Source of the DNA: Pristiophorus japonicus
Lineage: Eukaryota
Assembly: GCF_044704955.1 (NCBI RefSeq)
Contig: NC_091980.1
Span: 92,008,001 to 92,072,000 of the forward strand
Reading direction: 5' to 3'
DNA length: 64,000 bases
Within the stretch, counting starts at the first letter, position 1. The number at the start of each line of letters is the position of its first letter. Of this stretch, positions 1 through 64,000 are shown piece after piece. Under the pieces are notes generated by a model. It did no database searches and was not told the DNA's origin. It was given only the letters and a program-made list of their open reading frames with translations. The translations under genes and the position numbers were made by a program.

Positions 1-491
1 TCCCTTCTTTGGCTACGACAGTGCCAGCAAGCCATTTGGGACCATGTCCATAGTTGATTACAAATACAGGGTTATTGACTTCAATATCACATGACAAATT
101 TGTGCGATCATGGTACATGCTTTGTTGATGCTGCCTGCCCTTGACATGATCATGGAGATCAGGGTGGATGAGAGAGAGCCTTGTTTTGAGTGCCCTTTTC
201 ATGAGCAGTTCGGCAGGGGGAACTCCGGTGAGCGAGTGGGTAGCTGAGCAGGAGTCGGGACAAGCGGTTCTGCAGGGAGCCTTCCGATACGCATTTCAAG
301 CTTTGCTTGATGGTTTGGACTGTCCATTCTGCCTGCTCATTAGATGTAGGCTTGAACGGGGCATATGTGGCGTGCTTGATCCCATTGCGGGTCATGAATT
401 CCTTGAATTCAACGCTAGTGAAGCAAGGCCCTTTGACGCTGACAAGGACATCAGGCAGGCCATGCATGGCAAACATGGCTCATAGGTTTTC
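1..491 (-). mobile_element. Gypsy element B integrase fragment (duplicate copy; continues left of the window)
   Basis: ORF 159..476 has integrase core motifs (GLPDVLVS..GPCFTS.EFKEF). 1-290 is about 98% identical to 15803-16092, including a shared small deletion. Confidence 0.9.
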
Positions 492-706
492 TGTTATACT
501 CATAATAAATGGTCAGATTGAATACTGTGTGTATTGAGCAAGTGTGACCTTAGCTCCTTTATTAAGGTTCCAGAGTGCAGGTACCTCGTGGGTAGCCTGC
601 TTATATACTGTGCTCCCAAGTGATGCTGGGATCCCTTGGAACTCCAACAGGTAGGCCCTCTGGTGGTCAGGTGTGATGCAGGTTATAAGGGATGAAATAG
701 ATAACA
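492..706 (-). repeat. 3' LTR of Gypsy element A
   Basis: TG...CA termini, polypurine tract adjacent at 707-716 on the minus strand. Same family as LTR 19503-19675. Left flank TTTTC matches CTTTC right of 19675 (5-bp TSD). Confidence 0.9.
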
Positions 707-1924
707 TCACTCCCCTGTGAAGTCAACAATACTCTTATTTACAAGGTGAGACGATCTGGGACTTTGCGCTCCCTTGTCGATCGTCTCTGTACAAATGCTG
801 GTGTGGGTAGATTGGTCAGTTCTTTACTGGGCTGTTGGGCAGCTGGCCTTGCCGGGCTGCTGGGGATGATGAGTTCGATTTTGTGGTCAACTGTGATGTC
901 AGTTGCCACTTGTGTGTGTGTTGGAAGGTCAAAGTTGGTGGTGTCCTCTTCAGGTTGTTCGTAGCTGCTGGTGAAGCACAATTTGATCTACTCCCCTCTT
1001 TGGCTGTGACCGTGCCAGCGAGCCATTTGGGACCATGTCCATAATTGAGCACAAACACAGGATCATTGATCCCAATATCGCGTGACAAATTTGTACAGTC
1101 ATGGTACACACTTTGTTGATGCCGCTTGTCCTCCACGTGATCATGTAGATCAGGGTGGACCAGGGAGAGCCTTGTTTTAAGTGCCCTTTTCATGAGCAGC
1201 TCAGCTGGGGGAATCCCGGTGAGTGAGTGGGGTGTGGTGCGGTAGCTGAGCAGTACTCGGGACAACCAGGTCTGCAGGGAGCCTTCCAACACACGTTTCA
1301 AGCTTTGCTTGATGGTCTGAACTGACCGTTCTGCCTGGCTGTTGGATGCGAGCTTGAATGGAGCAGATGTGACATGTTTGATCCCGTTGCGGGTCATGAA
1401 TTCTTTGAATTCAGCACTGGTGAAGCATGGCCCATTGTCGCTGACTAGGACATCGGGCAAGCCGTGCGTGGCAAACATAGTTCGTAGACTTTCAATGGTG
1501 GCCGTGGATGTGCTTACAGACATTATTGCACATTCAATCCACTTTGAGTAAGCGACCATGATAACCAAAAGCATTTTGCCTGGGAATGGGCCCACATAGT
1601 CTACATGGATCCTCGACCACGGTTTGGATGGTCAGGACCACAAACTTAGCGGTGCCTCTCTGGGTGCATTGCTCAACTGAGAGAAAGTGTTGCACTGGCG
1701 CACACATGACTCTAAATCTGAGTCGATGCCAGGCCACCACACGTGGGATCTGGCTACGGCTTTCATCATTACGATGCCTGGGTAGGTGTTGTGCAGTTCG
1801 CAAATAAATGTGTCTCTGCCTTTCTTGGGCAAGACTACGCAATTGCCCCACAAAAGACAGTCCGTCTGCAGGGACAGATCATCTTTGCGTCTGTGGAACA
1901 GCTTAATCGCATCCTGCATCTCCA
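707..1924 (-). mobile_element. Gypsy element A integrase region (duplicate copy), disrupted
   Basis: ORFs 1632..1919 (HHCC zinc finger region, WWPGID) and 816..1595 (rve core). 1310-1924 is nearly identical to 16103-16715. Confidence 0.9.
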
Positions 1925-3775
1925 GAGGTCGTCAGCCTTTGGTACTGGGTATTGGTCCTGCAGAAAGAAATGATTGATAGTTACTTTGTAATCACCACAG
2001 ATTCTGATGGTGCCGTCTCCCTTGAGGACAGGAACGATCGAGCTGTCCCACTCATTGAACTCGATCGGTGAAATGATGCCCTCTCGTTGCAGCAAGTCTA
2101 GCTCAATCTCTACCCTTTCTCTCATCGTGTACGGTACTGCTCTCACCTTATGATAGATGGGTCGCGCCCCCGGAATTAGGTGGATCTACATTTTTGCTCC
2201 TTGGAATTACCCAGTGCTTGGTTCGAACAGCGAAGGGAACTTGTTTAAGACCTGGGCACACGAAGTGTCATCAGTGGGCGATAGCGCTCGGACATCGCCC
2301 CAGTTCCAGCGGATCTTTCCCAGTCAGCTCCTGCCGAGCAGCGTGGGACCATTGCCCGGTACCACCCAGAGTGGTAGCTTGTGCACTGCTCCATTGTAAG
2401 AGACCTTTACGGTAGCACTGCCAATTACGGGAATCAGTTCTTTCATGTAAGTTCTTAATTTCGTACGAATTGGAGTTAAGATTGGCCTTGAGGCCTTGTT
2501 GCACCACAGTCTTTCGAAAGTCTTTTTGCCCATGATGGACTGGTGCGTACCCGTGTCCAGTTCCATTGACACCGGGAGTCCATTTAGTTCAACATTCAGC
2601 ATTATCGGGGGACAATTTGTGGTGAATGTGTGCACCCCATGTACCTCTGCCTCCTCGGTCTGAAGCTCTGGTTCGTAGTGATCCTCCGTGGATCTGTCCT
2701 CCTCTGCAACATGGTGGTTTGCAGGTTTAACAGGCTTTGCAGCTCGCCTGCACATTCGTTGGAGGTGTCCCATTGTTCCACAGCCCTTGCAAACATACTC
2801 TTTGAATCGGCATGATTGGAAACGATGATCACCCCGCAACACCAACAAGGTATAAATGGCCTTGCATTCATCACCCTTGATGGTGGACTCTGAGACATGT
2901 GCGGACGTGCAGCTGCAGGCATGTGTGACCTGCCCTGTACGTTGAGATTCGAAAACAACATCACTTTGTTCACAGTCCTTGTAGCAGCACTTGTGTGCTG
3001 AGAGATTTGCTAAGTATTGTTACTGGTGACAATGAACGCCTGGGCTATCGCTATGACCTTACTCAAAGTTGGGGTCGCTACAGTCAAAAGTTTGCGAAGT
3101 ATGGTTTCATGGCCAATGCCAAACACGAAAAAGTCTCTGAGCATGTGCTCCAAATGTCCTTCAAATTCGCAATGTCCTGCAAGGCGTCTTAGCTCGGTGA
3201 CATAACTCACCACTTCCTGGCCTTCAGACCTTTTGTAGGTGTAGAACCGGTACCTCGCTATCAGAACGCTTTCCTTCAGGTTCAAATGCTCTCGCACCAG
3301 TGTGCACAAATGATCGTACGATTTCTCCATGGATTTCGCTGTAGTGAACAGATTCTTCCTGAGGCCATATGTTGAAGCCCCACAGATGGTGAGGAGGATC
3401 GCCCTTCATTTGGCAGCGTTCTCTTCCCCATCTAGCTCATTGGTCACGAAGTATTAGTCGTGTCGCTCCACAAATGTTTTCCCATCATTTCCCTCGAGAA
3501 TTTCTCCAGGATGCCCATTGTTCACTGCATCTTTGGGTTCACTATCTGTATCTCGTCGGCAGTTGCTATGTATGGAGAAAGAGTCAGACTGAACACTGTG
3601 AGCTCTAAGTAAAGTGTGACTTTCGTCTTTTATTGCCGGTCTCCAGAGTGCCACTCCAACTTGTGCGGCCTCCATAAATACCTGTGCTCCCAAGGGATTA
3701 TGGGATCCCTTGGAACTCCAGGGGATAAGCCCTCTGGTGGCTGTACAGAGTAAATACAAGTTTACATATATAACA
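1925..3775 (-). mobile_element. Gypsy element C, 5' half: 5' LTR (3564-3775), PBS, gag, protease, RT start; pseudogenised
   Basis: gag ORF 3010..3330, CCHC knuckles and LDTG protease motif in 2324..2848, RT N-terminus in 1835..2146. LTR differs in sequence from LTR A. Degenerate PBS at about 3552-3561. Confidence 0.88.
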
Positions 3776-5030
3776 CTTTGGTGACTGAACAGTCCAATAC
3801 GAGAGCCACAAACTCTGTACAGGTAGGACAGACAGTCGTTGAGGGAAGGGGAGGGTGAGACTGGTTTGCCACACGCTCCTTCCGCTGTCTGTGCTTGACC
3901 TCTGCACGCACTCGGCATTGAGACTCGAAGTGCTCAATGCCCTCCCGGTTGCACTTTCTCCACTTAGGGCGGTCTTTGGCCAGGGAATCCCAGGTGTCAG
4001 TGGTGATGTCGCACTTTATCAGGGAGGCTTTGAGGGTGTCCTTGTAACATTTCCACTGCCCACTTTTGGCTCATTTGCCATGAAGGAGCTCCGCATAGAG
4101 CTTTGGAAGTCTCGTGTCTGCCATGCGAACTATGTGGCCTGACCAGCTAAACTGATCGAGAGTGGTCAGCGCTTCAATACTGGGGATGTTAGCCTGGTCG
4201 AGGACACTGATGTTGGTGCGTCTGTCCTCCCAGGGGATTTACAGGATCTTGCGGAGACATTGATGGTGATATATCGCCAGCAACTTGGGGCATCTTCTGT
4301 ACATCGTCCATGCCTCTGAGCCATACAGGAGGGCGGGTATTACTACAGCCCTGTAGACCATGAGCTTGCTGGTAGATTTGAGGGCCTAGTCTTCAAACAC
4401 TCTTTTCCTCAGGTGGCCAAAGGCTGCACTGGCGCACTGGAGGCGGTGTTGAATCTCTGCATCAATGTCTGTTTTTGTTGACAAGAGGCTCCCGAGGTAT
4501 GGGAGTTGGTCCACATTGTCGAGGGCCATGCCGTTGAACTTGATGACTGTGGGGCAGTACAATGTGGCAAGGACAGGCGGTGGAGGACCTTTGTCTTACA
4601 GATGTTTAGTGTAAGGCCCATGCTTTCATATGCCTCAGTAAATACATCGACTATATCCTGGAGTTCAGCCTCAGAATGTGTGCAGACGCAGGCGTCGTCC
4701 GCTTACTGTAGCTCAACGACAGAGGTTTGGGTGATCTTGGACCTGGCCTGGAGGCGGTGTAGGTTAAACAGCTTCCCACTGGTTCTGTAGTTTAGTTCCA
4801 CTCCAGCGGGGAGCTTGTTGCCTGTGAGATGGAGCATGGCGGCGAGGAAGATTGAGAAGAGGATTGGAGCAATGTCGCAGCCATGTTTGACCCTGGTCCA
4901 GACGTGGATTGGGTCTGTAATGGATCCATTGGTAAGGATCACAGCCTGCATGTCTTCGTGGAGCAGACGAAAGATGTTGACCAACTTTTGGGGGGCATCC
5001 GAAATGGAGACGGACGCTCCATAGACCCTC
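3776..5030 (-). mobile_element. RTE-clade LINE, 5'-truncated RT/C-terminal fragment
   Basis: Motifs LWSV..FGCPPK, V..G...APILFSIFL, SGKLFNL.RL, ADD, and C-terminal CRVCGSRIGLFSHQ, cut by LTR C at 3775. Confidence 0.88.
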
Positions 5031-5520
5031 GGAGGTGTTCAGGAACAGGAACAAATTCTACTGCCTCAATGTGCAGCTCGTGTGTGACCATCAGCAGCAC
5101 ATCATGTGGGTGAATATCTGCTTTCCAGGGAGTTGCTGCGATGCTTTTATAATGAGATGGTCATCCACCCCACAGATCTTTGAGCCCCAATGCAATGCGC
5201 ATGGCTGGCTACTGCGAGGCAAGGGATACGCTCTGACCCTATGGCTCATAATACCCCTGAGAGAGCCCCAGATACCAGCTGAGCACCCACACAATGAGAG
5301 CCACTCTACTACCAGGAATATCATTGAGCGGATCATTGGGGTTCTCAAGCAGTGGTTTAGATGCCTTGACCGATGCAGTACTTGGCCAAGAGCGTCTCCA
5401 GATTCATGGTGACTTGCTGCATGCTCCACAATCTGGCTATAATGAGAGCCCAGCAGTAGTTGTGCCAGAGGATCAAGCTCAGGAGTCACGGAGGAATGGA
5501 GGAGGAGGAAGAGGAAGGGG
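5031..5520 (+). pseudogene. PIF/Harbinger (HARBI1-like, DDE_Tnp_4) transposase fragment
   Basis: ORF 5035..5412: FRNR..F..LNVQLVCD, PGS..DAFI, G.KGY, TRNIIER.IGVLK..FRCLD, then frameshifted CCMLHNLA and an acidic tail. Confidence 0.88.
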
Positions 5521-6179
5521 ACCATTGGAAGCACCATAGGTTTCCAGATAGATGGCCCGCACCTGGGAGGGGCACTCACCCCCATCTAATTGAAGAGCAC
5601 TTTTGAGAGGCATCCTCCACCATCAGATTCGGCAGAACTGTTGCCACGTGCTTTACCTTCCAGGACTGAGGATCCATTAGGAAGTCCACCATCTGCACTA
5701 AATCCTTTCAACTGTTTCCCCATGAAGAACACAATAAAAATGACCACAAATTCCAGCACTGCCCAATTATCATAACCAATCTTTATCTGCAGCAAAAGCA
5801 AACAATGTAAACATCACACAGCTAACAAAAATTCAACTATTCACCTTGGTGCTTACCTTTAGTGGCTATCTATAAGTGCTCCTCTCAACTTTAGTGCTTC
5901 AACAAAGTACAACCTGAGTGACAGCAGCAGGCGAGGTGGATGGCTGCTGAGAATCAGAAGAAGGCAGTTCAGATATCCTCCTCCTCAAGTGGCTCTGGAC
6001 CACCTCAGACAGCACTATCACAAGGTGGACTAGGTGGCTCTTGCTCCTGCAATGACAAAGCAAGAAGGGTTAGGGTGCACATGCGTTTGACCACTATCGG
6101 AGCATGTGTGCATTGAGACTATATGGAGCTTGGGAGTGAGAATAGGAATGTGGGATAAGGGATCAGGAATAGTTGTGCA

Positions 6180-6368
6180 TCTGTGCATGCTCAATCATTG
6201 AGTATATTCAAGACAGAGATCGATAAATTTTCTGATAATAAGGGACTCAAGGGATATGGGGATAATGCAAGAAAGTGCAGTTGAGGTAGAAGATCACCCA
6301 TGATTTTATTGAATGGCAGAGCAAGCTGAAAGGGCCAAATGGTCTACTCCTGCTCTTGGTTCTTATGT
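6180..6368 (+). repeat. CR1 3'-end fragment
   Basis: Typical CR1 3' UTR (gaatgg...gggccaaatgg...ctcctgctc) ending in a TTCTTATG tail. Confidence 0.7.
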
Positions 6369-6725
6369 AAGGAAGCTGGTGTGCCCACAAAGCGCTAGGC
6401 AATATGTCCCTGCTCTGTTTCTGGCCAAAACTTCTCCCACTCCCCTCCCTATCACGACTAGTACTGCCTCCTCAAGAAGAGTGATATCCCTTGTTATGAG
6501 CTATCTTGTCCTGGAAGAGAAAGAGTGGCGATTGTGAATTTATTGTGAGTATGATGCCTCACATGGTCGAGAAGAGTATAACATGTGTCTGAGGTGAGAG
6601 TAGTATCTGTGAAGCATGCACTAGAGTGGGGTATATAAATGTCAGTGTACAGTTATATGGTGGATGAAGTGTGTTGAGGTTGTGATGCAGTTATTGAGCA
6701 GTGTATTTTTGAGATGTGATCTTAC

Positions 6726-6880
6726 CTTGACTACTCGTGTCAAGTCGTTAATTTTTTTTGCGGCATTGGAGCCATGTTCTAGAACTAATGCTCCTGGCTG
6801 TCACCTCCTGGGCAATCTCCTCCCACATGTGCCGCATTAGCTGCCTCTGTGGCCTCCTTTCCCCCGAGGTTACAGGACAT
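6726..6880 (-). pseudogene. Harbinger Myb/SANT-like DNA-binding protein exon, convergent to the transposase
   Basis: WEEIAQEVTARS.SSRTWLQCRKK, frameshifted into NDLTRVVK, followed by a GTAAG donor. This is the canonical second Harbinger gene. Confidence 0.8.
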
Positions 6881-8140
6881 CCCTCCTCCCATGGACCTCC
6901 TCCACCAGGACCTCCTGTGCCGCGTCCTAAAACCTGGACGCCCTCTCTCTCGGTCCTTGAGCCATCCTTCAACATTTGCTTTTTGTCCAGCCAGTGGAAG
7001 TGGGTGAGTGGAGACTACATATATCGCTCCAAGAAAATTGCTTCTAATCAGTGCTTGATTGCTAAACATGCATGTATCCATTTTGTTGTTGCAAGCATTC
7101 ACTTTGGCTAATTTTAGTCAAGTTTCCTATAATCCTTCAGTTTTCATATGGATCAGCCACCTTGATGAACACAATATATGATGGGCAGGTACAGAAAGGG
7201 TATTATGTTCACAGTTGACAAGCAGTGAACTGGTCTAAATCAGGAGATTCCAGGTAGTTTAATTCAAATTATTTATCCTTCCAAGTACCACAAGAATTAT
7301 TTTTTCCATCCACCTGCTTCATAAGATAATGTTCTCACTTAGTTTATACATAAACATTCTGTATTAACCCTTATAAAGTAAGAGGCTGCAAAATGTGCTG
7401 TATACTGGTACATTTACACACCACAAATATATAATTTATCAAATAAGGAACCAGTTGATTCTGAGATTACTTATTTGTAATATTTTAGACACAAATTAAA
7501 ATCAACTCAATATAAGAAACCAAAAAGATCTGAACCTTTCCCTGCCTAATTATTGAATACTAAAGGATTGTAAAGCTGTAAAAAGTCCAAGGCAACTCCA
7601 GACAATTCTGGAATCCACGGAGTACTATTTCAATCAGCAGAATATTTATTACTTTTTTAAATACACGGAACTTCCAGCATACTTTCTCATTTTCATAATG
7701 GATGACCGTACCATATCTATGCTTATCTTCAATCATTTTACTCCCACTGCCAGCAGGCATTAGGCCTTATGCTACAGGTCTGGGGGAGGATTGCTTTTTC
7801 AAACAAAATACAAAAGCCTGACGAAATACAAAAAATTGCCAGAACCCATAGCTGTTAAATGTAAAAATTGTGAGTCGCAGTTCCGCTGGTGGCAATGAAA
7901 AAGTGTCAAATATAGCTGCAAAAATGGATTATTTCCTGCTGATGAAACAGTGATGGAATCACTTGACCCCTATAAGAATTTAAAAAGTTGAAACCAGCTG
8001 CAGAATGTGCAAGTTTTTCTTTCACAAATGTGATGTTGAATAATTCATCAGGCTCGTTTCAATGACTGGGACCTGCATGCTTTGGTAACACAAACGGAGC
8101 AAAGGTGAAGTGGGCAGACAAATGGCAGTGTGAAGTGATG

Positions 8141-8845
8141 GTGCAGAAATTGCGGTCGGAGGCTTCCCGCGGGCGGATGCCTACTACCTGAAAAAAAATC
8201 GACAAACTTACCTCGTGGTCCAGGAGGCTCGGCGACTTGTGGTCCTGGGCCTCTAAGCGTAGGCCTGCGTAGAGGCTTACGTGTCTCAGGGCCACAGGTG
8301 TTTCGAAAGCGTCCATGGGATCACGTGGACCAGCCCAACCAATCAAAGTAGGGGTATTCCTATTCATACTTGTGGTGAGTTCCGTATGTAAGGAATCACC
8401 ATAAGTATGATTGGGAATACCCGCAAAAATGTTTTAAAAAATTATATATTTAAAATTAATCAAAATGGAATTTAATTAATTATTTAATACAACAATTGTA
8501 ATTTTTGAAAAATAAATGTTCATATTTTAAAGGGTCTAAAAATTTTTACGTTTTTTTTTCATCATTTTTCTATTCTTTAAAAGTCTTACACTGATAAAAG
8601 CAGGTCTTACGCTTGCTTTTATTAGGCGTAAGAATGTCACGGGCATTTGTTGGGCAGAAGTTGGACAAATAGCCCAACTCTCCACCAGCGAATGTCCATT
8701 TACTTCAGATTCGTATGATCTGTCAAGAGGACTCTTGTCAGATCACTAGTTCCAGGTTTTGCCACATGTGCATGCCTAAACCCAAAACTTGCAGGGCCAC
8801 TATGGGCCCATGCACACCTTGTATGCACCCGTAGGGGCATGAAAT
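8141..8845. mobile_element. Harbinger-type MITE (degenerate ends)
   Basis: Similar along its length to 43915-44586 and, inverted, to 40408-41144. Confidence 0.65.
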
Positions 8846-9584
8846 CAAACCTTATACATTTTACATAAGAACATAAGAACATAAGAATTAGGAACAGGAG
8901 TAGGCCATCTAGCCCCTCGAGCCTGCTCCGCCATTCAACAAGATCATGGCTGATCTGGCCGTGGACACAGCTCCACTTACCCGCCTGCTCCCCGTAACCC
9001 TTAAATCCCTTATTGGTTAAAAATCTATCCGTGATTTGAATACATTCAATGAGCTAGCCTCAACTGCTTCCCTGGGTAGAGAATTCCACAGATTCACAAC
9101 CCTCTGGGAGAAGAAATTCCTTCTCAACTCGGTTTTAAATTGGCTCACCCGTATTTTGAGGCTGTGCCCCCGAGTTCTAGTCTCCCCGACCAGTGGAAAC
9201 AACCTCTCTGCCTCTATCTTGTCTATCCCTTTCATTATTTTAAATGTTTCTATAAGATCACCCCTCATCCTTCTGAACTCCAACGAGTAAAGACCCAATC
9301 TACTCAATCTATCATGATAAGATAACCCTCTCATCTCCGGAATCAGCCTAGTGAATCATCTCTGTACCCCCTCCAAAGCTAGTATATCCTTCCTGAAGTA
9401 AGGTGACCAAAACTGCACGCAGTACTCCAGGTGCGGCCTCAGCAATACCCTGTACAGTTGCAGCAGGACCTCCCTGCTTTTGTACTCCATCCCTCTCGCA
9501 ATGAAGGCCAACATTCCATTCGCCTTCCTGATTACCTGCTGCACCTGCAAACTAACTTTTTGGGATTCATACACAAGGAGCAGC

Positions 9585-9672
9585 GGCCGCGTGGCGTAAT
9601 GGATAAGGTGTCTGACTTCGATTATAACCACAATGTTATCAGAGATTACAAGTTCGCGTCATACCGCGGTCA
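9585..9672 (+). tRNA. tRNA-Arg(TCG) pseudogene with a 16-nt insertion at the canonical intron position
   Basis: GGCCGCGTGGCGTAATGGATAAGGTGTCTGACTTCG-A-[TTATAACCACAATGTT]-ATCAGAGATTACAAGTTCGCGTCATACCGCGGTCA matches the vertebrate Arg-TCG body. Anticodon at 9618-9620. The T-arm is mutated. Confidence 0.88.
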
Positions 9673-9701
9673 ACTAACTCACCGCGTGAAATTTTGTCAG
9701 T

Positions 9702-9773
9702 TCCTCGTTAGTATAGTGGTGAGTATCCCCGTCTGTCACGCGGGAAACCGGGGTTCAATTCCCCAATGGGGAG
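9702..9773 (+). tRNA. tRNA-Asp(GTC) pseudogene
   Basis: 72 nt, about 5 differences from the vertebrate tRNA-Asp consensus, three of them CpG-type transitions. Anticodon at 9735-9737. Confidence 0.95.
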
Positions 9774-12476
9774 GCAGTTGTTTCAAAATGAAGAATTTTC
9801 CCCAGATCGGGGGGGCACTGTTTAATGTTTTTTGTTTGCTCCCAAAAGAGTTCATGCACAAGGACCCCAGGTCCCTCTGCACCGCAGCATGTTGTAATTT
9901 CTCCCCATTCAAATAATATTCCCTTTTACTGTTTTATTTTCCAAGGTGGATGACCTCACATTTTCTGACATTGTATTCCATCTGCCAAACCTGAGCCCAT
10001 TCGCTTAACCTATCTAAATCTCTTTGCAGCCGCTCTGTGTCCTCTACACAACCTGCTTTCCCACTAATCTTTGTGTCATCTGCAAATTTTGTTGCACTAC
10101 ACTCTGTCCCCTCTTCCAGGTCATCTATGTATATTGTAAACAGCTGTGGTCCCAGCACTGATCCCTGTGGCACACCACTCACCACCAATTTCCAACATGA
10201 AAAGGACCCATTTATCCCGACTCTCTGCTTTCTGTTAGCCAGCCAATTCTCGATCCATGCTAATACATTTCCACTGACTCCGCGTACCTTTATCTTCTGC
10301 AGTAACCTTTTGTGTGGCACCTTATTGAATGCCTTTTGGAAATCTAAATACACCACATCCATTGGTACACCTCTATCCACCATGCTCGTTATATTCTCAA
10401 AGAATTCCAGTAAATTTGTTAAACATGATTTCCTCTTCATGAATTCATGTTGCGTCTGCTTGATTGCACTATTCCTATCTAGATGTCCCGCTATTTCTTC
10501 CTTAATGATAGCTTCAAGCATTTTCCCCACAACAGATGTTAAACTAACCGGCCTATAGTTACCTGCCTTTTGTCTGCCCCCTTTTTTAAACAGAGGCATT
10601 ACATTAGCTGCTTTCCAATCCGCTGGTGCCTCCCCAGAGTCCAGACAATTTTGGTAGATTATAACGAATGCATCTGCTATAACTTCCGCCATCTCTTTTA
10701 ATACCCTGGGATGCATTTCATCCAGACCAGGGGACTTGTCTACCTTGAGTCACATTAGCCTGTCCAGCACTATCCCCCTAGTGATAGTGATTATCTCAAG
10801 GTCCTCCCTTCCCACATTCCCGTGACCAGCAATTTTTGGCATGGTTTTTGTGTCTTCTACTGTGAAGACCGAAGCAAAATAATTGTTTAAGGTCTCAGCC
10901 ATTTCCACATTTCCCATTATTAAATCCCCCTTCTCATCTTCTAAGGGACCAACATTTACTTTAGTCACTCTTTTCCGTTTTATATATCGGTAAAAGCTTT
11001 TACTAACTGTTTTTATGTTTTGTGCAAGTTTACTTTCATAATCTATCTTTCCTTTCTTTATTGCTTTCTTAGTCATTCTTTGCTGTCGTTTAAAATTTTC
11101 CCAATCTTCTAGTTTCCCACTAACCTTGGCCACCTTATACACATTGGTTTTTAATTTGATACTCTCCTTTATTTCCTTGGTTATCCATGGCTGGTTATCC
11201 CTTCTCTTACCGCCCTTCTTTTTCACTGGAATATATTTTTGTTGAGCACTATGAAAGAGCTCCTTAAAAGTCCTCCACTGTTCCTCAATTGTGCCACCGT
11301 TTAGTCTGTGTTTCCAGTCTACTTTAGCCAACTCTGCCCTCATCCCACTGTAGTCCCCTTTGTTTAAGCATAGTACGCTCATTTGAGACACTATTTCCTC
11401 ACCCTCAATCTGTATTACAAATTCAACCATACTGTGATCACTCATTCCGAGAGGATCTTTTCCTAGGAGATCGTTTATTATTCCTGCCTCATTACACAGG
11501 ACCAGATCTAAGATAGCTTGCTCCCTTGTAGGTTCTGTAACATACTGTTCTAAGAAAGAATCCCGTATGCATTCTATGAATTCCTCCTCAAGGCTACCCT
11601 GTGCGATTTGATTGGACCAATCGATATGTAGGTTAAAATCCCCCATGATTACTGCCGTTCCTTTTTCACATTCCTCCATTATTCCCTTGATTTTTGCCCG
11701 CCCCACCGTGAAGTTATTATTTGGGGACCTATAAACTACACCCACCAGTGACTTTTTCCCCTTACTATCTCTAATCTCCACCCATAATGATTCAACATTT
11801 TGTTCATTAGAGCCAATATCGTCTCTCACAACTGCCCTGATATCTTCCTTTATTAACAGAGCTACCCCACCTCCTTTCCCTTCTTGTCTATCTTTCCGAA
11901 TTGTCAGATACCCCTGTATGTTTAATTCCCAGTCTTGGCCCCCCTGCAACCACGTTTCTGTAATGGCCACCAAATCATACCCATCTGTAATGATTTGTGC
12001 CGTCAACTCATTTACTTTATTTCGAATGCTGCGTGCGTTTAGGTAGAGTGTTTTAATACTGGTTTTTAAACCATGATTTTTAGTTTTGATCCCTCCTGCA
12101 GCCCCTTTATACTTATACATATTGTCCCTTCCTATCACCTTGTGGTTTACACTTACCCCAGTGCTACTCTGCTCTGTTGCCTCCTGCCTTTTGCATTCTT
12201 TCTTGGGGTCCTGTTCATCTGAGCTCTCACCCACTCTAACTAGCTCAGAGCCCTCTCCTGGGTTCCGAATACTCCTTGCATTGAGGCACCGAGCTTTCAT
12301 GCTTGCCTTTTTATTACACTTTGACCCTTTAGAATTTTGCTGTCAAGTGGCCCTTTTTGTTTTTTGCCTTGGGTTTCTCTGTCCTCCACGTTTACTCATC
12401 TCCTTTCTGTCTTTTGCTTTTGTCTCCATTTTGTTTCCCTCTGTCTCCCTGCAATGATTCCCATCCCTCTGCCATA

Positions 12477-13422
12477 TTAGTTTAACTCCTCCCCAACAGC
12501 ACTAGCAAACACTCCCCCGAGAACATTGGTTCCGGTCCTGCCCAGGTGCAGACCGTCCGGTTTGTACTGGTCCCACCTCCCCCAGAACCGGTTCCAATGC
12601 CCCATGAATTTGAATCCCTCCCTGCTGCACCACTGCTCAAGCCACGTATTCATCTGAGCTATCCTGCGATTCCTACTCTGACTAGCTCGTGGCACTGGTA
12701 GCAATCCCAAGATTACTACTTTTGAGGTCCTATGTTTTAATTTAGCTCCTAGCTCCTTAAATTCATCTCGTAGGACCTCATCCCTTTTTTTATCTATATC
12801 GTTGGTACCAATGTGCACCACGACAACTGGCTGTTCACCCTCCCTTTTCAGAATGTCCTGCACCCGCTCCGAGACATCCTTGACCCTTGCACCAGGGAGG
12901 CAACATACCATCCTGGAGTCTCGGTTGCGGCCGCAGAAATGCCTATCTATTCCACTTACCGTTGAATCCCCTATCACGATTGCTCTCCCACAATTTTTCC
13001 TGCCCTCCTGTGCAGCAGAGCCAGCCACGGTGCCATGAACTTGGCTGCTGCTGCCCTCCCCTTTTGAGTCATCCCCTCAACAGTACTCAAAGCAGTGTAT
13101 CTGTTTTGCAGGGGATGACCGCAGGGGACCCCTGCACTACCTTCCTTGCACTGCTCTTCCTGCTGGTCTTCCACTCCCTATCTGGCTGTGGACCCTTCAC
13201 CTGCGGTAAGACTAACTCGCTACACGTGCTACCCACGTCATTCTCAGCATCATGGATGCTCCAGAGTAAATCCACCCTCAGTTCCAATTCCGCAACGCGG
13301 ACCGTCAGGAGCTGGAGGCGGATACACTTCCCGCACACGTAGTCGTCAGGGACACCGGAAGTGTCCCTGAGTTCCCACATGGTACAGGAGGAGCATATCA
13401 CGTGACCAAGCTCTCCTGCCAT
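12477..13422 (-). pseudogene. CR1 ORF1: N-terminal zinc finger/leucine zipper plus SGNH esterase domain (one frameshift)
   Basis: CSSC...CGKC followed by a heptad repeat, then GDS, VHIGTND and DGLHL esterase blocks in ORFs 13087..13422 and 12477..13028. Confidence 0.9.
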
Positions 13423-13689
13423 GACTTAACCCTTAGATACACTTAAATTGGCAACAACAATGCTAATGTTTACTCACTGATATAGAAGAGAAAAAATAAA
13501 AACTACTCACCAATCACCAGCCAATCACTTACCCCCTTGGCTGTGACATCACCTTTCTGTTTCTTTCTACTTCTATTTTGCCTTCTCCCTGTAGCTGCAC
13601 AAGCTGGCTCTCCAACGGACTCACGCTGCTCTCGACTCAGCAACGCACCTCCCGACCTCACGGCCTTTTTCAGCCTCTCCAACGGTGTA

Positions 13690-14440
13690 AAGAATGAGGA
13701 GACACAAAATAAACTCAAAGGTATAATTTCAATACGGGGTGCAGAGACAGAGAGACCCGTGATGTACATACATAAACCTTTGAAAGTAGCAGGATAAATT
13801 AAGAAAGCTGTTAAAAAAGCATATGGAACGTTGGCTTTATAAATAGAGGCATAGAGAACAAAAACAAGGAAGTCATGCTAAAGCTTTACAAAACACTGGT
13901 TAGGCCTCAGCTAGAGTATTGTGTTCAATTCTGGCATCACACATTAGGAAGAATGACAAGGCCTTAGAGGAGGTGCAGAAGAGATTTACTAGAATGGTTA
14001 TCAGGGATGAGAGACTTCAGTTATGTGTAGAGACTGGAGAAGCTGGGGTTGTTCTCTTTAGACGAGAGAAAGTAAAGAAGAGATCTGATAGAGGTGGTCA
14101 TAATCCCAAATGGTTTTGATAGAGTAAATAAGGAGAAACTACTTTCAGTGGCAGAAGGGTCAGTAACCAGAGGACACAGAATTAAGGTGATTGGCAAAAG
14201 AGCCAGAGGGAACATGAGGAAACGAAAATTACACAGTAAGTTGTCGTGATCTTGAAAGCACTGCCTGAAAGGATGGTGGAAGCAGATTAAACAGTATCTT
14301 TCAGAAGAAAATTGGTAAATAATTTACAGGGCTAAGAGGAAAGAGCTGGAGAGTGGGACTAATTGGATAGCTCTACGAAAGAACCGGCACAGGCACGATG
14401 GGCCGAATGGCCACTTTCTGTGCTATATCATTCTACGATT
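13690..14440 (+). mobile_element. Old CR1 3' fragment
   Basis: Degenerate RP.LEYCVQFW and LEEVQKRFTRM motifs plus a CR1 3' UTR. Confidence 0.8.
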
Positions 14441-14629
14441 CTTTAAAAGGATGGCCTAGAAATTCAAATGCATCTGATAATTTTGTTTCTCCTTGAGTGA
14501 GTTAGATAGCTGAGGAGAAGGAAAAGCTCTATTGTCATGCAGTTTAATTGGAGGACCAAATTACCCCAAATAAGGGCAGTTGTTTCCAGGAAGTAACAGA
14601 TCACTGAAAGCTGCAAGAGTCCAAATAGC

Positions 14630-15215
14630 CCTCATCTATGCATTTACTACCTCTAGATTTGACTATTCCAATGCACTCCTGGCTGGCCTCCCACATTCTA
14701 TCCTTCATCAAGTTGAGGTCATCCAAAACTCGGCTGCCTGGTCCTAACTCGCATCAAGACCCCTGTGCTCGCTGACCTACACTGGCTCCCAGTTAAGCAA
14801 CATCTTGATTTCAAAATTCTCATCCTTGATTTCAAATCCTTCCATGGCCTCACCCCTCCCTATCTCTGTAATCTCCTCCAACCCCACAACCCCCACAAGA
14901 TGTCTGCGCTCCTCTAATTCTGCCCTCTTAAGCATCCCTGATTATAATCGCTCAACCGTTGGTGGCTGTGCCTTCTGTTGTCAAGGCTCCAGGCTCTAGA
15001 ACTCCCTGTCTAAACCTCTCCACCTTGCTACCTCTCTTTCCTCCTTCAAGACACTCCTTAAAACCTACCTCTTGGACCAAGCGTTTGGTCACCTGCGTTA
15101 ATTTCTATTTATACAGCTCGGTATCAAGTTTTTTTTATCACATAATACTCCTATGAAGCGCCTTCGGACGTTTCACTACGTTAAAGGTGCTATATAAATA
15201 CGAGGTGTTGTTGTT
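14630..15215 (+). mobile_element. L2-clade LINE 3' fragment
   Basis: SRFDYSNALLAG, P.L.DLHWLPV motifs. Tail aaaggtgctatataaata...(TTG)n. Confidence 0.8.
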
Positions 15216-16102
15216 GATATTATCATCATTGTTATGGATAAGAGCCTTGTTATGTCTCAAATAAAGCAATGTGACTGAGTACTGTAGACTTGAGTAAGTA
15301 TGATCTTAGTCTCTTTATTCTGACTCCAGAGTGCTGGCACAGCATGGGAGGCCTGCTTATATGCAGTGGTCCCAAGGGATGCTGGGATCCCTTGGGACTA
15401 CAACAGATGTGCCCTCTGGTGGCGGTAGAATGCTGGTTAAAAGGTGTTGCATACATAACATCACTCCCCCCCCCAAAGTCAATAGTACACTTATTTACAG
15501 GGTGAGATAATCTGAGGCTTTCCGCTCCCTAGTCGATCGTCTCGGTACAAACACAGGTGCAGGTGAGTTGGTTGGGCCTTCGCTGGGCTGCTGGGCAGCT
15601 GGCCTTACTGGGCTGCTGGGGATGATGGGTTCAGCTTCGTGGTCAACCGTGATGTCGGTTGCCACTTGTGTGTGTATTGGAGGGTCGAAGTTGGTGGTGT
15701 CCTCTACAGGTTGCTCGTGGCTGTCTGTGAATCACAGTTTGGTTTGGTCCAAATGCTTTCTGCAAGTTAGTCCATTTGCAAGTTTGACCTCAAACACCCT
15801 ACTCCCTTCTTTGGCTACGACAGTGCCAGCAAGCCATTTGGGACCATGTCCATAGTTGAGTACAAATACAGGGTTATTGACTTCAACATCACATGACAAG
15901 TTTGTGCGATCATGGTACATGCTTTGTTGATGCCGCCTGCCCTCGACATGATCATGGAGATCAGGGTGGATGAGAGAGAGCCTTGTTTTGAGTGCCCTTT
16001 TCATGAGCAGTTCGGCAGGGGGAACTCCGGTGAGTGAGTGGGTAGCTGAGCAGGAGTCGGGACAAGCGGTTCTGCAGGGAGCCTTCCGATACGATCCGAT
16101 AC

Positions 16103-19100
16103 GATGGTCTGAACTGACCGTTCTGCCTGGCTGTTGGATGCGGGCTTGAATGGAGCAGATGTGACATGTTTGATCCCGTTGCGGGTCATGAATTCTTTGA
16201 ATTCAGCACTGGTGAAGCACGACCTATTGTCGCTGACTAGGACATCGGGCAAGCCGTGCGTGGCAAACATAGTTCGTAGACTTTCAATGGTGGCCGTGGA
16301 TGTGCTTACAGACATTATTGCACATTCAATCCACTTTGAGTAAGCGACCATGATAACCAAAAGCATTTTGCCTGGGAATGGGCCCACATAGTCTACATGG
16401 ATCCTCGACCACGGTTTGGATGGCCAGGACCACAAACTTAGCAGTGCCTCTCTGGGTGCATTGCTCAACTGAGAGAAAGTGTTGCACTGGCGCACATATG
16501 ACTCTAAATCTGAGTCGATGCCAGGCCACCACACGTGGAATCTGGCTACGGCTTTCATCATTACGATGCCTGGGTAGGTGTTGTGCAGTTCGCAAATAAA
16601 TGTGTCTCTGCCTTTCTTGGGCAAGACTACGCAATTGCCCCACAAAAGACAGTCCGTCTGCAGGGACAGATCACCTTTGCGTCTGTGGAACAGCTTAATC
16701 GCTTCCTGCATCTCCACTGGGACACTGGATCAGCTCCCATGGAGGACACAGTTTTTTACCAAGGACAGTAAAGGATCCTAGTTGGTCCAGGTCCTGATCT
16801 GGCGGGCCGTAACGGGGGATTTCTTGTTCTCAAATGCCTCCATGACCATGAGCAAGTCTGCTGGCTGTGCCATTTCCACCCTGGTGGTGGGCAATGGTAG
16901 CCGACTGAGAGCATCTGCGCAGTTCTCTGTGACCGGCCTGTGGCAGATTACATAGTTGTATGCCGACAATGTGAGCGCCCATCTTTAATGCGGGCTGAGG
17001 CATTGGTATTAATCCCTTTGCTCTCTGAGAATAGCGATATGAGCAGCTTGTGGTCAGTTTCAAGCTCAAACTTGAGGCCAAATAAGTACTGGTGCATTTT
17101 TTTTACACTGTAAACGCATGCCAGAGCCTCTTTTTCAACCATGCTGTAAGCCCTTTCGGCCTTGGACAAACTCCTGGATGCATATGCAACTGGTTGCACA
17201 ATTCCCGATTCATTAGCCTGTCACACACCCGACCCTGTATGACGATGCATCACAAGCTAACATCAATCGTTTACATGGGTTATTCAGGACAAGCAGTTTG
17301 TTCGAACACAATATTTTTCTGGCTTTCTTAAAGGCAGCCTCTTGTGAATTCCCCCATACCCAGTCGTCTCCCTTGCATGTAGCATCTAGGAGTTCTAGCA
17401 GGGTGCTTAACCCAGGTAGGAAATTACCGAAGTAGTAAAAGAGCCGCAGGAACGACCGCAGCTCCGTCACGTTCTGTGATCACGGCGCGTTCTTGATGGC
17501 CTCCGTCTTGGCGTCGGTGGGTCTGATGCCATCTGCTGCGATTCTCCTTCCTAAGAATTCGTCGTCCTGTGCCAGGAAAACACACTTCGAGCGTTTCAAC
17601 CTGAGTCCCACGCGATCCAACCGACTAAGAACCTCCTCCAGATTCTTCAAGTGCTCCATGGTGTCCCGACCTGTAACCAATATGTCGTCCAAGAAGACCA
17701 CTGTGCAAGGAACCGACTTTAGCAGGCTCTCCATGTTCTGCTGGAAGATTGCTGCCGCTGTCCGAATCCCGAACGGGCACGGGTTGCAGATAAACAGACC
17801 TTTGTGCGTGTTGATGCAGGTGAGGCCTTTTGAAGACTCCTCCAGCTCCTGCGTCATGTAAGCCGACGTCAGGTCCAGCTTGGTGAACGTCTTCCCTCCA
17901 GCCAGGGTCGTGGATAGGTCATCTGCCTTGGGTACTGATCCTGCAGCGACAAACAGTTAATCGTTACTTTATAGTCCCAGCAAATTCTAACCGTACCGTT
18001 CTCCTTGACAATCGGACTGGCCCAGTCGTTGAATTCCACCAGCCCGATGATGCCTTCATGTTGCAGCCTGTCCAGCTCGATTTCCACTTTTTCACGCATC
18101 ATGTACAGTACCGCCCGAGCCTTGTGGTGGATGGGTCGCATACCAGGAACCAAATGGATCTGCACTTTCGCCCCCGGAAAGCTTCCAATGCCTGGCTCGA
18201 ATAACGAAGGGAACTTGCTTAGAATCTGGGTACATGCGGTGTCGTCGACAGAAAAAAGTGCTCGGATGTCGTCCCAGTTCCAGCGGATTATCCCCAGCCA
18301 GCTTCTGCCAAACAATGTGGGGCCATCCCCTGGCACAATTCATAGCGGGAGTTCGTGTACTGCTCCATCATTTGAGACTTTGACTTCAGCACTGCCAATT
18401 ACGGGGATTAGTTCCTTTGTGTAAGTCCTTAGTTTGGTGTGAATGGGGCTGAGCTTGGGCCTCTGTGCCTTCTTTCCCCACAGCCTGTTGAAAGCAGTTT
18501 TACTCATTATGGACTGACTTGCCCCCGTTCAGTTCAACTTTCAACATTATTGGTGAGCATTTCGTCGTGAACATGTGTACTCCCTCTGCCTCCTCCGTGC
18601 AAGTTTCCAATTCCGTCTGATTCACTGTGGATCGATCTCCTTCGGCAACGTGGTGGTTTGCAGGGTTTGCAGGGTTTGCACCTCGCCTACACATTCGTTA
18701 GAGGTGTCCCATTGTTCTGCAGCCATTGCACGCATAGTGCTTAAAGCGGCATTGATGGAGCCGATGATCATCTCCGCAGCACCAACAGGGTGTTAACTGC
18801 TTTGCATTAACAGATGATGGTGGACTCTGGGTCAATTGAAGTTGGGCCACTGCAGCCGATGTGTACATTCTGCCCTGTACATTTCTGCTCAAAACCAACG
18901 TTACTTTATGCACAGTACTGGCCGAAGCTTCTTTCCTGAGAAATCTGCTTGGTGTTGTCGCTGGTGGACATAAATGCCTGGGCTATCTTTATGGCTTTAC
19001 TCAGGTTCGGAGTTTCTACAGTAAACAGTTTGCGAAGGATTGTCTCATGTCCGATGCCCAGTACAAAAAAGTCTCTGAGCATTTGTTCTAGGCATCCCTC

Positions 19101-19675
19101 AAACTCACAATGTCCTGCAAGGCCCCGTAGGTCGGCGACGTAGCTTGCCATTTCCTGGCCCTCCGATCGTTGACACGTGTAGAACCGATATCTCGCCATC
19201 AAAACGCTTTCCTTAGGATTTAGGTGCTCCCGGACAAGCGTACAGAGTTCTTCATAAGATTTCTTTGTTGGTTTTGCCGGGGCCAGGAGATTCTTCATGA
19301 GGCTATAGGTTGTTGCCACACAGATAGTTAGGAGGATCGCCCTTCGTTTGGTTGCGTTCTCGTCCCCTTCCAGCTTGTTGGCCATGAAGTATTGATCGAG
19401 TCTCTCCACAAAGTCCTCCCAATCGTCACCCTCTGAGAAGTTCTCCAGGATGCCGACGGTTCTTTGCATTTTCGCACGGTTGGTCGTTACCTCGTCGCCA
19501 ATTGTTATACTCATAATAAATGGTCAGACTGAGTACTGTGTAATGAGCAAGTGTGACCTTAGCTCCTTTATTAAGGTTCCAGAGTGTAGGGATGCTGGGA
19601 TCCCTTGGGATTCCAAAAGGTAGGCCCTCTGGTGGTCAGGTGTGATGCAGATTACAAGGGGTTAAATACATAACA
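16103..19675 (-). mobile_element. Gypsy element A nested in B's integrase (3' LTR deleted in this copy)
   Basis: gag 18906..19514, RT (FLDD) 17480..17857, RNase H and integrase fragments. 5' LTR 19503-19675, PBS 19491-19500. Confidence 0.92.
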
Positions 19676-20888
19676 CTTTCTAAGGTGGCAGTGGATGTAC
19701 TTACAGACATTATTACACACTCAATCCATTTTGAATAAGCATTCACAACAACCAAAAACATTTTGCCTAGAAACGGGCCAGCGAAGTCAACATGGATCCT
19801 AGACCACGGTTTGGAGGACCATGACCACAAACTTAGCAGTGCCTCCTTGGGTGCATTACTCAGTTGAGAGCAAGTGTTGAATTGGTGCATGCATGACTCC
19901 AAATCTGAGTCAATGCCGGGCCACCACATATGGGATCTGGCTGTAGCTTTCATCATTACTATGCCTGGGTGGGTACTGTGTAGGTTGCATATGAACATTT
20001 CCCTGCCTTTCTTAGGCAAAACCAGGTGATTACCCTACAAAAGATAGTCCGGCTATATGGACGTTTCGTCTTTGCAACGCTGGAATGGCTTGATCTCTTC
20101 ATGCATCTCCGCTGGGACGCTGGACCAACTCCCATGGAGGACACAGTTTTTTTACAAGGGACAGTAAAGGATCCTGGCTGGTCCAGGTGATGATCTAGCG
20201 GGCCGTAACGGGTGACTTTTCATTTTCAAATGCATCCATCACCAAGACCAAGTCAGCAGGCTGTGCCATTTCCATCCCGGTGGTGGGCAATGGTAGCCGA
20301 CTGAGAGCATCAGCGCAGTGCTCTGTGCCTGGCCTGTGGCGAATTACATAGTTATATGCAGACAGCGTGAGCGCCCATCTTTGTATGCGAGCAGAGGCAT
20401 TGGTATTAATATCTTTGCTCTCTGAGAATAGCGATATGAGCGGCTTATGGTCAGTTTCTAACTCGAACTTAAGCCCAAAAATATACTGGTGCATTTTTTT
20501 CACCGCGTAAACGCATGCCAGAGCTTCTTTTTCAATCATGCCATCGGCCCTTTCGGCCTTGGACAAACTCCTGGACGCATAAACGACCGATTGAAAAGTT
20601 CCCGATTCGTTTGCTTGTTGTAACACACACCCGACCCTATACAAAGACGCATCGCAAGCTAGCACTAAACGTTTACATGGGTCATACAGAACAAGCCTTT
20701 TGTTGGAATATAACAGATTTCTGGCTTTCTCAAAAGCAGTCTCTTGTGATTTCCCCCATACCCAGTCATCTCCCTAGCCTAGCAACACATGTAGAGGTTC
20801 TAGCAAGATGCTTAACCTGGGTAGGGAATGAACAAAATAATTGAGGAATCCCAGGAACGACCACAGCTCCGTCACGTCCTGCGATCTT

Positions 20889-23800
20889 GGCTCTGTGCCT
20901 CAATGCAGAGTATTCGGCATAAGATGGACGAATTAACTGCGCAGATTGCAGTTAACGGGTATGATGTAATTGGCATCACTGATACATGGCTCCAGGCTGA
21001 CCAAGGCTGGGAACTCAACATCCAGGGATATTCCACATTTAGGAAGATTAGACAGAAAGGAAAAGGAGCTGGGGTGGCGTTGCTGGTTAAAGAGGAAATT
21101 AATGCAATAGTAAGGAAGAACATTAGCTTGGATGATGTGGAATCGGTATGGGGTGGAGCAACGGAATACCAAAGGGCAAAAAATGCTAGTGGGAGTTGTG
21201 TACAGACCACCAAACGGTAGTAGCGAGGTTAGGGACAGCATCAAATAAGAATTTAGGGATGAGTGCAATAAAGGTACAGCAGTTATCATGGGCGATTTTA
21301 ATCTACATATTGATTGCACTAACCTAACTGGTAGCAATGCTGTGGAGGAGGATTTCCTGGAGTGTATTAGGGATGGTTTTCTAGACCAATATGTCGAGGA
21401 ACCAACTAGAGGGTTGGACATTCTAGACTGGGTGATGTGTAATGAGAAAAGACTAATTAGCAATCTTGTTGTGCGAGGCCCCTTGGGGAAGAGTGACCAT
21501 AATATAGTAGAATTATTTATTAAGATGGAGAGTGACACAGTTAATTCAGAGATTAGGGTCCTGAACTTAAGGAAAGGTAACTTTGATGGTATGAGACGTG
21601 AATTGGCTACAATAGACTGGCGAGTGATATTTAAAGGGTTGACGGTGGATAAGCAATGGCAAACATTTAAAGATCACATGGATGAACTTCAACAATTGTA
21701 CATCCCTGTCTGGAGTAAAAATAAAATGGGAAATGTGGCTCAACAGTGGCTAACAAGGGAAATTAAGGATAGTCTTAAATCCAAAGATGAGACATATAAA
21801 TTGGCCAGAAAAAGAAACAAACCTGAGGACTGGGAGAATTTTGTGATACAGCAGAGGAGGACTAAGGGTTTAATTTGGAGGGGGAAAATAGGGTATGAGA
21901 GGAAGCTTGCTGGAAACATAAAAACTGACTGCAAAAGCTTCTATAAATATGTGAAGAGAAAAAGATCAGTGAAAACAAACATAGGTCCCTTGCAGTCAGA
22001 TTCAGGTGAATTTATAATGGGGAACAAAAAAATGGTGGACCAGTTAAACAAATACTTTGGTCCTGTCTTCACGAAGGAAGACACAAATAATCTTCCATAA
22101 ATACTAGGGAACCAAGGGTCTAGTGAGAAGGAGGAACTGAAGGAAATTCTTATTAGGCGGGAAATTGTGTTAGGGAAATTGATGGGATTGAAGGCTGATA
22201 AATCCCTGGGGCCTCATAGTCTGCATCCCAGAGTACTTAAGGCAGTAGCCCTAGAAATAGTGGGTGCAATGGGGATCATTTTCCAACAGTCCATCGACTT
22301 TGGATCGGTTCCTATCGACTGGAGGGTATATAATGTAACATCACTTTTTAAGAAAGGAGGGAGAGACAAAATGGGTAATTATAGACCGGTTAACCTGACA
22401 GCAGTAGTGGGGAAAATGTTGGAATCAATTATTAAAGATGAAATAGCAGCACATTTGGAAAGCAGTGACAGGATCGGTCCAAGTCAGCATGGATTTACAA
22501 AAGGGAAATCATGCTTGACAAATCATCTAGAATTTTTTGAGGATGTAACTGGTAGAGTGGAGAAGGGAGAACCAGTAGATGTGGTGTATTTGGATTTCAA
22601 AAGGCTTTTGACAAGGTCCCACACAAGAGATTGGTGTGCAAAATTAAGCACATGGTATTGGGGGTAATGTACTAATGTGGATAGAGAACTGGTTGGCAGA
22701 CAGGAAACAGAGAGTCGGGATAAATGGGTCCCTTTCAGAATGGCAGACAGTGACTAGTGGGGTACCGCAAGGCTCAGTGCTGGGACCCCAGCTATATACA
22801 ATACACATTAATGATTTGGATGAAGGAATTGAGTGTAATATCTCCAAGTTTCTAGATGACACTAAGCTGGGTGGCAGTGTGAGCTGTGAGGAGGAGGCTA
22901 AGAGGCTGCAGCGTGACTTGGACAGGTTAGGTGAGTGGGCAAATGCGTGGCAGATGCAGTATAATGCGGATAAATGTGAGGTTATCCACTTTGGTGGCAA
23001 AAACACGAAGGCAGAATATTATTTGAATGGCGAGGTAAGGAAAGGGGAGGTGCAGCGATACCTGGCTATCATGGGACATCAGTCATTGAAAGTTGGCATG
23101 CAGGTTCAGCAGTCGGTGAAGAAGCCAAATAGTATGCTGGCCTTCATAGCTAGGGGATTTGAGTATAGAAACATAGAAACATAGAAAATAGGTGCAGGAG
23201 TAGACCATTCGGCCCTTCGAGCCTGCACCGCCATTCAATAAGATCATGGCTGATCATTCCCTCAGTACCCCTTTCCTGCTTTCCCTACATACCCCTTGGT
23301 CCCCTTAGCCGTAAGGGCCATATCTAACTCACTCTTGAATATATCCAATGAAATGGCATCAACAATTCTCTGCGGCAGGGAATTCCACAGGTTAACAACT
23401 CTCTGAGTGAAGAAGATTCTCCTCATCTCAGTCCTAAATGGTCTACCCCTTATCCTAAGACTATGTCCCCTTGTTCTGGACTTCCCCAACATCAGGAACA
23501 TTCTTACCGCATCTAACCTGTCCAGTCCCATCAGAATCTTATACGTTTCTATGAGAATCTCCCTCTCATCCTTCTAAACTCCAGTGAATAAAGGCCCAGT
23601 TGATCCAGTCTCTCCTCATATGACAGTCCAGCCAGCCCTGGAATCAGTCTGGTGAACCTTCACTGCACTCCCTCAATAGCAAGAACGTCCTTCCTCAGAT
23701 TAGGAGACCAAAACTAAACACAATATTCCAGGTGAGGCCTCACCAAGGCCCTATACAATTGCAGCAAGACCTCCCTGCTCCTATACTCAAATCCCCTAGC

Positions 23801-26800
23801 TATGAAGGCCAACATATCATTTGCCTTCTTCATCGCCTGCTGTACCTGCATGCCAACTTTCAGTGACTGATGAACCATGACACCCAAGTCTCATTGCACC
23901 TCCCCTTTTCCTAATCTGCCACCATTCAGATAATATTCTGCCTTCATATTTTTTCCCCCAAAATGTATAACCTCACATTTATCCACATTATACTGCATCT
24001 GCCATGTATTTGCCCACTCACCTAACCTGTCCAAGTCACCCACCCTGCAGCCTATTAGCATCCTTCTCACAGCTCACACCGTCACCCAGTTTAGTGTCAT
24101 CTGCAAACTTGGAGATATTACACTCTATTCCTTCATCCAAATCATTGATGTATATTGTAAAGAGCTGGGGTCCCAGCCTTGAGCCCTGCAGCACTCCACT
24201 AGTCACTGCCTGCCATTCTGAAAAGGACCCGTTTATCCCGACTCTCTGCTTCCTGTCTGCCAACCAGTTGTCTATCCTCGTCAGTACATTACCCCCAATA
24301 CCATGCGCTTTGATTTTGTACACCAATCTCTTGTGCGAGACCTTGTCAAAAGCCTTTTGAAAGTCCAAATACACCACATCCACTGGTTCTCCCTTATCCA
24401 CTCTGCTAGTTACATCCTCAAAAAATTCCAGAAGATTCGTCAAGCATGGTTTCCCTTTCATAAATCCATGCTGACTTGGTCCGATTCTGTCACGGCTTTC
24501 CAAATGCGCTGCTATTTCATCTTTAATGATTGATTCCAACATTTTCCCCACTACTGATGTCAGGCTAACCAGTCTATAATTACCTGTTTTCTCTCTCCCT
24601 CCTTTTTTAAAAAGTGCTGTTACATTAGCTACCCTCAAGTCCATAGGATCTGATCCAGAGTCGATAGGCTGTTGCAAAATGATCACCAATGCATCCACTA
24701 TTTCTAGGGCCACTTTCTTAAATACTCTGGGATGCAGACGATCAGGCCCCAGGGATTTATCAGCCTTCAATCCCATCAATTTCCTTAACACAATTCCCCG
24801 CCTAATAAGGATACCTTCAGTTCCTCCTTCTCACTAGACCCACTGTCCCCTCGTACATTTGGAAGATTATTTGTGTCTTCCATTGTGAAGACAGAACCGA
24901 AGTATTTGTTCAATTGGTCTGCCACTTCTTTGTTCCCCATTATAAATTCACCTGAATCCGACTGCAAGGGACCTATGTTTGTCTTCACTAATCTTTTTCT
25001 CTTCACATATTTATCGAAGCTTTTGCAGTCAGTTTTTATGTTCCCTGCAAGCTTCCTCTCGTACTCTATTTTTCCCATCTTAATTAAACCCTGAGTCCTC
25101 TTCTGCTGAATTCTAGATTTCTCCCAGTCCTCAGGTTTGTTGCTTTTTCTAGTCAATTTATATGCCCCTTCCTTGGATTTAACACTATCCTTAATTTCCC
25201 TTGTTAGCCATGGTTGAGCCACCTTCCCCGTTTTATTTTTACTCCAGACAGGGATGTATAATTGCTGAAGTTCATCCATGTGATCTTTAAATGTTTGCCA
25301 TTGCTTATCCACCGTCAACCCTTTAAGTATCCTTTGCCAGTCTATTCTAGCCAATTCACACCTCATACCGTCGAAGTTACCTTTCCTTAAATTCAGGACC
25401 CTAGTTTCCGAATTAACTGTGTTACTCTCCATCTTAATAAAGAATTCTACCATATTATGGTCACTCTTCCCCAAGGGACCTCGCACAACAAGATTGCTAA
25501 TTAGTCCCTTCTCATTACACATCACCCAGTCTAGGATGGCCAGCTCTCTGGTTGGTTCCTCGACATATTGGTCTAGAAAACCATCCTTAATACATTCTAG
25601 GAAATGCTCCTCCACTGCATTGCTACCAGTTAGGTTAGCGCAATCAATATGTAGATTAAAGTCGCCCATGATAACTGCTGTACCTTTATTGCATACATCT
25701 CTTATTTCTTGTTTGATGCTATCCCCAACCTCGCTACTACTGTTTGGTGGTCTGTACACAACTCCCACTAACGTTTTCTGCCCTTTGGAATTCCACAGCT
25801 CCACCTAGACCGATTCCACAACATCCAGGCTAATCTCCCTCCTTACTATTGCATTAATTTCCTCTTTAACCAGCAACACCACCCCGCCTCCTTTTATTCG
25901 CTGCCTATCCTTCCTGAATGTTGAATACCCCTGGATGCTGAGTTCCCAGCTCTGGTCACCCTGGAGCCATGTCTCCGTGATGCCAATTGCATCATATCCA
26001 TTAACTGCTGTCTGCACAGTTAACTCATCCACCTTATTCCGAATACTCCTCGCATTGAGGCACAGAGCCTTCAGGCTTGTCTTTTTAACACACTTTGCCC
26101 CTTTATCATTTTTCTGTAATGTGGCCCTTTTTGTTTTTTGCTTTGGGTTTCTCTGCCCTCCACTTTTACTATTCTCCTTTCTATCTTTTGCTTCTGCCTC
26201 CATTTTATTTCCCTCTGTATCCCTGCATAGGTTCCCATCCCCCTGTCATGTTCGTTTAACTCCTCCCTACAGCACTCGCAAACACTCCCCATAGGACATT
26301 GGTTTCGGTCCTGCCCAGGTGAAGACCATCCGGTTTGTACTGGTCCCACCTCCCCCAGAACCGGTTCCAGTGTCCCAGGAATTTGAACCCCTCCCTCTTG
26401 CACCACTTCTCAAGCCACGTATTCATCTGAGCTATCCTGCGATTCCTATTCTGACTAGAATGTGGCACTGGTAGCAATCCTGAGAGGAGCAGGGAGGTCT
26501 TACTGCAGTTGTACAGGGCCTTAGTGAGGCCTCACCTGGAATATTGTGTTCAGTTTTGGTCTCCTAATCTGAGGAAGGACGTTCTTGCTATTGAAGGAGT
26601 GCAGCGAAAGTTCATCAGACTGATTCCCGGGATGGCAGGACTGACATATGAAGAGAGACTGGATCAACTGAGCCTGTATTCACTTGAGGATCTCATAGGA
26701 ACATGTAAAATTCTGACGGGACTGGACAGGTTAGATGCAGGAAGAATGTTCCCGATGTTGGGGAAGTCCAGAATCAGGGGACCTAGTCTAAGGATAAGGG

Positions 26801-27082
26801 GTAAGCCATTTAGGACTGAGATGAGGAAAAACTTCTTCACTCAGAGAGTTGTTAACCTGTGGAATTCCCTACCACAGAGAGTTGTAGATGCCAGTTCATT
26901 GGATATATTGAAGAGGGTGATAGATATGGCCCTTACGGCTAAAGTGATCAAGGGATATGGAGAGAAAGCAGGAAAGGGGTACTGAGGTGAATGATCAGCC
27001 ATGACCTTGTTGAATGGTGGTGCACGCTCGAAGGGCCGAATGGCCTCCTCCTGCACCTATTTTCTATGCTTCTATGTTTCTA
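20889..27082 (+). mobile_element. 5'-truncated CR1 (ORF2), split into 20889-23168 and 26485-27082
   Basis: EN-RT ORFs 21288..22100, 22167..22667, 22675..23184 and 26509..26985. (TTCTATGT)n tail. Gypsy B resumes at 27085. Confidence 0.93.
23165..26485 (-). mobile_element. CR1 inserted antisense into a CR1 of the same family
   Basis: Tail (ATAGAAAC)n at 23165. ORF2 pieces 25805..26203, 24785..25804, 24036..24791. ORF1 esterase C-terminus 26256..26477. Confidence 0.93.
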
Positions 27083-30000
27083 TAATGGCCTCCACCTTGA
27101 CGTCGGTGGGTCTGATGCTGTCTACCACGATACTTCTCCCTAAGAATTCGACCTCTGGCGCCAGGAAAACACACTTCGAGCATTTCAACCTGAGTCCCAC
27201 ACGATCTAGCCGACTTAGAATCTCTTCCAGGTTCTGCAATTGTTCGATAGTGTCCCGACCTGTGATCAATGTGTCGTCCTGGAAAACCACGGTGCGCGGA
27301 ACCGACTTTAGCAGACTCTCCATGTTCCTTTGAAAAATAGCCGCGGCCGATCGAATCCCAAACGGGCATCTATTGTAGATGACAGATCTTTGTGCGTGTT
27401 GATGCAGGTGAGGCCTTTTGAAGATTCCGCAAGTTCCTGCGTCATGTAGGTCGAAGTCAGGTCCAACTTGGTGAACGTCTTCCCTCCTTCTGGCGTTGCA
27501 AATAGGTCGTCTGCCTTGGGTAGCGGGTATTGGTCCTGCAGCGAACAACGGTTAATCATTACTTTATAGTCTCCACAAATTCTGACCATGCCATCGCCCT
27601 TGAGAACCGGAACAATCGGACTGGCCCACTCGTTGAACTCAACCTGCGCAATGATGCCCTCTCGTTGCAGCCTGTCCAGCCCGATCTCTACTTTCTCTTG
27701 CATCATGTATGGCACCGCATGTGCCTTGTGGTGGATGGGTCATGTACTAGGAATCAAGTGGACCTGCACCTTCACCCCAGAGAAATTTCCGATCCTGGCT
27801 CAAACAATGACGGGAACTTGCTCAAAACCTGGGCACATGAGGCGTCGTCGACGGACGAAAGCGTTCGGATGTCGTCCCAGTTCCAGCGGATTTTTCCCAG
27901 CCAGCTTCTGCCAAACAGTGTGGGGCCATCTCCTGAAACAATCCATAGTGGTAGTTCATGCACCGCTCCATCATAGGAAACTTTTACTGCTGCATTGCCA
28001 ATTACAGGGATCAGCTCGTTAGTGTAAGTTCTCAGCTTGGTATGAATAGGGCTCAGCTTGGGCCTTTGTGCCTTATTGCACCACAGCCTCTCGCAGGTCT
28101 TTTTGCTCGTGATAAACTGACTCGCACCTGTGTCCAATTCCATGGATACTGGAATTCCATTCAGTTCAACTTTTAACATGATCAGTGGACATTTTGTGGT
28201 GAAGGTGTGTACCCCATACACTTCTGCTTCCTCGATTTGAGTCTCTAGTTCAGTTTGATCCGCCATGGATCGATCTTCCTCCGCAATGTGGTGGTTTGCA
28301 GGGTTTGCAGCTCGTCTCACACTCGCTGGAGGTGTCCCATTGTTCCACAGCCTTTGCACGCATAGTGTTTGAAGCAGCTTTGATGGGCTCGATGATCACC
28401 TCCGCAGTGTTAATTGCCTCGCATTCACACTTAATGGCGGATTCTGAGTCATCTGAGGTCATGCAGCTGCAGGTGTGTACGTTCTGCCATATGCATTCCT
28501 GCCTGAAAACGACGTTACTTTGTGTACAGTACTTGCCAATGCATCTTTATGCTGCAAAATTTGTATGGTGTTATCGCTGGTGGACATAAATGCTTGGGCT
28601 ATCATTATGGCTTTGCTCAGGTTCAGTGTGTCGTCAATAGTTTGTGAAGAATAACCTCATGGCCAATGCCAAGCACAAAAAAGTCTCTTAGCATTTGCTC
28701 CAGGAATCCAACAAATTCGCAATGTCCTGCAAGGCACCTTAGTTCGACGACATAGCTCGCCACTTCCTGGCCTTCAGACCGTTGACATGTATAAATTCTA
28801 AACCTTGCCATCAGAACGCTCTCCTTCGGATTTAGGTGCTCCCAGACCAGCATACACAGTTCTTCATACGATTTGGTTGTTGGTTTCACGGAGCAAGAAG
28901 ATTCTTCATGAGGCCATAGGTTGTTGCCCTGCAGACGGTGAGGAGGATCGCCCTTCGTTTGGCAGCGTTCTCATTCCCTTCCAGCTCGTTGGCCACGAAG
29001 TATTGGTCGAGTCACTCCACGAAGGCTTCCCAATTGTCAACTTCTGAGAATTTCTCCAGGATACCAACAATTCTCTGCATTTTTGCGTGATGGTTCGTTA
29101 TCTATTACTCGTCGCCAGTTGTTATGTCTCAAATAAAGCAATGTGACTGAGTACCGTAGACGTGAGTAAGTGTGACCTTAGTCTCTTTATTCTGACTCCA
29201 GAGTGCCGGCACAGCATGGGAGGCCTGCTTATATGCAGTGCTCCCAAGGAATGCTGGGATTCCTTGGGACTCCAATAGATGCACCCTCTGGTGGCGATAG
29301 AATGCTGGTTACAAGATGTTGCATATATAACAAGCCTCAACCCAGGTTGGGCAGAAAGTGCAAGTGTATTGTCGTGAGCTGCTATTTGACCGACATCTGC
29401 AAGTCCTGAATACAATGAGGGCTTCATAGTCCCATCTGGACCAAATCTATGTGTCCAATGCTTGAGGTCTAATGCTTGTGCCTCCAGTATTCCTTTAGTT
29501 ACAGATCACTGACTTCAAGTCCATCCTCCATAGATATTTTAAAACCAAGGTCTGCCCACCCAACTGAGCTGACTTGAGAAATACATGCAAGAAAGTACTT
29601 GGATGTCGAGACCTTATTACTCCCTCACCTGGCGTGCTGCATTGTGTAACTGCATGCATAGATAGCATGCAAATAAAGTGCTCCTGGAGTCTTTTGAAAT
29701 TGCACAGAGACAGTAGGTCGGCTGCTCCATAGCACTTTATTGGTAGTTTCTTTTCAAAAATGTTGCAATTATTAGCTCTTATTTGGTTTATCAATATGGT
29801 TTCCCCTTCCAAAAAGCATATACAGTCACCAAAACAATTTGCAGTAAAAATATTTGCATATCACCCAAAATATAAGCTTACATTTTATTATATAATTTGT
29901 GATAAGTAACAAGTGTGGTGTGGAGCACTGTTGTAATATTGAGCGGCTAACCTGTCCTTGACATTTTCCAAGGACTACCTGCTCCCTCTTTGAATCCATC

Positions 30001-31239
30001 TGATAGTAGCTGCTTATAATTTGTAGCTAAGTTCAATTAGAGGTCAGTAAATTACTTGTAAATTTCAGTCTTTAAATCAATGGCTTTTTTTTTAAAGAAA
30101 TGTTTTATACTGTAACAAAGTGCAACATCTATTGTGATGGACACACACTAGACACAAGATTTATGCAAATTACTAGTAGATCTTCTGTGGCATTCTTCAT
30201 GATTAATAAATGATACCTTGCATTACAAGCGTGGTTATGTTTAGTAAGCACCACTGGTATTATTCTACTGCTAAGATGAAGTGGTGTCACTTTAAACCTT
30301 GAAAGGCTTTTTATAATCAGGAATTTAATTGTGAGGTTAAGGTCACAAACAGTTTGCTTTTAAAAAATTATATTTGTCAGGTCATACAGAGATTAAAGAT
30401 TCTGGTTTCAAATACTAAATCAAATGAATGCTTTCTTTTAAGTGTGACACTTGAAATAGAATGCATGCTAGATGTCCTGTTTTTAACATACTGTGATACT
30501 GCTCATGATATGTCAGAGGATTTACTGTTTTATAAGGACAGGAACATTAAAGTGTAATGTATTATTCTGTGGCTAAACATACCTATATGTCTCTTTGAGG
30601 CAACATAAATCTAATTGATAAGCAAACACTGGGGTTCATTTAAAGGTTAATTACTATGCAGTCTGATTTTTGTTTGTGGGAAAGTCAATTAAGAGCCTGA
30701 AGACATTGCAGCTCCAGTATTTGTTGCACATTGCAGTGATAGCCTTTATTTCTTTACATGCAAAAGAAATAACAAATTGGCATAAGACAGTGTGTGTTGT
30801 CTGACGTGAGAGATAAGACATACACACAATGATAAAGGCCGGGAATTTACGGTTGTAATGATAGTGAAACCATCAGCGCTTGCCATCATTACTGTGTAAA
30901 ACTGACAGCAACTTCTGCCGTCTGCACATGCCCAGTTAAATGCAGAAATCCAGAAGTTGCTGTCAGTGACACCCTGCTCCTTCACAGGGTGCGCTGTGCA
31001 GTCAACACAGAATCAATGATTTGACACGAACTTTAACCTTTTACACACTCATCATCATTATCTATTCTCGTTCTAAAAACCATTGAATGAGGTGTAACTG
31101 AGTTTTTAACAGCATACTAAGTTAATAATTACTGCTGAACAACTTCTCTGGCACTAAAAAAATAATTTTATGTGTGGAATCTCATTCATTCCTTTTCCAT
31201 TATAAAAGTTCCATAGATTTTTAAAATAATAAACTGATT

Positions 31240-31520
31240 AAATAGAGACGTTCAAAATCTTAAAAGGTTTTTAATAGAGTAAATAAGGTGAAAGGAAAAC
31301 TTTTTTTTTTACGGAACAATTTATTAAGATCTGGAATGCATTGCCTGAAAGGGGGATGGAGGCAAATTCAATAATAACTTTCAAAATAAATACTTGAAGG
31401 GGTGAAAATTACAGAGCTATGGAGAAAGAGCAGGAGAGTGAGACTATTTGGACAGCTCTTTCAAAGAGCCAGCAAAGGCACAATGGGCCAAATGGCTTCC
31501 TTCTGTGCTGCAAGATTCCA
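31240..31520 (+). repeat. Old CR1 3' fragment
   Basis: Similar to 14100-14440. Confidence 0.65.
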
Positions 31521-32134
31521 TGTTTTAAATATTTATTCATGAGCAACAGCACAGTAGAACCATCCACATATTGGAAAAAATGGTCCATTAGGACCTCGTC
31601 TGGACCGCTGAATAAATTCACAAGGGAAAGCTGATGTTTTCTGATGCTATATAATCTACTTTCCTATTGCATTCATAAAAAGATAAAGTGTGCAAGAATG
31701 TGTTCAATTATGCATAGAGCAAGCATCCCCACTTTACTCTTAGCTGCTGTCAAACAACAGTTGAGCTAGGTGAAGTATACTGAGTAGGGTTATATCATGG
31801 ACAGGTGGAATAATAGCCCCGAATTTCCGGCACTGGCAAGATCAGCAATAACGTCATAGATTTTGACACCTTGTGCATAATTCTCACTGTTGCTAATTTA
31901 CGACAAAACTTCCTGGTTTTCTAATTGGAATACGCAGCAGCGAGCATAGCTGGGAATCTGAAGCGGCAAAGCCAATAGCTATTTACCAACTTGGATTGCT
32001 TATTATTGCTTCTGCATACCCATAATTGTGCGTTTGTGTAAGAACCTCTGTATGTGCCTGGTTTGATCTACCCTTCTCTGTCCAGTCTGTAAATAGCAAT
32101 TTAGAATTACATTCTATACTACTTATGTGCTAGG

Positions 32135-33768
32135 AACATAAGAAATAGGAGCAAGTGTAGGCCATACAGCCTCTTGAGCCTGCTCTGCCATTCAATAAGA
32201 TCATGACTGATCCTCGACCTCAACCTCACTTTCCCGCCCAATCCCCATATCCCTTGATTCCCTTAAAGTCCAAAAATCTATCACTCCCAGCCTTGAGTAT
32301 ACTCAACGACTTAGCATCCACAGCCCTTTGGGGTAGAGAATTCTGAAGATTCACAACCCTCTGAGTGAAGAAATGTTTCCTCAGCTCAGTCCTAAATGGC
32401 CGACCCATTATCCTGAGACTATGCCCCTTCATTCTCCTGCCAGGGGAAACAGCATCTCAACAACTACCCTGTCAAGCTCTCTCAGAATCTTATGTTTCAA
32501 TGAGATCACCTCTAATTCTTCTGAACTCCAGAGAGTATAGGCTCATTGTATTCAATGACTCTTCATAGGACAATCCTCTCATTTCAGGAATCAATCTAGT
32601 GAGTCTTTGTTGCACCACCTACAAGGCAAGTATATCTGTCCTTAGGTACGGTGACTAAAATACACAGTACTCCAGGTGTGGTCTCACTAAAGCCCTGTAA
32701 AATTGCAGCAAGACTTCCTTACTCTTGTACTACAATCCCCTTACAATAAAGGCTAACTTGCCATTTGCCTTCTTAACTTCTTGCTGCACCTGCATGTTAA
32801 CTTCCTGTGTTTTGTATACAAGGGCACCCAAATCCTTCTAAATACTAACATTTAATAGTTTCTCATCATTTAAAACATATTGAGGGAGAAATTCGGTCAC
32901 GCCTCATTTAGCATGGTAACCCAGGCAGAGTGGTAATTTTAGCGTCTTGAAAAAGTTTGCGCCCTCCGCCCAGAAATTCGTCAGCGTCGGTCGAAGCGCT
33001 GACAGGGGCACTAAATCAGCCATTGCACACCAGAGCTGGGGGGACGCTAACGAAAATGCCAGTGCCAAATTTAACCGAGTCATTGTGCATGCGCCGAACT
33101 CCGATTCCGATCCCAGGAAAAGTCGAGTCTTAAAGGCGCAGCATAGTAATGCACCCATTAACGTTTTCAAAATCACTTTTTCTCAAGCTGACCTCTTATT
33201 TCTGTCTGCCGCTGCAAATTCGGAGGCTCACCACCTCTATGTAAACGTGTGTAAAAACGTTGCCCTGTCTGTGACCTCCGACGGAAGCGCATCCTCATCC
33301 CTTTAAGAAGCCACCAGTTAACGACTCTGCAAGCCTGTTCCGGCTGTTTTTCCAGACGTCGTTCTTAGCAACCACTAAAAGAGGTTGCTGGCACCTAATT
33401 TTCCGACCGGGGCACAAGCATGAGTGTTGCACCAAGAATATGTCATGATCGGAATGATCATCAGCAGCCAGGCGCTACTAGTTTGCATCCCCAGTGAACC
33501 TCTAATAAATTGTCGGTCGGGGTGCTAAATGCTGCACTCCCGGTCAATAACCACTTATGCTCCCATTAACTGGCCACTAACTGAGGTGTTAGACAACCGA
33601 AAATCCAGCCCATTCTGTTTTTCTATTCTTCCTACCGAAGTGAATAACCTCACATTTCCCCACATTATACTCAATCTGCCAACTTCTTGCCCATTCACTC
33701 AACCTGCCTATATCCCTTTGCAGACTCTTTGTATCTTCCTCATAGTTTACTTTACCACCTACCTTTGA
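32135..33768 (-). mobile_element. CR1 3' fragment interrupted by a MITE
   Basis: ORFs 32226..32432 and 33589..33798 are RT C-terminal sequence. Tail at 32135. Confidence 0.85.
32882..33611. mobile_element. Harbinger-type MITE
   Basis: 3-bp TSD ATT (32879-32881, 33612-33614). Imperfect TIRs GAGGGAGAAATTCGGT / ACCGAAAATCCAGCCC. Host CR1 rejoins seamlessly when it is removed. Confidence 0.8.
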
Positions 33769-33864
33769 ATCGTGCTGTACCTTATTTGTTTTCCCCAAAT
33801 AAATTCTGTTACTGACCAGTCGCAGTCTCCTCCTTGCTTAAAGATGAAGAAAACCAAAACATTT

Positions 33865-36760
33865 TTTTATTCGTTCTGGGATGAGGGCGTCACTGGCAAG
33901 GCCAACATTTATTGCCCATCCCTAATTGCTCTTGAGAAGCTGGTGGTGAGCCGCCTTCTTGAAGCACTGCAGTCCTTGTGGTGAAGGTACTCCCACAGCG
34001 CTATTAGGGAGGATTTTGACTCAGTGACAATAAAGTAATGGCGATATATTTCCAAGTCAGGATGGTCTTTAATTTGGAGAGGAACTTGCTGCTGATGGTG
34101 CTCCCATGCGCCTGCTGCCCTTGTCCTTCTAGGTGGTAGAGGTTGTGGCTTTGGGATGTGCTGCCGAAGAAGCCTTAGCGAGTTGCTGCAGAGCATCTTG
34201 TAGATGGTATACACTGGAGCCACGGTGCATCAGTTGTGGAGGGAGTGAATGTTTAAGGTGGTGCTTGGGGTGCCAATCAAGTGGGCTGCTTTGTGTCGGG
34301 CTGGGTAGTGTCGAGCTTCTTGAGTGTTGTTGGAGCTGCACTCATCCAGGCAATGGAGAGTATTCCGTCACACTCCTGACTTGTGCCTTGTAGATGGTGG
34401 AAAGGCTTTGGGGAGTCGGAAGGTGAGACACTTGCCGCAGAATACCCAGTCCAAGACCCAAGACAGTATTTATATGGCTGATCCAGTTAGGTTTCTGGTC
34501 AATGGTGACCCCCAGGATGTTGACGATGAGGATGGTGGGGGATTCGGCAATGATAATGCCATTGAATATCAAGGGGAGGTAGTTTGACCCTCGCTTGTTG
34601 GAGATGGTCATTGCCTGGCACTTGTGTGGCGCGAATGTTGCTTGCCACTTATCAGCCTAAGCCTGAATGTCATCCAGGTGTTGCTGCATGTATGGACTGC
34701 TTAATTATCTAAGGAGTCGCGAATAGCACTGAACACTGTGCAGTCATCAGCTAACGTCCCCACTTTTGACCTTATGATGGACGGAAGGTCATTGATGAAG
34801 CAACTGAAGATGGTTGGGCCTAGGACACTGCCCTGAGCAACTCCTGAAGCAATGTCCTGGTACTGTGATGATTGACCTCCAACAACCACAACCATCTTCC
34901 TTTGTGCTAGGTATGACTCCAGCCAGTGGAGAGTTTTCCCCCTAATTCACATTGACTTCAGTTTTACTAGGGCTCCTTGATGCTACACTCTGTCAAATGC
35001 TGCTTTGATGTCAAGGGCAGTCACTCTCACCTCACCTCTGGAATTCAGCTCTTTTGTCCATGTTTGAACCAAGGCTGTAACGAGGTCAGGAGCCAAGTAG
35101 TCCTGGCGGAACCCAAACTGAGCATCGGTGAGCAGGTTATTGGTGAGTAAATGCCACTTGATAGCACTGTCAACACCTTCCATCACTTTGCTGATGATTG
35201 AAAGTAGACTGATGGGGCGTTAATTGGCCAGACTGGATTTGTCCTGCTTTTTATGAACAGGATATACATGGGCAGTTTTCCACATTGTCTGGTAGATGCC
35301 AGTGTTGTAGTTGTATTGGAACAGTTTGACTAGAGGCTCGGCTAGTTCTGGAGCACAAGCCTTCAGCACGACAGCCGGGATATTGTCAGGGCCCATAGCC
35401 TTTGCTGTATCCAGAGTGCTCAGCCGCATTTTGATATCACGTGGAGTGAATCGAATTGGCTGAAGACTGTCTCCTGTGATGCTGGGGACCTCTAGAGGAG
35501 GCGGATTTAGATCTTCCACTCGGCATTTCTGGTTGAAGCTGCATTTAGGGTTGTTTTTTACACTCACATGCTGGGGTCCACCATCATTGATGATGGGGAT
35601 AGCCATAAAGCCTCCTACTCCCGTTAGTTGTTTAATTGTCCACCACCATTCACGAGTGGATGTGGCAGGACTGCAGAGTTTTAATCTGATCTGTTGAGTG
35701 TGGGATCACTTAGCTCTGTTTATAGCATGCTGCTTCTGCTGCTTAGCATGTATGTAATCCTGTGTTGCAGCTTCCCCAGATTGGTACCTCATTTTCAGGT
35801 ATGCAGGCACTGCTCATGGCATGCTCTTCTACATTCCTCATTGAACCAGTGTTGGTCCCCTGGCTTGATGGTAATGGTAGATTGAGAAATCTGCCGGACT
35901 ATGAGGTTACAGATTGTGATATAATACACGTCTGCTGCTGCTGATGGCCCACAGCCTCTCCTGGATGCCCAGTTTTCAGCTGTGAGATATGTTCTAAATC
36001 TATCCCATTTAGCACGGTGGTAGTGCCACACAACACGATGGAGGGTGTCATCACTGTTAAGACAGGACTTTGTCTCCACAAGGACTCTGCGGTGGTCACT
36101 CCAACCAATACTGTTACGGAGAGATGCATTTGCGACAAGTAGATTGGTGAGGTCAAGTAGGCTTTTCCCTTGCGGCAGCTGTAGGCCCAGCCTGGCAACT
36201 ATGATTTTCAGGCCAGCTTGGTAGGTAGTGGTGCTACTGAGCTGCTCTTGGTGATGGACATTGAAGTCCCCCACCCACGGTACATTGTATACCCTTGCTA
36301 CCCTCAGTGCTTCTTCCAAGTGGTTTTCAACATGGAGGAGTACTGATTCATCAGCTGAGGGAGGGTGTTAAGTGGTAATCAGCAAGATTAAAACCTGCCC
36401 ATGTTTTTGCTGATGCCGGAGTCAATGTTGAGAATTCCTGGTCAACACCCTCCCGAACGTATACCATTGTGCCATCACCTCTGTTGGGTCTGTCCTTCTG
36501 ATGGGACAGGATATACTCATGGATAGAGTTGGAGGAGTCTGGAATGTTGGCTGAAAGGTATGATTCTGTGAGTATGATTATGTCCGACCATTGCTTGACT
36601 AGTCTGTGGAACAGCTCTCCAGTCCCCAGATGTTGGTGAGGAGGACTTTGCAGGGTCAACTGGGCTGGGCGTACCATTGTCATGTCTGTAGCCAGTGCTG
36701 AGGTTGATGGCAGGTGGTCCGTCCAGTTTCAGTCTTCTTATTGTTTTCGTAGCTATTTGT
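33865..36760 (-). mobile_element. Divergent CR1/L2-group LINE, EN-RT only, degenerate
   Basis: EN motifs (DIIILTES, WVGDFNVHH), KAMGPDNIP, ALDIKAAFDRV, QGSVLGP, ADD in ORFs 36351..36683 through 34342..34611. Confidence 0.9.
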
Positions 36761-36764
36761 TACA

Positions 36765-38313
36765 ACTGAGTGGCTTGCTAGACCATTTCAGAGGGCAGTT
36801 AAGAGTCAACCACATTGCTGTGGGTCTGGAGTCAAATATAGGCCAGACCAGGTAAGGATGGCAGATTTCCTTCCCTAAAGCTCATTAGTGAACCACGTGG
36901 TTTTTTTACGACAATCCGATAGTTTCATGGTCACCATTACTGATACTAGCTTTTTATTCCAGATTTTTGAGGATGTAACGAGCAGGGTGGATAAAGGGCA
37001 ACCAGTGGATGTGGTGCATTTGGACTTCCAGATGGCATTTGACAGGGTGCCACATAAAAGGTTACTGCACAAGATAAAAGTTCACGGGGTTGGGGGTAAT
37101 AGAGGATTGGCTAACTAACAGAAAACAGAGAGTCGGGATAAGTAATTCATTCTCTGGTTGGCAACCAGTAACTAGTGGGATGCCGCAGGGATCAGTGCTG
37201 GGACCCCAACCTTTTACAATCTATATTAACAACTTGGAAGAAGGGACTGAGTGTAACGTTGCCACGTTTGCATACAAAGATGGGAGGAAAAAAATGTGTG
37301 AGGAGGACACAAAAAATCTGCAAAAGGACATAGATAGGCTAAGTGAGTGGGCAAAATTTTGGCAGATGGAGTATAATGTTGGAAAGTGTGAGATCATGCA
37401 CGTTGGCAGAAAAAAAATCAAAGAGTAAGTTCTTATTTAAATGGAGAAAGATTGCAAAGTGCTGCAGTACAGTGGGACCTGGGGATACTTGTGCATGAAA
37501 CACAAAAGGATAGTATGCGGATACAGCAAGTGATCAGGAAAGCCAATGGAATCTTGGCCTTTATTGCAAAGGGATGGAGTATCAAAACAGGAAAGTCTTG
37601 CTACAGCTATACAGGGTATTGGTGAGACCACACCTGGAATACTGCATGCAGTTTTGGTATCCATATTTACGAAAGGATATACTTTCTTTGGAGGCAGTTC
37701 AGAGAAGGTTCACTAGGTTGATTCCGAAGATGAGGGGATTGACATATGAGGAAAAGTTGACGAGATTGGTTCTCGACTCATTGGAATTCAGAAGAATGAG
37801 AGGTGATCTTATCGAAACGTATAAGATTATGAGGGGGCTTGACAAGGTGGATGCAGAGAGGATGTTTCCATTGATGGGAGAGACTAGAACTAGAGGGCAT
37901 GATCTTAGAATAATGGGTCGCTCATTTAAAACTGACATGAGGAGAAATTTCTTCTCTCAGAGGGTTGTAAATCTGTGGAATTCGCTGCCTCAGAGAACTG
38001 TGGAAACTGGGATATTGAATAAATTTAAGACAGAAATAGACAGTTTCTTAAACGATAAGGGGTTATAGGAAGCGGGCAGGGAAGTGGAGCTGAGTCCATG
38101 ATCAGATCAGCCATGATCTTATTGAATGGTGGAGCAGGCTCAAGGGGCCATATGGCCTACTCCTGCTCCTATTTCTTATGCTCTTATGTTCTTATTTATT
38201 TAATTAACTGAATTTAAATTCCCCAGCTGCCGTGGTTGGATTTGAACTCACATCTCTGGATCATTAGTCCAGGCCTCTGGATTACTAGTCCAGTAACATT
38301 TTCACTATGCTAC
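36765..38313 (-). mobile_element. tRNA-derived SINE-like head/body (38313-38195 and 36962-36765), split by a CR1 insertion
   Basis: Minus strand reads GGTAGCATAGTGA (A box-like) ... GAGTTCAAATCC (B box). The two halves rejoin as ttccagatttatttaattaactg. Confidence 0.75.
36963..38194 (+). mobile_element. 5'-truncated CR1 (TTCTTATG-tail family)
   Basis: RT ORFs 36888..37118, 37090..37428, 37574..38068 and a tail at about 38173-38194. Confidence 0.92.
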
Positions 38314-40407
38314 CATTCCCTATACAATTCTGAATTTTTTTTGGTCTCTTTTATGCATCCTTTATTGCTGTTTATATTATCGGCTTTGCCCCATAATATG
38401 TAATTTATGCATGCTTGTGTTTTTTTTTGTTTTGTTTCTAGCTTTAGAGGAACTATAAGTTAAAAGTAGTTGTATTTGTGACATCAAGTAAATAATATAA
38501 ATTGACAAGGTTACCTATGTTGTCCATTAACAAAACAATTGTGCGCTATATAGATTTGTCAGACGAATGAGTCTTTGGTGCTTCCAGGCCATCGGACTAT
38601 TACATTAAGCAGCTTTTCTTTGGCTTTGCACATCTGGCAGAATCAATTAAATGGTCGCTTTTATAATTAATGTACACGTGACTACTGGCACAGATGGTAA
38701 TTTTCATATTATACAGTGAACAGCACTGAGTATGTTATTTACATGAGTCACTTTATAAAATTCCTTCTTTATGTTTGGCCTTTATGGCAGAAAAATGAAT
38801 TAAATCAACTGACGTAACTTTTGAGCCATTAAACCAGAAATTGCATTAATGCAGTGATCCACTCATTTCTGATGGAGACACACTGTGTCACTAACCAAAT
38901 GATGCAGCGGCAAAGAAAACCTAAAGCTCTAGTGACCTGAATATCTGGGAATAATGCTTTGATTTTCCTTTTTAGTCAAGATGTGTCTTGTATAATATTA
39001 GTTTTTGCAATAAATTGATCAATATAACTATGAAATTCATTTATATGTATTCAATACATTATATTATATTACATATTATTTATTATATTATAGTCATTCA
39101 ATATAAATCAGAAATTCATTCCTGATTGGTGTTTCCTTTCTTCTGCAGAGACTTCTTTAAAAAAAAAACATTATCCAAAAAGGTGTCATCTGTCAAAAAA
39201 TATCTGAGCACAATATGCAAAATCAAAGGCAAAACATCTCCTTTGAATTTTTCATTTTTGAATGTGAATATGATCTTTCATCTTGCTTGCCCCACTTAAA
39301 GTCATCTGGTGCTTGTCCTCAAATGATTTTTTCTTTCAATAACAAAATGATCCTGTTGGATTAAAAAACGTAAGTTGAATTAATTTCTGCAAAACGTTGG
39401 TGTGATAGTTCAGTATAATGGAACAACAATATGCACAATTCAAAATGCAGTGACACCAACATTTATTTGTTTGTTTCATACAGTGAGAAAACATCCCTTT
39501 ACATATTGACTGGATTTTCTTCCCACTGGTAGGTTTGCATTGGGGCAATTCTAACATCCACCAATGTGAAACTGCCACTGCTTTGCTGCAATTTTCCCAC
39601 AAATTCATGGTGTGTTTGAGGACAATTCTGAAGAGCCTTTTAACAAAGCTTACCTGAAGTATGAGGGAACCACACTGGGATCATCAGTGATTGCAGCAGA
39701 GGGTAGCTCCAGTCTCCCAGGGACCATCTAGCAACTTGTCTTCCAGTAGAAAAGAGTGCTAGAGTGTTAGATTGCCTCAGGATAGAGAAACCATGGCAGC
39801 TCCCTGGGTATCACCCATTTGCATTCTAGATTGAATGTAGCTACACATTAATTTTCCTGTTCATGAAGTTAAATGGCATTTTGTAACGAGGCATGGGTGA
39901 CAACGTGCATGCAGTCAATGTACCCCTCTACCCTTGGAAATTCTGCAAAATATTAAAATTCAATAGCCTTTTCTTGCTGATACCTAATGTCCAATTTTTA
40001 ATTTGGTTGAAACCTTACTTTGAACATTATAAATTTCAGTTACTGAGGAAAAATTAACAGAAAGCATTTTATGAGAATTGTGGGAATCCAGCTTGCACAA
40101 CCCATGGCCAGATTCCAGAGTCATGAGTTTATATAGGTGTTTTCCACTATAAATATGAATATTGGGATTTATTACAGGAAATAATGGACACAAAAACTGA
40201 CCAAAACGGTGATATAGACAGGAAATGCACACAGACATAAGATTTTTAATATATTGTAGCTAGTTTTTTTTTAAATCATCACCTTATAAATGAAAAGATC
40301 AAAGCCTCTGTTCACAGTGTACCTAGCCGGTTAAAAACATGAGAAATAAGAAGTATAATCAATGTCAGCTTGTGCCAATGCACTTTGTGACATAAGACAG
40401 AGATATT

Positions 40408-41144
40408 GGGCCAACAATTCCGGCCTCCCCGGGTCCTTACGGAGTTCCTACGGACCTGGGAAGGCATCAGAAATGCCGGTTTGCAGCGCACAATGCGCAT
40501 GTGCTGGAAACCGGCATTTCTGATTTGTCAAGTTTCTGGCTTGACAGATGGCCGCATCTCAAGAGCGAGGACATTTGTAAGTGGAAATTTCTGATATTTA
40601 CGCTTACAAATGTCCTCAAAAATCTTGTGCCTGAAAAAGCAGGCGCATAGCCTATTTTTACAGGCACAAGTGTTTTAAAAAAAAACACAAAAACATATAA
40701 AAATAAAGTTATTAAAACATATTTTATTAAAAACCCTCCCCACAATGGTAAATTTATTTTTAAAAACTTTAAAAATCAGGAAATTTTTTTTAAGACATTA
40801 ATAACTTTAATTTAAATGAATGTAGTGTAATTATTTTCTATTTTTTTATTAGTGCTTTGGGTGTTTGGGGCTGTGTTTTGGGTGTTTCGAGCTCTATCAC
40901 AATCATAGTAATAGGAGTTTAGGACCCTGCGGAACTCCTATTACTATGATACTTTGCCTGATTGGCTACCCAGAGCCATGTGACTCCAGCTGTAGGCCTG
41001 CGCACACGTCAACGTGCACGCGCTGCGACTGGCAGTTAGGAGAAGCCTCAGCATCGGAAAGTCGAACGTGGGCAGCAGCTTAAGGTAGGTGCATATTTTT
41101 TCTCTAAAATGCCTGCGGGAAGGCCAAAACAGAATTTCAGGGTC
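40408..41144. mobile_element. Harbinger-type MITE
   Basis: Ends GGGCCAACAATTCC / GAATTTCAGGGTC. Inverted similarity to 8141-8845 and 43915-44586. Confidence 0.7.
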
Positions 41145-42023
41145 AATATAAACTGAATTAACTCAGACTTGAAAACTTTGAGAAGTTTTGAGAAAAATAG
41201 TGTACTTGCTGTGACTCTGGTAATTCTGTCAGTTGGTCAATCAATGACTGTATCCCACAGCAACAGAGTGTTTTTAGTTAGATGGATACTTAATACTTAC
41301 TTTTATAGCACCTTTCACCTTCTGAAAGGATCTTTGCAATCCAAAAAGCTTGTAATGTAATCGTTTTTGTATACTGAAAGACCTCTGTAGATTTCTGAAT
41401 GATTTTCTTTCGTGTAATATCTGCATGAATAATTTTCTGAATGTTATGTAGTGTGACTAGAAAAATGCATTGAACCAAAGACCATTTTATAATTCATCTC
41501 TACCAAGCGCATATTTATTCAATCTTGACTTATATGTCCCAGTTATCTATGTGTTTGACGTTGATGTGACAGTCTGGCCTCAGCAGCAAGACAACTTAAA
41601 AAAGGTGGTCTTCTGCCGCTCGTGTTGCGCATTGACTGTAGCCAGTGTGCAACCAATCTTTTACACTTTGAACTTGAAGAAAGTGCTTACACAAATTCAA
41701 GATAAATTTGAAACCTAGTGGACTGGGAGTGCTATAAAAAGCAATAAAGAAAATAATAAAAGGTGCAAAAAGGAAGACAACAAAAACTTGCAAGCAAAAT
41801 TAAAGCTAAATCCAAAGATTTTTTAAATATATTAAATGCAATAAAGTAGTAAAGGGGGAATGTGAGTCCATTAAAGACAAATACAAGTGAGCCTATAATG
41901 GACAATAAGGAAATGGCAGATTTATTAATTGAGTGTTTTGTATCCATTTTCAAAATAAAGAAAGTGAACAAAATACCAGCAGTACAAGGAGACCTAAAAA
42001 TAAATCAAAGGGACGAACTTCAA

Positions 42024-43436
42024 AGATTCAAAATTGGCCCATGACGATTTTTGGCGCACTCACCTGAGTTGCGCAGCTTTTCTACGTTTCCAAGCAGGCT
42101 GAAAAATGACGTCCCAACTTTGACCGACGTCCGGTCTCTCCCGGGTCTTCGTGCAGCATGGCCAGTCGAGTCAGGAGCGGAGCCAGCTTCCACACTGAAA
42201 ACTGTGCCGGGATGTCTGCACAAGCACGTTGGAGTGTGCGCGCATGCGCAGTAGCTCCTCGTCTCCAGCATCTCTGTGTGTGTCCCACCACTATCCCAAG
42301 CCAAGTGGCCAAACTGACCCAACTCTCCTGCCTTGTCATGGGCTTTTACCCTCGTGATATCAAAGTCACCCTCCTGAGAAATCGCGAGCTGATTACGGAC
42401 ACGGAATCCAGTGGTATCCTGCCCAACGGAACCTACCAGCTGATGAGATAGGCTGAGATCGAGTCCGAGGATGGAGCCACCTATTCCTGTCAGTATGAGC
42501 AGAGTGACAATACAGGAGTGAAGAACCGAGACTGGGACGAGACGTTCCGAGTGACATCAGGATCTCCAAAGAGAACAAATCTCAGTTTGATTGTTGGAAT
42601 TGTGATTGCTGCCATCGCCCTGATTGCTCTGGTCATCGTTGGTGTTATGTAGAAGAAGAGAGGATGAGAGAAGAAATCTGGCTACAGCCCAGCAAACCCT
42701 GCTGAAAAAGGAGAATCACCCTCGAACTCATCAGCCCAGGCCTGAGGCTGAACCTGAAGTGAAGATCCCTGGGACTGGAATCTGGATGCTGCGTCGCTGG
42801 GAGGATTCATTCAGAAGCAATCCCCATTCTAAATTTTCATTTGGTTTGATTGATTGTCACTGGCTGCTGTCAGTGTTTATAGTAATCTGTAATGTTCCCG
42901 GGCTGAAGATGAAGTTAGAGTAGGACTTACTTCATTCTATTTTTTATTTGCATATTTTGAAAAAAATTATGTAAATATGTTTTATCTCTTTACTTCTTTT
43001 ATTTTTTTAGTTTAAGCTTCAATGAATGCTTCTGTTGTATAGTAAATTAACTTTGCGAACTTTGTCATGATGTCCTGTACAGCTGTTTGATCCTATTCAC
43101 ATTCTTTAGTCAAGTCATTAAGTTCTGCTGGTCTCCGATGTACCTACCTGCGCTGATTTCTTAACTCTCCGCAAGGGTTTTTTGTACGGCCACAAGTGGC
43201 CACATACGCTGGCCTAAGTTAGTTTGGAGTAACTATTAGCTGGCCAAAGTAGCCTAAATGACCAAAACGGGCATAGGTAGCTAGTAATGCCCCCTTTTGA
43301 AAAAAAAACTAAACTAAAAAAATCCTAACTTACACTGGCACAAATTGAATGTGCAAAATGTGGATTTTTAAAATACTCCAGAAAAACCAAGTTGCTCCAA
43401 AGAAAAACAGAGCAACTCCTGGCCAATTTTGAGCCC
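42024..43436. mobile_element. Harbinger-type non-autonomous element carrying an MHC class I insert
   Basis: Right TIR GGCCAATTTTGAGCCC (43421-43436), eroded left TIR TCAAAATTGGCC. Collinear with 50199-51347. Confidence 0.85.
42311..42894 (+). pseudogene. Processed MHC class I heavy-chain fragment (alpha3 Ig-C1, connecting peptide, TM, cytoplasmic tail, part of 3' UTR)
   Basis: A single frame reads LSCLVMGFYPRDIKVTLLRN..SGILPNGTYQLMR*AEI..ATYSCQYE..LIVGIVIAAIALIALVIVGVM*KKRG*EKKSGYSPANPAEKGESPSNSSAQA* (true stop 42743-42745). Three premature stops, no introns. Confidence 0.92.
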
Positions 43437-43914
43437 ATGATCAGTAAAATAAATGGTAATGAGGAAAGTAACGTGACTCAAAATAGACAAATCTCCAGGA
43501 TCTGATGGATTCTACACCAAGGTATTTAAATCAATAGGGGGAAGATGTTGTAGATGCATTAGCCATCATTTTCCAAAGCTCTCTAGATTCAGAAATTGTG
43601 TCTATGGATTGGAAAATTGCAAATGCCAGTCCATTACTTAAGAAGGGAGTAAGGGAGAAACCAGGTGACTACAGACCTATCAGTTTAACATCAGTTGTGG
43701 GAAAGTTATTTGAATCTATCATCAAGGACAAAGTGACTGAGCAGTTGGACAAGTATGATCAGAGAGTCAAGATAATTGTATGAAGAGTAGGTAATATCTG
43801 ACTGATGTAGTTGACTTTTGTTGAGGAGATCACCGGCATGGTAGATAGAGGAGTGTCTATGGATGTTGCCTATATGGACTGTCAGAAGGCATTTGACAAG
43901 GTTCTAGACAGAAG

Positions 43915-44586
43915 GGGCCATAAATTGCGGTCAGAAGCTTCCCACGGGCGGATGCCTCCGACCAAAATTTTTTTTACGAAAGTACCTGGAACGAACACTT
44001 GCACTCCGAAGCCTAGCTGCACCGCTCAGCACAAAGGCCAAAGTATTCCAGGAGTGTAACCGCATCCTGGGAACACGTGGGCCTGGACCACCAATCACAA
44101 TGTGGTATTCACATTTAGTAATGGGAGCTCCGAGCTCTAAAATCAAATAAAACACAAGCATAAATTTTAAAAACACTTCATTTTTTTTAAATTAATAGAA
44201 ATTGCATTAAATTAAATGTTTTGAAGAACAATTTATTTTTTGGAATTTAAAAAAAATGTTTTAATAGTGTTAAAAATAAACTTACCTTCATAGACAGGGT
44301 TTTTAATATAAAAATAAATAATACCATTGATTTTTTCTATCTATTAAAAGCAAGCTTTTACCAGGCGTAAGAGTTTGAAGGACATGAGTTGGGCAAATAG
44401 CCCAAATCTCCACCCGCAAAGGCCCTTCTCCTGGGGATTTGTGCGATCTGTCAAAAGACACTTTGACAGATCGCAAGTGCCAGGTTTAGGTGCATGCACT
44501 TCGCGTGCTTAAACCCGGAACTTGCGGGGCCGCTTCGGTCACGTGCACACATCGTATGCACCTGGAGAGGTCGCAATTTCAGGGCC
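43915..44586. mobile_element. Harbinger-type MITE
   Basis: TIRs GGGCCATAAATTGCG / CGCAATTTCAGGGCC. 3-bp TSD AAG. Confidence 0.8.
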
Positions 44587-45761
44587 AAGATTATCAAAAA
44601 TTAAAGTGCACAAACATGGGTTGGTACAGTAATTGGTTTGCAGTAGGAGACAGAGAGTAGAGATAAAGGAAATGTTTGCTGATTAGTGAGAAGTGACAAG
44701 TGACGTTCCCCAGAGATCTGTACTGGGGCCTCAGCATTTCACCAAATATATTAATGATTTGGATGAAGGAATAGAGAGTTGTATATCCAAGTTTGCAGAT
44801 GACACTAAGTTAGGAGGCACACTAAGTTGTGTAGGTGGGAGCAGGAAGTTACAAACAGATTAAAATATATATATATATATATATTGAGATGTATTAATGA
44901 ACTGGACTTGGATATACAGGGGATAATTTCAAAGTTACCAGATGACATGGAGCTCAGAAATGTAGTGAACAATGAGAAGGATAGTAACAGAAAAGGTAAA
45001 TAGGGAAGTGGCAAAGGCATCAAACTAGTAATACAGGGGGAGGAATCGACAAGAAATGAAACCATCTTAAATATAAATAAAAAAGGAAAGGAGAGCATGT
45101 GACAGACTAAACTAAGAGAGGACATAAATAGAGTTATAAAACAGGAGTGTAAAAAGATGGTTAAAAATAAAGAGAGAGGAATGGCTATAAAAATGAGTTC
45201 AACTGCACAGCAATGCACACAAGGTCCTTAATAAAACAGGGGAATTGAAAGCGATAACACGTTGTGAGGAACCAGATATAGTAGGGATTATTGAAACATG
45301 GCTACAGAAAAATCAGGACTGGGAATTAAACACTGCAGGGTACAATATATTTAGAAAAGATAGAGAGGCAAAAAAGGGAAGTGGAGTAGTTGTATATGTT
45401 AGAGATAACATCATGGCTGGAGAAAAAAGTAACACAGCTATCAGCAAGACAGAAATAGAATTCATGTGGATAGAGATAAAAGATAAAAAAGGTTCTATCA
45501 AAATAATAACGGTAGTCTTCAGAACATCTAATCGTGGAAAGGAGGTGGAGGAATAAATATGCAGACAAATTAGGGAAATGAGTAAAAAACATAGAATTAT
45601 AATCATGGGGGATTTCAACTACCCCAATATTAATTGGCCAGAAGAGGTAGGTAAAGGGGATAAGGGAATAGCATTCCTACAATGTGTATAGGACTCTTTT
45701 CTAACCCAGAATGTAAGAAGTCCAACAAGGGAGGATTCACTACTGGATCTAGTAATGGGGA

Positions 45762-48700
45762 ATAGAAACATAGAAACGTAGAAAATAGGTGCAGGAGTAG
45801 GCCATTCGGCCCTTCTAGCCTGCACCGCCATTCAATGAGTTCATTGCTGAACATGCAACTTCAGTACCCCATTCCTGCTTTCTCACCATACCCCTTGATC
45901 CCCCTAGTAGTAAGGACTTCATCTAACTCCTTTTTGAATATATTTAGTGAATTGGCCTCAACAACTTTCTGTGGTAGAGAATTCCACAGGTTCACCACTC
46001 TCTGGGTGAAGAAGTTCCTCCTCATCTCGGTCCTAAATGGCTTACCCCTTATCCTTAGACTGTGACCCCTGGTTCTGGACTTCCCCAACATTGGGAACAT
46101 TCTTTCTGCATCTAACCTGTCTAACCCCGTCAGAATTTTAAACGTTGCTATGAGGTCCCCTCTCATTCTTCTGAACCCCAGTGAATACAAGCACAGTTGA
46201 TTCAATCTTTCTTGATAGGTCAGTCCCGCCATCCCGGGAATCAGTCTGGTGAATCTTCGCTGCACTCCCTCAATAGCAAGAATGTCCTTCCTCAAGTTAG
46301 GAGACCAAAACTGTACACAATACTCCAGGTGTGGCCTCACCAAGGCCCTGTACAACTGTAGTAACACCTCCCTGCCCCTGTACTCAAATCCCCTCGCTAT
46401 GAAGGCCAACATGCCATTTGCTTTCTTAACTGCCTGCTGTACCTGCATGCCAACCTTCAATGACTGATGTACCATGACACCCAGGTCTCGTTGCACTTCC
46501 CCTTTTCCTAATCTGTCGCCATTCAGATAATAGTCTGTCTCTCTGTTTTTACCACCAAAGTGGATAACCTCACATTTATCCACATTATACTTCATCTGCC
46601 ATGCATTTGCCCACTCACCTAACCTATCCAAGTCACTCTGCAGCCTCATAGCATCCTCCTCGCAGCTCACACTGCCACCCAACTTAGTGTCATCTGCAAA
46701 TTTGGAGATACTACATTTAATCCCCTCGTCTAAATCATGAGTGCACAATGTAAACAGCTGGAGCCCCAGCACAGAACCTTGCGGTACCCCACTAGTCACT
46801 GCCTGCCATTCTGAAAAGTACCCATTTACTCCTACTCTTTGCTCCAATCTGATAACCAGTTCTCAATCCACGTCAGTACACTACCCCCAATCCCTTGTGC
46901 TTTAACTTTGCACATTAATCTCTTGTGTGGGACCTTGTCGAAAGCCTTCTGAAAGTCCAAATACACCACATCAACTGGTTCCCCCTTGTCCACTCTACTG
47001 GAAACATCCTTAAAAAATTCCAGAAGATTTGTCAAGCATGATTTCCCTTTCACAAATCCATGCTGACTTGGACCTATCATGTCACTTCTTTCCAAATGCG
47101 CTGCTATGATATCCTTAATAATTGATTCCATCATTTTACCCACTACTGATGTCAGGCTGATCGGTCTATAATTCCGTGTTTTCTCTCTCCCTCCTTTTTT
47201 AAACAGTGGGGTTACATTGGCTACCCTTCACTCGATAGGAACTGATTCAGAGTGTATGGAATGTTGGAAAATGACTGTCACCTCCTTACGTACTCTGGGA
47301 TGCAGTCCATCAGGCCTTCAATCCCATCAATTTCCGCAACACAATTTCCCGACTAATAAGGATTTCCCTCAGTTCCTCCTCCTTACTAGACCCTCCGACC
47401 CCTTTTATATCCGGAAGGCTCTTTGTGTCCTCCTTAGTGAATACCGAACCAAAGTACTTGTTCAATTGGTCCGCCATTTCTTTGTTCCCTGTTATGACTT
47501 CCCCTGATTCTGACTGCAGGGGACCTATGTTTGTCTTTACTAACCTTTTTCTCTTTACATATCTATAGAAACTTTTGCAATCCGTCTTAATGTTCCCTGC
47601 AAGCTTCTTCTCGTACTCCATTTTCCCTGCCCTAATCAAACCCTTTGTCCTCCTCTGCTGAGTTCTAAATTTCTCCCAGTCCCCGGGTTCTCTGCTATTT
47701 CTGGCCAATTTGTATGCCACTTCCTTGGCTTTAATGCTATCCCTGATTTCCCTTGATAGCCACGGTTGAGCCACCTTCCCTTTTTTATTTTTATGCCAGA
47801 CAGGAATGTACAATTGTTGTAGTTCATCCATGCGGTCTCTAAATGTCTGCCATTGCCCATCCACAGTCAACCCCTTAAGTATCATTCGCCAATCTATCCG
47901 AGCCAATTCACGCCTCATATCTTCAAAGTTACCCTTCTTTAAGTTCTGGACCATGGTCTCTGAATCAACTGTTTCATTCTCCATCCTAATGCAGAATTCC
48001 ACCATATTATGGTCACTCTTCCCCAAGGGGCTTCGCACAACAAGATTGCTAATTAATCCACTCTCATCACACAACACCCAGTCTAAGATGGCCTCCCCCC
48101 TAGTTGGTTCCTCGACATATTGGTCTAAAAAACCATCCCTTATGCACTCCAGGAAATCCTCCTCCACCGTATTGCTTCCAGTTTGGTTAGCCCAATCTAT
48201 GTGCATATTAAAGTCACCCATTATAACTGCTGCACCTTTATTGCATGCACCCCTATTTTCCTGTTTGATGCCCTCCCCAACATCACTACTACTGTTTGTT
48301 TGGAGATCTGTACACAACTCCCACTAATGTTTTTTGCCCTTTGGTGTTCTGCAGCTCTACCCATATAGATTCCACATCATCCAAGCTAATGTCCTTCCTA
48401 ACTATTGCCTTAATCTCCTCCTTAACTAGCAATGCTACCCCACCTCCTTTTCCTTTTATTCTATCCTTCCTGAATGTTGAATACCCCTGGATGTTGAGTT
48501 CCCAGCCCTGATCATCCTGGAGCCACGTCTCCGTAATCCCAATCACATCATATTTGTTAACATCTATTTGCACAGTTAATTCATCCACCTTATTGTGGAT
48601 ACTCCTTGCATTAAGACACAAAGCCTTCAGGCTTGTTTTTTTTAACACCCTTTGTCCTTTTAGAATTTTGCTGTACAATGGCCCTTTTTGTTCTTTGCCT

Positions 48701-48976
48701 TGAGTTTCTCTGCCCTCCACTTTTCCTCATCTCCTTTCTTTTGCTTTTGCCTCCTTTTTGTTTCTCTCTGTCTCCCTGCATTGGTTCCCATCCCCCTGCC
48801 ATATTAGTTTAACTCCTCCCCAACAGCACTAGCAAATACTCCCCCTAGGACATTGGTTCCGGTCCTGCCCAGGTGCAGACCATCCGGTTTGTACTGGTCC
48901 CACCTCCCCCAGAACCGGTTCCAATGCCCCAGGAATTTGAATCCCTCCCTGCTGCACCATTGCTCAAGCCACGTAT
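45762..48976 (-). mobile_element. Younger CR1, 5'-truncated within ORF1
   Basis: ORFs 48289..48720, 47310..48317, 46832..47143, 45861..46847. Esterase C-terminus at 48804-48976. (ATAGAAAC)n tail. Confidence 0.93.
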
Positions 48977-50198
48977 GAACCAGACCGGAGAAGGGAAGAA
49001 AAGTAGGGGAACATCTAGGCAATAGTGACCATAATATAATGCAGTTTAGGATAATAATTGAGAAGGACATAATCACAACAAGGACCAGGGTAATAGATTG
49101 GAGAAAAGCTGATTTTGAGGGGCCAAGAATAAAATTTGGGATTATAAAATGAACACCGATATTGGCAAACAATAATGTAGACCAGCAATGGGAAACATTT
49201 AAAATGGTGTTCAACAGACCCCAGGAAAAATAAACTCTGCTAAAAAAAATGGGAACTAAACACTAATGATGAATAAAAACGTAATGAAAAAATTGAGGGC
49301 AAGGAAACAGACATACATGAAGTACATGGACAACAGGGGAGAGCATGAAAAGGGGGAATGCGAAGAGATGAGGAGAAAAGTAAAGAAAAACGATTAGGAA
49401 GGCAAATAGTAACTGTGAACTTAAATTAGCAAGGAACATAAAACAAAATAGTAAAATATTCTACAGGCACATAAATTAAAAAAGGTAAGTTGGGATGGGA
49501 ATAGAGCCGTTAAAGGATGATCAGGATAATATCGTCGGCAACGATAGCCAAATGGCAGATATATTGAATAATTATTTTCCTTAAGTATTTACCAGGGAGC
49601 TGGATCAAATGGACACTGGAAGATGAGATTAGAAATGATATAACCGCATTTAAAAATAAAAAGAGGAGAAATATTAAATAAACGAATCAAACTCAAAGAG
49701 GATAAAACCCCTGGTCCTGATTGATTGCACCCATGCATTTTAAAAGAATGTAGGGAAGAGAGAGCAGAGGCACTATTACACATATTTAGTAATTCTTTAG
49801 AAAAAGGTGTAGTGCCAGAGGACTGGCAGATAGCTAACATGTTCAAGGAACAGTAGACCAGTCAGCTTAACACCGGTAGCAGGAAAAATAATGGAATCCC
49901 TCCTCAAGGAGAAAATAGAAAAACATCTAGAAACCAAGAATATAATAATGAATAGTCAACATGGATTTCAAAAGGGTAAGTTTTGCTTGACCAACCTCAT
50001 TGAACTCTTTGAAGATATAACAGAGAGAGTAGACAAGTGTAATGTAGTAGATGGAATATATCCCGATTTCCAAAAGGCTTCAATAATCGACTAATGAATA
50101 AAGTCAGAGCAGGCAAAGTCAGGGGATAAGTAGCAGAATGGATAGCGAGCTGACTACAAAATAGAAAGCAGAGAGTAGGGGTAAAGGGTAGTGATCTT

Positions 50199-51347
50199 GG
50201 GCTCAAAATTGGCCCATCCCTTTTTCCGGTGCACTCACCAGAGATGTGCCGCTTTTCTGCTTTGAAAAGTGCTCCCCCCCCCCCAAAAAAAAGAAAATCG
50301 GTCCCCACTTTGGCCGCTGCCCGGCCTCTCCCAGATCTTCGCACAGCGTGGCCAGTCGGGTCGGGGGCGGAGCCAGTGTCCCGCGCTGAAAATAGTGCTG
50401 GGACATCTGCACATGCACCTTGGAGTGTGCACGTATGCACATTAGCTCCTCGCCCCCAGCCTCTCAGTGTGCATGCTGCAGCGTGGGACCTGATCATCAT
50501 CATCATCATTATACCGACTGCTGGTGCCTCCCACCCCTATCCCAGGCCGAATGGCCTACTGCACAGGCCAGCCCGCTGCCTTCCTGGGCTGAAGATGAAG
50601 GTAGGGTAGGATTTACTTACTTCTATTTTTTATTTGAATGTTTTGAAAAAATTATGTAAATATGTTTTGTCTCTTGTGAATAGTTGTGACCATTTGTCAA
50701 GCCTATTTACCTAGTGCTATTGTGAAAGAAGAACATAAGTGATGGAGGAACACAGAGAATATCTTATTTATTGAAGTAGACTTTATTTAGATAATATGGG
50801 CTCAATTTTGGTCCAGTATAATCGTTGCAAACAAATAGTTGTTTAAATTAGTTGTGAGATTAGGGAAATTTAATTCAAGTATCTTTTACTTCTTTTATTT
50901 TTATAGTTTAAGCTTCCATGAATGCTTCTGTTATATAGTAAATTAACTTTGCAAAGTTTGTCATATGATGTCCTGTATAGCTGTTTGATGCTATTCACAT
51001 TCTTTAGTCAAGTCATTAAATTCTGCTGGCCTCCGATGTACCTACCTGCACTGATTTCCTAACTCTCCACAAGGGTTTTCACAAGCGGCCACAAGTGGCC
51101 ACATACGCTGGCCTAAGTAGACTTGGAGTAACTATTAGCAGGCCAAAGTGGCCTAAATGGCCAAAACTGGCATAGGTGGCTGGTAACGCCCCCTTTTGAG
51201 GAAAAACTAAACTAAACTAAAAAAAATCATAACTACCTCACTTACACTGGCACAAATTGAATGTGCAAAATGAGATTTTTAAGATACTCCAGAAAAATCA
51301 AGTTGCTCTAAAAAAAAACAGAGCAACTCCTGGCCAATTTTGAGCCC
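50199..51347. mobile_element. Harbinger-type non-autonomous element (empty sister of 42024-43436)
   Basis: Perfect 16-bp TIRs GGGCTCAAAATTGGCC / GGCCAATTTTGAGCCC. Confidence 0.88.
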
Positions 51348-51706
51348 CTAGAGTGGCAGAAGGTGGGAAATGGGGTCCCACAAGGATCAGTGCTGGGACC
51401 ACTGTTATTCAAAATTTACATTAACGATTTATACTTTGGAATCAAAAAACACAATTTCTAAATTTGCAGATGACACCAAATACAGAGGGATAATCAACAC
51501 TGAAGAGAACTGCAACAAATTGCAAGAAGGCATTAATAAACTTGCTGAATGGGTATATAATTGGCAAATTAATTTCAACATAGATAAGTGTGAAGTGTTA
51601 TATTTTGGAAAGAAAAACAAGGAGCTTACATATTACTTGGAAAATAAGAATCTAAATATGATAGAGGAGCAAAAGGAACTAGGAGTAAAAATACACAAAT
51701 CATTAA

Positions 51707-52339
51707 GGGGCCAAAATTGGTGAAGGCCCCCGCCCGCCCAAGTGCCGTCCAAAGGACTACCGATGGCCGCCGAGGTACCTGACGGTACTTTGGGCAGGGT
51801 TTTCGTCAAAAAGGTCCTTGAAAGGGCAGCGGGTGGCAAAAGAGGGACTTAAGCCGCTAATCTGGGCGGCAGCTGGCAGGAGCTCCCAATCTTGGCAGCA
51901 AAGGCGCTTGCCACCCAAGTGCCGCCAAGGATGGAGTCAGGCCCATGGAGGGTCGACAACCTGAAAAGGAAAATCATTAAAAAAAACACTGGAGCACCTT
52001 CAGGGGACCCCATCCAGGTAAGTCACTGTAAAGAAAACATTTTGAAAATGTTTACTAACCTTTTTCAGCTCTTCATACTCACCGTCAGGGATAGAACAGC
52101 TTCTAGCCAGCGGTCCTTCCCCGTTCTGGCCCCGACTCCCGTTCGCATCAACATGGTATCTTGGCGGGCAAGAGGTCAGTTGCGCCACTCAGCCATCTGC
52201 TGACATCAGTGGGCGGTTCTCGATGGTTCTCCCCTCCCACCAAATGGAAAGTGGCACTGGGCACAACTTCAAGAGGAATGTTGGCGGCAGTGGCTGGCAG
52301 TCGGCGGAAGTGGGTGATAAGGCCATCAATTTCGGGCCC
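51707..52339. mobile_element. Harbinger-type MITE
   Basis: TAA TSD (51704-51706, 52340-52342). TIRs GGGGCCAAAATTG / CAATTTCGGGCCC. Confidence 0.88.
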
Positions 52340-52822
52340 TAAATGTTGCGATGCAGGTCAATAAGGCCATAATAAAAGTAAACCAAGCACTTGGGTTTAT
52401 TGCTAGAGGGATAGAATTGAAAAGTAGAAAAGTTATGCTAAACATGTATCGAACCTTGATTAGACACTTGGAGGACTGTGTACAATTCTGGTCAACACAG
52501 AGACAGTGTTTCCACTTGCGGGGAAGAGCAAAACCTGAGGCCCTCAATATAAGATAGTCAGCAAGAAATCAAATAGGGAATTCAGAAGAAACTTCTTTAC
52601 CCAGGGAATGGTAAGAATTTGGAACTCGCTACCACGGGGAGTAGTTGAGGTGAATAGCATTTAAGGGGAAACTAGATAAGCATATGAAGAGAGTGTTATG
52701 CTGATATAGTTAGATTAGGAAGGATGGGAGGAAGTTCAAGTGGAGTATAAACGCTTGTATGGATTGGTTGGGCTGAATGGCTCGTTTCTGTGCTGTTTAT
52801 TCTATGTAACAGACTTCAGGAG

Positions 52823-53116
52823 TGCAATGTATCTCGATATGTTACTGCCGGTACTATTATATATGACGTGCCACCAGAGGGCACTACAATGGGAAACTTG
52901 TACACCAGCTGTATGGTCACTAAGATGTGCCACCAGAGGGCACTGCAGTGGGAGACTTGTTGGTTACCTGCACAGGTGGGCCAGGCCCAGTATAAAAGGC
53001 AGGCCACCATGTGTGATTCTCACTCTGGAGTTATATTAAATGGACTAAGGTCACTACAATTCAAGCACAATACATTGCCTCGTGGAGTCATTATCAGAGC
53101 ATCCAAATACATAACA
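52823..53116 (+). repeat. Solo LTR (Gypsy) inserted in a CR1 fragment
   Basis: TG...CA termini, TSD AGGAG (52818-52822, 53117-53121), TATA-like TATAAAA, internal repeat GCCACCAGAGGGCACT. Confidence 0.88.
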
Positions 53117-53624
53117 AGGAGGACATCGACAAACTGGTGAAATGGGCAGACATATAGCAAATGAAATGTAATGCAGAGAATTGTGAAGTGATAGATTTTG
53201 GTAGGACGAATGAGGGCAGGCAGTATAAATACATGATATAATTTTAAAGAGGTTGCAGAAGCAGAGAGACCTGAGGGTGTAGGTACACAAATCTTTGAAA
53301 CAGCCAAAGTTTGATTATTCATGGGAGCATTATGAGATCCATATTGCAGACTAGATTTGAGGGAATGGCATATCTCATATATAGTCTAAGCATTTCAAAA
53401 GCCGCATACACATCCAATCTCATACAACAAGTTTATCACTTTTGTTTCTATTAATGAAAATACAACAATCCTGTGTTACACTGTTATTATTTCTCATTTG
53501 CAATTGATTCTTTTGATGTGATTTCATGTCAGTTATACCCCGTGTACATATAGGTAGTAACATATAGGTTAAAATGGGTGGTGTTTCATCATAGAAAGAG
53601 ATTTGGGCTGGATTTACGGCTGGA

Positions 53625-56600
53625 TTAGGAACACAATAATTGGTGACGAGTATACGAATCCAACGCAAAGATGCAGCAAACTGTGGGCATCCTGGAGAAG
53701 TTCTCCGAGGGTGAGGACTGGGAAGCCTATGTCAAACGGCTAGACCAGTACTTCGTAGCCAACGAGCTGGACGGAGAAGGAAGTGCTGCAAAAAGGAGAG
53801 TGGTCCTCCTCACGGTCTGTGGGACAGCGACCTACAGCCTCATGAAGAATCTTCTGGCTCTGGTGAAACCCACAGATAAGTCGTATGAGGAGCTGTGTAC
53901 TTTGGTTCGGGAGCATCTTGACCCGAGGGAGAGCGTGCTGATGCATCGGTTCTACACGTGCCACCGATCTAAAGGTCAGGAAGTGGCGAGCTACGTTGCC
54001 GAGCTAAGGCGACTTGCAGGACAATGTGAGTTTGATGGCTGCCTGGAGCAAATGCTCAGAGACTTTTTTGTACTGGGCATTGGCCACGAGACCATCCTTT
54101 GAAAACTTTTGACTGTAGAGACACCGACCCTCAGTAAGGCCATTGCGATAGCACGGGCATTTATGTCCACCAGTGATAACACCAAACAAATCTCTCAGCA
54201 CACAAGTGCTAGTAATGTTCATAAATTAACTGGAACTGTGTTTGCGAGCAGAAATGTACAGGGCAGAAACCATGAGTCTGCAACTGCCAGCAGGCCTCAG
54301 GTGACCCAGGTGACTCAGAGTCCGCAACAAAGGTTGAATGCAAGGCAATTCACAAGTTGTTGGCGTTGTGAAGGCTTCCATTCAGCCTATTCATGTCGCT
54401 TCAAAGAGTATGTTTGCAAGAGCTGTGGAACAATGGGGCACCTCCAATGAGCTTGCAGACGAGTTACAAGCTCTGCAAAACCTGCTAACCACCACGTGGC
54501 AGAGGAAGATCGGTCCATGGTGGACCAAAGCAATTTCGAGCCTCAGAGGAGGCAGATGCTGAAGTACACGGGGTGCACACAGTTTCGACGAAATGTCCAT
54601 CTCAATGTAAAATTGAATGGCTTACCCGTAACCATGGAATTGAACACTGACACTAGCCAATCCATCATGAGTAAAAAGATGTTTGAGAGACTGTGATGCA
54701 ACAAGACACTCAGACCAGCCCTCAGCCCCATCCACACGAAACTGAGAACATACACCAAAGAGCTTATCACTGTCCTGGGCCATGGTCAAGGTTTCCTACG
54801 AGGGCACGGTGCACGAACTGCCACTCTGGATTGTCCCGGGCGATGGCCCCACACTGCTTGGAAGGAGCTGGCTGGGCAAAATCCGCTGGAACCTGGATGA
54901 CATCCGCGCACTATCACATGTCGATGAGGCCTCATGCACCTAAGTTCTTAACAAATTTCCTTCCCGTTTTGAGCCAGGCATTGGAAACTTTTCTGGGGTG
55001 AAGGTGTGGATCCACTTGGTCCCAGAGGCACGACCCATTCACCACAAAGTGCGAGCGGTACCTCACATGATGAGGGAGAGGGTGGAAATCGAGCTGGACA
55101 GGCTGCAAGGCGAGGGCATCATTTCCCCAGTGGAATTCAGCGAGTGGGCCAGCCCGATTGTTCCAGTACTCAAAAGTGATGGCACAGTCAGGATTTGTGG
55201 CGATTATAAAGTAACTATTAATCTTTTCTCGCTACAGGACCAATACCCACTACCAAAGGCAGACGATGTATTTGCAATGCTGATAGAAGGCAAAACGTTC
55301 ACCAAGCTCGACCTGACTTCGGCCTACATGACGCAAGAGCTGGAGGATTCTTCGAAGGGCCTCACCTGCATCAACACGCACAAGGGACTGTTCATCTACA
55401 ACAGATGCCCATTTGGAATTCGGTCGGCTGCAGCGATTTTCCAGAGAAACATGGAGCGCCTACTCAAGTCGGTACCACGCACGGTGGTTTTTCAGGATGA
55501 TATATTGGTCACGGGTCGGGACACCGTCGAGCACCTACAAAACCTGGAGGAGGTCCTCCAGCGACTAGAACACGTCGGGCTGTGGCTGAAGAGGTCGAAA
55601 TGCGTCTTCATGGCATCAGAAGTGGAGTTTTTGTGGAGAAAGATCACGGCGGACGGCATTCGGCCCACAGGCGCCAAGACAGAGGCTATCAGGAACGCAC
55701 CCAGGCCACAGAACATCACGGAGCTGCGGTCGTTCCTTGGACTCCTCAACTATTTTGGTAACTTCCTACCGGGGTTAAGCACCCTTTTAGAACCCCTACA
55801 TGTGTTATTGCATAAAGGTGAGAACTGGGTATGGGGAAAAAACCAAGTAATTGCTTTTGAGAAAGCCAGAAACATTTTATGCTCCAACAAGCTGCTTGTA
55901 TTGTATAACCCATATAAAAGACTTGTTATAGCATGTGATGCGTCGTCGTACGGAGTCGGGTGTGTATTACAACAAGCCAACGTTGCGGGGAAGTTGCAAC
56001 CTGTCGCTTATGCCTCCAGGAGCCTGTCTAAGGCCGAGAGGGCCTATAGCATGATTGAGAAAGAGGCATTAGCATGTATGTTCTGTGTAAAGAAAATGCA
56101 TCAGCACCTGTTTGGCCTCAAATTTGAGCTGGAAACCGATCACAAGCCCCTTATATCCCTGTTCGCTGAAAACAAGGGGATAAATACTAATGCCTCAGCC
56201 CGCATACAAAGGTGGGCATTCGCGCTATCAGCATATAACTATACCATCCGCCACAGGCCAGACACCCAGAACTGTGCGGATGCTCTCAGTCGGCTACTAT
56301 TGCCCACCACGGGGGTGGAAATGATGCAGCCTGCAAACTTGTTGATGGTGGCGCAGCCCGCAGACTTGTTGATAGTCATGGAAGCGTTTGAAAATGATAA
56401 AATCACCTGTCACAGCCGCCAGATTAGGACTTGGACCAGCCAAGATCCTCTGCTGTCCCTAGTAAAAAACTGTGTACTGCATGGGAGCTGGGCCAGCATC
56501 CCCATTGAAATGCAAGAGCTAATCAAGCTGTTCCAGCGGCAAAAGGACGAGCTGTCCATTCAGGCAGACAGCCTGTTGTGGGGTAACCGCATAGTGCTAC

Positions 56601-57949
56601 CCAAAAAGGGCAGGGAGACGTTCATCTCGGATCTCTACAGCACACACCCGGTATAGTAATGATGAAAGCGATAGCCAGATCCCACGTGTGGTGGCCCGGT
56701 ATCGACTCTGACTTAGAGTCCTGTGTACGGCAATGCAGCGTGTGTGCTCAGTTAAGGCACCACCAAGTTTGTGGTTCTGGCCCTTCAGACCATGGTCAAG
56801 GATCCATGTCGACTATGCGGGCCCGCTTCTTGACAAAATGTTCCTGGTGGTGGTGGATGCTTTTACAAAATGGATTGAATGTGAAATAATGTCGGGAAGC
56901 ACCGCCACCGCCACCATTGAAAGCTTGAGGGCCATGTTTGCCACCCATACTGGTCAGTGACAATGGGCCATGTTTTACCAGTGCCGAATTTAAAGAATTC
57001 ATGACCCGCAATGGGATCAAACATGTCACCTCGGCCCCGTTTAAACCAGGCAGAGCGGGCAAATAGTGCCTTAAACGAGTCACAGAAGGCTCACTCCAAA
57101 CCCGCCTGTCCCGAATACTGCTCAGCTACCACACTAGACCCCACTCGCTCACAGGGGTGCCCCCGGCTGAGCTACTCATGAAAAGGACACTTAAAACCAG
57201 ACTCTCGCTGGTTCACCCCAACCTGCATGATCAGGTAGAGAGCAGGCGGCAACAACAAAATGTAAACGATGGTCGCGTCACTGTGTCACGGGAAATTGAT
57301 CTGAATGACCCTGTGTATGTGCTAAACTATGGACATGGTCCCAAATGGATTGCGGACATGGTGATAGCGAAAGAAGGGATTAGGGTGTTTGTAGTCAAAC
57401 TAGACAATGGACAAATTTTCAGAAAGCACCTGGACCAAACGAGGCTGCGGTTCACAGACTGCCCTGAACAACCCACAGCAGACACCACCTTGTTCGAGCC
57501 CGCAATACACACCCAAAGGATCAACGACACCACCCCGGACCAGGAAATCGAACCCATCACGCCCAACAGCCCAGCAAGGCCAGGCTCACCCAGCAGCCCT
57601 GCAGGGCCAACAACACGCCAGCCCAGCGAGGGCACAGCCAACACACCAGAACAGACCGAGGCGGTCCACCAGGGAAAGAAAGGCTCCTGACCGCCTCACC
57701 TTGTAAATAGTTTTCACTTTGACTTTGCGGGGGAGTGATGCTGTGTATCTGTAAAGCATGGACTCCCATGTTCCACCACCAGGGAGTGCATCCCCTGAAG
57801 TCCCAATGGATCCCAGCATCCCTTGGGAGCACTGTATATAAGTCAGCCCCTAAGGCCTGTTCCTCACTCTGGAGTGTCTTAATAAAGACTGAGGTCACTG
57901 TTTCTTTAATCCCACTGTGTGCAGTCTCATCTGTGTTAGGAACACAATA
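53625..57949 (+). mobile_element. Gypsy element D: gag-PR-RT-RH-IN, 3' LTR 57739-57949, 5' LTR reduced to 14 bp
   Basis: PBS TGGTGACGAG at 53641. gag 53671..54450, RT/RNase H ORF 54998..56656 (FQDD), integrase fragments, PPT at about 57729-57738. Confidence 0.93.
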
Positions 57950-59247
57950 TACCTGATCGACAGCCAGACAGCCTCTCCATCTGGGAATGAACCAGAGATT
58001 ACAAATGCTAATCAGGCCCTGGCATTAATTTCGGCAGAGCCTGTGGGACACCCGTTCTCCCGGGTTTTCCGACTGCTTTTCAGCCCGCTTGCTCCCTACC
58101 ATATCCAATATAAGATTTTGGCCCAGTTTAACTTCTCATTCAAAAGTGGGGTGCAAAAGAAAATAAAGCAAGGCCCCCATTTGAACATTACCGTACAAAT
58201 TCTGATACAAGTTTTGACTGTGGAATCAAATACCAGGAACTTTGTACCTTATTTTCAGCAGAAATGTCAAAGGCACAGTATAAAGACCTTATTGTTTTCA
58301 TGTAAAATAAAACTTCTTTAGGAGCTACAAGGATAGAGTCTGTTGGAAACGAAGGAAGTAAATATTGTTCAGCTATGACTTATTCTCCTGTCCAGACTTT
58401 CTTCAACTCGCTGAGCACAAAAACCAGCGAAAAAATAAATTGAAATATATATAAATAAGGAACATGTGGAATGTGGTATAATATATACAGAATGATGGAT
58501 ACTTTAGAGTGATTCAAAAACAACAGTCTTAATTTGCAGTGCCAAATATATATCACAAATGCCTCCATCTAAATCTTTGGATTAAAGTGTGGTCTTGTAC
58601 TGACTTGCCAGCATTTGTTGCTATAAATAATATGTTGATTCACTGGTATAAAAGGGTTTTATTCTGTTTTTGGCCCAATTTTTTACTGCCAGCAGCTGTC
58701 AGTATAGATGCAACTGTCAGTGCAATCCATGTCTATGATATGAGATGACATTCTCATATGAGGATTAACGGCTGAGACACTTTTCTTTTTCACACACGAC
58801 ATGGAAGAACTGTCAAACTAATTTTTCAGCAGACTTATGGAAAAGATGTCGGCATTATATTTTAGTGGCATGTGTAAACACATTTATTAGATATATTTTT
58901 GTAAATCTACTACAACTTTTAATGGAAAATTCACTATTTGAAAATATGAATAACCTTTAATTTTACTCTAATGCAAATTACAATTTGAGAAGCCACTGCG
59001 CATCATTCACGTTGTATAAGGTACCAAGAACAATTTTTTGAATAAATTGGGTAAAAATCAAATAATATCACCCACTGTTTGCTCAAGGACTGACTTGTGA
59101 CTTACCACTTTTGAGAGAGTGGGGTAACACCACCAGTCTTTAAATAGAAGAAGTAATTGTTCAAATTAATCAGCTTACAATCAGAAATGAGCTGTTTGGC
59201 TTTTGCTAGTAAGTCATGTAATATTTCCACTGGTCCTTAAACGATAA

Positions 59248-59399
59248 GACAGTTTCTTAAACAGTAAGGGGATAAGGGTTTATGAGGAACGGGCGGGAAG
59301 TGGAGCTGAGTCCATGATCAGATCAGCCATGATCTTATTGAATGGTGGAGCAGGCTCGAGGGGCCGTATAGCCTATTCCTGTTCCTATTTGTTCTTATG
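59248..59399 (+). repeat. CR1 3' tail fragment
   Basis: Close match to 38038-38190. Confidence 0.85.
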
Positions 59400-60031
59400 A
59401 CCCAGAGGAGTGAGAAGGTCGGGGCGGATGAGCGGCGAGTATTTGTGGCGAGATGCGGTGAATGTTTATGGAGGAGGTGCGACAGATGAGGGTGCGGGGC
59501 CCAGAAGAGCCGAGAGCCCAGGTGCAGCACGGGCCAGCCCACACTGTGATAAGTGTGCGCACTAGGTCCATGCAGCAGAGCAGGTCTCCAGTCGCCTTGG
59601 TTAATCCTTGCCACTGAACCAAGACCTAGCTCTGTCAAGCCCGTGTGGTGGCTGGTGTGCAATGGTCACCACACGTTAAAAAAATTCACGCACATTCATC
59701 TTCCACCCTTCAATTGGAGTTCAGGATTGGAGTCCAGCCTGTAATTTACACACAGGCTGGACCCAGTCTCTACACTCATCAACATTTGGGAAGATGAAGG
59801 ATATATTACTTTCCTGATTAACCCTTGCCACTGGATAAATACCTAGCTCTGTCAAGCCCATGTGGTGGCTGTTGTGTAATGGTCACGTTAAAAAAATCCA
59901 TGCACAGGCATCTTCCATCCTTTCAACTGGAGTTCAGGACTGGAATATCGGGTCCTTCATTGAAACATTTGTGAACTCATGTGGAAGCAAGTCATCCTCG
60001 TTCGAGGGACTGCCTATGATGATGATGATGA
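59400..60031 (+). mobile_element. Non-autonomous RTE-related repeats, two partial tandem copies
   Basis: 59600-59730 is repeated at 59815-59945. The second copy ends in tggaagcaagtcatcctcg..gagggactgcc(TGA)n, an RTE-type 3' end. Confidence 0.6.
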
Positions 60032-61264
60032 TTTACAGGGCAAGCAAATGTGGCCAGAATTTTCTGGGGTCCGTGCGGGCGCAATTTGAGGCGGGTCGGT
60101 TGGGAAGTTTGAAATAAGTTGCAGCAGGTTGGGAATCTGCCATCATCTCACTCCACACCCCTTTCCCTCGGGCACGTTTGCTGGTATGGCACTGACCAGG
60201 CCAGCAGGGGGCGGGTGACCTAATTTAAAACATTACCACATTGTTGTCAGACACTTACATGCCTTTTCCAGCCTACATTTCAAATTTCCCTAACTGCCCA
60301 CAGGATTCAGTGGCCATTGCTAAAACTAATTGGATGACAGCATGAAATGTACTATAAAAGCTCCCACCTCACATCTGATTACTTTCTTCAGGCAGAAGCT
60401 GCTGCTGACTGCATTTCCAGCCCACATTAAGCTTTCTACAGGCTGCAAGTGTTTGCAGCAAAGTCGCTATCCAATCTCACCTCATTGATATAACCTAGCA
60501 CTCCATTGACAGATTGCGGATGTCCTTTGGGTTTTGGAGCTTCTGATGGCCCTGCCAAAGTCTGCTCCTCCTGTAGGGGCAGACTCAGCCATCGCTGTCT
60601 GAGGAGGCATCTGGGGCTCTGACTGAGGGGGTCGCAATGGGGGCGGTGTAAGTGCTTTGATAGGAGCCCACACTTCCATGTCCCCTCTCATCATCATCCC
60701 TCTCATGGGCCACCCGCACTTCCCTGCTAGCAAGGAGCTGGAGAGCACCTTGCTGCACAGCAGTGGGGTCATGAGGATTCATGTCTGGATTGATATCCCT
60801 CTTAGACAGGAGGTCTATGAGCTTCTGCCATCTATTCTCCTTAGATTGCCATGAATTCTCCATAGAGACCATGTACTCCTGTGAGTGGTGCATTAGCTGC
60901 TCCATGTAGGTGGCCAACCTATCTATGGAAGAGCCTACAGTTGCTATCGCCTGCGACACGGTGGTGCTCATGTTAGAGAGAACATTTGCAGACATCGCGG
61001 TCGCAAAACCTTTCAGAGCCCCCTGCACCACTTCCTGCACCTTCAGGTCTGTGGCCAAGACTGCAATTTTCCACTTCTGGAACGTTGTGGCATATGCCCC
61101 TACTGCTACTGAAACCCTAATCAATGCCTTCAATACCTTCATAATTGATCTCTAATCCTCTCCTTGCTAGAGTCCTTACTTCCATGCCTCAGAAGCCATA
61201 GCTAATCCAGGAATTTACAGCCCTTGTCCTCTCCTGCACAATGTCCTACACACACATCACCCCT

Positions 61265-61570
61265 GTGCTTTCTAAGCTTCACTAGTTCCCTGTGACCCAG
61301 CAAATCAATTTCAAGATCATTGTCCTCACATTCAAATCCTTTCATGACCTTATTTTACCTTCCTGAATGATCTTCTACAACAATTGACCCATGCCTACAC
61401 TCTTGATTCTGGCTTATTGCTTGTTCTCTTTTGTCTCTGCTCCACCATCCAAAACTATTCAATCATTTTTTTGTGCACCTGCCCTTTGGAATCTTATTTC
61501 AAATCATTTCACCTTGTTACCTATCTTGCTGCCTTCAAACTCTCTTTATAATCCATTGCCTTGACCGTGA
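61265..61570 (+). repeat. Very old L2 fragment
   Basis: Weak similarity to 14760-15080. Confidence 0.5.
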
Positions 61571-62664
61571 GACTTTGGCGTTCTCCACTAACTTTCTTCT
61601 TTTTCCTGCTCGATCACCACCTCTCCACTTCTCTAAGAAATTATTTCATATACAATATACATGCAAATTGTTGTAACTTACTGACTCATATGAGACCAAG
61701 GTGATTGTAATAGTTAGCAAGCCCTTCACTAAACCAATGCTCAACATCATGACATGTATTGAAATGAAGTAGAAGGGAAGATTTCCTCTGTGTACTATAT
61801 AATGAAATCATAAACCTATTTATAAAGAATAGGTTTATGATTATGTTACATGTAGCACATAGAAGAAATCTTCTCTCTTGGTCCTTGGTAGAGGCATAAT
61901 ACTTTGTGCATGCATTTATGTCAGAAATGTTAGATTTTTTAATAATTTTGTGCCTCGATGTGAAGAAGTTGATTGCAATGTTGCATTTCTAGTATCACAT
62001 GGTCACTAATCTTCATTACAAATTCTCCTCACCTATGTGGTCAATTCATTAATTTTGTATGACAATGGACAAGAAAAAATAAAAATAAACTTGACTGTAT
62101 AAATAAAATAGAAAATAATGGATGATTAGTGGATAAATTGAACATATATGTGGAATATACCATATTATTTTGGGCTTATATGTGAATGGTCCAGCCACTC
62201 ATATACGTTGGTGACCATAAAAACACCTTAAATTCATCCAATATGATTTTAGTGTACAATTGAACTAATGCTTTCACATCTGCACAGAGTGGTTTCAAAT
62301 GCACAAAAGCATCAAAACTACCTGTGCTTCACACCAGGTGTAGAACAACTCTAACCTGGTCAAATCCAAACTTAAAACATTCCCAACTGATATCTCAATA
62401 TCTTAAGAAGCGATTTTAAGTCGCTTCACCTGGTGGAAACTAAGTAGATGGGCAGTTAAAATTGACCAGGAGACAAACCCACCAATGCCTGTAAGGATCC
62501 CGCCGTTTTCAATTTTAACCTGCTTTTCTGAATGGATGACAAGGCCAGAAGCCAGCAGGATCCTTCTTTAAATATGCAGATCAGAGTCTGACTGCAATTT
62601 TAACAGTGGCCTGTGCAGGGAAGCCATTGTGGCTTTTCCTCCAGGACTAGGGGGTATACTCTAA

Positions 62665-62932
62665 AAATTAGAGCCAAGCCTTTCAGGAGTGAAGTTAGGA
62701 AACACTTCTACACGCAAAGCCTGGTAGAACTCTCTTCCGCAAATGTCAGTTGATGCTAGATCAATTGTTAATATTAAATCTGAGATTGATAGATTTTCGT
62801 TAACCAAAGGTATTAAGGGATATCGGACAAAGGCAGGTATATGGAGTTAGGTCACAGATCAGCCATGATCTCATTCAATTGTGGAACAAACTCGAGGGGC
62901 TGAATGGCCTGCTCCTGTTCCTATTTCCTATG
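62665..62932 (+). repeat. CR1 3' fragment
   Basis: FRSEVRKHFYTQ motif plus a CR1 3' UTR. Confidence 0.75.
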
Positions 62933-63126
62933 AAGACAGGAGGAAGAGGATCTGGGACTGGAAGTGTTCCGAACAGATACGTTTTTTTACTTTCCTTGTG
63001 GAGCCAGGAGGAGTGTAAGTGCTCTGCTGGGCCTCACAAAAAATGTTCAGACCACTTTTGATTCGTGCATCCCACCCCATCTCTCCTGTGAAGCCCTCCC
63101 GAAACTCCCTCCCCCTGACTTATCTT

Positions 63127-64000
63127 ATAGAAACATAGAAACATAGAAAATAGGTGCAGGAGTAGCCCATTCAGCCCTTCTAGCCTGCACCGCCATTCAA
63201 TGAGTTCATGGCTGAACATGAAACTTCAGTACCCACTTCCTGCTTTCACGCCATACCCCTTGATCCCCTGAGTAGTAAGGACTTCATCTAACTCCCTTTT
63301 GAATATATTTAGTGAATTGGCCTCAACTACTTCCTGTGGTAGAGAATTCCACAGGTTCACCACTCTCTGGGTGAAGAAGTTTCTCCTTATCTCGGTCCTA
63401 AATGGCTTACCCCTTATCCTTAGACTGTGACCCCTGGTTCTGGACTTCCCCAACATTGGGAACATTCTTCCTGCATCCAACCTGTCCAAACCCGTCAGAA
63501 TTTTAAACGTTTCTATGAGGTCCCCTCTCATTCTTCTGAACTCCAGTGAATACAAGCCCAGTTGATCCAGTCTTTCTTGATAGGTCAGTCCCACCATCCC
63601 GGGAATCAGTATGGTGAATCTTCGCTGCACTCCCTCAATAGCAAGAATGTCCTTCCTCAAGTTAGGAGACCAAAACTGTACACAATACTCCAGGTGTGGC
63701 CTCACCAAGGCCCTGTACAACTGTAGCAACACCTCCCTGCCCCTGTACTCCAATCCCCTCGCTATGAAGGCCAACATGCCATTTGCTTTCTTAACCGCCT
63801 GCTGTACCTGCATGCCAACCTTCAATGACTGATGTACCATGACACCCAGGTCTCGTTGCACCTTCCCTTTTCCTAATCTGTCACCATTCAGATAATAGTC
63901 TGTCTCTCTGTTTTTACCACCAAAGTGGATAACCTCACATTTATCCACATTATACTTCACCTGCCACGCATTTGCCCACTCACCTAACCTATCCAAGTCA
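63127..64000 (-). mobile_element. CR1 3' end (continues beyond the window)
   Basis: ORF 63226..63996 is nearly identical to 45861..46640. (ATAGAAAC)n tail. Confidence 0.93.

What the first reader, a model, noticed from the sequence alone, without database searches (positions are those of the whole stretch)
9566..9864. Apparent retroposed, unprocessed dimeric pre-tRNA (Arg-TCG + Asp-GTC) inside a CR1 LINE
Seen: a 271-bp insert (9580-9850) interrupts CR1 ORF2 and is flanked by a 14-bp duplication, TTCATRCACAAGGA (9566-9579, 9851-9864). It starts with a 5-nt leader GCAGC, then tRNA-Arg(TCG), a 29-nt spacer, tRNA-Asp(GTC), and a trailer with a CCCC-AGATC-GGGG hairpin and a T6 run (9828-9833). Neither tRNA has an added CCA. 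Known: Pol III pre-tRNAs start at a purine a few nt upstream and end in U runs, and dimeric tRNA-Arg/tRNA-Asp precursors are established in budding yeast, whereas vertebrate tRNAs are regarded as monocistronic. Inference: this is a fossil of a dicistronic primary transcript, or a member of a dimeric tRNA SINE family. Caveat: T4 runs at 9692-9695 and 9796-9799 would have to be read through.
Basis: partly seen in the sequence, partly recalled or inferred. Interest (0 to 1): 0.85.

Follow-up and report, generated by a model that had tools for sequence, protein, structure and literature searches.

The report
Retroposed unprocessed Arg and Asp pre-tRNAs
An old 271-base retro-insertion inside a CR1-like LINE preserves two unprocessed tRNA precursors (Arg with an intron, then Asp), each ending in its own terminator; it looks more like two transcripts joined by a reverse transcriptase than a two-gene transcript, and this could not be settled without the genome.

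Summary
A 271-bp insert (9580-9850) with a 14-bp target-site duplication interrupts a minus-strand CR1-like LINE. Six paralogous LINE copies in the window carry the 14-mer once and have no insert.

The insert holds a decayed tRNA-Arg(TCG) with a 16-nt intron at position 37/38 (Rfam 19.3 bits; ARAGORN finds it only at a relaxed threshold) and a good tRNA-Asp(GTC) (48.6 bits). Neither carries CCA.

Each tRNA has the layout of a complete Pol III primary transcript: a 5-6-nt leader starting with G, the tRNA, and a 23-26-nt trailer ending in T4. A further 51 nt with a T6 run follow. They have no LINE-type tail and do not end at a T run.

I read this as one retroposition event that copied unprocessed pre-tRNAs (about 0.75). 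Template switching between separate transcripts is my favoured mechanism (about 0.4). It ranks ahead of a dicistronic read-through transcript (about 0.17), a dimeric SINE (about 0.2), and DNA-level or Pol II-derived copying (about 0.13).

Interest is moderate. The closest precedents are the Twin SINE, tailless retropseudogenes and CR1 template-switch chimeras.

The parts
9566..9579 (+). Target-site duplication, copy 1 (TTCATACACAAGGA; carries a later G>A change)
9580..9584 (+). 5' leader of module 1 (GCAGC, starts with a purine)
   Evidence: boundary from Rfam and ARAGORN
9585..9672 (+). Decayed tRNA-Arg(TCG): anticodon 9618-9620, T stem 2/5 pairs, acceptor stem intact
   Evidence: Rfam 19.3 bits; ARAGORN only at relaxed threshold; not a cloverleaf in the MFE fold
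9622..9637 (+). 16-nt intron-position insert (TTATAACCACAATGTT) between tRNA positions 37 and 38
   Evidence: ARAGORN -i; Rfam shows an 18-nt insert in the anticodon loop
9673..9695 (+). 3' trailer of module 1, ending in T4 (9692-9695)
9696..9701 (+). 5' leader of module 2 (GTCAGT, starts with a purine directly after the T4)
   Evidence: tRNA start
9702..9773 (+). tRNA-Asp(GTC), near-intact cloverleaf, one T-stem mismatch, no CCA
   Evidence: Rfam 48.6 bits; ARAGORN
9774..9799 (+). 3' trailer of module 2, ending in T4 (9796-9799)
9800..9850 (+). Unidentified 3' segment: weak hairpin, T6 at 9828-9833, then 17 nt. TCCCAAAA (9840-9847) is the reverse complement of the flank 9558-9565 that abuts TSD1
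9851..9864 (+). Target-site duplication, copy 2 (TTCATGCACAAGGA, ancestral form)
8866..13028 (-). Host CR1-like LINE: ORF1 esterase 12477-13028, EN 10750-12300, RT 9934-10716, ORF2 C-terminal remnants 9017-9579, (TTCTTATG)3 tail about 8866-8890

Best explanation
The insert is a one-off, old retro-insertion, about 7-13% diverged, made by a LINE endonuclease and reverse transcriptase through target-primed reverse transcription. That process gave the 14-bp target-site duplication.

The templates were nascent, unprocessed RNA polymerase III transcripts. Module 1 (9580-9695) is a complete pre-tRNA-Arg(TCG): a 5-nt leader starting with G, the tRNA with its 16-nt intron, and a 23-nt trailer ending in U4. 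Module 2 (9696-9799) is a complete pre-tRNA-Asp(GTC): a 6-nt leader starting with G, the tRNA, and a 26-nt trailer ending in U4.

I think the modules were separate transcripts. The reverse transcriptase would have started on a third, unidentified RNA piece (9800-9850). At its 5' end it jumped to the 3' U-tail of pre-tRNA-Asp, and at that RNA's 5' end it jumped to the 3' U-tail of pre-tRNA-Arg. The result is a chimeric retrocopy.

Shown: the insertion, the TSD, the empty sites, the two tRNAs, the intron position, the missing CCA and the T runs. Inferred: the RNA intermediate, the template switches and the identity of the reverse transcriptase.

My confidence is about 0.75 that this is a retro-insertion of unprocessed pre-tRNA sequence. 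It is about 0.4 that the two units were joined by template switching rather than being co-linear in the source.
For: A 14-bp TSD, with empty sites in the paralogous LINE copies.

Both tRNAs keep a leader and a trailer and lack CCA. The Arg unit keeps a 16-nt insert exactly at the canonical intron site 37/38. This is the position introns take in human tRNAs (PMC11747266).

Every T>=4 run sits where a Pol III transcript would end: 23 and 26 nt after each tRNA. The next unit starts at a G, 5-6 nt before its tRNA.

T4 and T5 are efficient terminators, with T4 read-through 'very poorly represented' in vitro (PMC3141230). True dicistronic Pol III genes have 4-17-nt spacers (PMC2566860).

There are no terminal inverted repeats (read from the ends) and no second copy of any part of the insert in 64 kb.

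Precedents exist. CR1 reverse transcriptase switching to tRNA-Asp has been proposed to give a TSD-flanked chimera (PMC5729268). LINE-1 chimeras with tRNA and other small RNAs carry 9-19-bp TSDs (bioRxiv 10.1101/2025.02.02.635956). Tailless tRNA retropseudogenes with TSDs are known (PMC5322556).

Divergence of the parts is mutually consistent. The Arg unit has 9 substitutions among the 68 comparable positions of 73 (5 are n), plus one 1-nt deletion, against the human UCG2 isodecoder printed in bioRxiv 10.1101/2021.02.06.430044. The Asp unit has 5 changes in 72 against the vertebrate consensus as I remember it. The TSD has 1 change in 14.
Against: No source loci could be inspected, so co-linearity in the genome is not excluded.

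Two template switches in one event are rare.

The 51-nt 3' segment matches no LINE or SINE tail in the window. It has neither an A tail nor the CR1 octamer tail, so what primed reverse transcription is unexplained.

The insertion site (GGGA|TTCAT) is not an L1-type TT|AAAA site.

Terminators 23-26 nt downstream of tRNA genes are also what plain genomic DNA of two adjacent genes would show.

The Arg unit has two damaging transversions (D stem, T-loop position 58) and a broken T stem. It may already have been a pseudogene or a SINE-like gene when copied.
Confidence: 0.4

Rival explanations
1. Dicistronic or read-through Pol III precursor. A tandem Arg-Asp locus with a 29-bp spacer was transcribed from the Arg promoter through both genes, and that single RNA was retroposed.
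For: The 5' end lies 5 nt before the Arg tRNA at a purine, as for a Pol III start. One TSD pair flanks the whole insert. Pol III terminators leak in vivo (PMC3141230). Tandem tRNA dicistrons exist in yeasts (PMC2566860). Another note of this scan reports tRNA arrays in this genome (s1-874544, unchecked).
Against: It needs read-through of T4 (9692-9695) and T4 (9796-9799), and of T6 as well if the RNA reached 9850. The insert does not end at a T run. The spacer is longer than in known dicistrons and contains a terminator. The 6-nt gap starting with G between that terminator and tRNA-Asp would be a coincidence. The B box of the Arg unit is degenerate in the present copy (AGTTCGCGTCA).
Confidence: 0.17
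2. A copy of a dimeric tRNA-derived SINE family. Such a family might itself have been born from a dimer, as proposed for the mosquito Twin SINE, and been amplified by a partner LINE.
For: It is short, TSD-flanked, headed by a tRNA-like unit with a good A box, and has two tRNA-related units, like the Twin SINE (Feschotte et al. 2001, listed as ref 96 in PMC3531059). By sheer numbers, SINEs are the commonest tRNA-bearing inserts in vertebrate genomes. The k-mer index found a few of the insert's words in runs of one organism (share 0.14-0.18), which neither supports nor excludes a family.
Against: Three internal T>=4 runs would stop Pol III inside the element. There is no LINE-derived or simple-repeat tail, although SINEBase definitions include a tail and at least 100 copies. 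The tRNA-Asp differs from the vertebrate sequence, as I remember it, only by five transitions, so it was essentially a real tRNA when inserted. There is no second copy, and no other tRNA-like sequence at all, in a repeat-rich 64-kb window.
Confidence: 0.2
3. A copy of a co-linear genomic tRNA-cluster segment not made from a Pol III transcript. Either a DNA fragment was captured at a staggered break, or a piece of a Pol II read-through or intronic RNA spanning two adjacent tRNA genes was retroposed.
For: Internal T runs are no obstacle to either route. The 3' end is not at a terminator. An inverted 8-nt copy of the flank at the 3' junction (shuffle p about 0.01 for that one comparison, about 0.07 after eight comparisons) hints at irregular repair at that end.
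Against: The 5' end falls 5 nt before the first tRNA, with roughly 0.13 chance under random breakpoints. A 14-bp TSD is typical of LINE-type integration, not of fragment capture. tRNAs inside Pol II transcripts are normally cut out quickly. This route still needs a source locus with only 29 bp between the genes.
Confidence: 0.13

Closest known systems
Chimeric retrocopies made by LINE reverse-transcriptase template switching (U6/L1 and tRNA/L1 chimeras in mammals; the proposed CR1-mediated tRNA-Asp/TguSINE1 chimera that founded PittSINE in birds)
   Same: One TSD pair encloses parts from different RNAs. The 5' partners are Pol III transcripts joined at their 3' U-run. tRNA-Asp and a CR1-rich genome are involved, as in PittSINE (PMC5729268; 10.1101/2025.02.02.635956).
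   Different: Here both recognisable partners are full-length unprocessed pre-tRNAs. The 3'-most partner is not a recognisable LINE, SINE or mRNA end and has no tail. Mammalian tRNA/L1 chimeras mostly hold antisense tRNA halves. No family arose from this event, as far as could be seen.
Tailless retropseudogenes of tRNAs and other small RNAs (Schmitz and colleagues; therian mammals)
   Same: tRNA-derived, flanked by TSDs, no oligo(A) tail. That screen allowed for precursor sequence before tRNAs (PMC5322556).
   Different: Those are single RNAs, 3'-truncated at internal single-stranded sites, and ascribed to L1. This insert is a pair of complete precursors with trailers, in a genome and window dominated by CR1-like LINEs.
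Twin SINE of Culex pipiens (Feschotte et al. [quoted passage not shown]
   Same: Two tRNA-related units in tandem, separated by a short spacer and mobilised by retroposition. An Arg-type tRNA is involved.
   Different: Twin is a multi-copy family of two Arg-related units. Here I saw a single copy, Arg plus Asp, with terminators inside. The details of Twin are from my memory and the title only.
Dicistronic Pol III tRNA-tRNA genes of yeasts (S. cerevisiae Arg-Asp, S. pombe Ser-Met, Y. lipolytica Lys-Glu-5S)
   Same: The same order of amino-acid identities as the budding-yeast pair, with two tRNAs close together on one strand.
   Different: Yeast spacers are 4-17 nt and free of terminators (PMC2566860). 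Here the spacer is 29 nt and includes a T4. No transcript or source locus is known.

Membership tests
LINE-mediated (target-primed) retrocopy | [quoted passage not shown] | tested here: met
   14-bp TSD. Six paralogous LINE copies carry the site once and lack the insert.
LINE-mediated (target-primed) retrocopy | 3' end carries what the partner LINE recognises: an oligo(A) tail, or a LINE 3' UTR with a microsatellite tail | tested here: not met
   The insert ends ...GTTTGCTCCCAAAAGAG. It has no A tail, no CR1 octamer repeats, and no match to any LINE end in the window.
Unprocessed Pol III pre-tRNA as template | 5' leader, 3' trailer ending in a U run, retained intron, no CCA | tested here: met
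   Leaders of 5 and 6 nt start with G. Trailers of 23 and 26 nt end in T4. A 16-nt insert lies at 37/38 in the Arg unit. No CCA on either tRNA.
Dicistronic Pol III tRNA-tRNA gene | Short spacer without a terminator between the two tRNAs | tested here: not met
   The spacer is 29 nt with T4 at 9692-9695. Known cases have 4-17 nt.
Dicistronic Pol III tRNA-tRNA gene | A genomic locus with both genes, and a transcript spanning the spacer | not testable with these tools
SINE (SINEBase definition) | At least about 100 dispersed copies per genome | not testable with these tools
   No other copy in the 64-kb window. The k-mer index gave shares of at most 0.18. Neither result settles it.
SINE (SINEBase definition) | Tail of simple repeats, or a body or tail shared with a partner LINE | tested here: not met
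SINE (SINEBase definition) | Head with an internal Pol III promoter and a body transcribable to its end | tested here: inconclusive
   The A box TGGCGTAATGG fits. The B box of the Arg unit is degenerate. Three internal T>=4 runs argue against full-length transcription.
Template-switch chimeric retrocopy | One TSD pair around parts that join at the ends of RNAs (3' U run of one next to the 5' end of the next) | tested here: met
   T4|G junction at 9695/9696, and a T4|C junction at 9799/9800.
Template-switch chimeric retrocopy | The parts derive from separate source loci | not testable with these tools
   Needs a genome search.
DNA transposon / MITE | Terminal inverted repeats and a family-typical TSD of 2-11 bp | tested here: not met
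   The ends GCAGCGGCC... and ...CCAAAAGAG are not inverted repeats, and the TSD is 14 bp.

The most novel reading that the evidence does not exclude
The insert is a fossil of a genuine vertebrate dicistronic Pol III transcript, tRNA-Arg then tRNA-Asp in the same order as in budding yeast, or the founder-type copy of a dimeric tRNA SINE. [quoted passage not shown]
Probability: 0.2. Interest if true: 0.65.

Novelty: new variant of a known kind. Interest (0 to 1): 0.4.

Why it matters
Retrocopies that freeze a Pol III primary transcript, with leader, intron, trailer and terminator, are rare records of where transcription started and stopped in an ancient germ line. If the two halves map to separate loci, this is a clean example of a non-L1 (probably CR1-type) reverse transcriptase jumping end-to-end between nascent pre-tRNAs. 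That is the step proposed for the birth of new SINE heads. If they map to one locus, vertebrate tRNA genes can be co-transcribed, which is regarded as exceptional. Either way the Arg unit suggests an intron-bearing tRNA-Arg(TCG) gene in this lineage, which is cheap to check. The locus itself is an old, decayed, single insertion in a dead LINE and probably has no function.

Tried and rejected
One local self-comparison of the window inside run_python used the host region 8700-14500 as query on the closed machine only.
- Runs: the look-up of sequencing runs found no run with more than 0.18 of the insert's words and no RNA holder. This is uninformative on copy number.
- Metagenome scans: two exact-pattern scans, one on the Arg T arm and acceptor and one on the tail, gave 0 hits. 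This was expected for an animal genome.
- Earlier findings: searching by sequence gave nothing.
- Papers: full-text search for strings from the Arg unit gave 0 papers.
- Protein-database trick: I considered searching spurious ORFs across other copies and did not run it.
- Hairpin: the CCCC-AGATC-GGGG hairpin and the whole tail fold no better than shuffles. I rejected the hairpin as a feature.
- DNA transposon or MITE: rejected, because there are no terminal inverted repeats and the TSD is 14 bp.
- 'Arg unit was already far from any real tRNA': I softened this after finding that the human UCG2 isodecoder is much closer (9 substitutions) than UCG1 (15).
- Neighbouring 'LINE with a tRNA-derived head' (33865-38313): I tested it as possible local evidence of template switching to tRNAs. 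Rfam found no tRNA-like match there at E<=1.
Full report
**What is there**

TTCATACACAAGGA (9566-9579) and TTCATGCACAAGGA (9851-9864) flank a 271-bp insert at 9580-9850.

The surrounding DNA is a LINE on the minus strand, about 8866-13028. It has an ORF1 with a GDSL-esterase domain, an APE-type endonuclease and an RVT_1 reverse transcriptase. Its 3' end carries three TTCTTATG octamers. This is the CR1 pattern of a conserved 3' UTR plus an octamer microsatellite (PMC4316615).

The window holds several more copies of this LINE. Four same-strand copies align straight across the site, with one copy of the 14-mer region and no insert (A1). The most similar copy (36966-38198, minus strand, 78% identical) reads TTCATGCACAAGTA once (A2). 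The insertion and its duplication are therefore real and not a chance repeat. The duplication was originally perfect.

**The two tRNAs**

tRNA-Asp(GTC) at 9702-9773 is called by ARAGORN and scores 48.6 bits against Rfam tRNA, with one T-stem mismatch. Against the vertebrate tRNA-Asp(GTC) sequence as I remember it, the copy differs by five transitions, three of them at CpG.

The Arg unit at 9585-9672 is much weaker. Rfam gives 19.3 bits, below the threshold of 29, with an 18-nt insertion in the anticodon loop and a mispaired T stem. Its minimum-energy fold is not a cloverleaf. ARAGORN with introns allowed finds nothing at default. At 90% threshold it reports tRNA-Arg(tcg) with a 16-nt intron, TTATAACCACAATGTT (9622-9637), exactly between positions 37 and 38, and only 2 of 5 T-stem pairs.

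I compared the exons by hand with the human Arg-UCG isodecoders printed in bioRxiv 10.1101/2021.02.06.430044. They differ from UCG2 by 9 substitutions (six of them transitions) and a 1-nt deletion, and from UCG1 by 15. Decay of the Arg unit (9 changes among 68 comparable positions), of the Asp unit (5 in 72) and of the TSD (1 in 14) is thus compatible with one age. The reference tRNAs of this species are unknown.

[quoted passage not shown] An intron in Arg-TCG would therefore be unusual. A 16-nt insertion landing by chance exactly at 37/38 is unlikely. I take it as an intron retained from the source gene; this is an inference.

**Anatomy of the insert**

Neither tRNA is followed by CCA. The only T>=4 runs are T4 at 9692-9695, T4 at 9796-9799 and T6 at 9828-9833. 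Read from the left, the insert has this layout:

| Coordinates | Content |
|---|---|
| 9580-9584 | leader GCAGC |
| 9585-9672 | tRNA-Arg with intron |
| 9673-9695 | 23-nt trailer ending TTTT |
| 9696-9701 | leader GTCAGT |
| 9702-9773 | tRNA-Asp |
| 9774-9799 | 26-nt trailer ending TTTT |
| 9800-9850 | 51 further nt containing the T6, ending 17 nt later in GTTTGCTCCCAAAAGAG |

The tail has no significant structure (z +0.5 to +0.8). It has no A tail and no CR1 octamers. Nothing in the window matches the tail or any other part of the insert beyond 8-15-nt chance hits.

The Arg unit is CpG-rich (observed/expected 1.59), the Asp unit is at 0.91 and the tail is at 0.31. The LINE flanks are at 0.42.

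**Copy number and source loci: not testable here**

- The k-mer index found no run with more than 0.18 of the insert's words and no RNA run.
From then on I sent none of those letters to any search tool.
- Two metagenome scans, a search of earlier findings by sequence, and a full-text search for sequence strings all returned nothing.
- Rfam at permissive thresholds finds no other tRNA-like sequence anywhere in the window.
- With one copy in 64 kb, only a family of more than roughly 10^5 copies would be unlikely (my estimate for a genome of a few Gb).

**Mechanism**

A 14-bp TSD, the absence of terminal inverted repeats, and content consisting of small-RNA sequence all point to target-primed reverse transcription by a LINE enzyme. 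This is the same route as for tailless tRNA retropseudogenes (PMC5322556) and small-RNA/LINE chimeras (10.1101/2025.02.02.635956). The retained leaders, intron and trailers and the missing CCA say the template was nascent nuclear pre-tRNA.

The open question is whether one RNA or several were copied.

Against a single Pol III transcript:
- It would have to read through two T4 runs, and the T6 as well if it reached 9850.
- T4 and T5 terminate efficiently in vitro, although leakiness occurs in vivo (PMC3141230).
- Known dicistronic Pol III genes have 4-17-nt spacers (PMC2566860).
- The insert does not end at a T run.

The same internal terminators, the missing tail and the near-canonical tRNA-Asp also argue against a SINE master copy, given the SINEBase definitions (PMC3531059).

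In favour of end-to-end template switching between separate transcripts: every T run lies at a junction, and each following unit starts like a Pol III transcript. CR1 reverse transcriptase switching onto tRNA-Asp, giving a TSD-flanked chimera, has been proposed for the origin of PittSINE (PMC5729268).

Weak points of my reading are the need for two switches, the unidentified 3' segment, and the fact that plain genomic DNA of two very closely spaced genes would look the same.

My odds:

| Reading | Probability |
|---|---|
| Chimera by template switching | about 0.4 |
| Dimeric SINE copy | about 0.2 |
| Read-through or dicistronic Pol III transcript | about 0.17 |
| DNA-level or Pol II-derived copy of a co-linear locus | about 0.13 |
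| Something else | remainder |

**A detail at the 3' junction**

TCCCAAAA (9840-9847), 3 nt before TSD2, is the exact reverse complement of TTTTGGGA (9558-9565), the bases that abut TSD1. In shuffles this gives p about 0.01 for that comparison. After allowing for the eight comparisons I made, it is about 0.07. It may be chance. It may instead be a trace of irregular priming or repair at the first-strand nick.

**Comparison with known things, and verdict**

The closest known kinds are:
- template-switch chimeric retrocopies;
- tailless tRNA retropseudogenes;
- the mosquito Twin SINE, proposed to derive from a dimeric tRNA precursor (Feschotte et al. 2001, cited);
- the yeast dicistronic tRNA genes.

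This locus differs from each, as set out in the membership table. I rate it a new variant of a known kind. It is well documented as an observation, unresolved in mechanism, and probably without function. Interest is moderate (0.4). It would rise to about 0.65 if a co-linear, co-transcribed Arg-Asp locus or a dimeric family were found. A plain genome BLAST of the two halves would decide it.

Noticed in passing
window 9840-9847 versus 9558-9565: The 8 bases TCCCAAAA near the 3' end of the insert are the exact reverse complement of the 8 bases that abut TSD1 on the other side. Shuffle p is about 0.01 for this comparison and about 0.07 after multiple comparisons. This is possibly a footprint of irregular priming or repair, and possibly chance.
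   Followed up: partly
window 33000-39000: The stretch another note calls a 'LINE with a tRNA-derived Pol III-type head' (33865-38313) gave no tRNA or other Rfam match at E<=1. Its part 36966-38198 (minus strand) is the closest paralogue (73-78% identical) of the CR1-like LINE that hosts the insert.
   Followed up: partly
window 12263-12707 versus 26037-26480 and 48599-48976: The ORF1-proximal part of the host LINE is 89-90% identical to two other copies. Its ORF2 and 3' parts are only 66-74% identical to the same copies. This suggests mosaic or recombinant CR1-like subfamilies, or a much more conserved 5' region.
   Followed up: no
window 21152-22143 and 24814-25805 (also 22146-22609 / 24349-24812): Long inverted arms, 89-90% complementary. 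These are two copies of the same LINE family head to head within 5 kb.
   Followed up: no
window 9431-9916 (+): A 161-codon open frame runs through the whole insert and both flanks. It crosses antisense LINE sequence and two tRNAs, so it is a chance ORF that gene callers might report.
   Followed up: no
window 9585-9773: The changes in the two tRNAs relative to the reference tRNAs comprise eight G>A, three C>T and three transversions on the sense strand. This G>A excess is not significant, but it is of the kind cytidine deamination of a cDNA would give.
   Followed up: no

Follow-up and report, generated by a model that had tools for sequence, protein, structure and literature searches.

Introduction

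In human, introns are found in tRNA-Tyr(GUA), tRNA-Ile(UAU), tRNA-Arg(UCU), and tRNA-Leu(CAA), as described in sections of PMC10275265, PMC10485636, PMC10539383, and PMC9023262, and the supplement of a survey of mammals and insects reports introns in four tRNAs (PMC9023262). In three of these sources (PMC10275265, PMC10485636, PMC10539383), the anticodon-intron pair is defined as the pairing of C32 or U32 with a purine at the antepenultimate position of the intron. Lineage-specific gains of tRNA introns are known in yeasts, and families that contain intron-bearing as well as intronless genes are usually composed of genes of different origins, according to excerpts of PMC4090602. For sharks, a preprint based on tRNAscan-SE reports tRNA loci in large numbers, many of them with introns; no isoacceptor is named in its text, in which “Arg” and “proline” have 0 occurrences, and it presents no splicing evidence. 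A search of mostly open literature found no paper on an intron in a vertebrate tRNA-Arg(UCG), although the automatic annotation in GtRNAdb may show one; excerpts of PMC8450103, PMC4033280, and PMC4536317 added nothing on this point.

Chimeric retrocopies of small RNAs and LINEs have been described, i.e. U6/L1 and tRNA/L1, and both template jumping and RNA ligation prior to reverse transcription have been named as routes to them (sections of PMC13174262). Tx1 elements that target other transposons and add small RNAs are also known, as is the Tx1-mobilised SINEU, for which template switching has been described (sections of PMC4494074).

Here, we analysed a stretch of 64,000 nt from Pristiophorus japonicus (NC_091980.1, positions 92,008,001 to 92,072,000; “the window”), which contains a tRNA-Arg(UCG) body interrupted by 16 nt. 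Very probably, the interruption represents a true 37/38 intron of an amplified tRNA-Arg(UCG) family, with TSEN and RTCB as the likely splicing enzymes. The copy in the window is a dead retrocopy, probably captured by a Tx1 element.

Results

The tRNA-Arg(UCG) body in the window

The 5′ exon comprises tRNA positions 1-37 (9585..9621, plus strand), with the anticodon TCG at 9618-9620, C32 at 9616, and A37 at 9621. It is followed on the same strand by the 16-nt insert at the 37/38 site (9622..9637) and by the 3′ exon, positions 38-73 (9638..9672), which ends in A73 and is decayed, with a 1-base deletion and changes in the T arm and the B box. The body is bordered by a 5′ leader (9580..9584) and a 3′ trailer (9673..9695), both on the plus strand; likeness to the array genes described below begins at 9580-9582 and stops at 9695, where the trailer ends in a T4 run that is likely a Pol III terminator.

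The initial annotation had placed the insert one base 3′ of the anticodon, and ARAGORN agrees: with a relaxed threshold, it calls a tRNA-Arg(tcg) and places an intron of 16 nt at 37/38. With the default threshold, ARAGORN makes no call of this copy, and the Rfam score of 19.3 bits lies below the cut-off of 29 bits, so that the copy has to be regarded as decayed. Compared with an intact array gene it has 11 differences, including the 1-base deletion, and with its T-arm changes it does not qualify as a functional tRNA gene in the stems and the B box. A native upstream flank is absent, and a target-site duplication is found in its place. Judged by its sequence, the window copy is thus no gene, but a dead and decayed retrocopy of an unspliced Arg precursor. 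Each of its 10 substitutions recurs among 94 array copies, in 1 to 41 of them, and the closest array matches are themselves decayed copies, and therefore the parent array gene was likely already degenerate.

An intron-bearing Arg(UCG) family in the genome

The own assembly of 5.9 Gb was searched with a pattern composed of the anticodon arm and an insert of 6-30 nt, yielding 1,228 loci versus 0 for a reversed-pattern control, and therefore the insert is not a chance arrangement. Its uniqueness to this decayed copy, which had been named as the outcome that would speak against an intron, can be dismissed, and the proposed family of intron-containing Arg-TCG genes does exist. Its loci are mostly organised in tandem arrays with periods of 2.3-3.1 kb, a spacing that was also seen for many of the best 40 of 1,514 candidates scored in a search with the window copy. 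A single intron sequence is found in identical form 192 times, and 522 loci combine an exact 3′ exon with G at intron position -3. Unplaced contigs may have inflated or collapsed these array counts; intron-bearing source arrays are also present on large contigs.

For a closer view, 93 Arg copies were taken from 30 stretches of 10 kb picked around pattern matches; as array copies are related, they do not represent independent trials. The insert is exactly 16 nt long in 92 of the 93 copies, the anticodon is TCG in 91, and A37 is present in 86. The A at position 37 that had been noted in the window copy is thus real and the family state, so that decay of the window copy is excluded as its origin. 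A73 is found in 83 of 92 copies. About half of the copies (46/93) are near-intact, with at most two exon changes, and 47/93 have three or more. An intact array gene has all stems paired and differs from the intronless gene of the same genome solely at positions 37 and 73. Two array types that are 77.6% alike over 1.8 kb have exons identical at 72 of 73 positions, while 10 of 16 positions match in their introns and 65-80% in their flanks.

The initial annotation had considered a donor from a non-vertebrate source, and foreign DNA or a contaminant might be suspected since Arg(UCG) lies outside the four human intron families (sections of PMC10275265). This origin has next to no probability. The arrays, a single-copy intron-bearing gene, and the driver element are all present in the own assembly, including its large contigs, the exons differ from the own intronless gene only at positions 37 and 73, and the insertion lies within the host's own CR1 and has a target duplication.

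The genome also contains 30 matches to intron-bearing Arg(UCU) genes (L072-L091), with introns of 12-20 nt that belong to several types. A loan of the intron and of A37 from these genes was rejected, as their introns look unrelated and the single-copy intron-bearing Arg(UCG) gene has G37. A further tandem array, with a period of about 1.2 kb, contains Arg(ACG), Met, and Ala genes (L134-L138 and L259-L263; C1, 476 Mb), and some of its Arg copies read CCG or have A37.

Geometry of the putative splicing substrate

The features expected of a TSEN-type intron are present in the family, i.e. the 37/38 site, an intact body, and, by sequence, a pair between N32 and position -3. C32:G(-3) is retained in all 46 array copies with at most two exon changes and in 72 of 93 overall; each of the 21 copies lacking it has at least three exon changes. 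Among 76 distinct loop-intron types, which are related, an average of 3.76 of five bases pair in the canonical register, versus 2.53 or fewer in six slid registers, and the five-base-pair helix with the anticodon loop is perfect in nine types.

Thermodynamic predictions give a different picture. In most whole precursors, ViennaRNA assigns C32:G(-3) a probability of 0.00-0.29, reaching 0.89 solely in the isolated arm of one type, and it prefers an intron-internal ATAAC/GTTAT helix over the anticodon-intron pair. The pairing of ATAAC with GTTAT had been pointed out for the window copy, and this helix is indeed predicted there; it is, however, not the anticodon-intron pair that defines a TSEN substrate. 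That pair is also present in the window copy, where C32 (9616) faces G(-3) (9635).

An intronless gene and a single-copy intron-bearing gene

The intronless form of the Arg(UCG) anticodon arm occurs once in the genome in a pattern search. A DNA search with this intronless gene returned, as the best 40 of 97 candidates, the gene itself, 38 intron-length matches, and one partial match on C17, which was rejected as a second intronless Arg(UCG) gene because it is an Arg(ACG). The intronless gene has G37, G73, and a trailer unlike that of the arrays.

In addition, a single-copy intron-bearing Arg(UCG) gene was found (L193:1501-1589; C32:13374867-13374955). Its exons are identical to the intronless gene at 73 of 73 positions, including G37 and G73, and all four stems are fully paired. 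Its 16-nt intron matches the array introns at 11-12 of 16 positions, a T run follows directly downstream, and the flanks are unrelated to those of the arrays. We infer that this gene represents the founder type of the arrays. Ile(AAU), Ser(CGA), and Arg(UCU) genes are loosely clustered around it, and it offers the best anchor for dating the intron by synteny.

A Pro(UGG) family in the same array unit

A second family of intron-bearing genes is specific for Pro(UGG). The respective pattern has 416 matches, and five intronless copies are found among the first 100 matches listed. The inserts are again 16 nt long and located at 37/38, and they belong to two intron types. In the sampled stretches, U32:A(-3) is present in 101 of 103 intron-bearing Pro-like copies, of which 18 are within two changes of the intronless Pro gene. 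Pro(UGG) intron genes are found on C27, C176, C219, C946, C35, and C133 (e.g. L229:1335-1422 and L243:1094-1181), and ARAGORN often miscalls them as Leu(TAA).

Arg and Pro derive from one ancestral array unit. Their decay is reciprocal: either the Arg gene is intact and the Pro gene dead, or the Pro gene is intact and the Arg gene is dead and has lost its anticodon-intron pair (L231-L242 versus L227-L230 and L245).

Array-type copies without the intron

A genome search with the exact spliced-junction pattern including the 5′ exon found no copy with A37, and a broad pattern gave 745 matches, dominated by Trp(CCA) among the 100 listed. A pattern anchored in the 3′ part, with A37 at the spliced junction, had 37 matches, all of which were inspected: 29 belong to another tRNA-like repeat, five are variants of the Arg(ACG) arrays, and three are Arg(UCG) copies of the array type that lack the intron. 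The repeat (L258, L264-L271, L273-L274, L276-L290, L292-L294) is dispersed, has part of the 3′ arm in common with Arg, and is followed by a common downstream sequence; it is possibly the head of a SINE.

The three intron-free copies (L272, L275, and L291) are dispersed, unlinked, and 5′-truncated. Each lacks exactly the 16 nt, so that position 37 is joined to 38, and each carries the array marks A37 and A73. L275 consists of the exact spliced array body from 30 to 73 followed by the exact array trailer up to the T run. L272 begins at position 33, thus retaining only about five bases of exon 1, and has two changes and the array trailer. L291 (C16:46475975) comprises positions 11-73, differs at one of them, and continues with CCA. 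None of the three loci showed a target duplication.

It might be argued that the insert is never spliced and that the three copies arose by deletion at the DNA level or from the intronless gene. They are indeed few and all 5′-truncated, and between L291 and the intronless gene there are three G-to-A differences, two of them in CpG and two at the diagnostic positions 37 and 73, so that L291 alone could have originated from a G37/G73 gene by three such changes. The intronless gene cannot, however, explain L272 and L275, because it has G37, G73, and a different trailer. Moreover, exactly 16 nt at 37/38 are missing at three unlinked loci, while slippage at the short repeat of the intron ends would, by inspection, leave two extra bases. 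We therefore regard this explanation as very unlikely. The start of L291 at position 11 and its G26-to-A change are possible footprints of modified bases in reverse transcription, or else reflect truncation and CpG decay. Taken together, the three loci point to reverse transcription of spliced RNAs, and it is likely that the intron was cut out precisely, as read from three genomic copies. A search across sequencing runs gave 24 entries, each with a share under 0.2 and none of them RNA, which speaks neither for nor against transcription.

Precise removal could still be of little consequence if the arrays were a tRNA-derived satellite of transcribed pseudogenes, in which an insertion was amplified and is slightly cut by TSEN while the intronless gene supplies Arg(UCG) and no working pool is formed. 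The many copies with three or more exon changes (47/93), the existence of whole arrays without the anticodon-intron pair, A37 in place of G37, and the presence of an intact intronless gene and of Arg(ACG) arrays are all compatible with this possibility. Nevertheless, we consider it improbable, since the exons are conserved while intron and flanks drift, 522 loci have the exact 3′ exon together with G(-3), the exons of the single-copy intron gene are perfect, and a spliced copy, L291, ends in CCA.

Probable capture by a Tx1-clade element within a CR1-type LINE

The window copy is part of an insertion (9580-9850) that is flanked by 14-bp duplicates (9566..9579 and 9851..9864, both plus strand, one mismatch) and interrupts a CR1-type LINE on the minus strand (8863..13076, an extent that excludes the 5′ end). 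The CR1 contains, on the minus strand, an esterase ORF1 (12477-13076), an endonuclease (10750-12342), a reverse transcriptase (9934-10749), and a tail of tandem repeats (8863-8887). Downstream of the Arg precursor and on the same strand, a second captured precursor, pre-tRNA-Asp(GUC), extends with leader and trailer to a T run (9696..9799; gene 9702-9773), and the insertion ends with 50 bases from the 3′ terminus of a non-LTR retrotransposon of the Tx1 clade (9801..9850, plus strand), as shown by alignment with a full-length element. The Asp precursor is 94-95% identical to Asp genes in a tandem array on C23 (L002-L030), which has a period of 1.95 kb and is composed of Ser, Asp, and Ser/Leu genes.

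The full-length element (L252:1075-7109; C2) has two open ORFs of 703 and 1,306 codons. Its ORF2 encodes endonuclease, reverse transcriptase, and zinc-finger domains. The best named full-length protein match, on which the clade assignment is based, is ORF2 of Xenopus Tx1, with 49% identity across the length of the ORF; partial matches at 69-70% were to records from sharks and rays. A protein search with the C-terminal piece had no match. The similarity among copies of the element is 95-97%, and stacks of them at a single target are frequent. The 14-mer duplicated in the window represents the fixed Tx1 target within CR1, and the same 14-mer follows 13 of 14 Tx1 3′ ends examined.

The genome contains further dispersed Arg copies, 44 in 39 loci when the window copy and two near-duplicate places are excluded from the count. 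None of the 44 reaches more than 8 nt upstream of the tRNA, and the 3′ ends of 38 fall between +19 and +32, at a T run. The CR1 target 14-mer is found nearby at 27 of the 39 dispersed loci versus 0 of 28 array stretches. The window insertion has all features of a Tx1-clade chimeric retrocopy, i.e. the Tx1 3′ end, the target duplication, the fixed target, and the RNA ends, and it is likely to be one. One further locus, L071, is an inverted pair of Arg copies.

A SINE family with Arg head, Asp, and tail, which would require many copies with one head-tail junction, is not supported: no second copy of this combination was present among the best 40 scored matches, and other insertions carry different RNA combinations. 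In nine Tx1 insertions (L010, L064, L069, L093, L099, L107, L110, L151, and L155), up to three small RNAs are chained. They include 5S rRNA, a 5′ piece of U2, and the pre-tRNAs for Asp, Glu, Val, Lys, Phe, Met, Ile, Trp, and Tyr; some are joined to merely about 10 bases of the Tx1 tail. Tyr(GUA), an established spliced family that served as a control, was likewise captured together with its intron, and hence the unspliced state of the window copy is no argument against splicing.

Discussion

The Arg(UCG) intron is probably removed by TSEN and RTCB. Pol III transcription of the arrays would start near -6, stop at the T run, and take place in the germ line or the early embryo, because inherited retrocopies require transcripts at these stages. 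The oocyte-type (maternal) tRNA gene arrays of Xenopus are an analogy. TSEN would then measure from the tRNA body, make use of C32:G(-3), and cut at 37/38; RTCB would ligate the exons, and CCA would be added. The mature product would read CGA and have A37 in place of the G37 of the single-copy genes. Some observations run counter to this pathway: unspliced retrocopies (44 examined) greatly outnumber spliced ones (3), and many arrays are decayed, with the pair lost in 21 of 93 copies. Furthermore, A37 is unusual for a tRNA-Arg(UCG), and therefore the product may decode poorly.

In the window, the Tx1 endonuclease would have cleaved a CR1 at the fixed Tx1 target, and reverse transcription would have begun at the 3′ end of the Tx1 RNA itself and jumped to the pre-tRNA-Asp and then to the pre-tRNA-Arg, transcribed from a partly degenerate array gene. 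We infer that the small RNAs were joined by template jumping, the alternative being RNA ligation before reverse transcription.

As a wider proposal, which is possible but more doubtful than the above, sharks may have a second, massively amplified germ-line tRNA set that includes intron-bearing Arg(UCG) and Pro(UGG), has the A37 form, and depends on TSEN. If so, nearly all tRNA that reads CGA would be TSEN-dependent, and the amplified Arg(UCG) would be unable to take m1G37, as it carries A37. The single-copy genes with identical bodies would record a clean gain or loss of an intron in a vertebrate, and Tx1 capture would have left fossils of every stage, i.e. the primary transcript, the spliced form with trailer, and the mature form with CCA.

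The four-family view of vertebrate tRNA introns is based mostly on mammals. A fifth and a sixth family, with a conserved single-copy member and fossil spliced products, would be evidence of intron gain or loss in the tRNA genes of vertebrates. The gene pair that is identical except for the intron offers a natural test of the role of tRNA introns in modification or expression, and an abundant A37 form of Arg(UCG) would probe the need for m1G37 in CGA decoding. The ARAGORN miscalls, with Pro genes called as Leu-TAA, bear on tRNA counts in shark assemblies.

Comparison with known systems

The mechanism is ordinary, while the isoacceptor and the scale are unusual. The intron resembles canonical TSEN/RTCB introns in its location at 37/38, its length of 16 nt, a body able to form the L-shape, C32 with an antepenultimate G, and a helix between anticodon and intron. 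In contrast to the human intron-containing tRNAs, the shark isoacceptors are Arg(UCG) and Pro(UGG), and the family comprises more than 1,200 copies in tandem arrays with A37 and A73. The intron sequence is also unlike the 30 Arg(UCU) introns of the own genome. The locus contributes a single-copy intron gene with perfectly conserved exons, the combination of A37 and A73 as a signature, and spliced fossils in which this signature is present. Unlike the mixed families described in sections of PMC4090602, the intron-bearing and the intronless shark genes share one identical body of 73 nt.

As in known chimeras, a single target duplication encloses a truncated non-LTR element with a small RNA on its 5′ side, and, like the Tx1 elements described in sections of PMC4494074, the shark Tx1 targets another transposon. 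Human tRNA/L1 chimeras are few (21) and mostly half-length and antisense (sections of PMC13174262), whereas the shark copies are whole unprocessed precursors that are mostly in sense orientation, often chained, and inserted at one fixed CR1 site.
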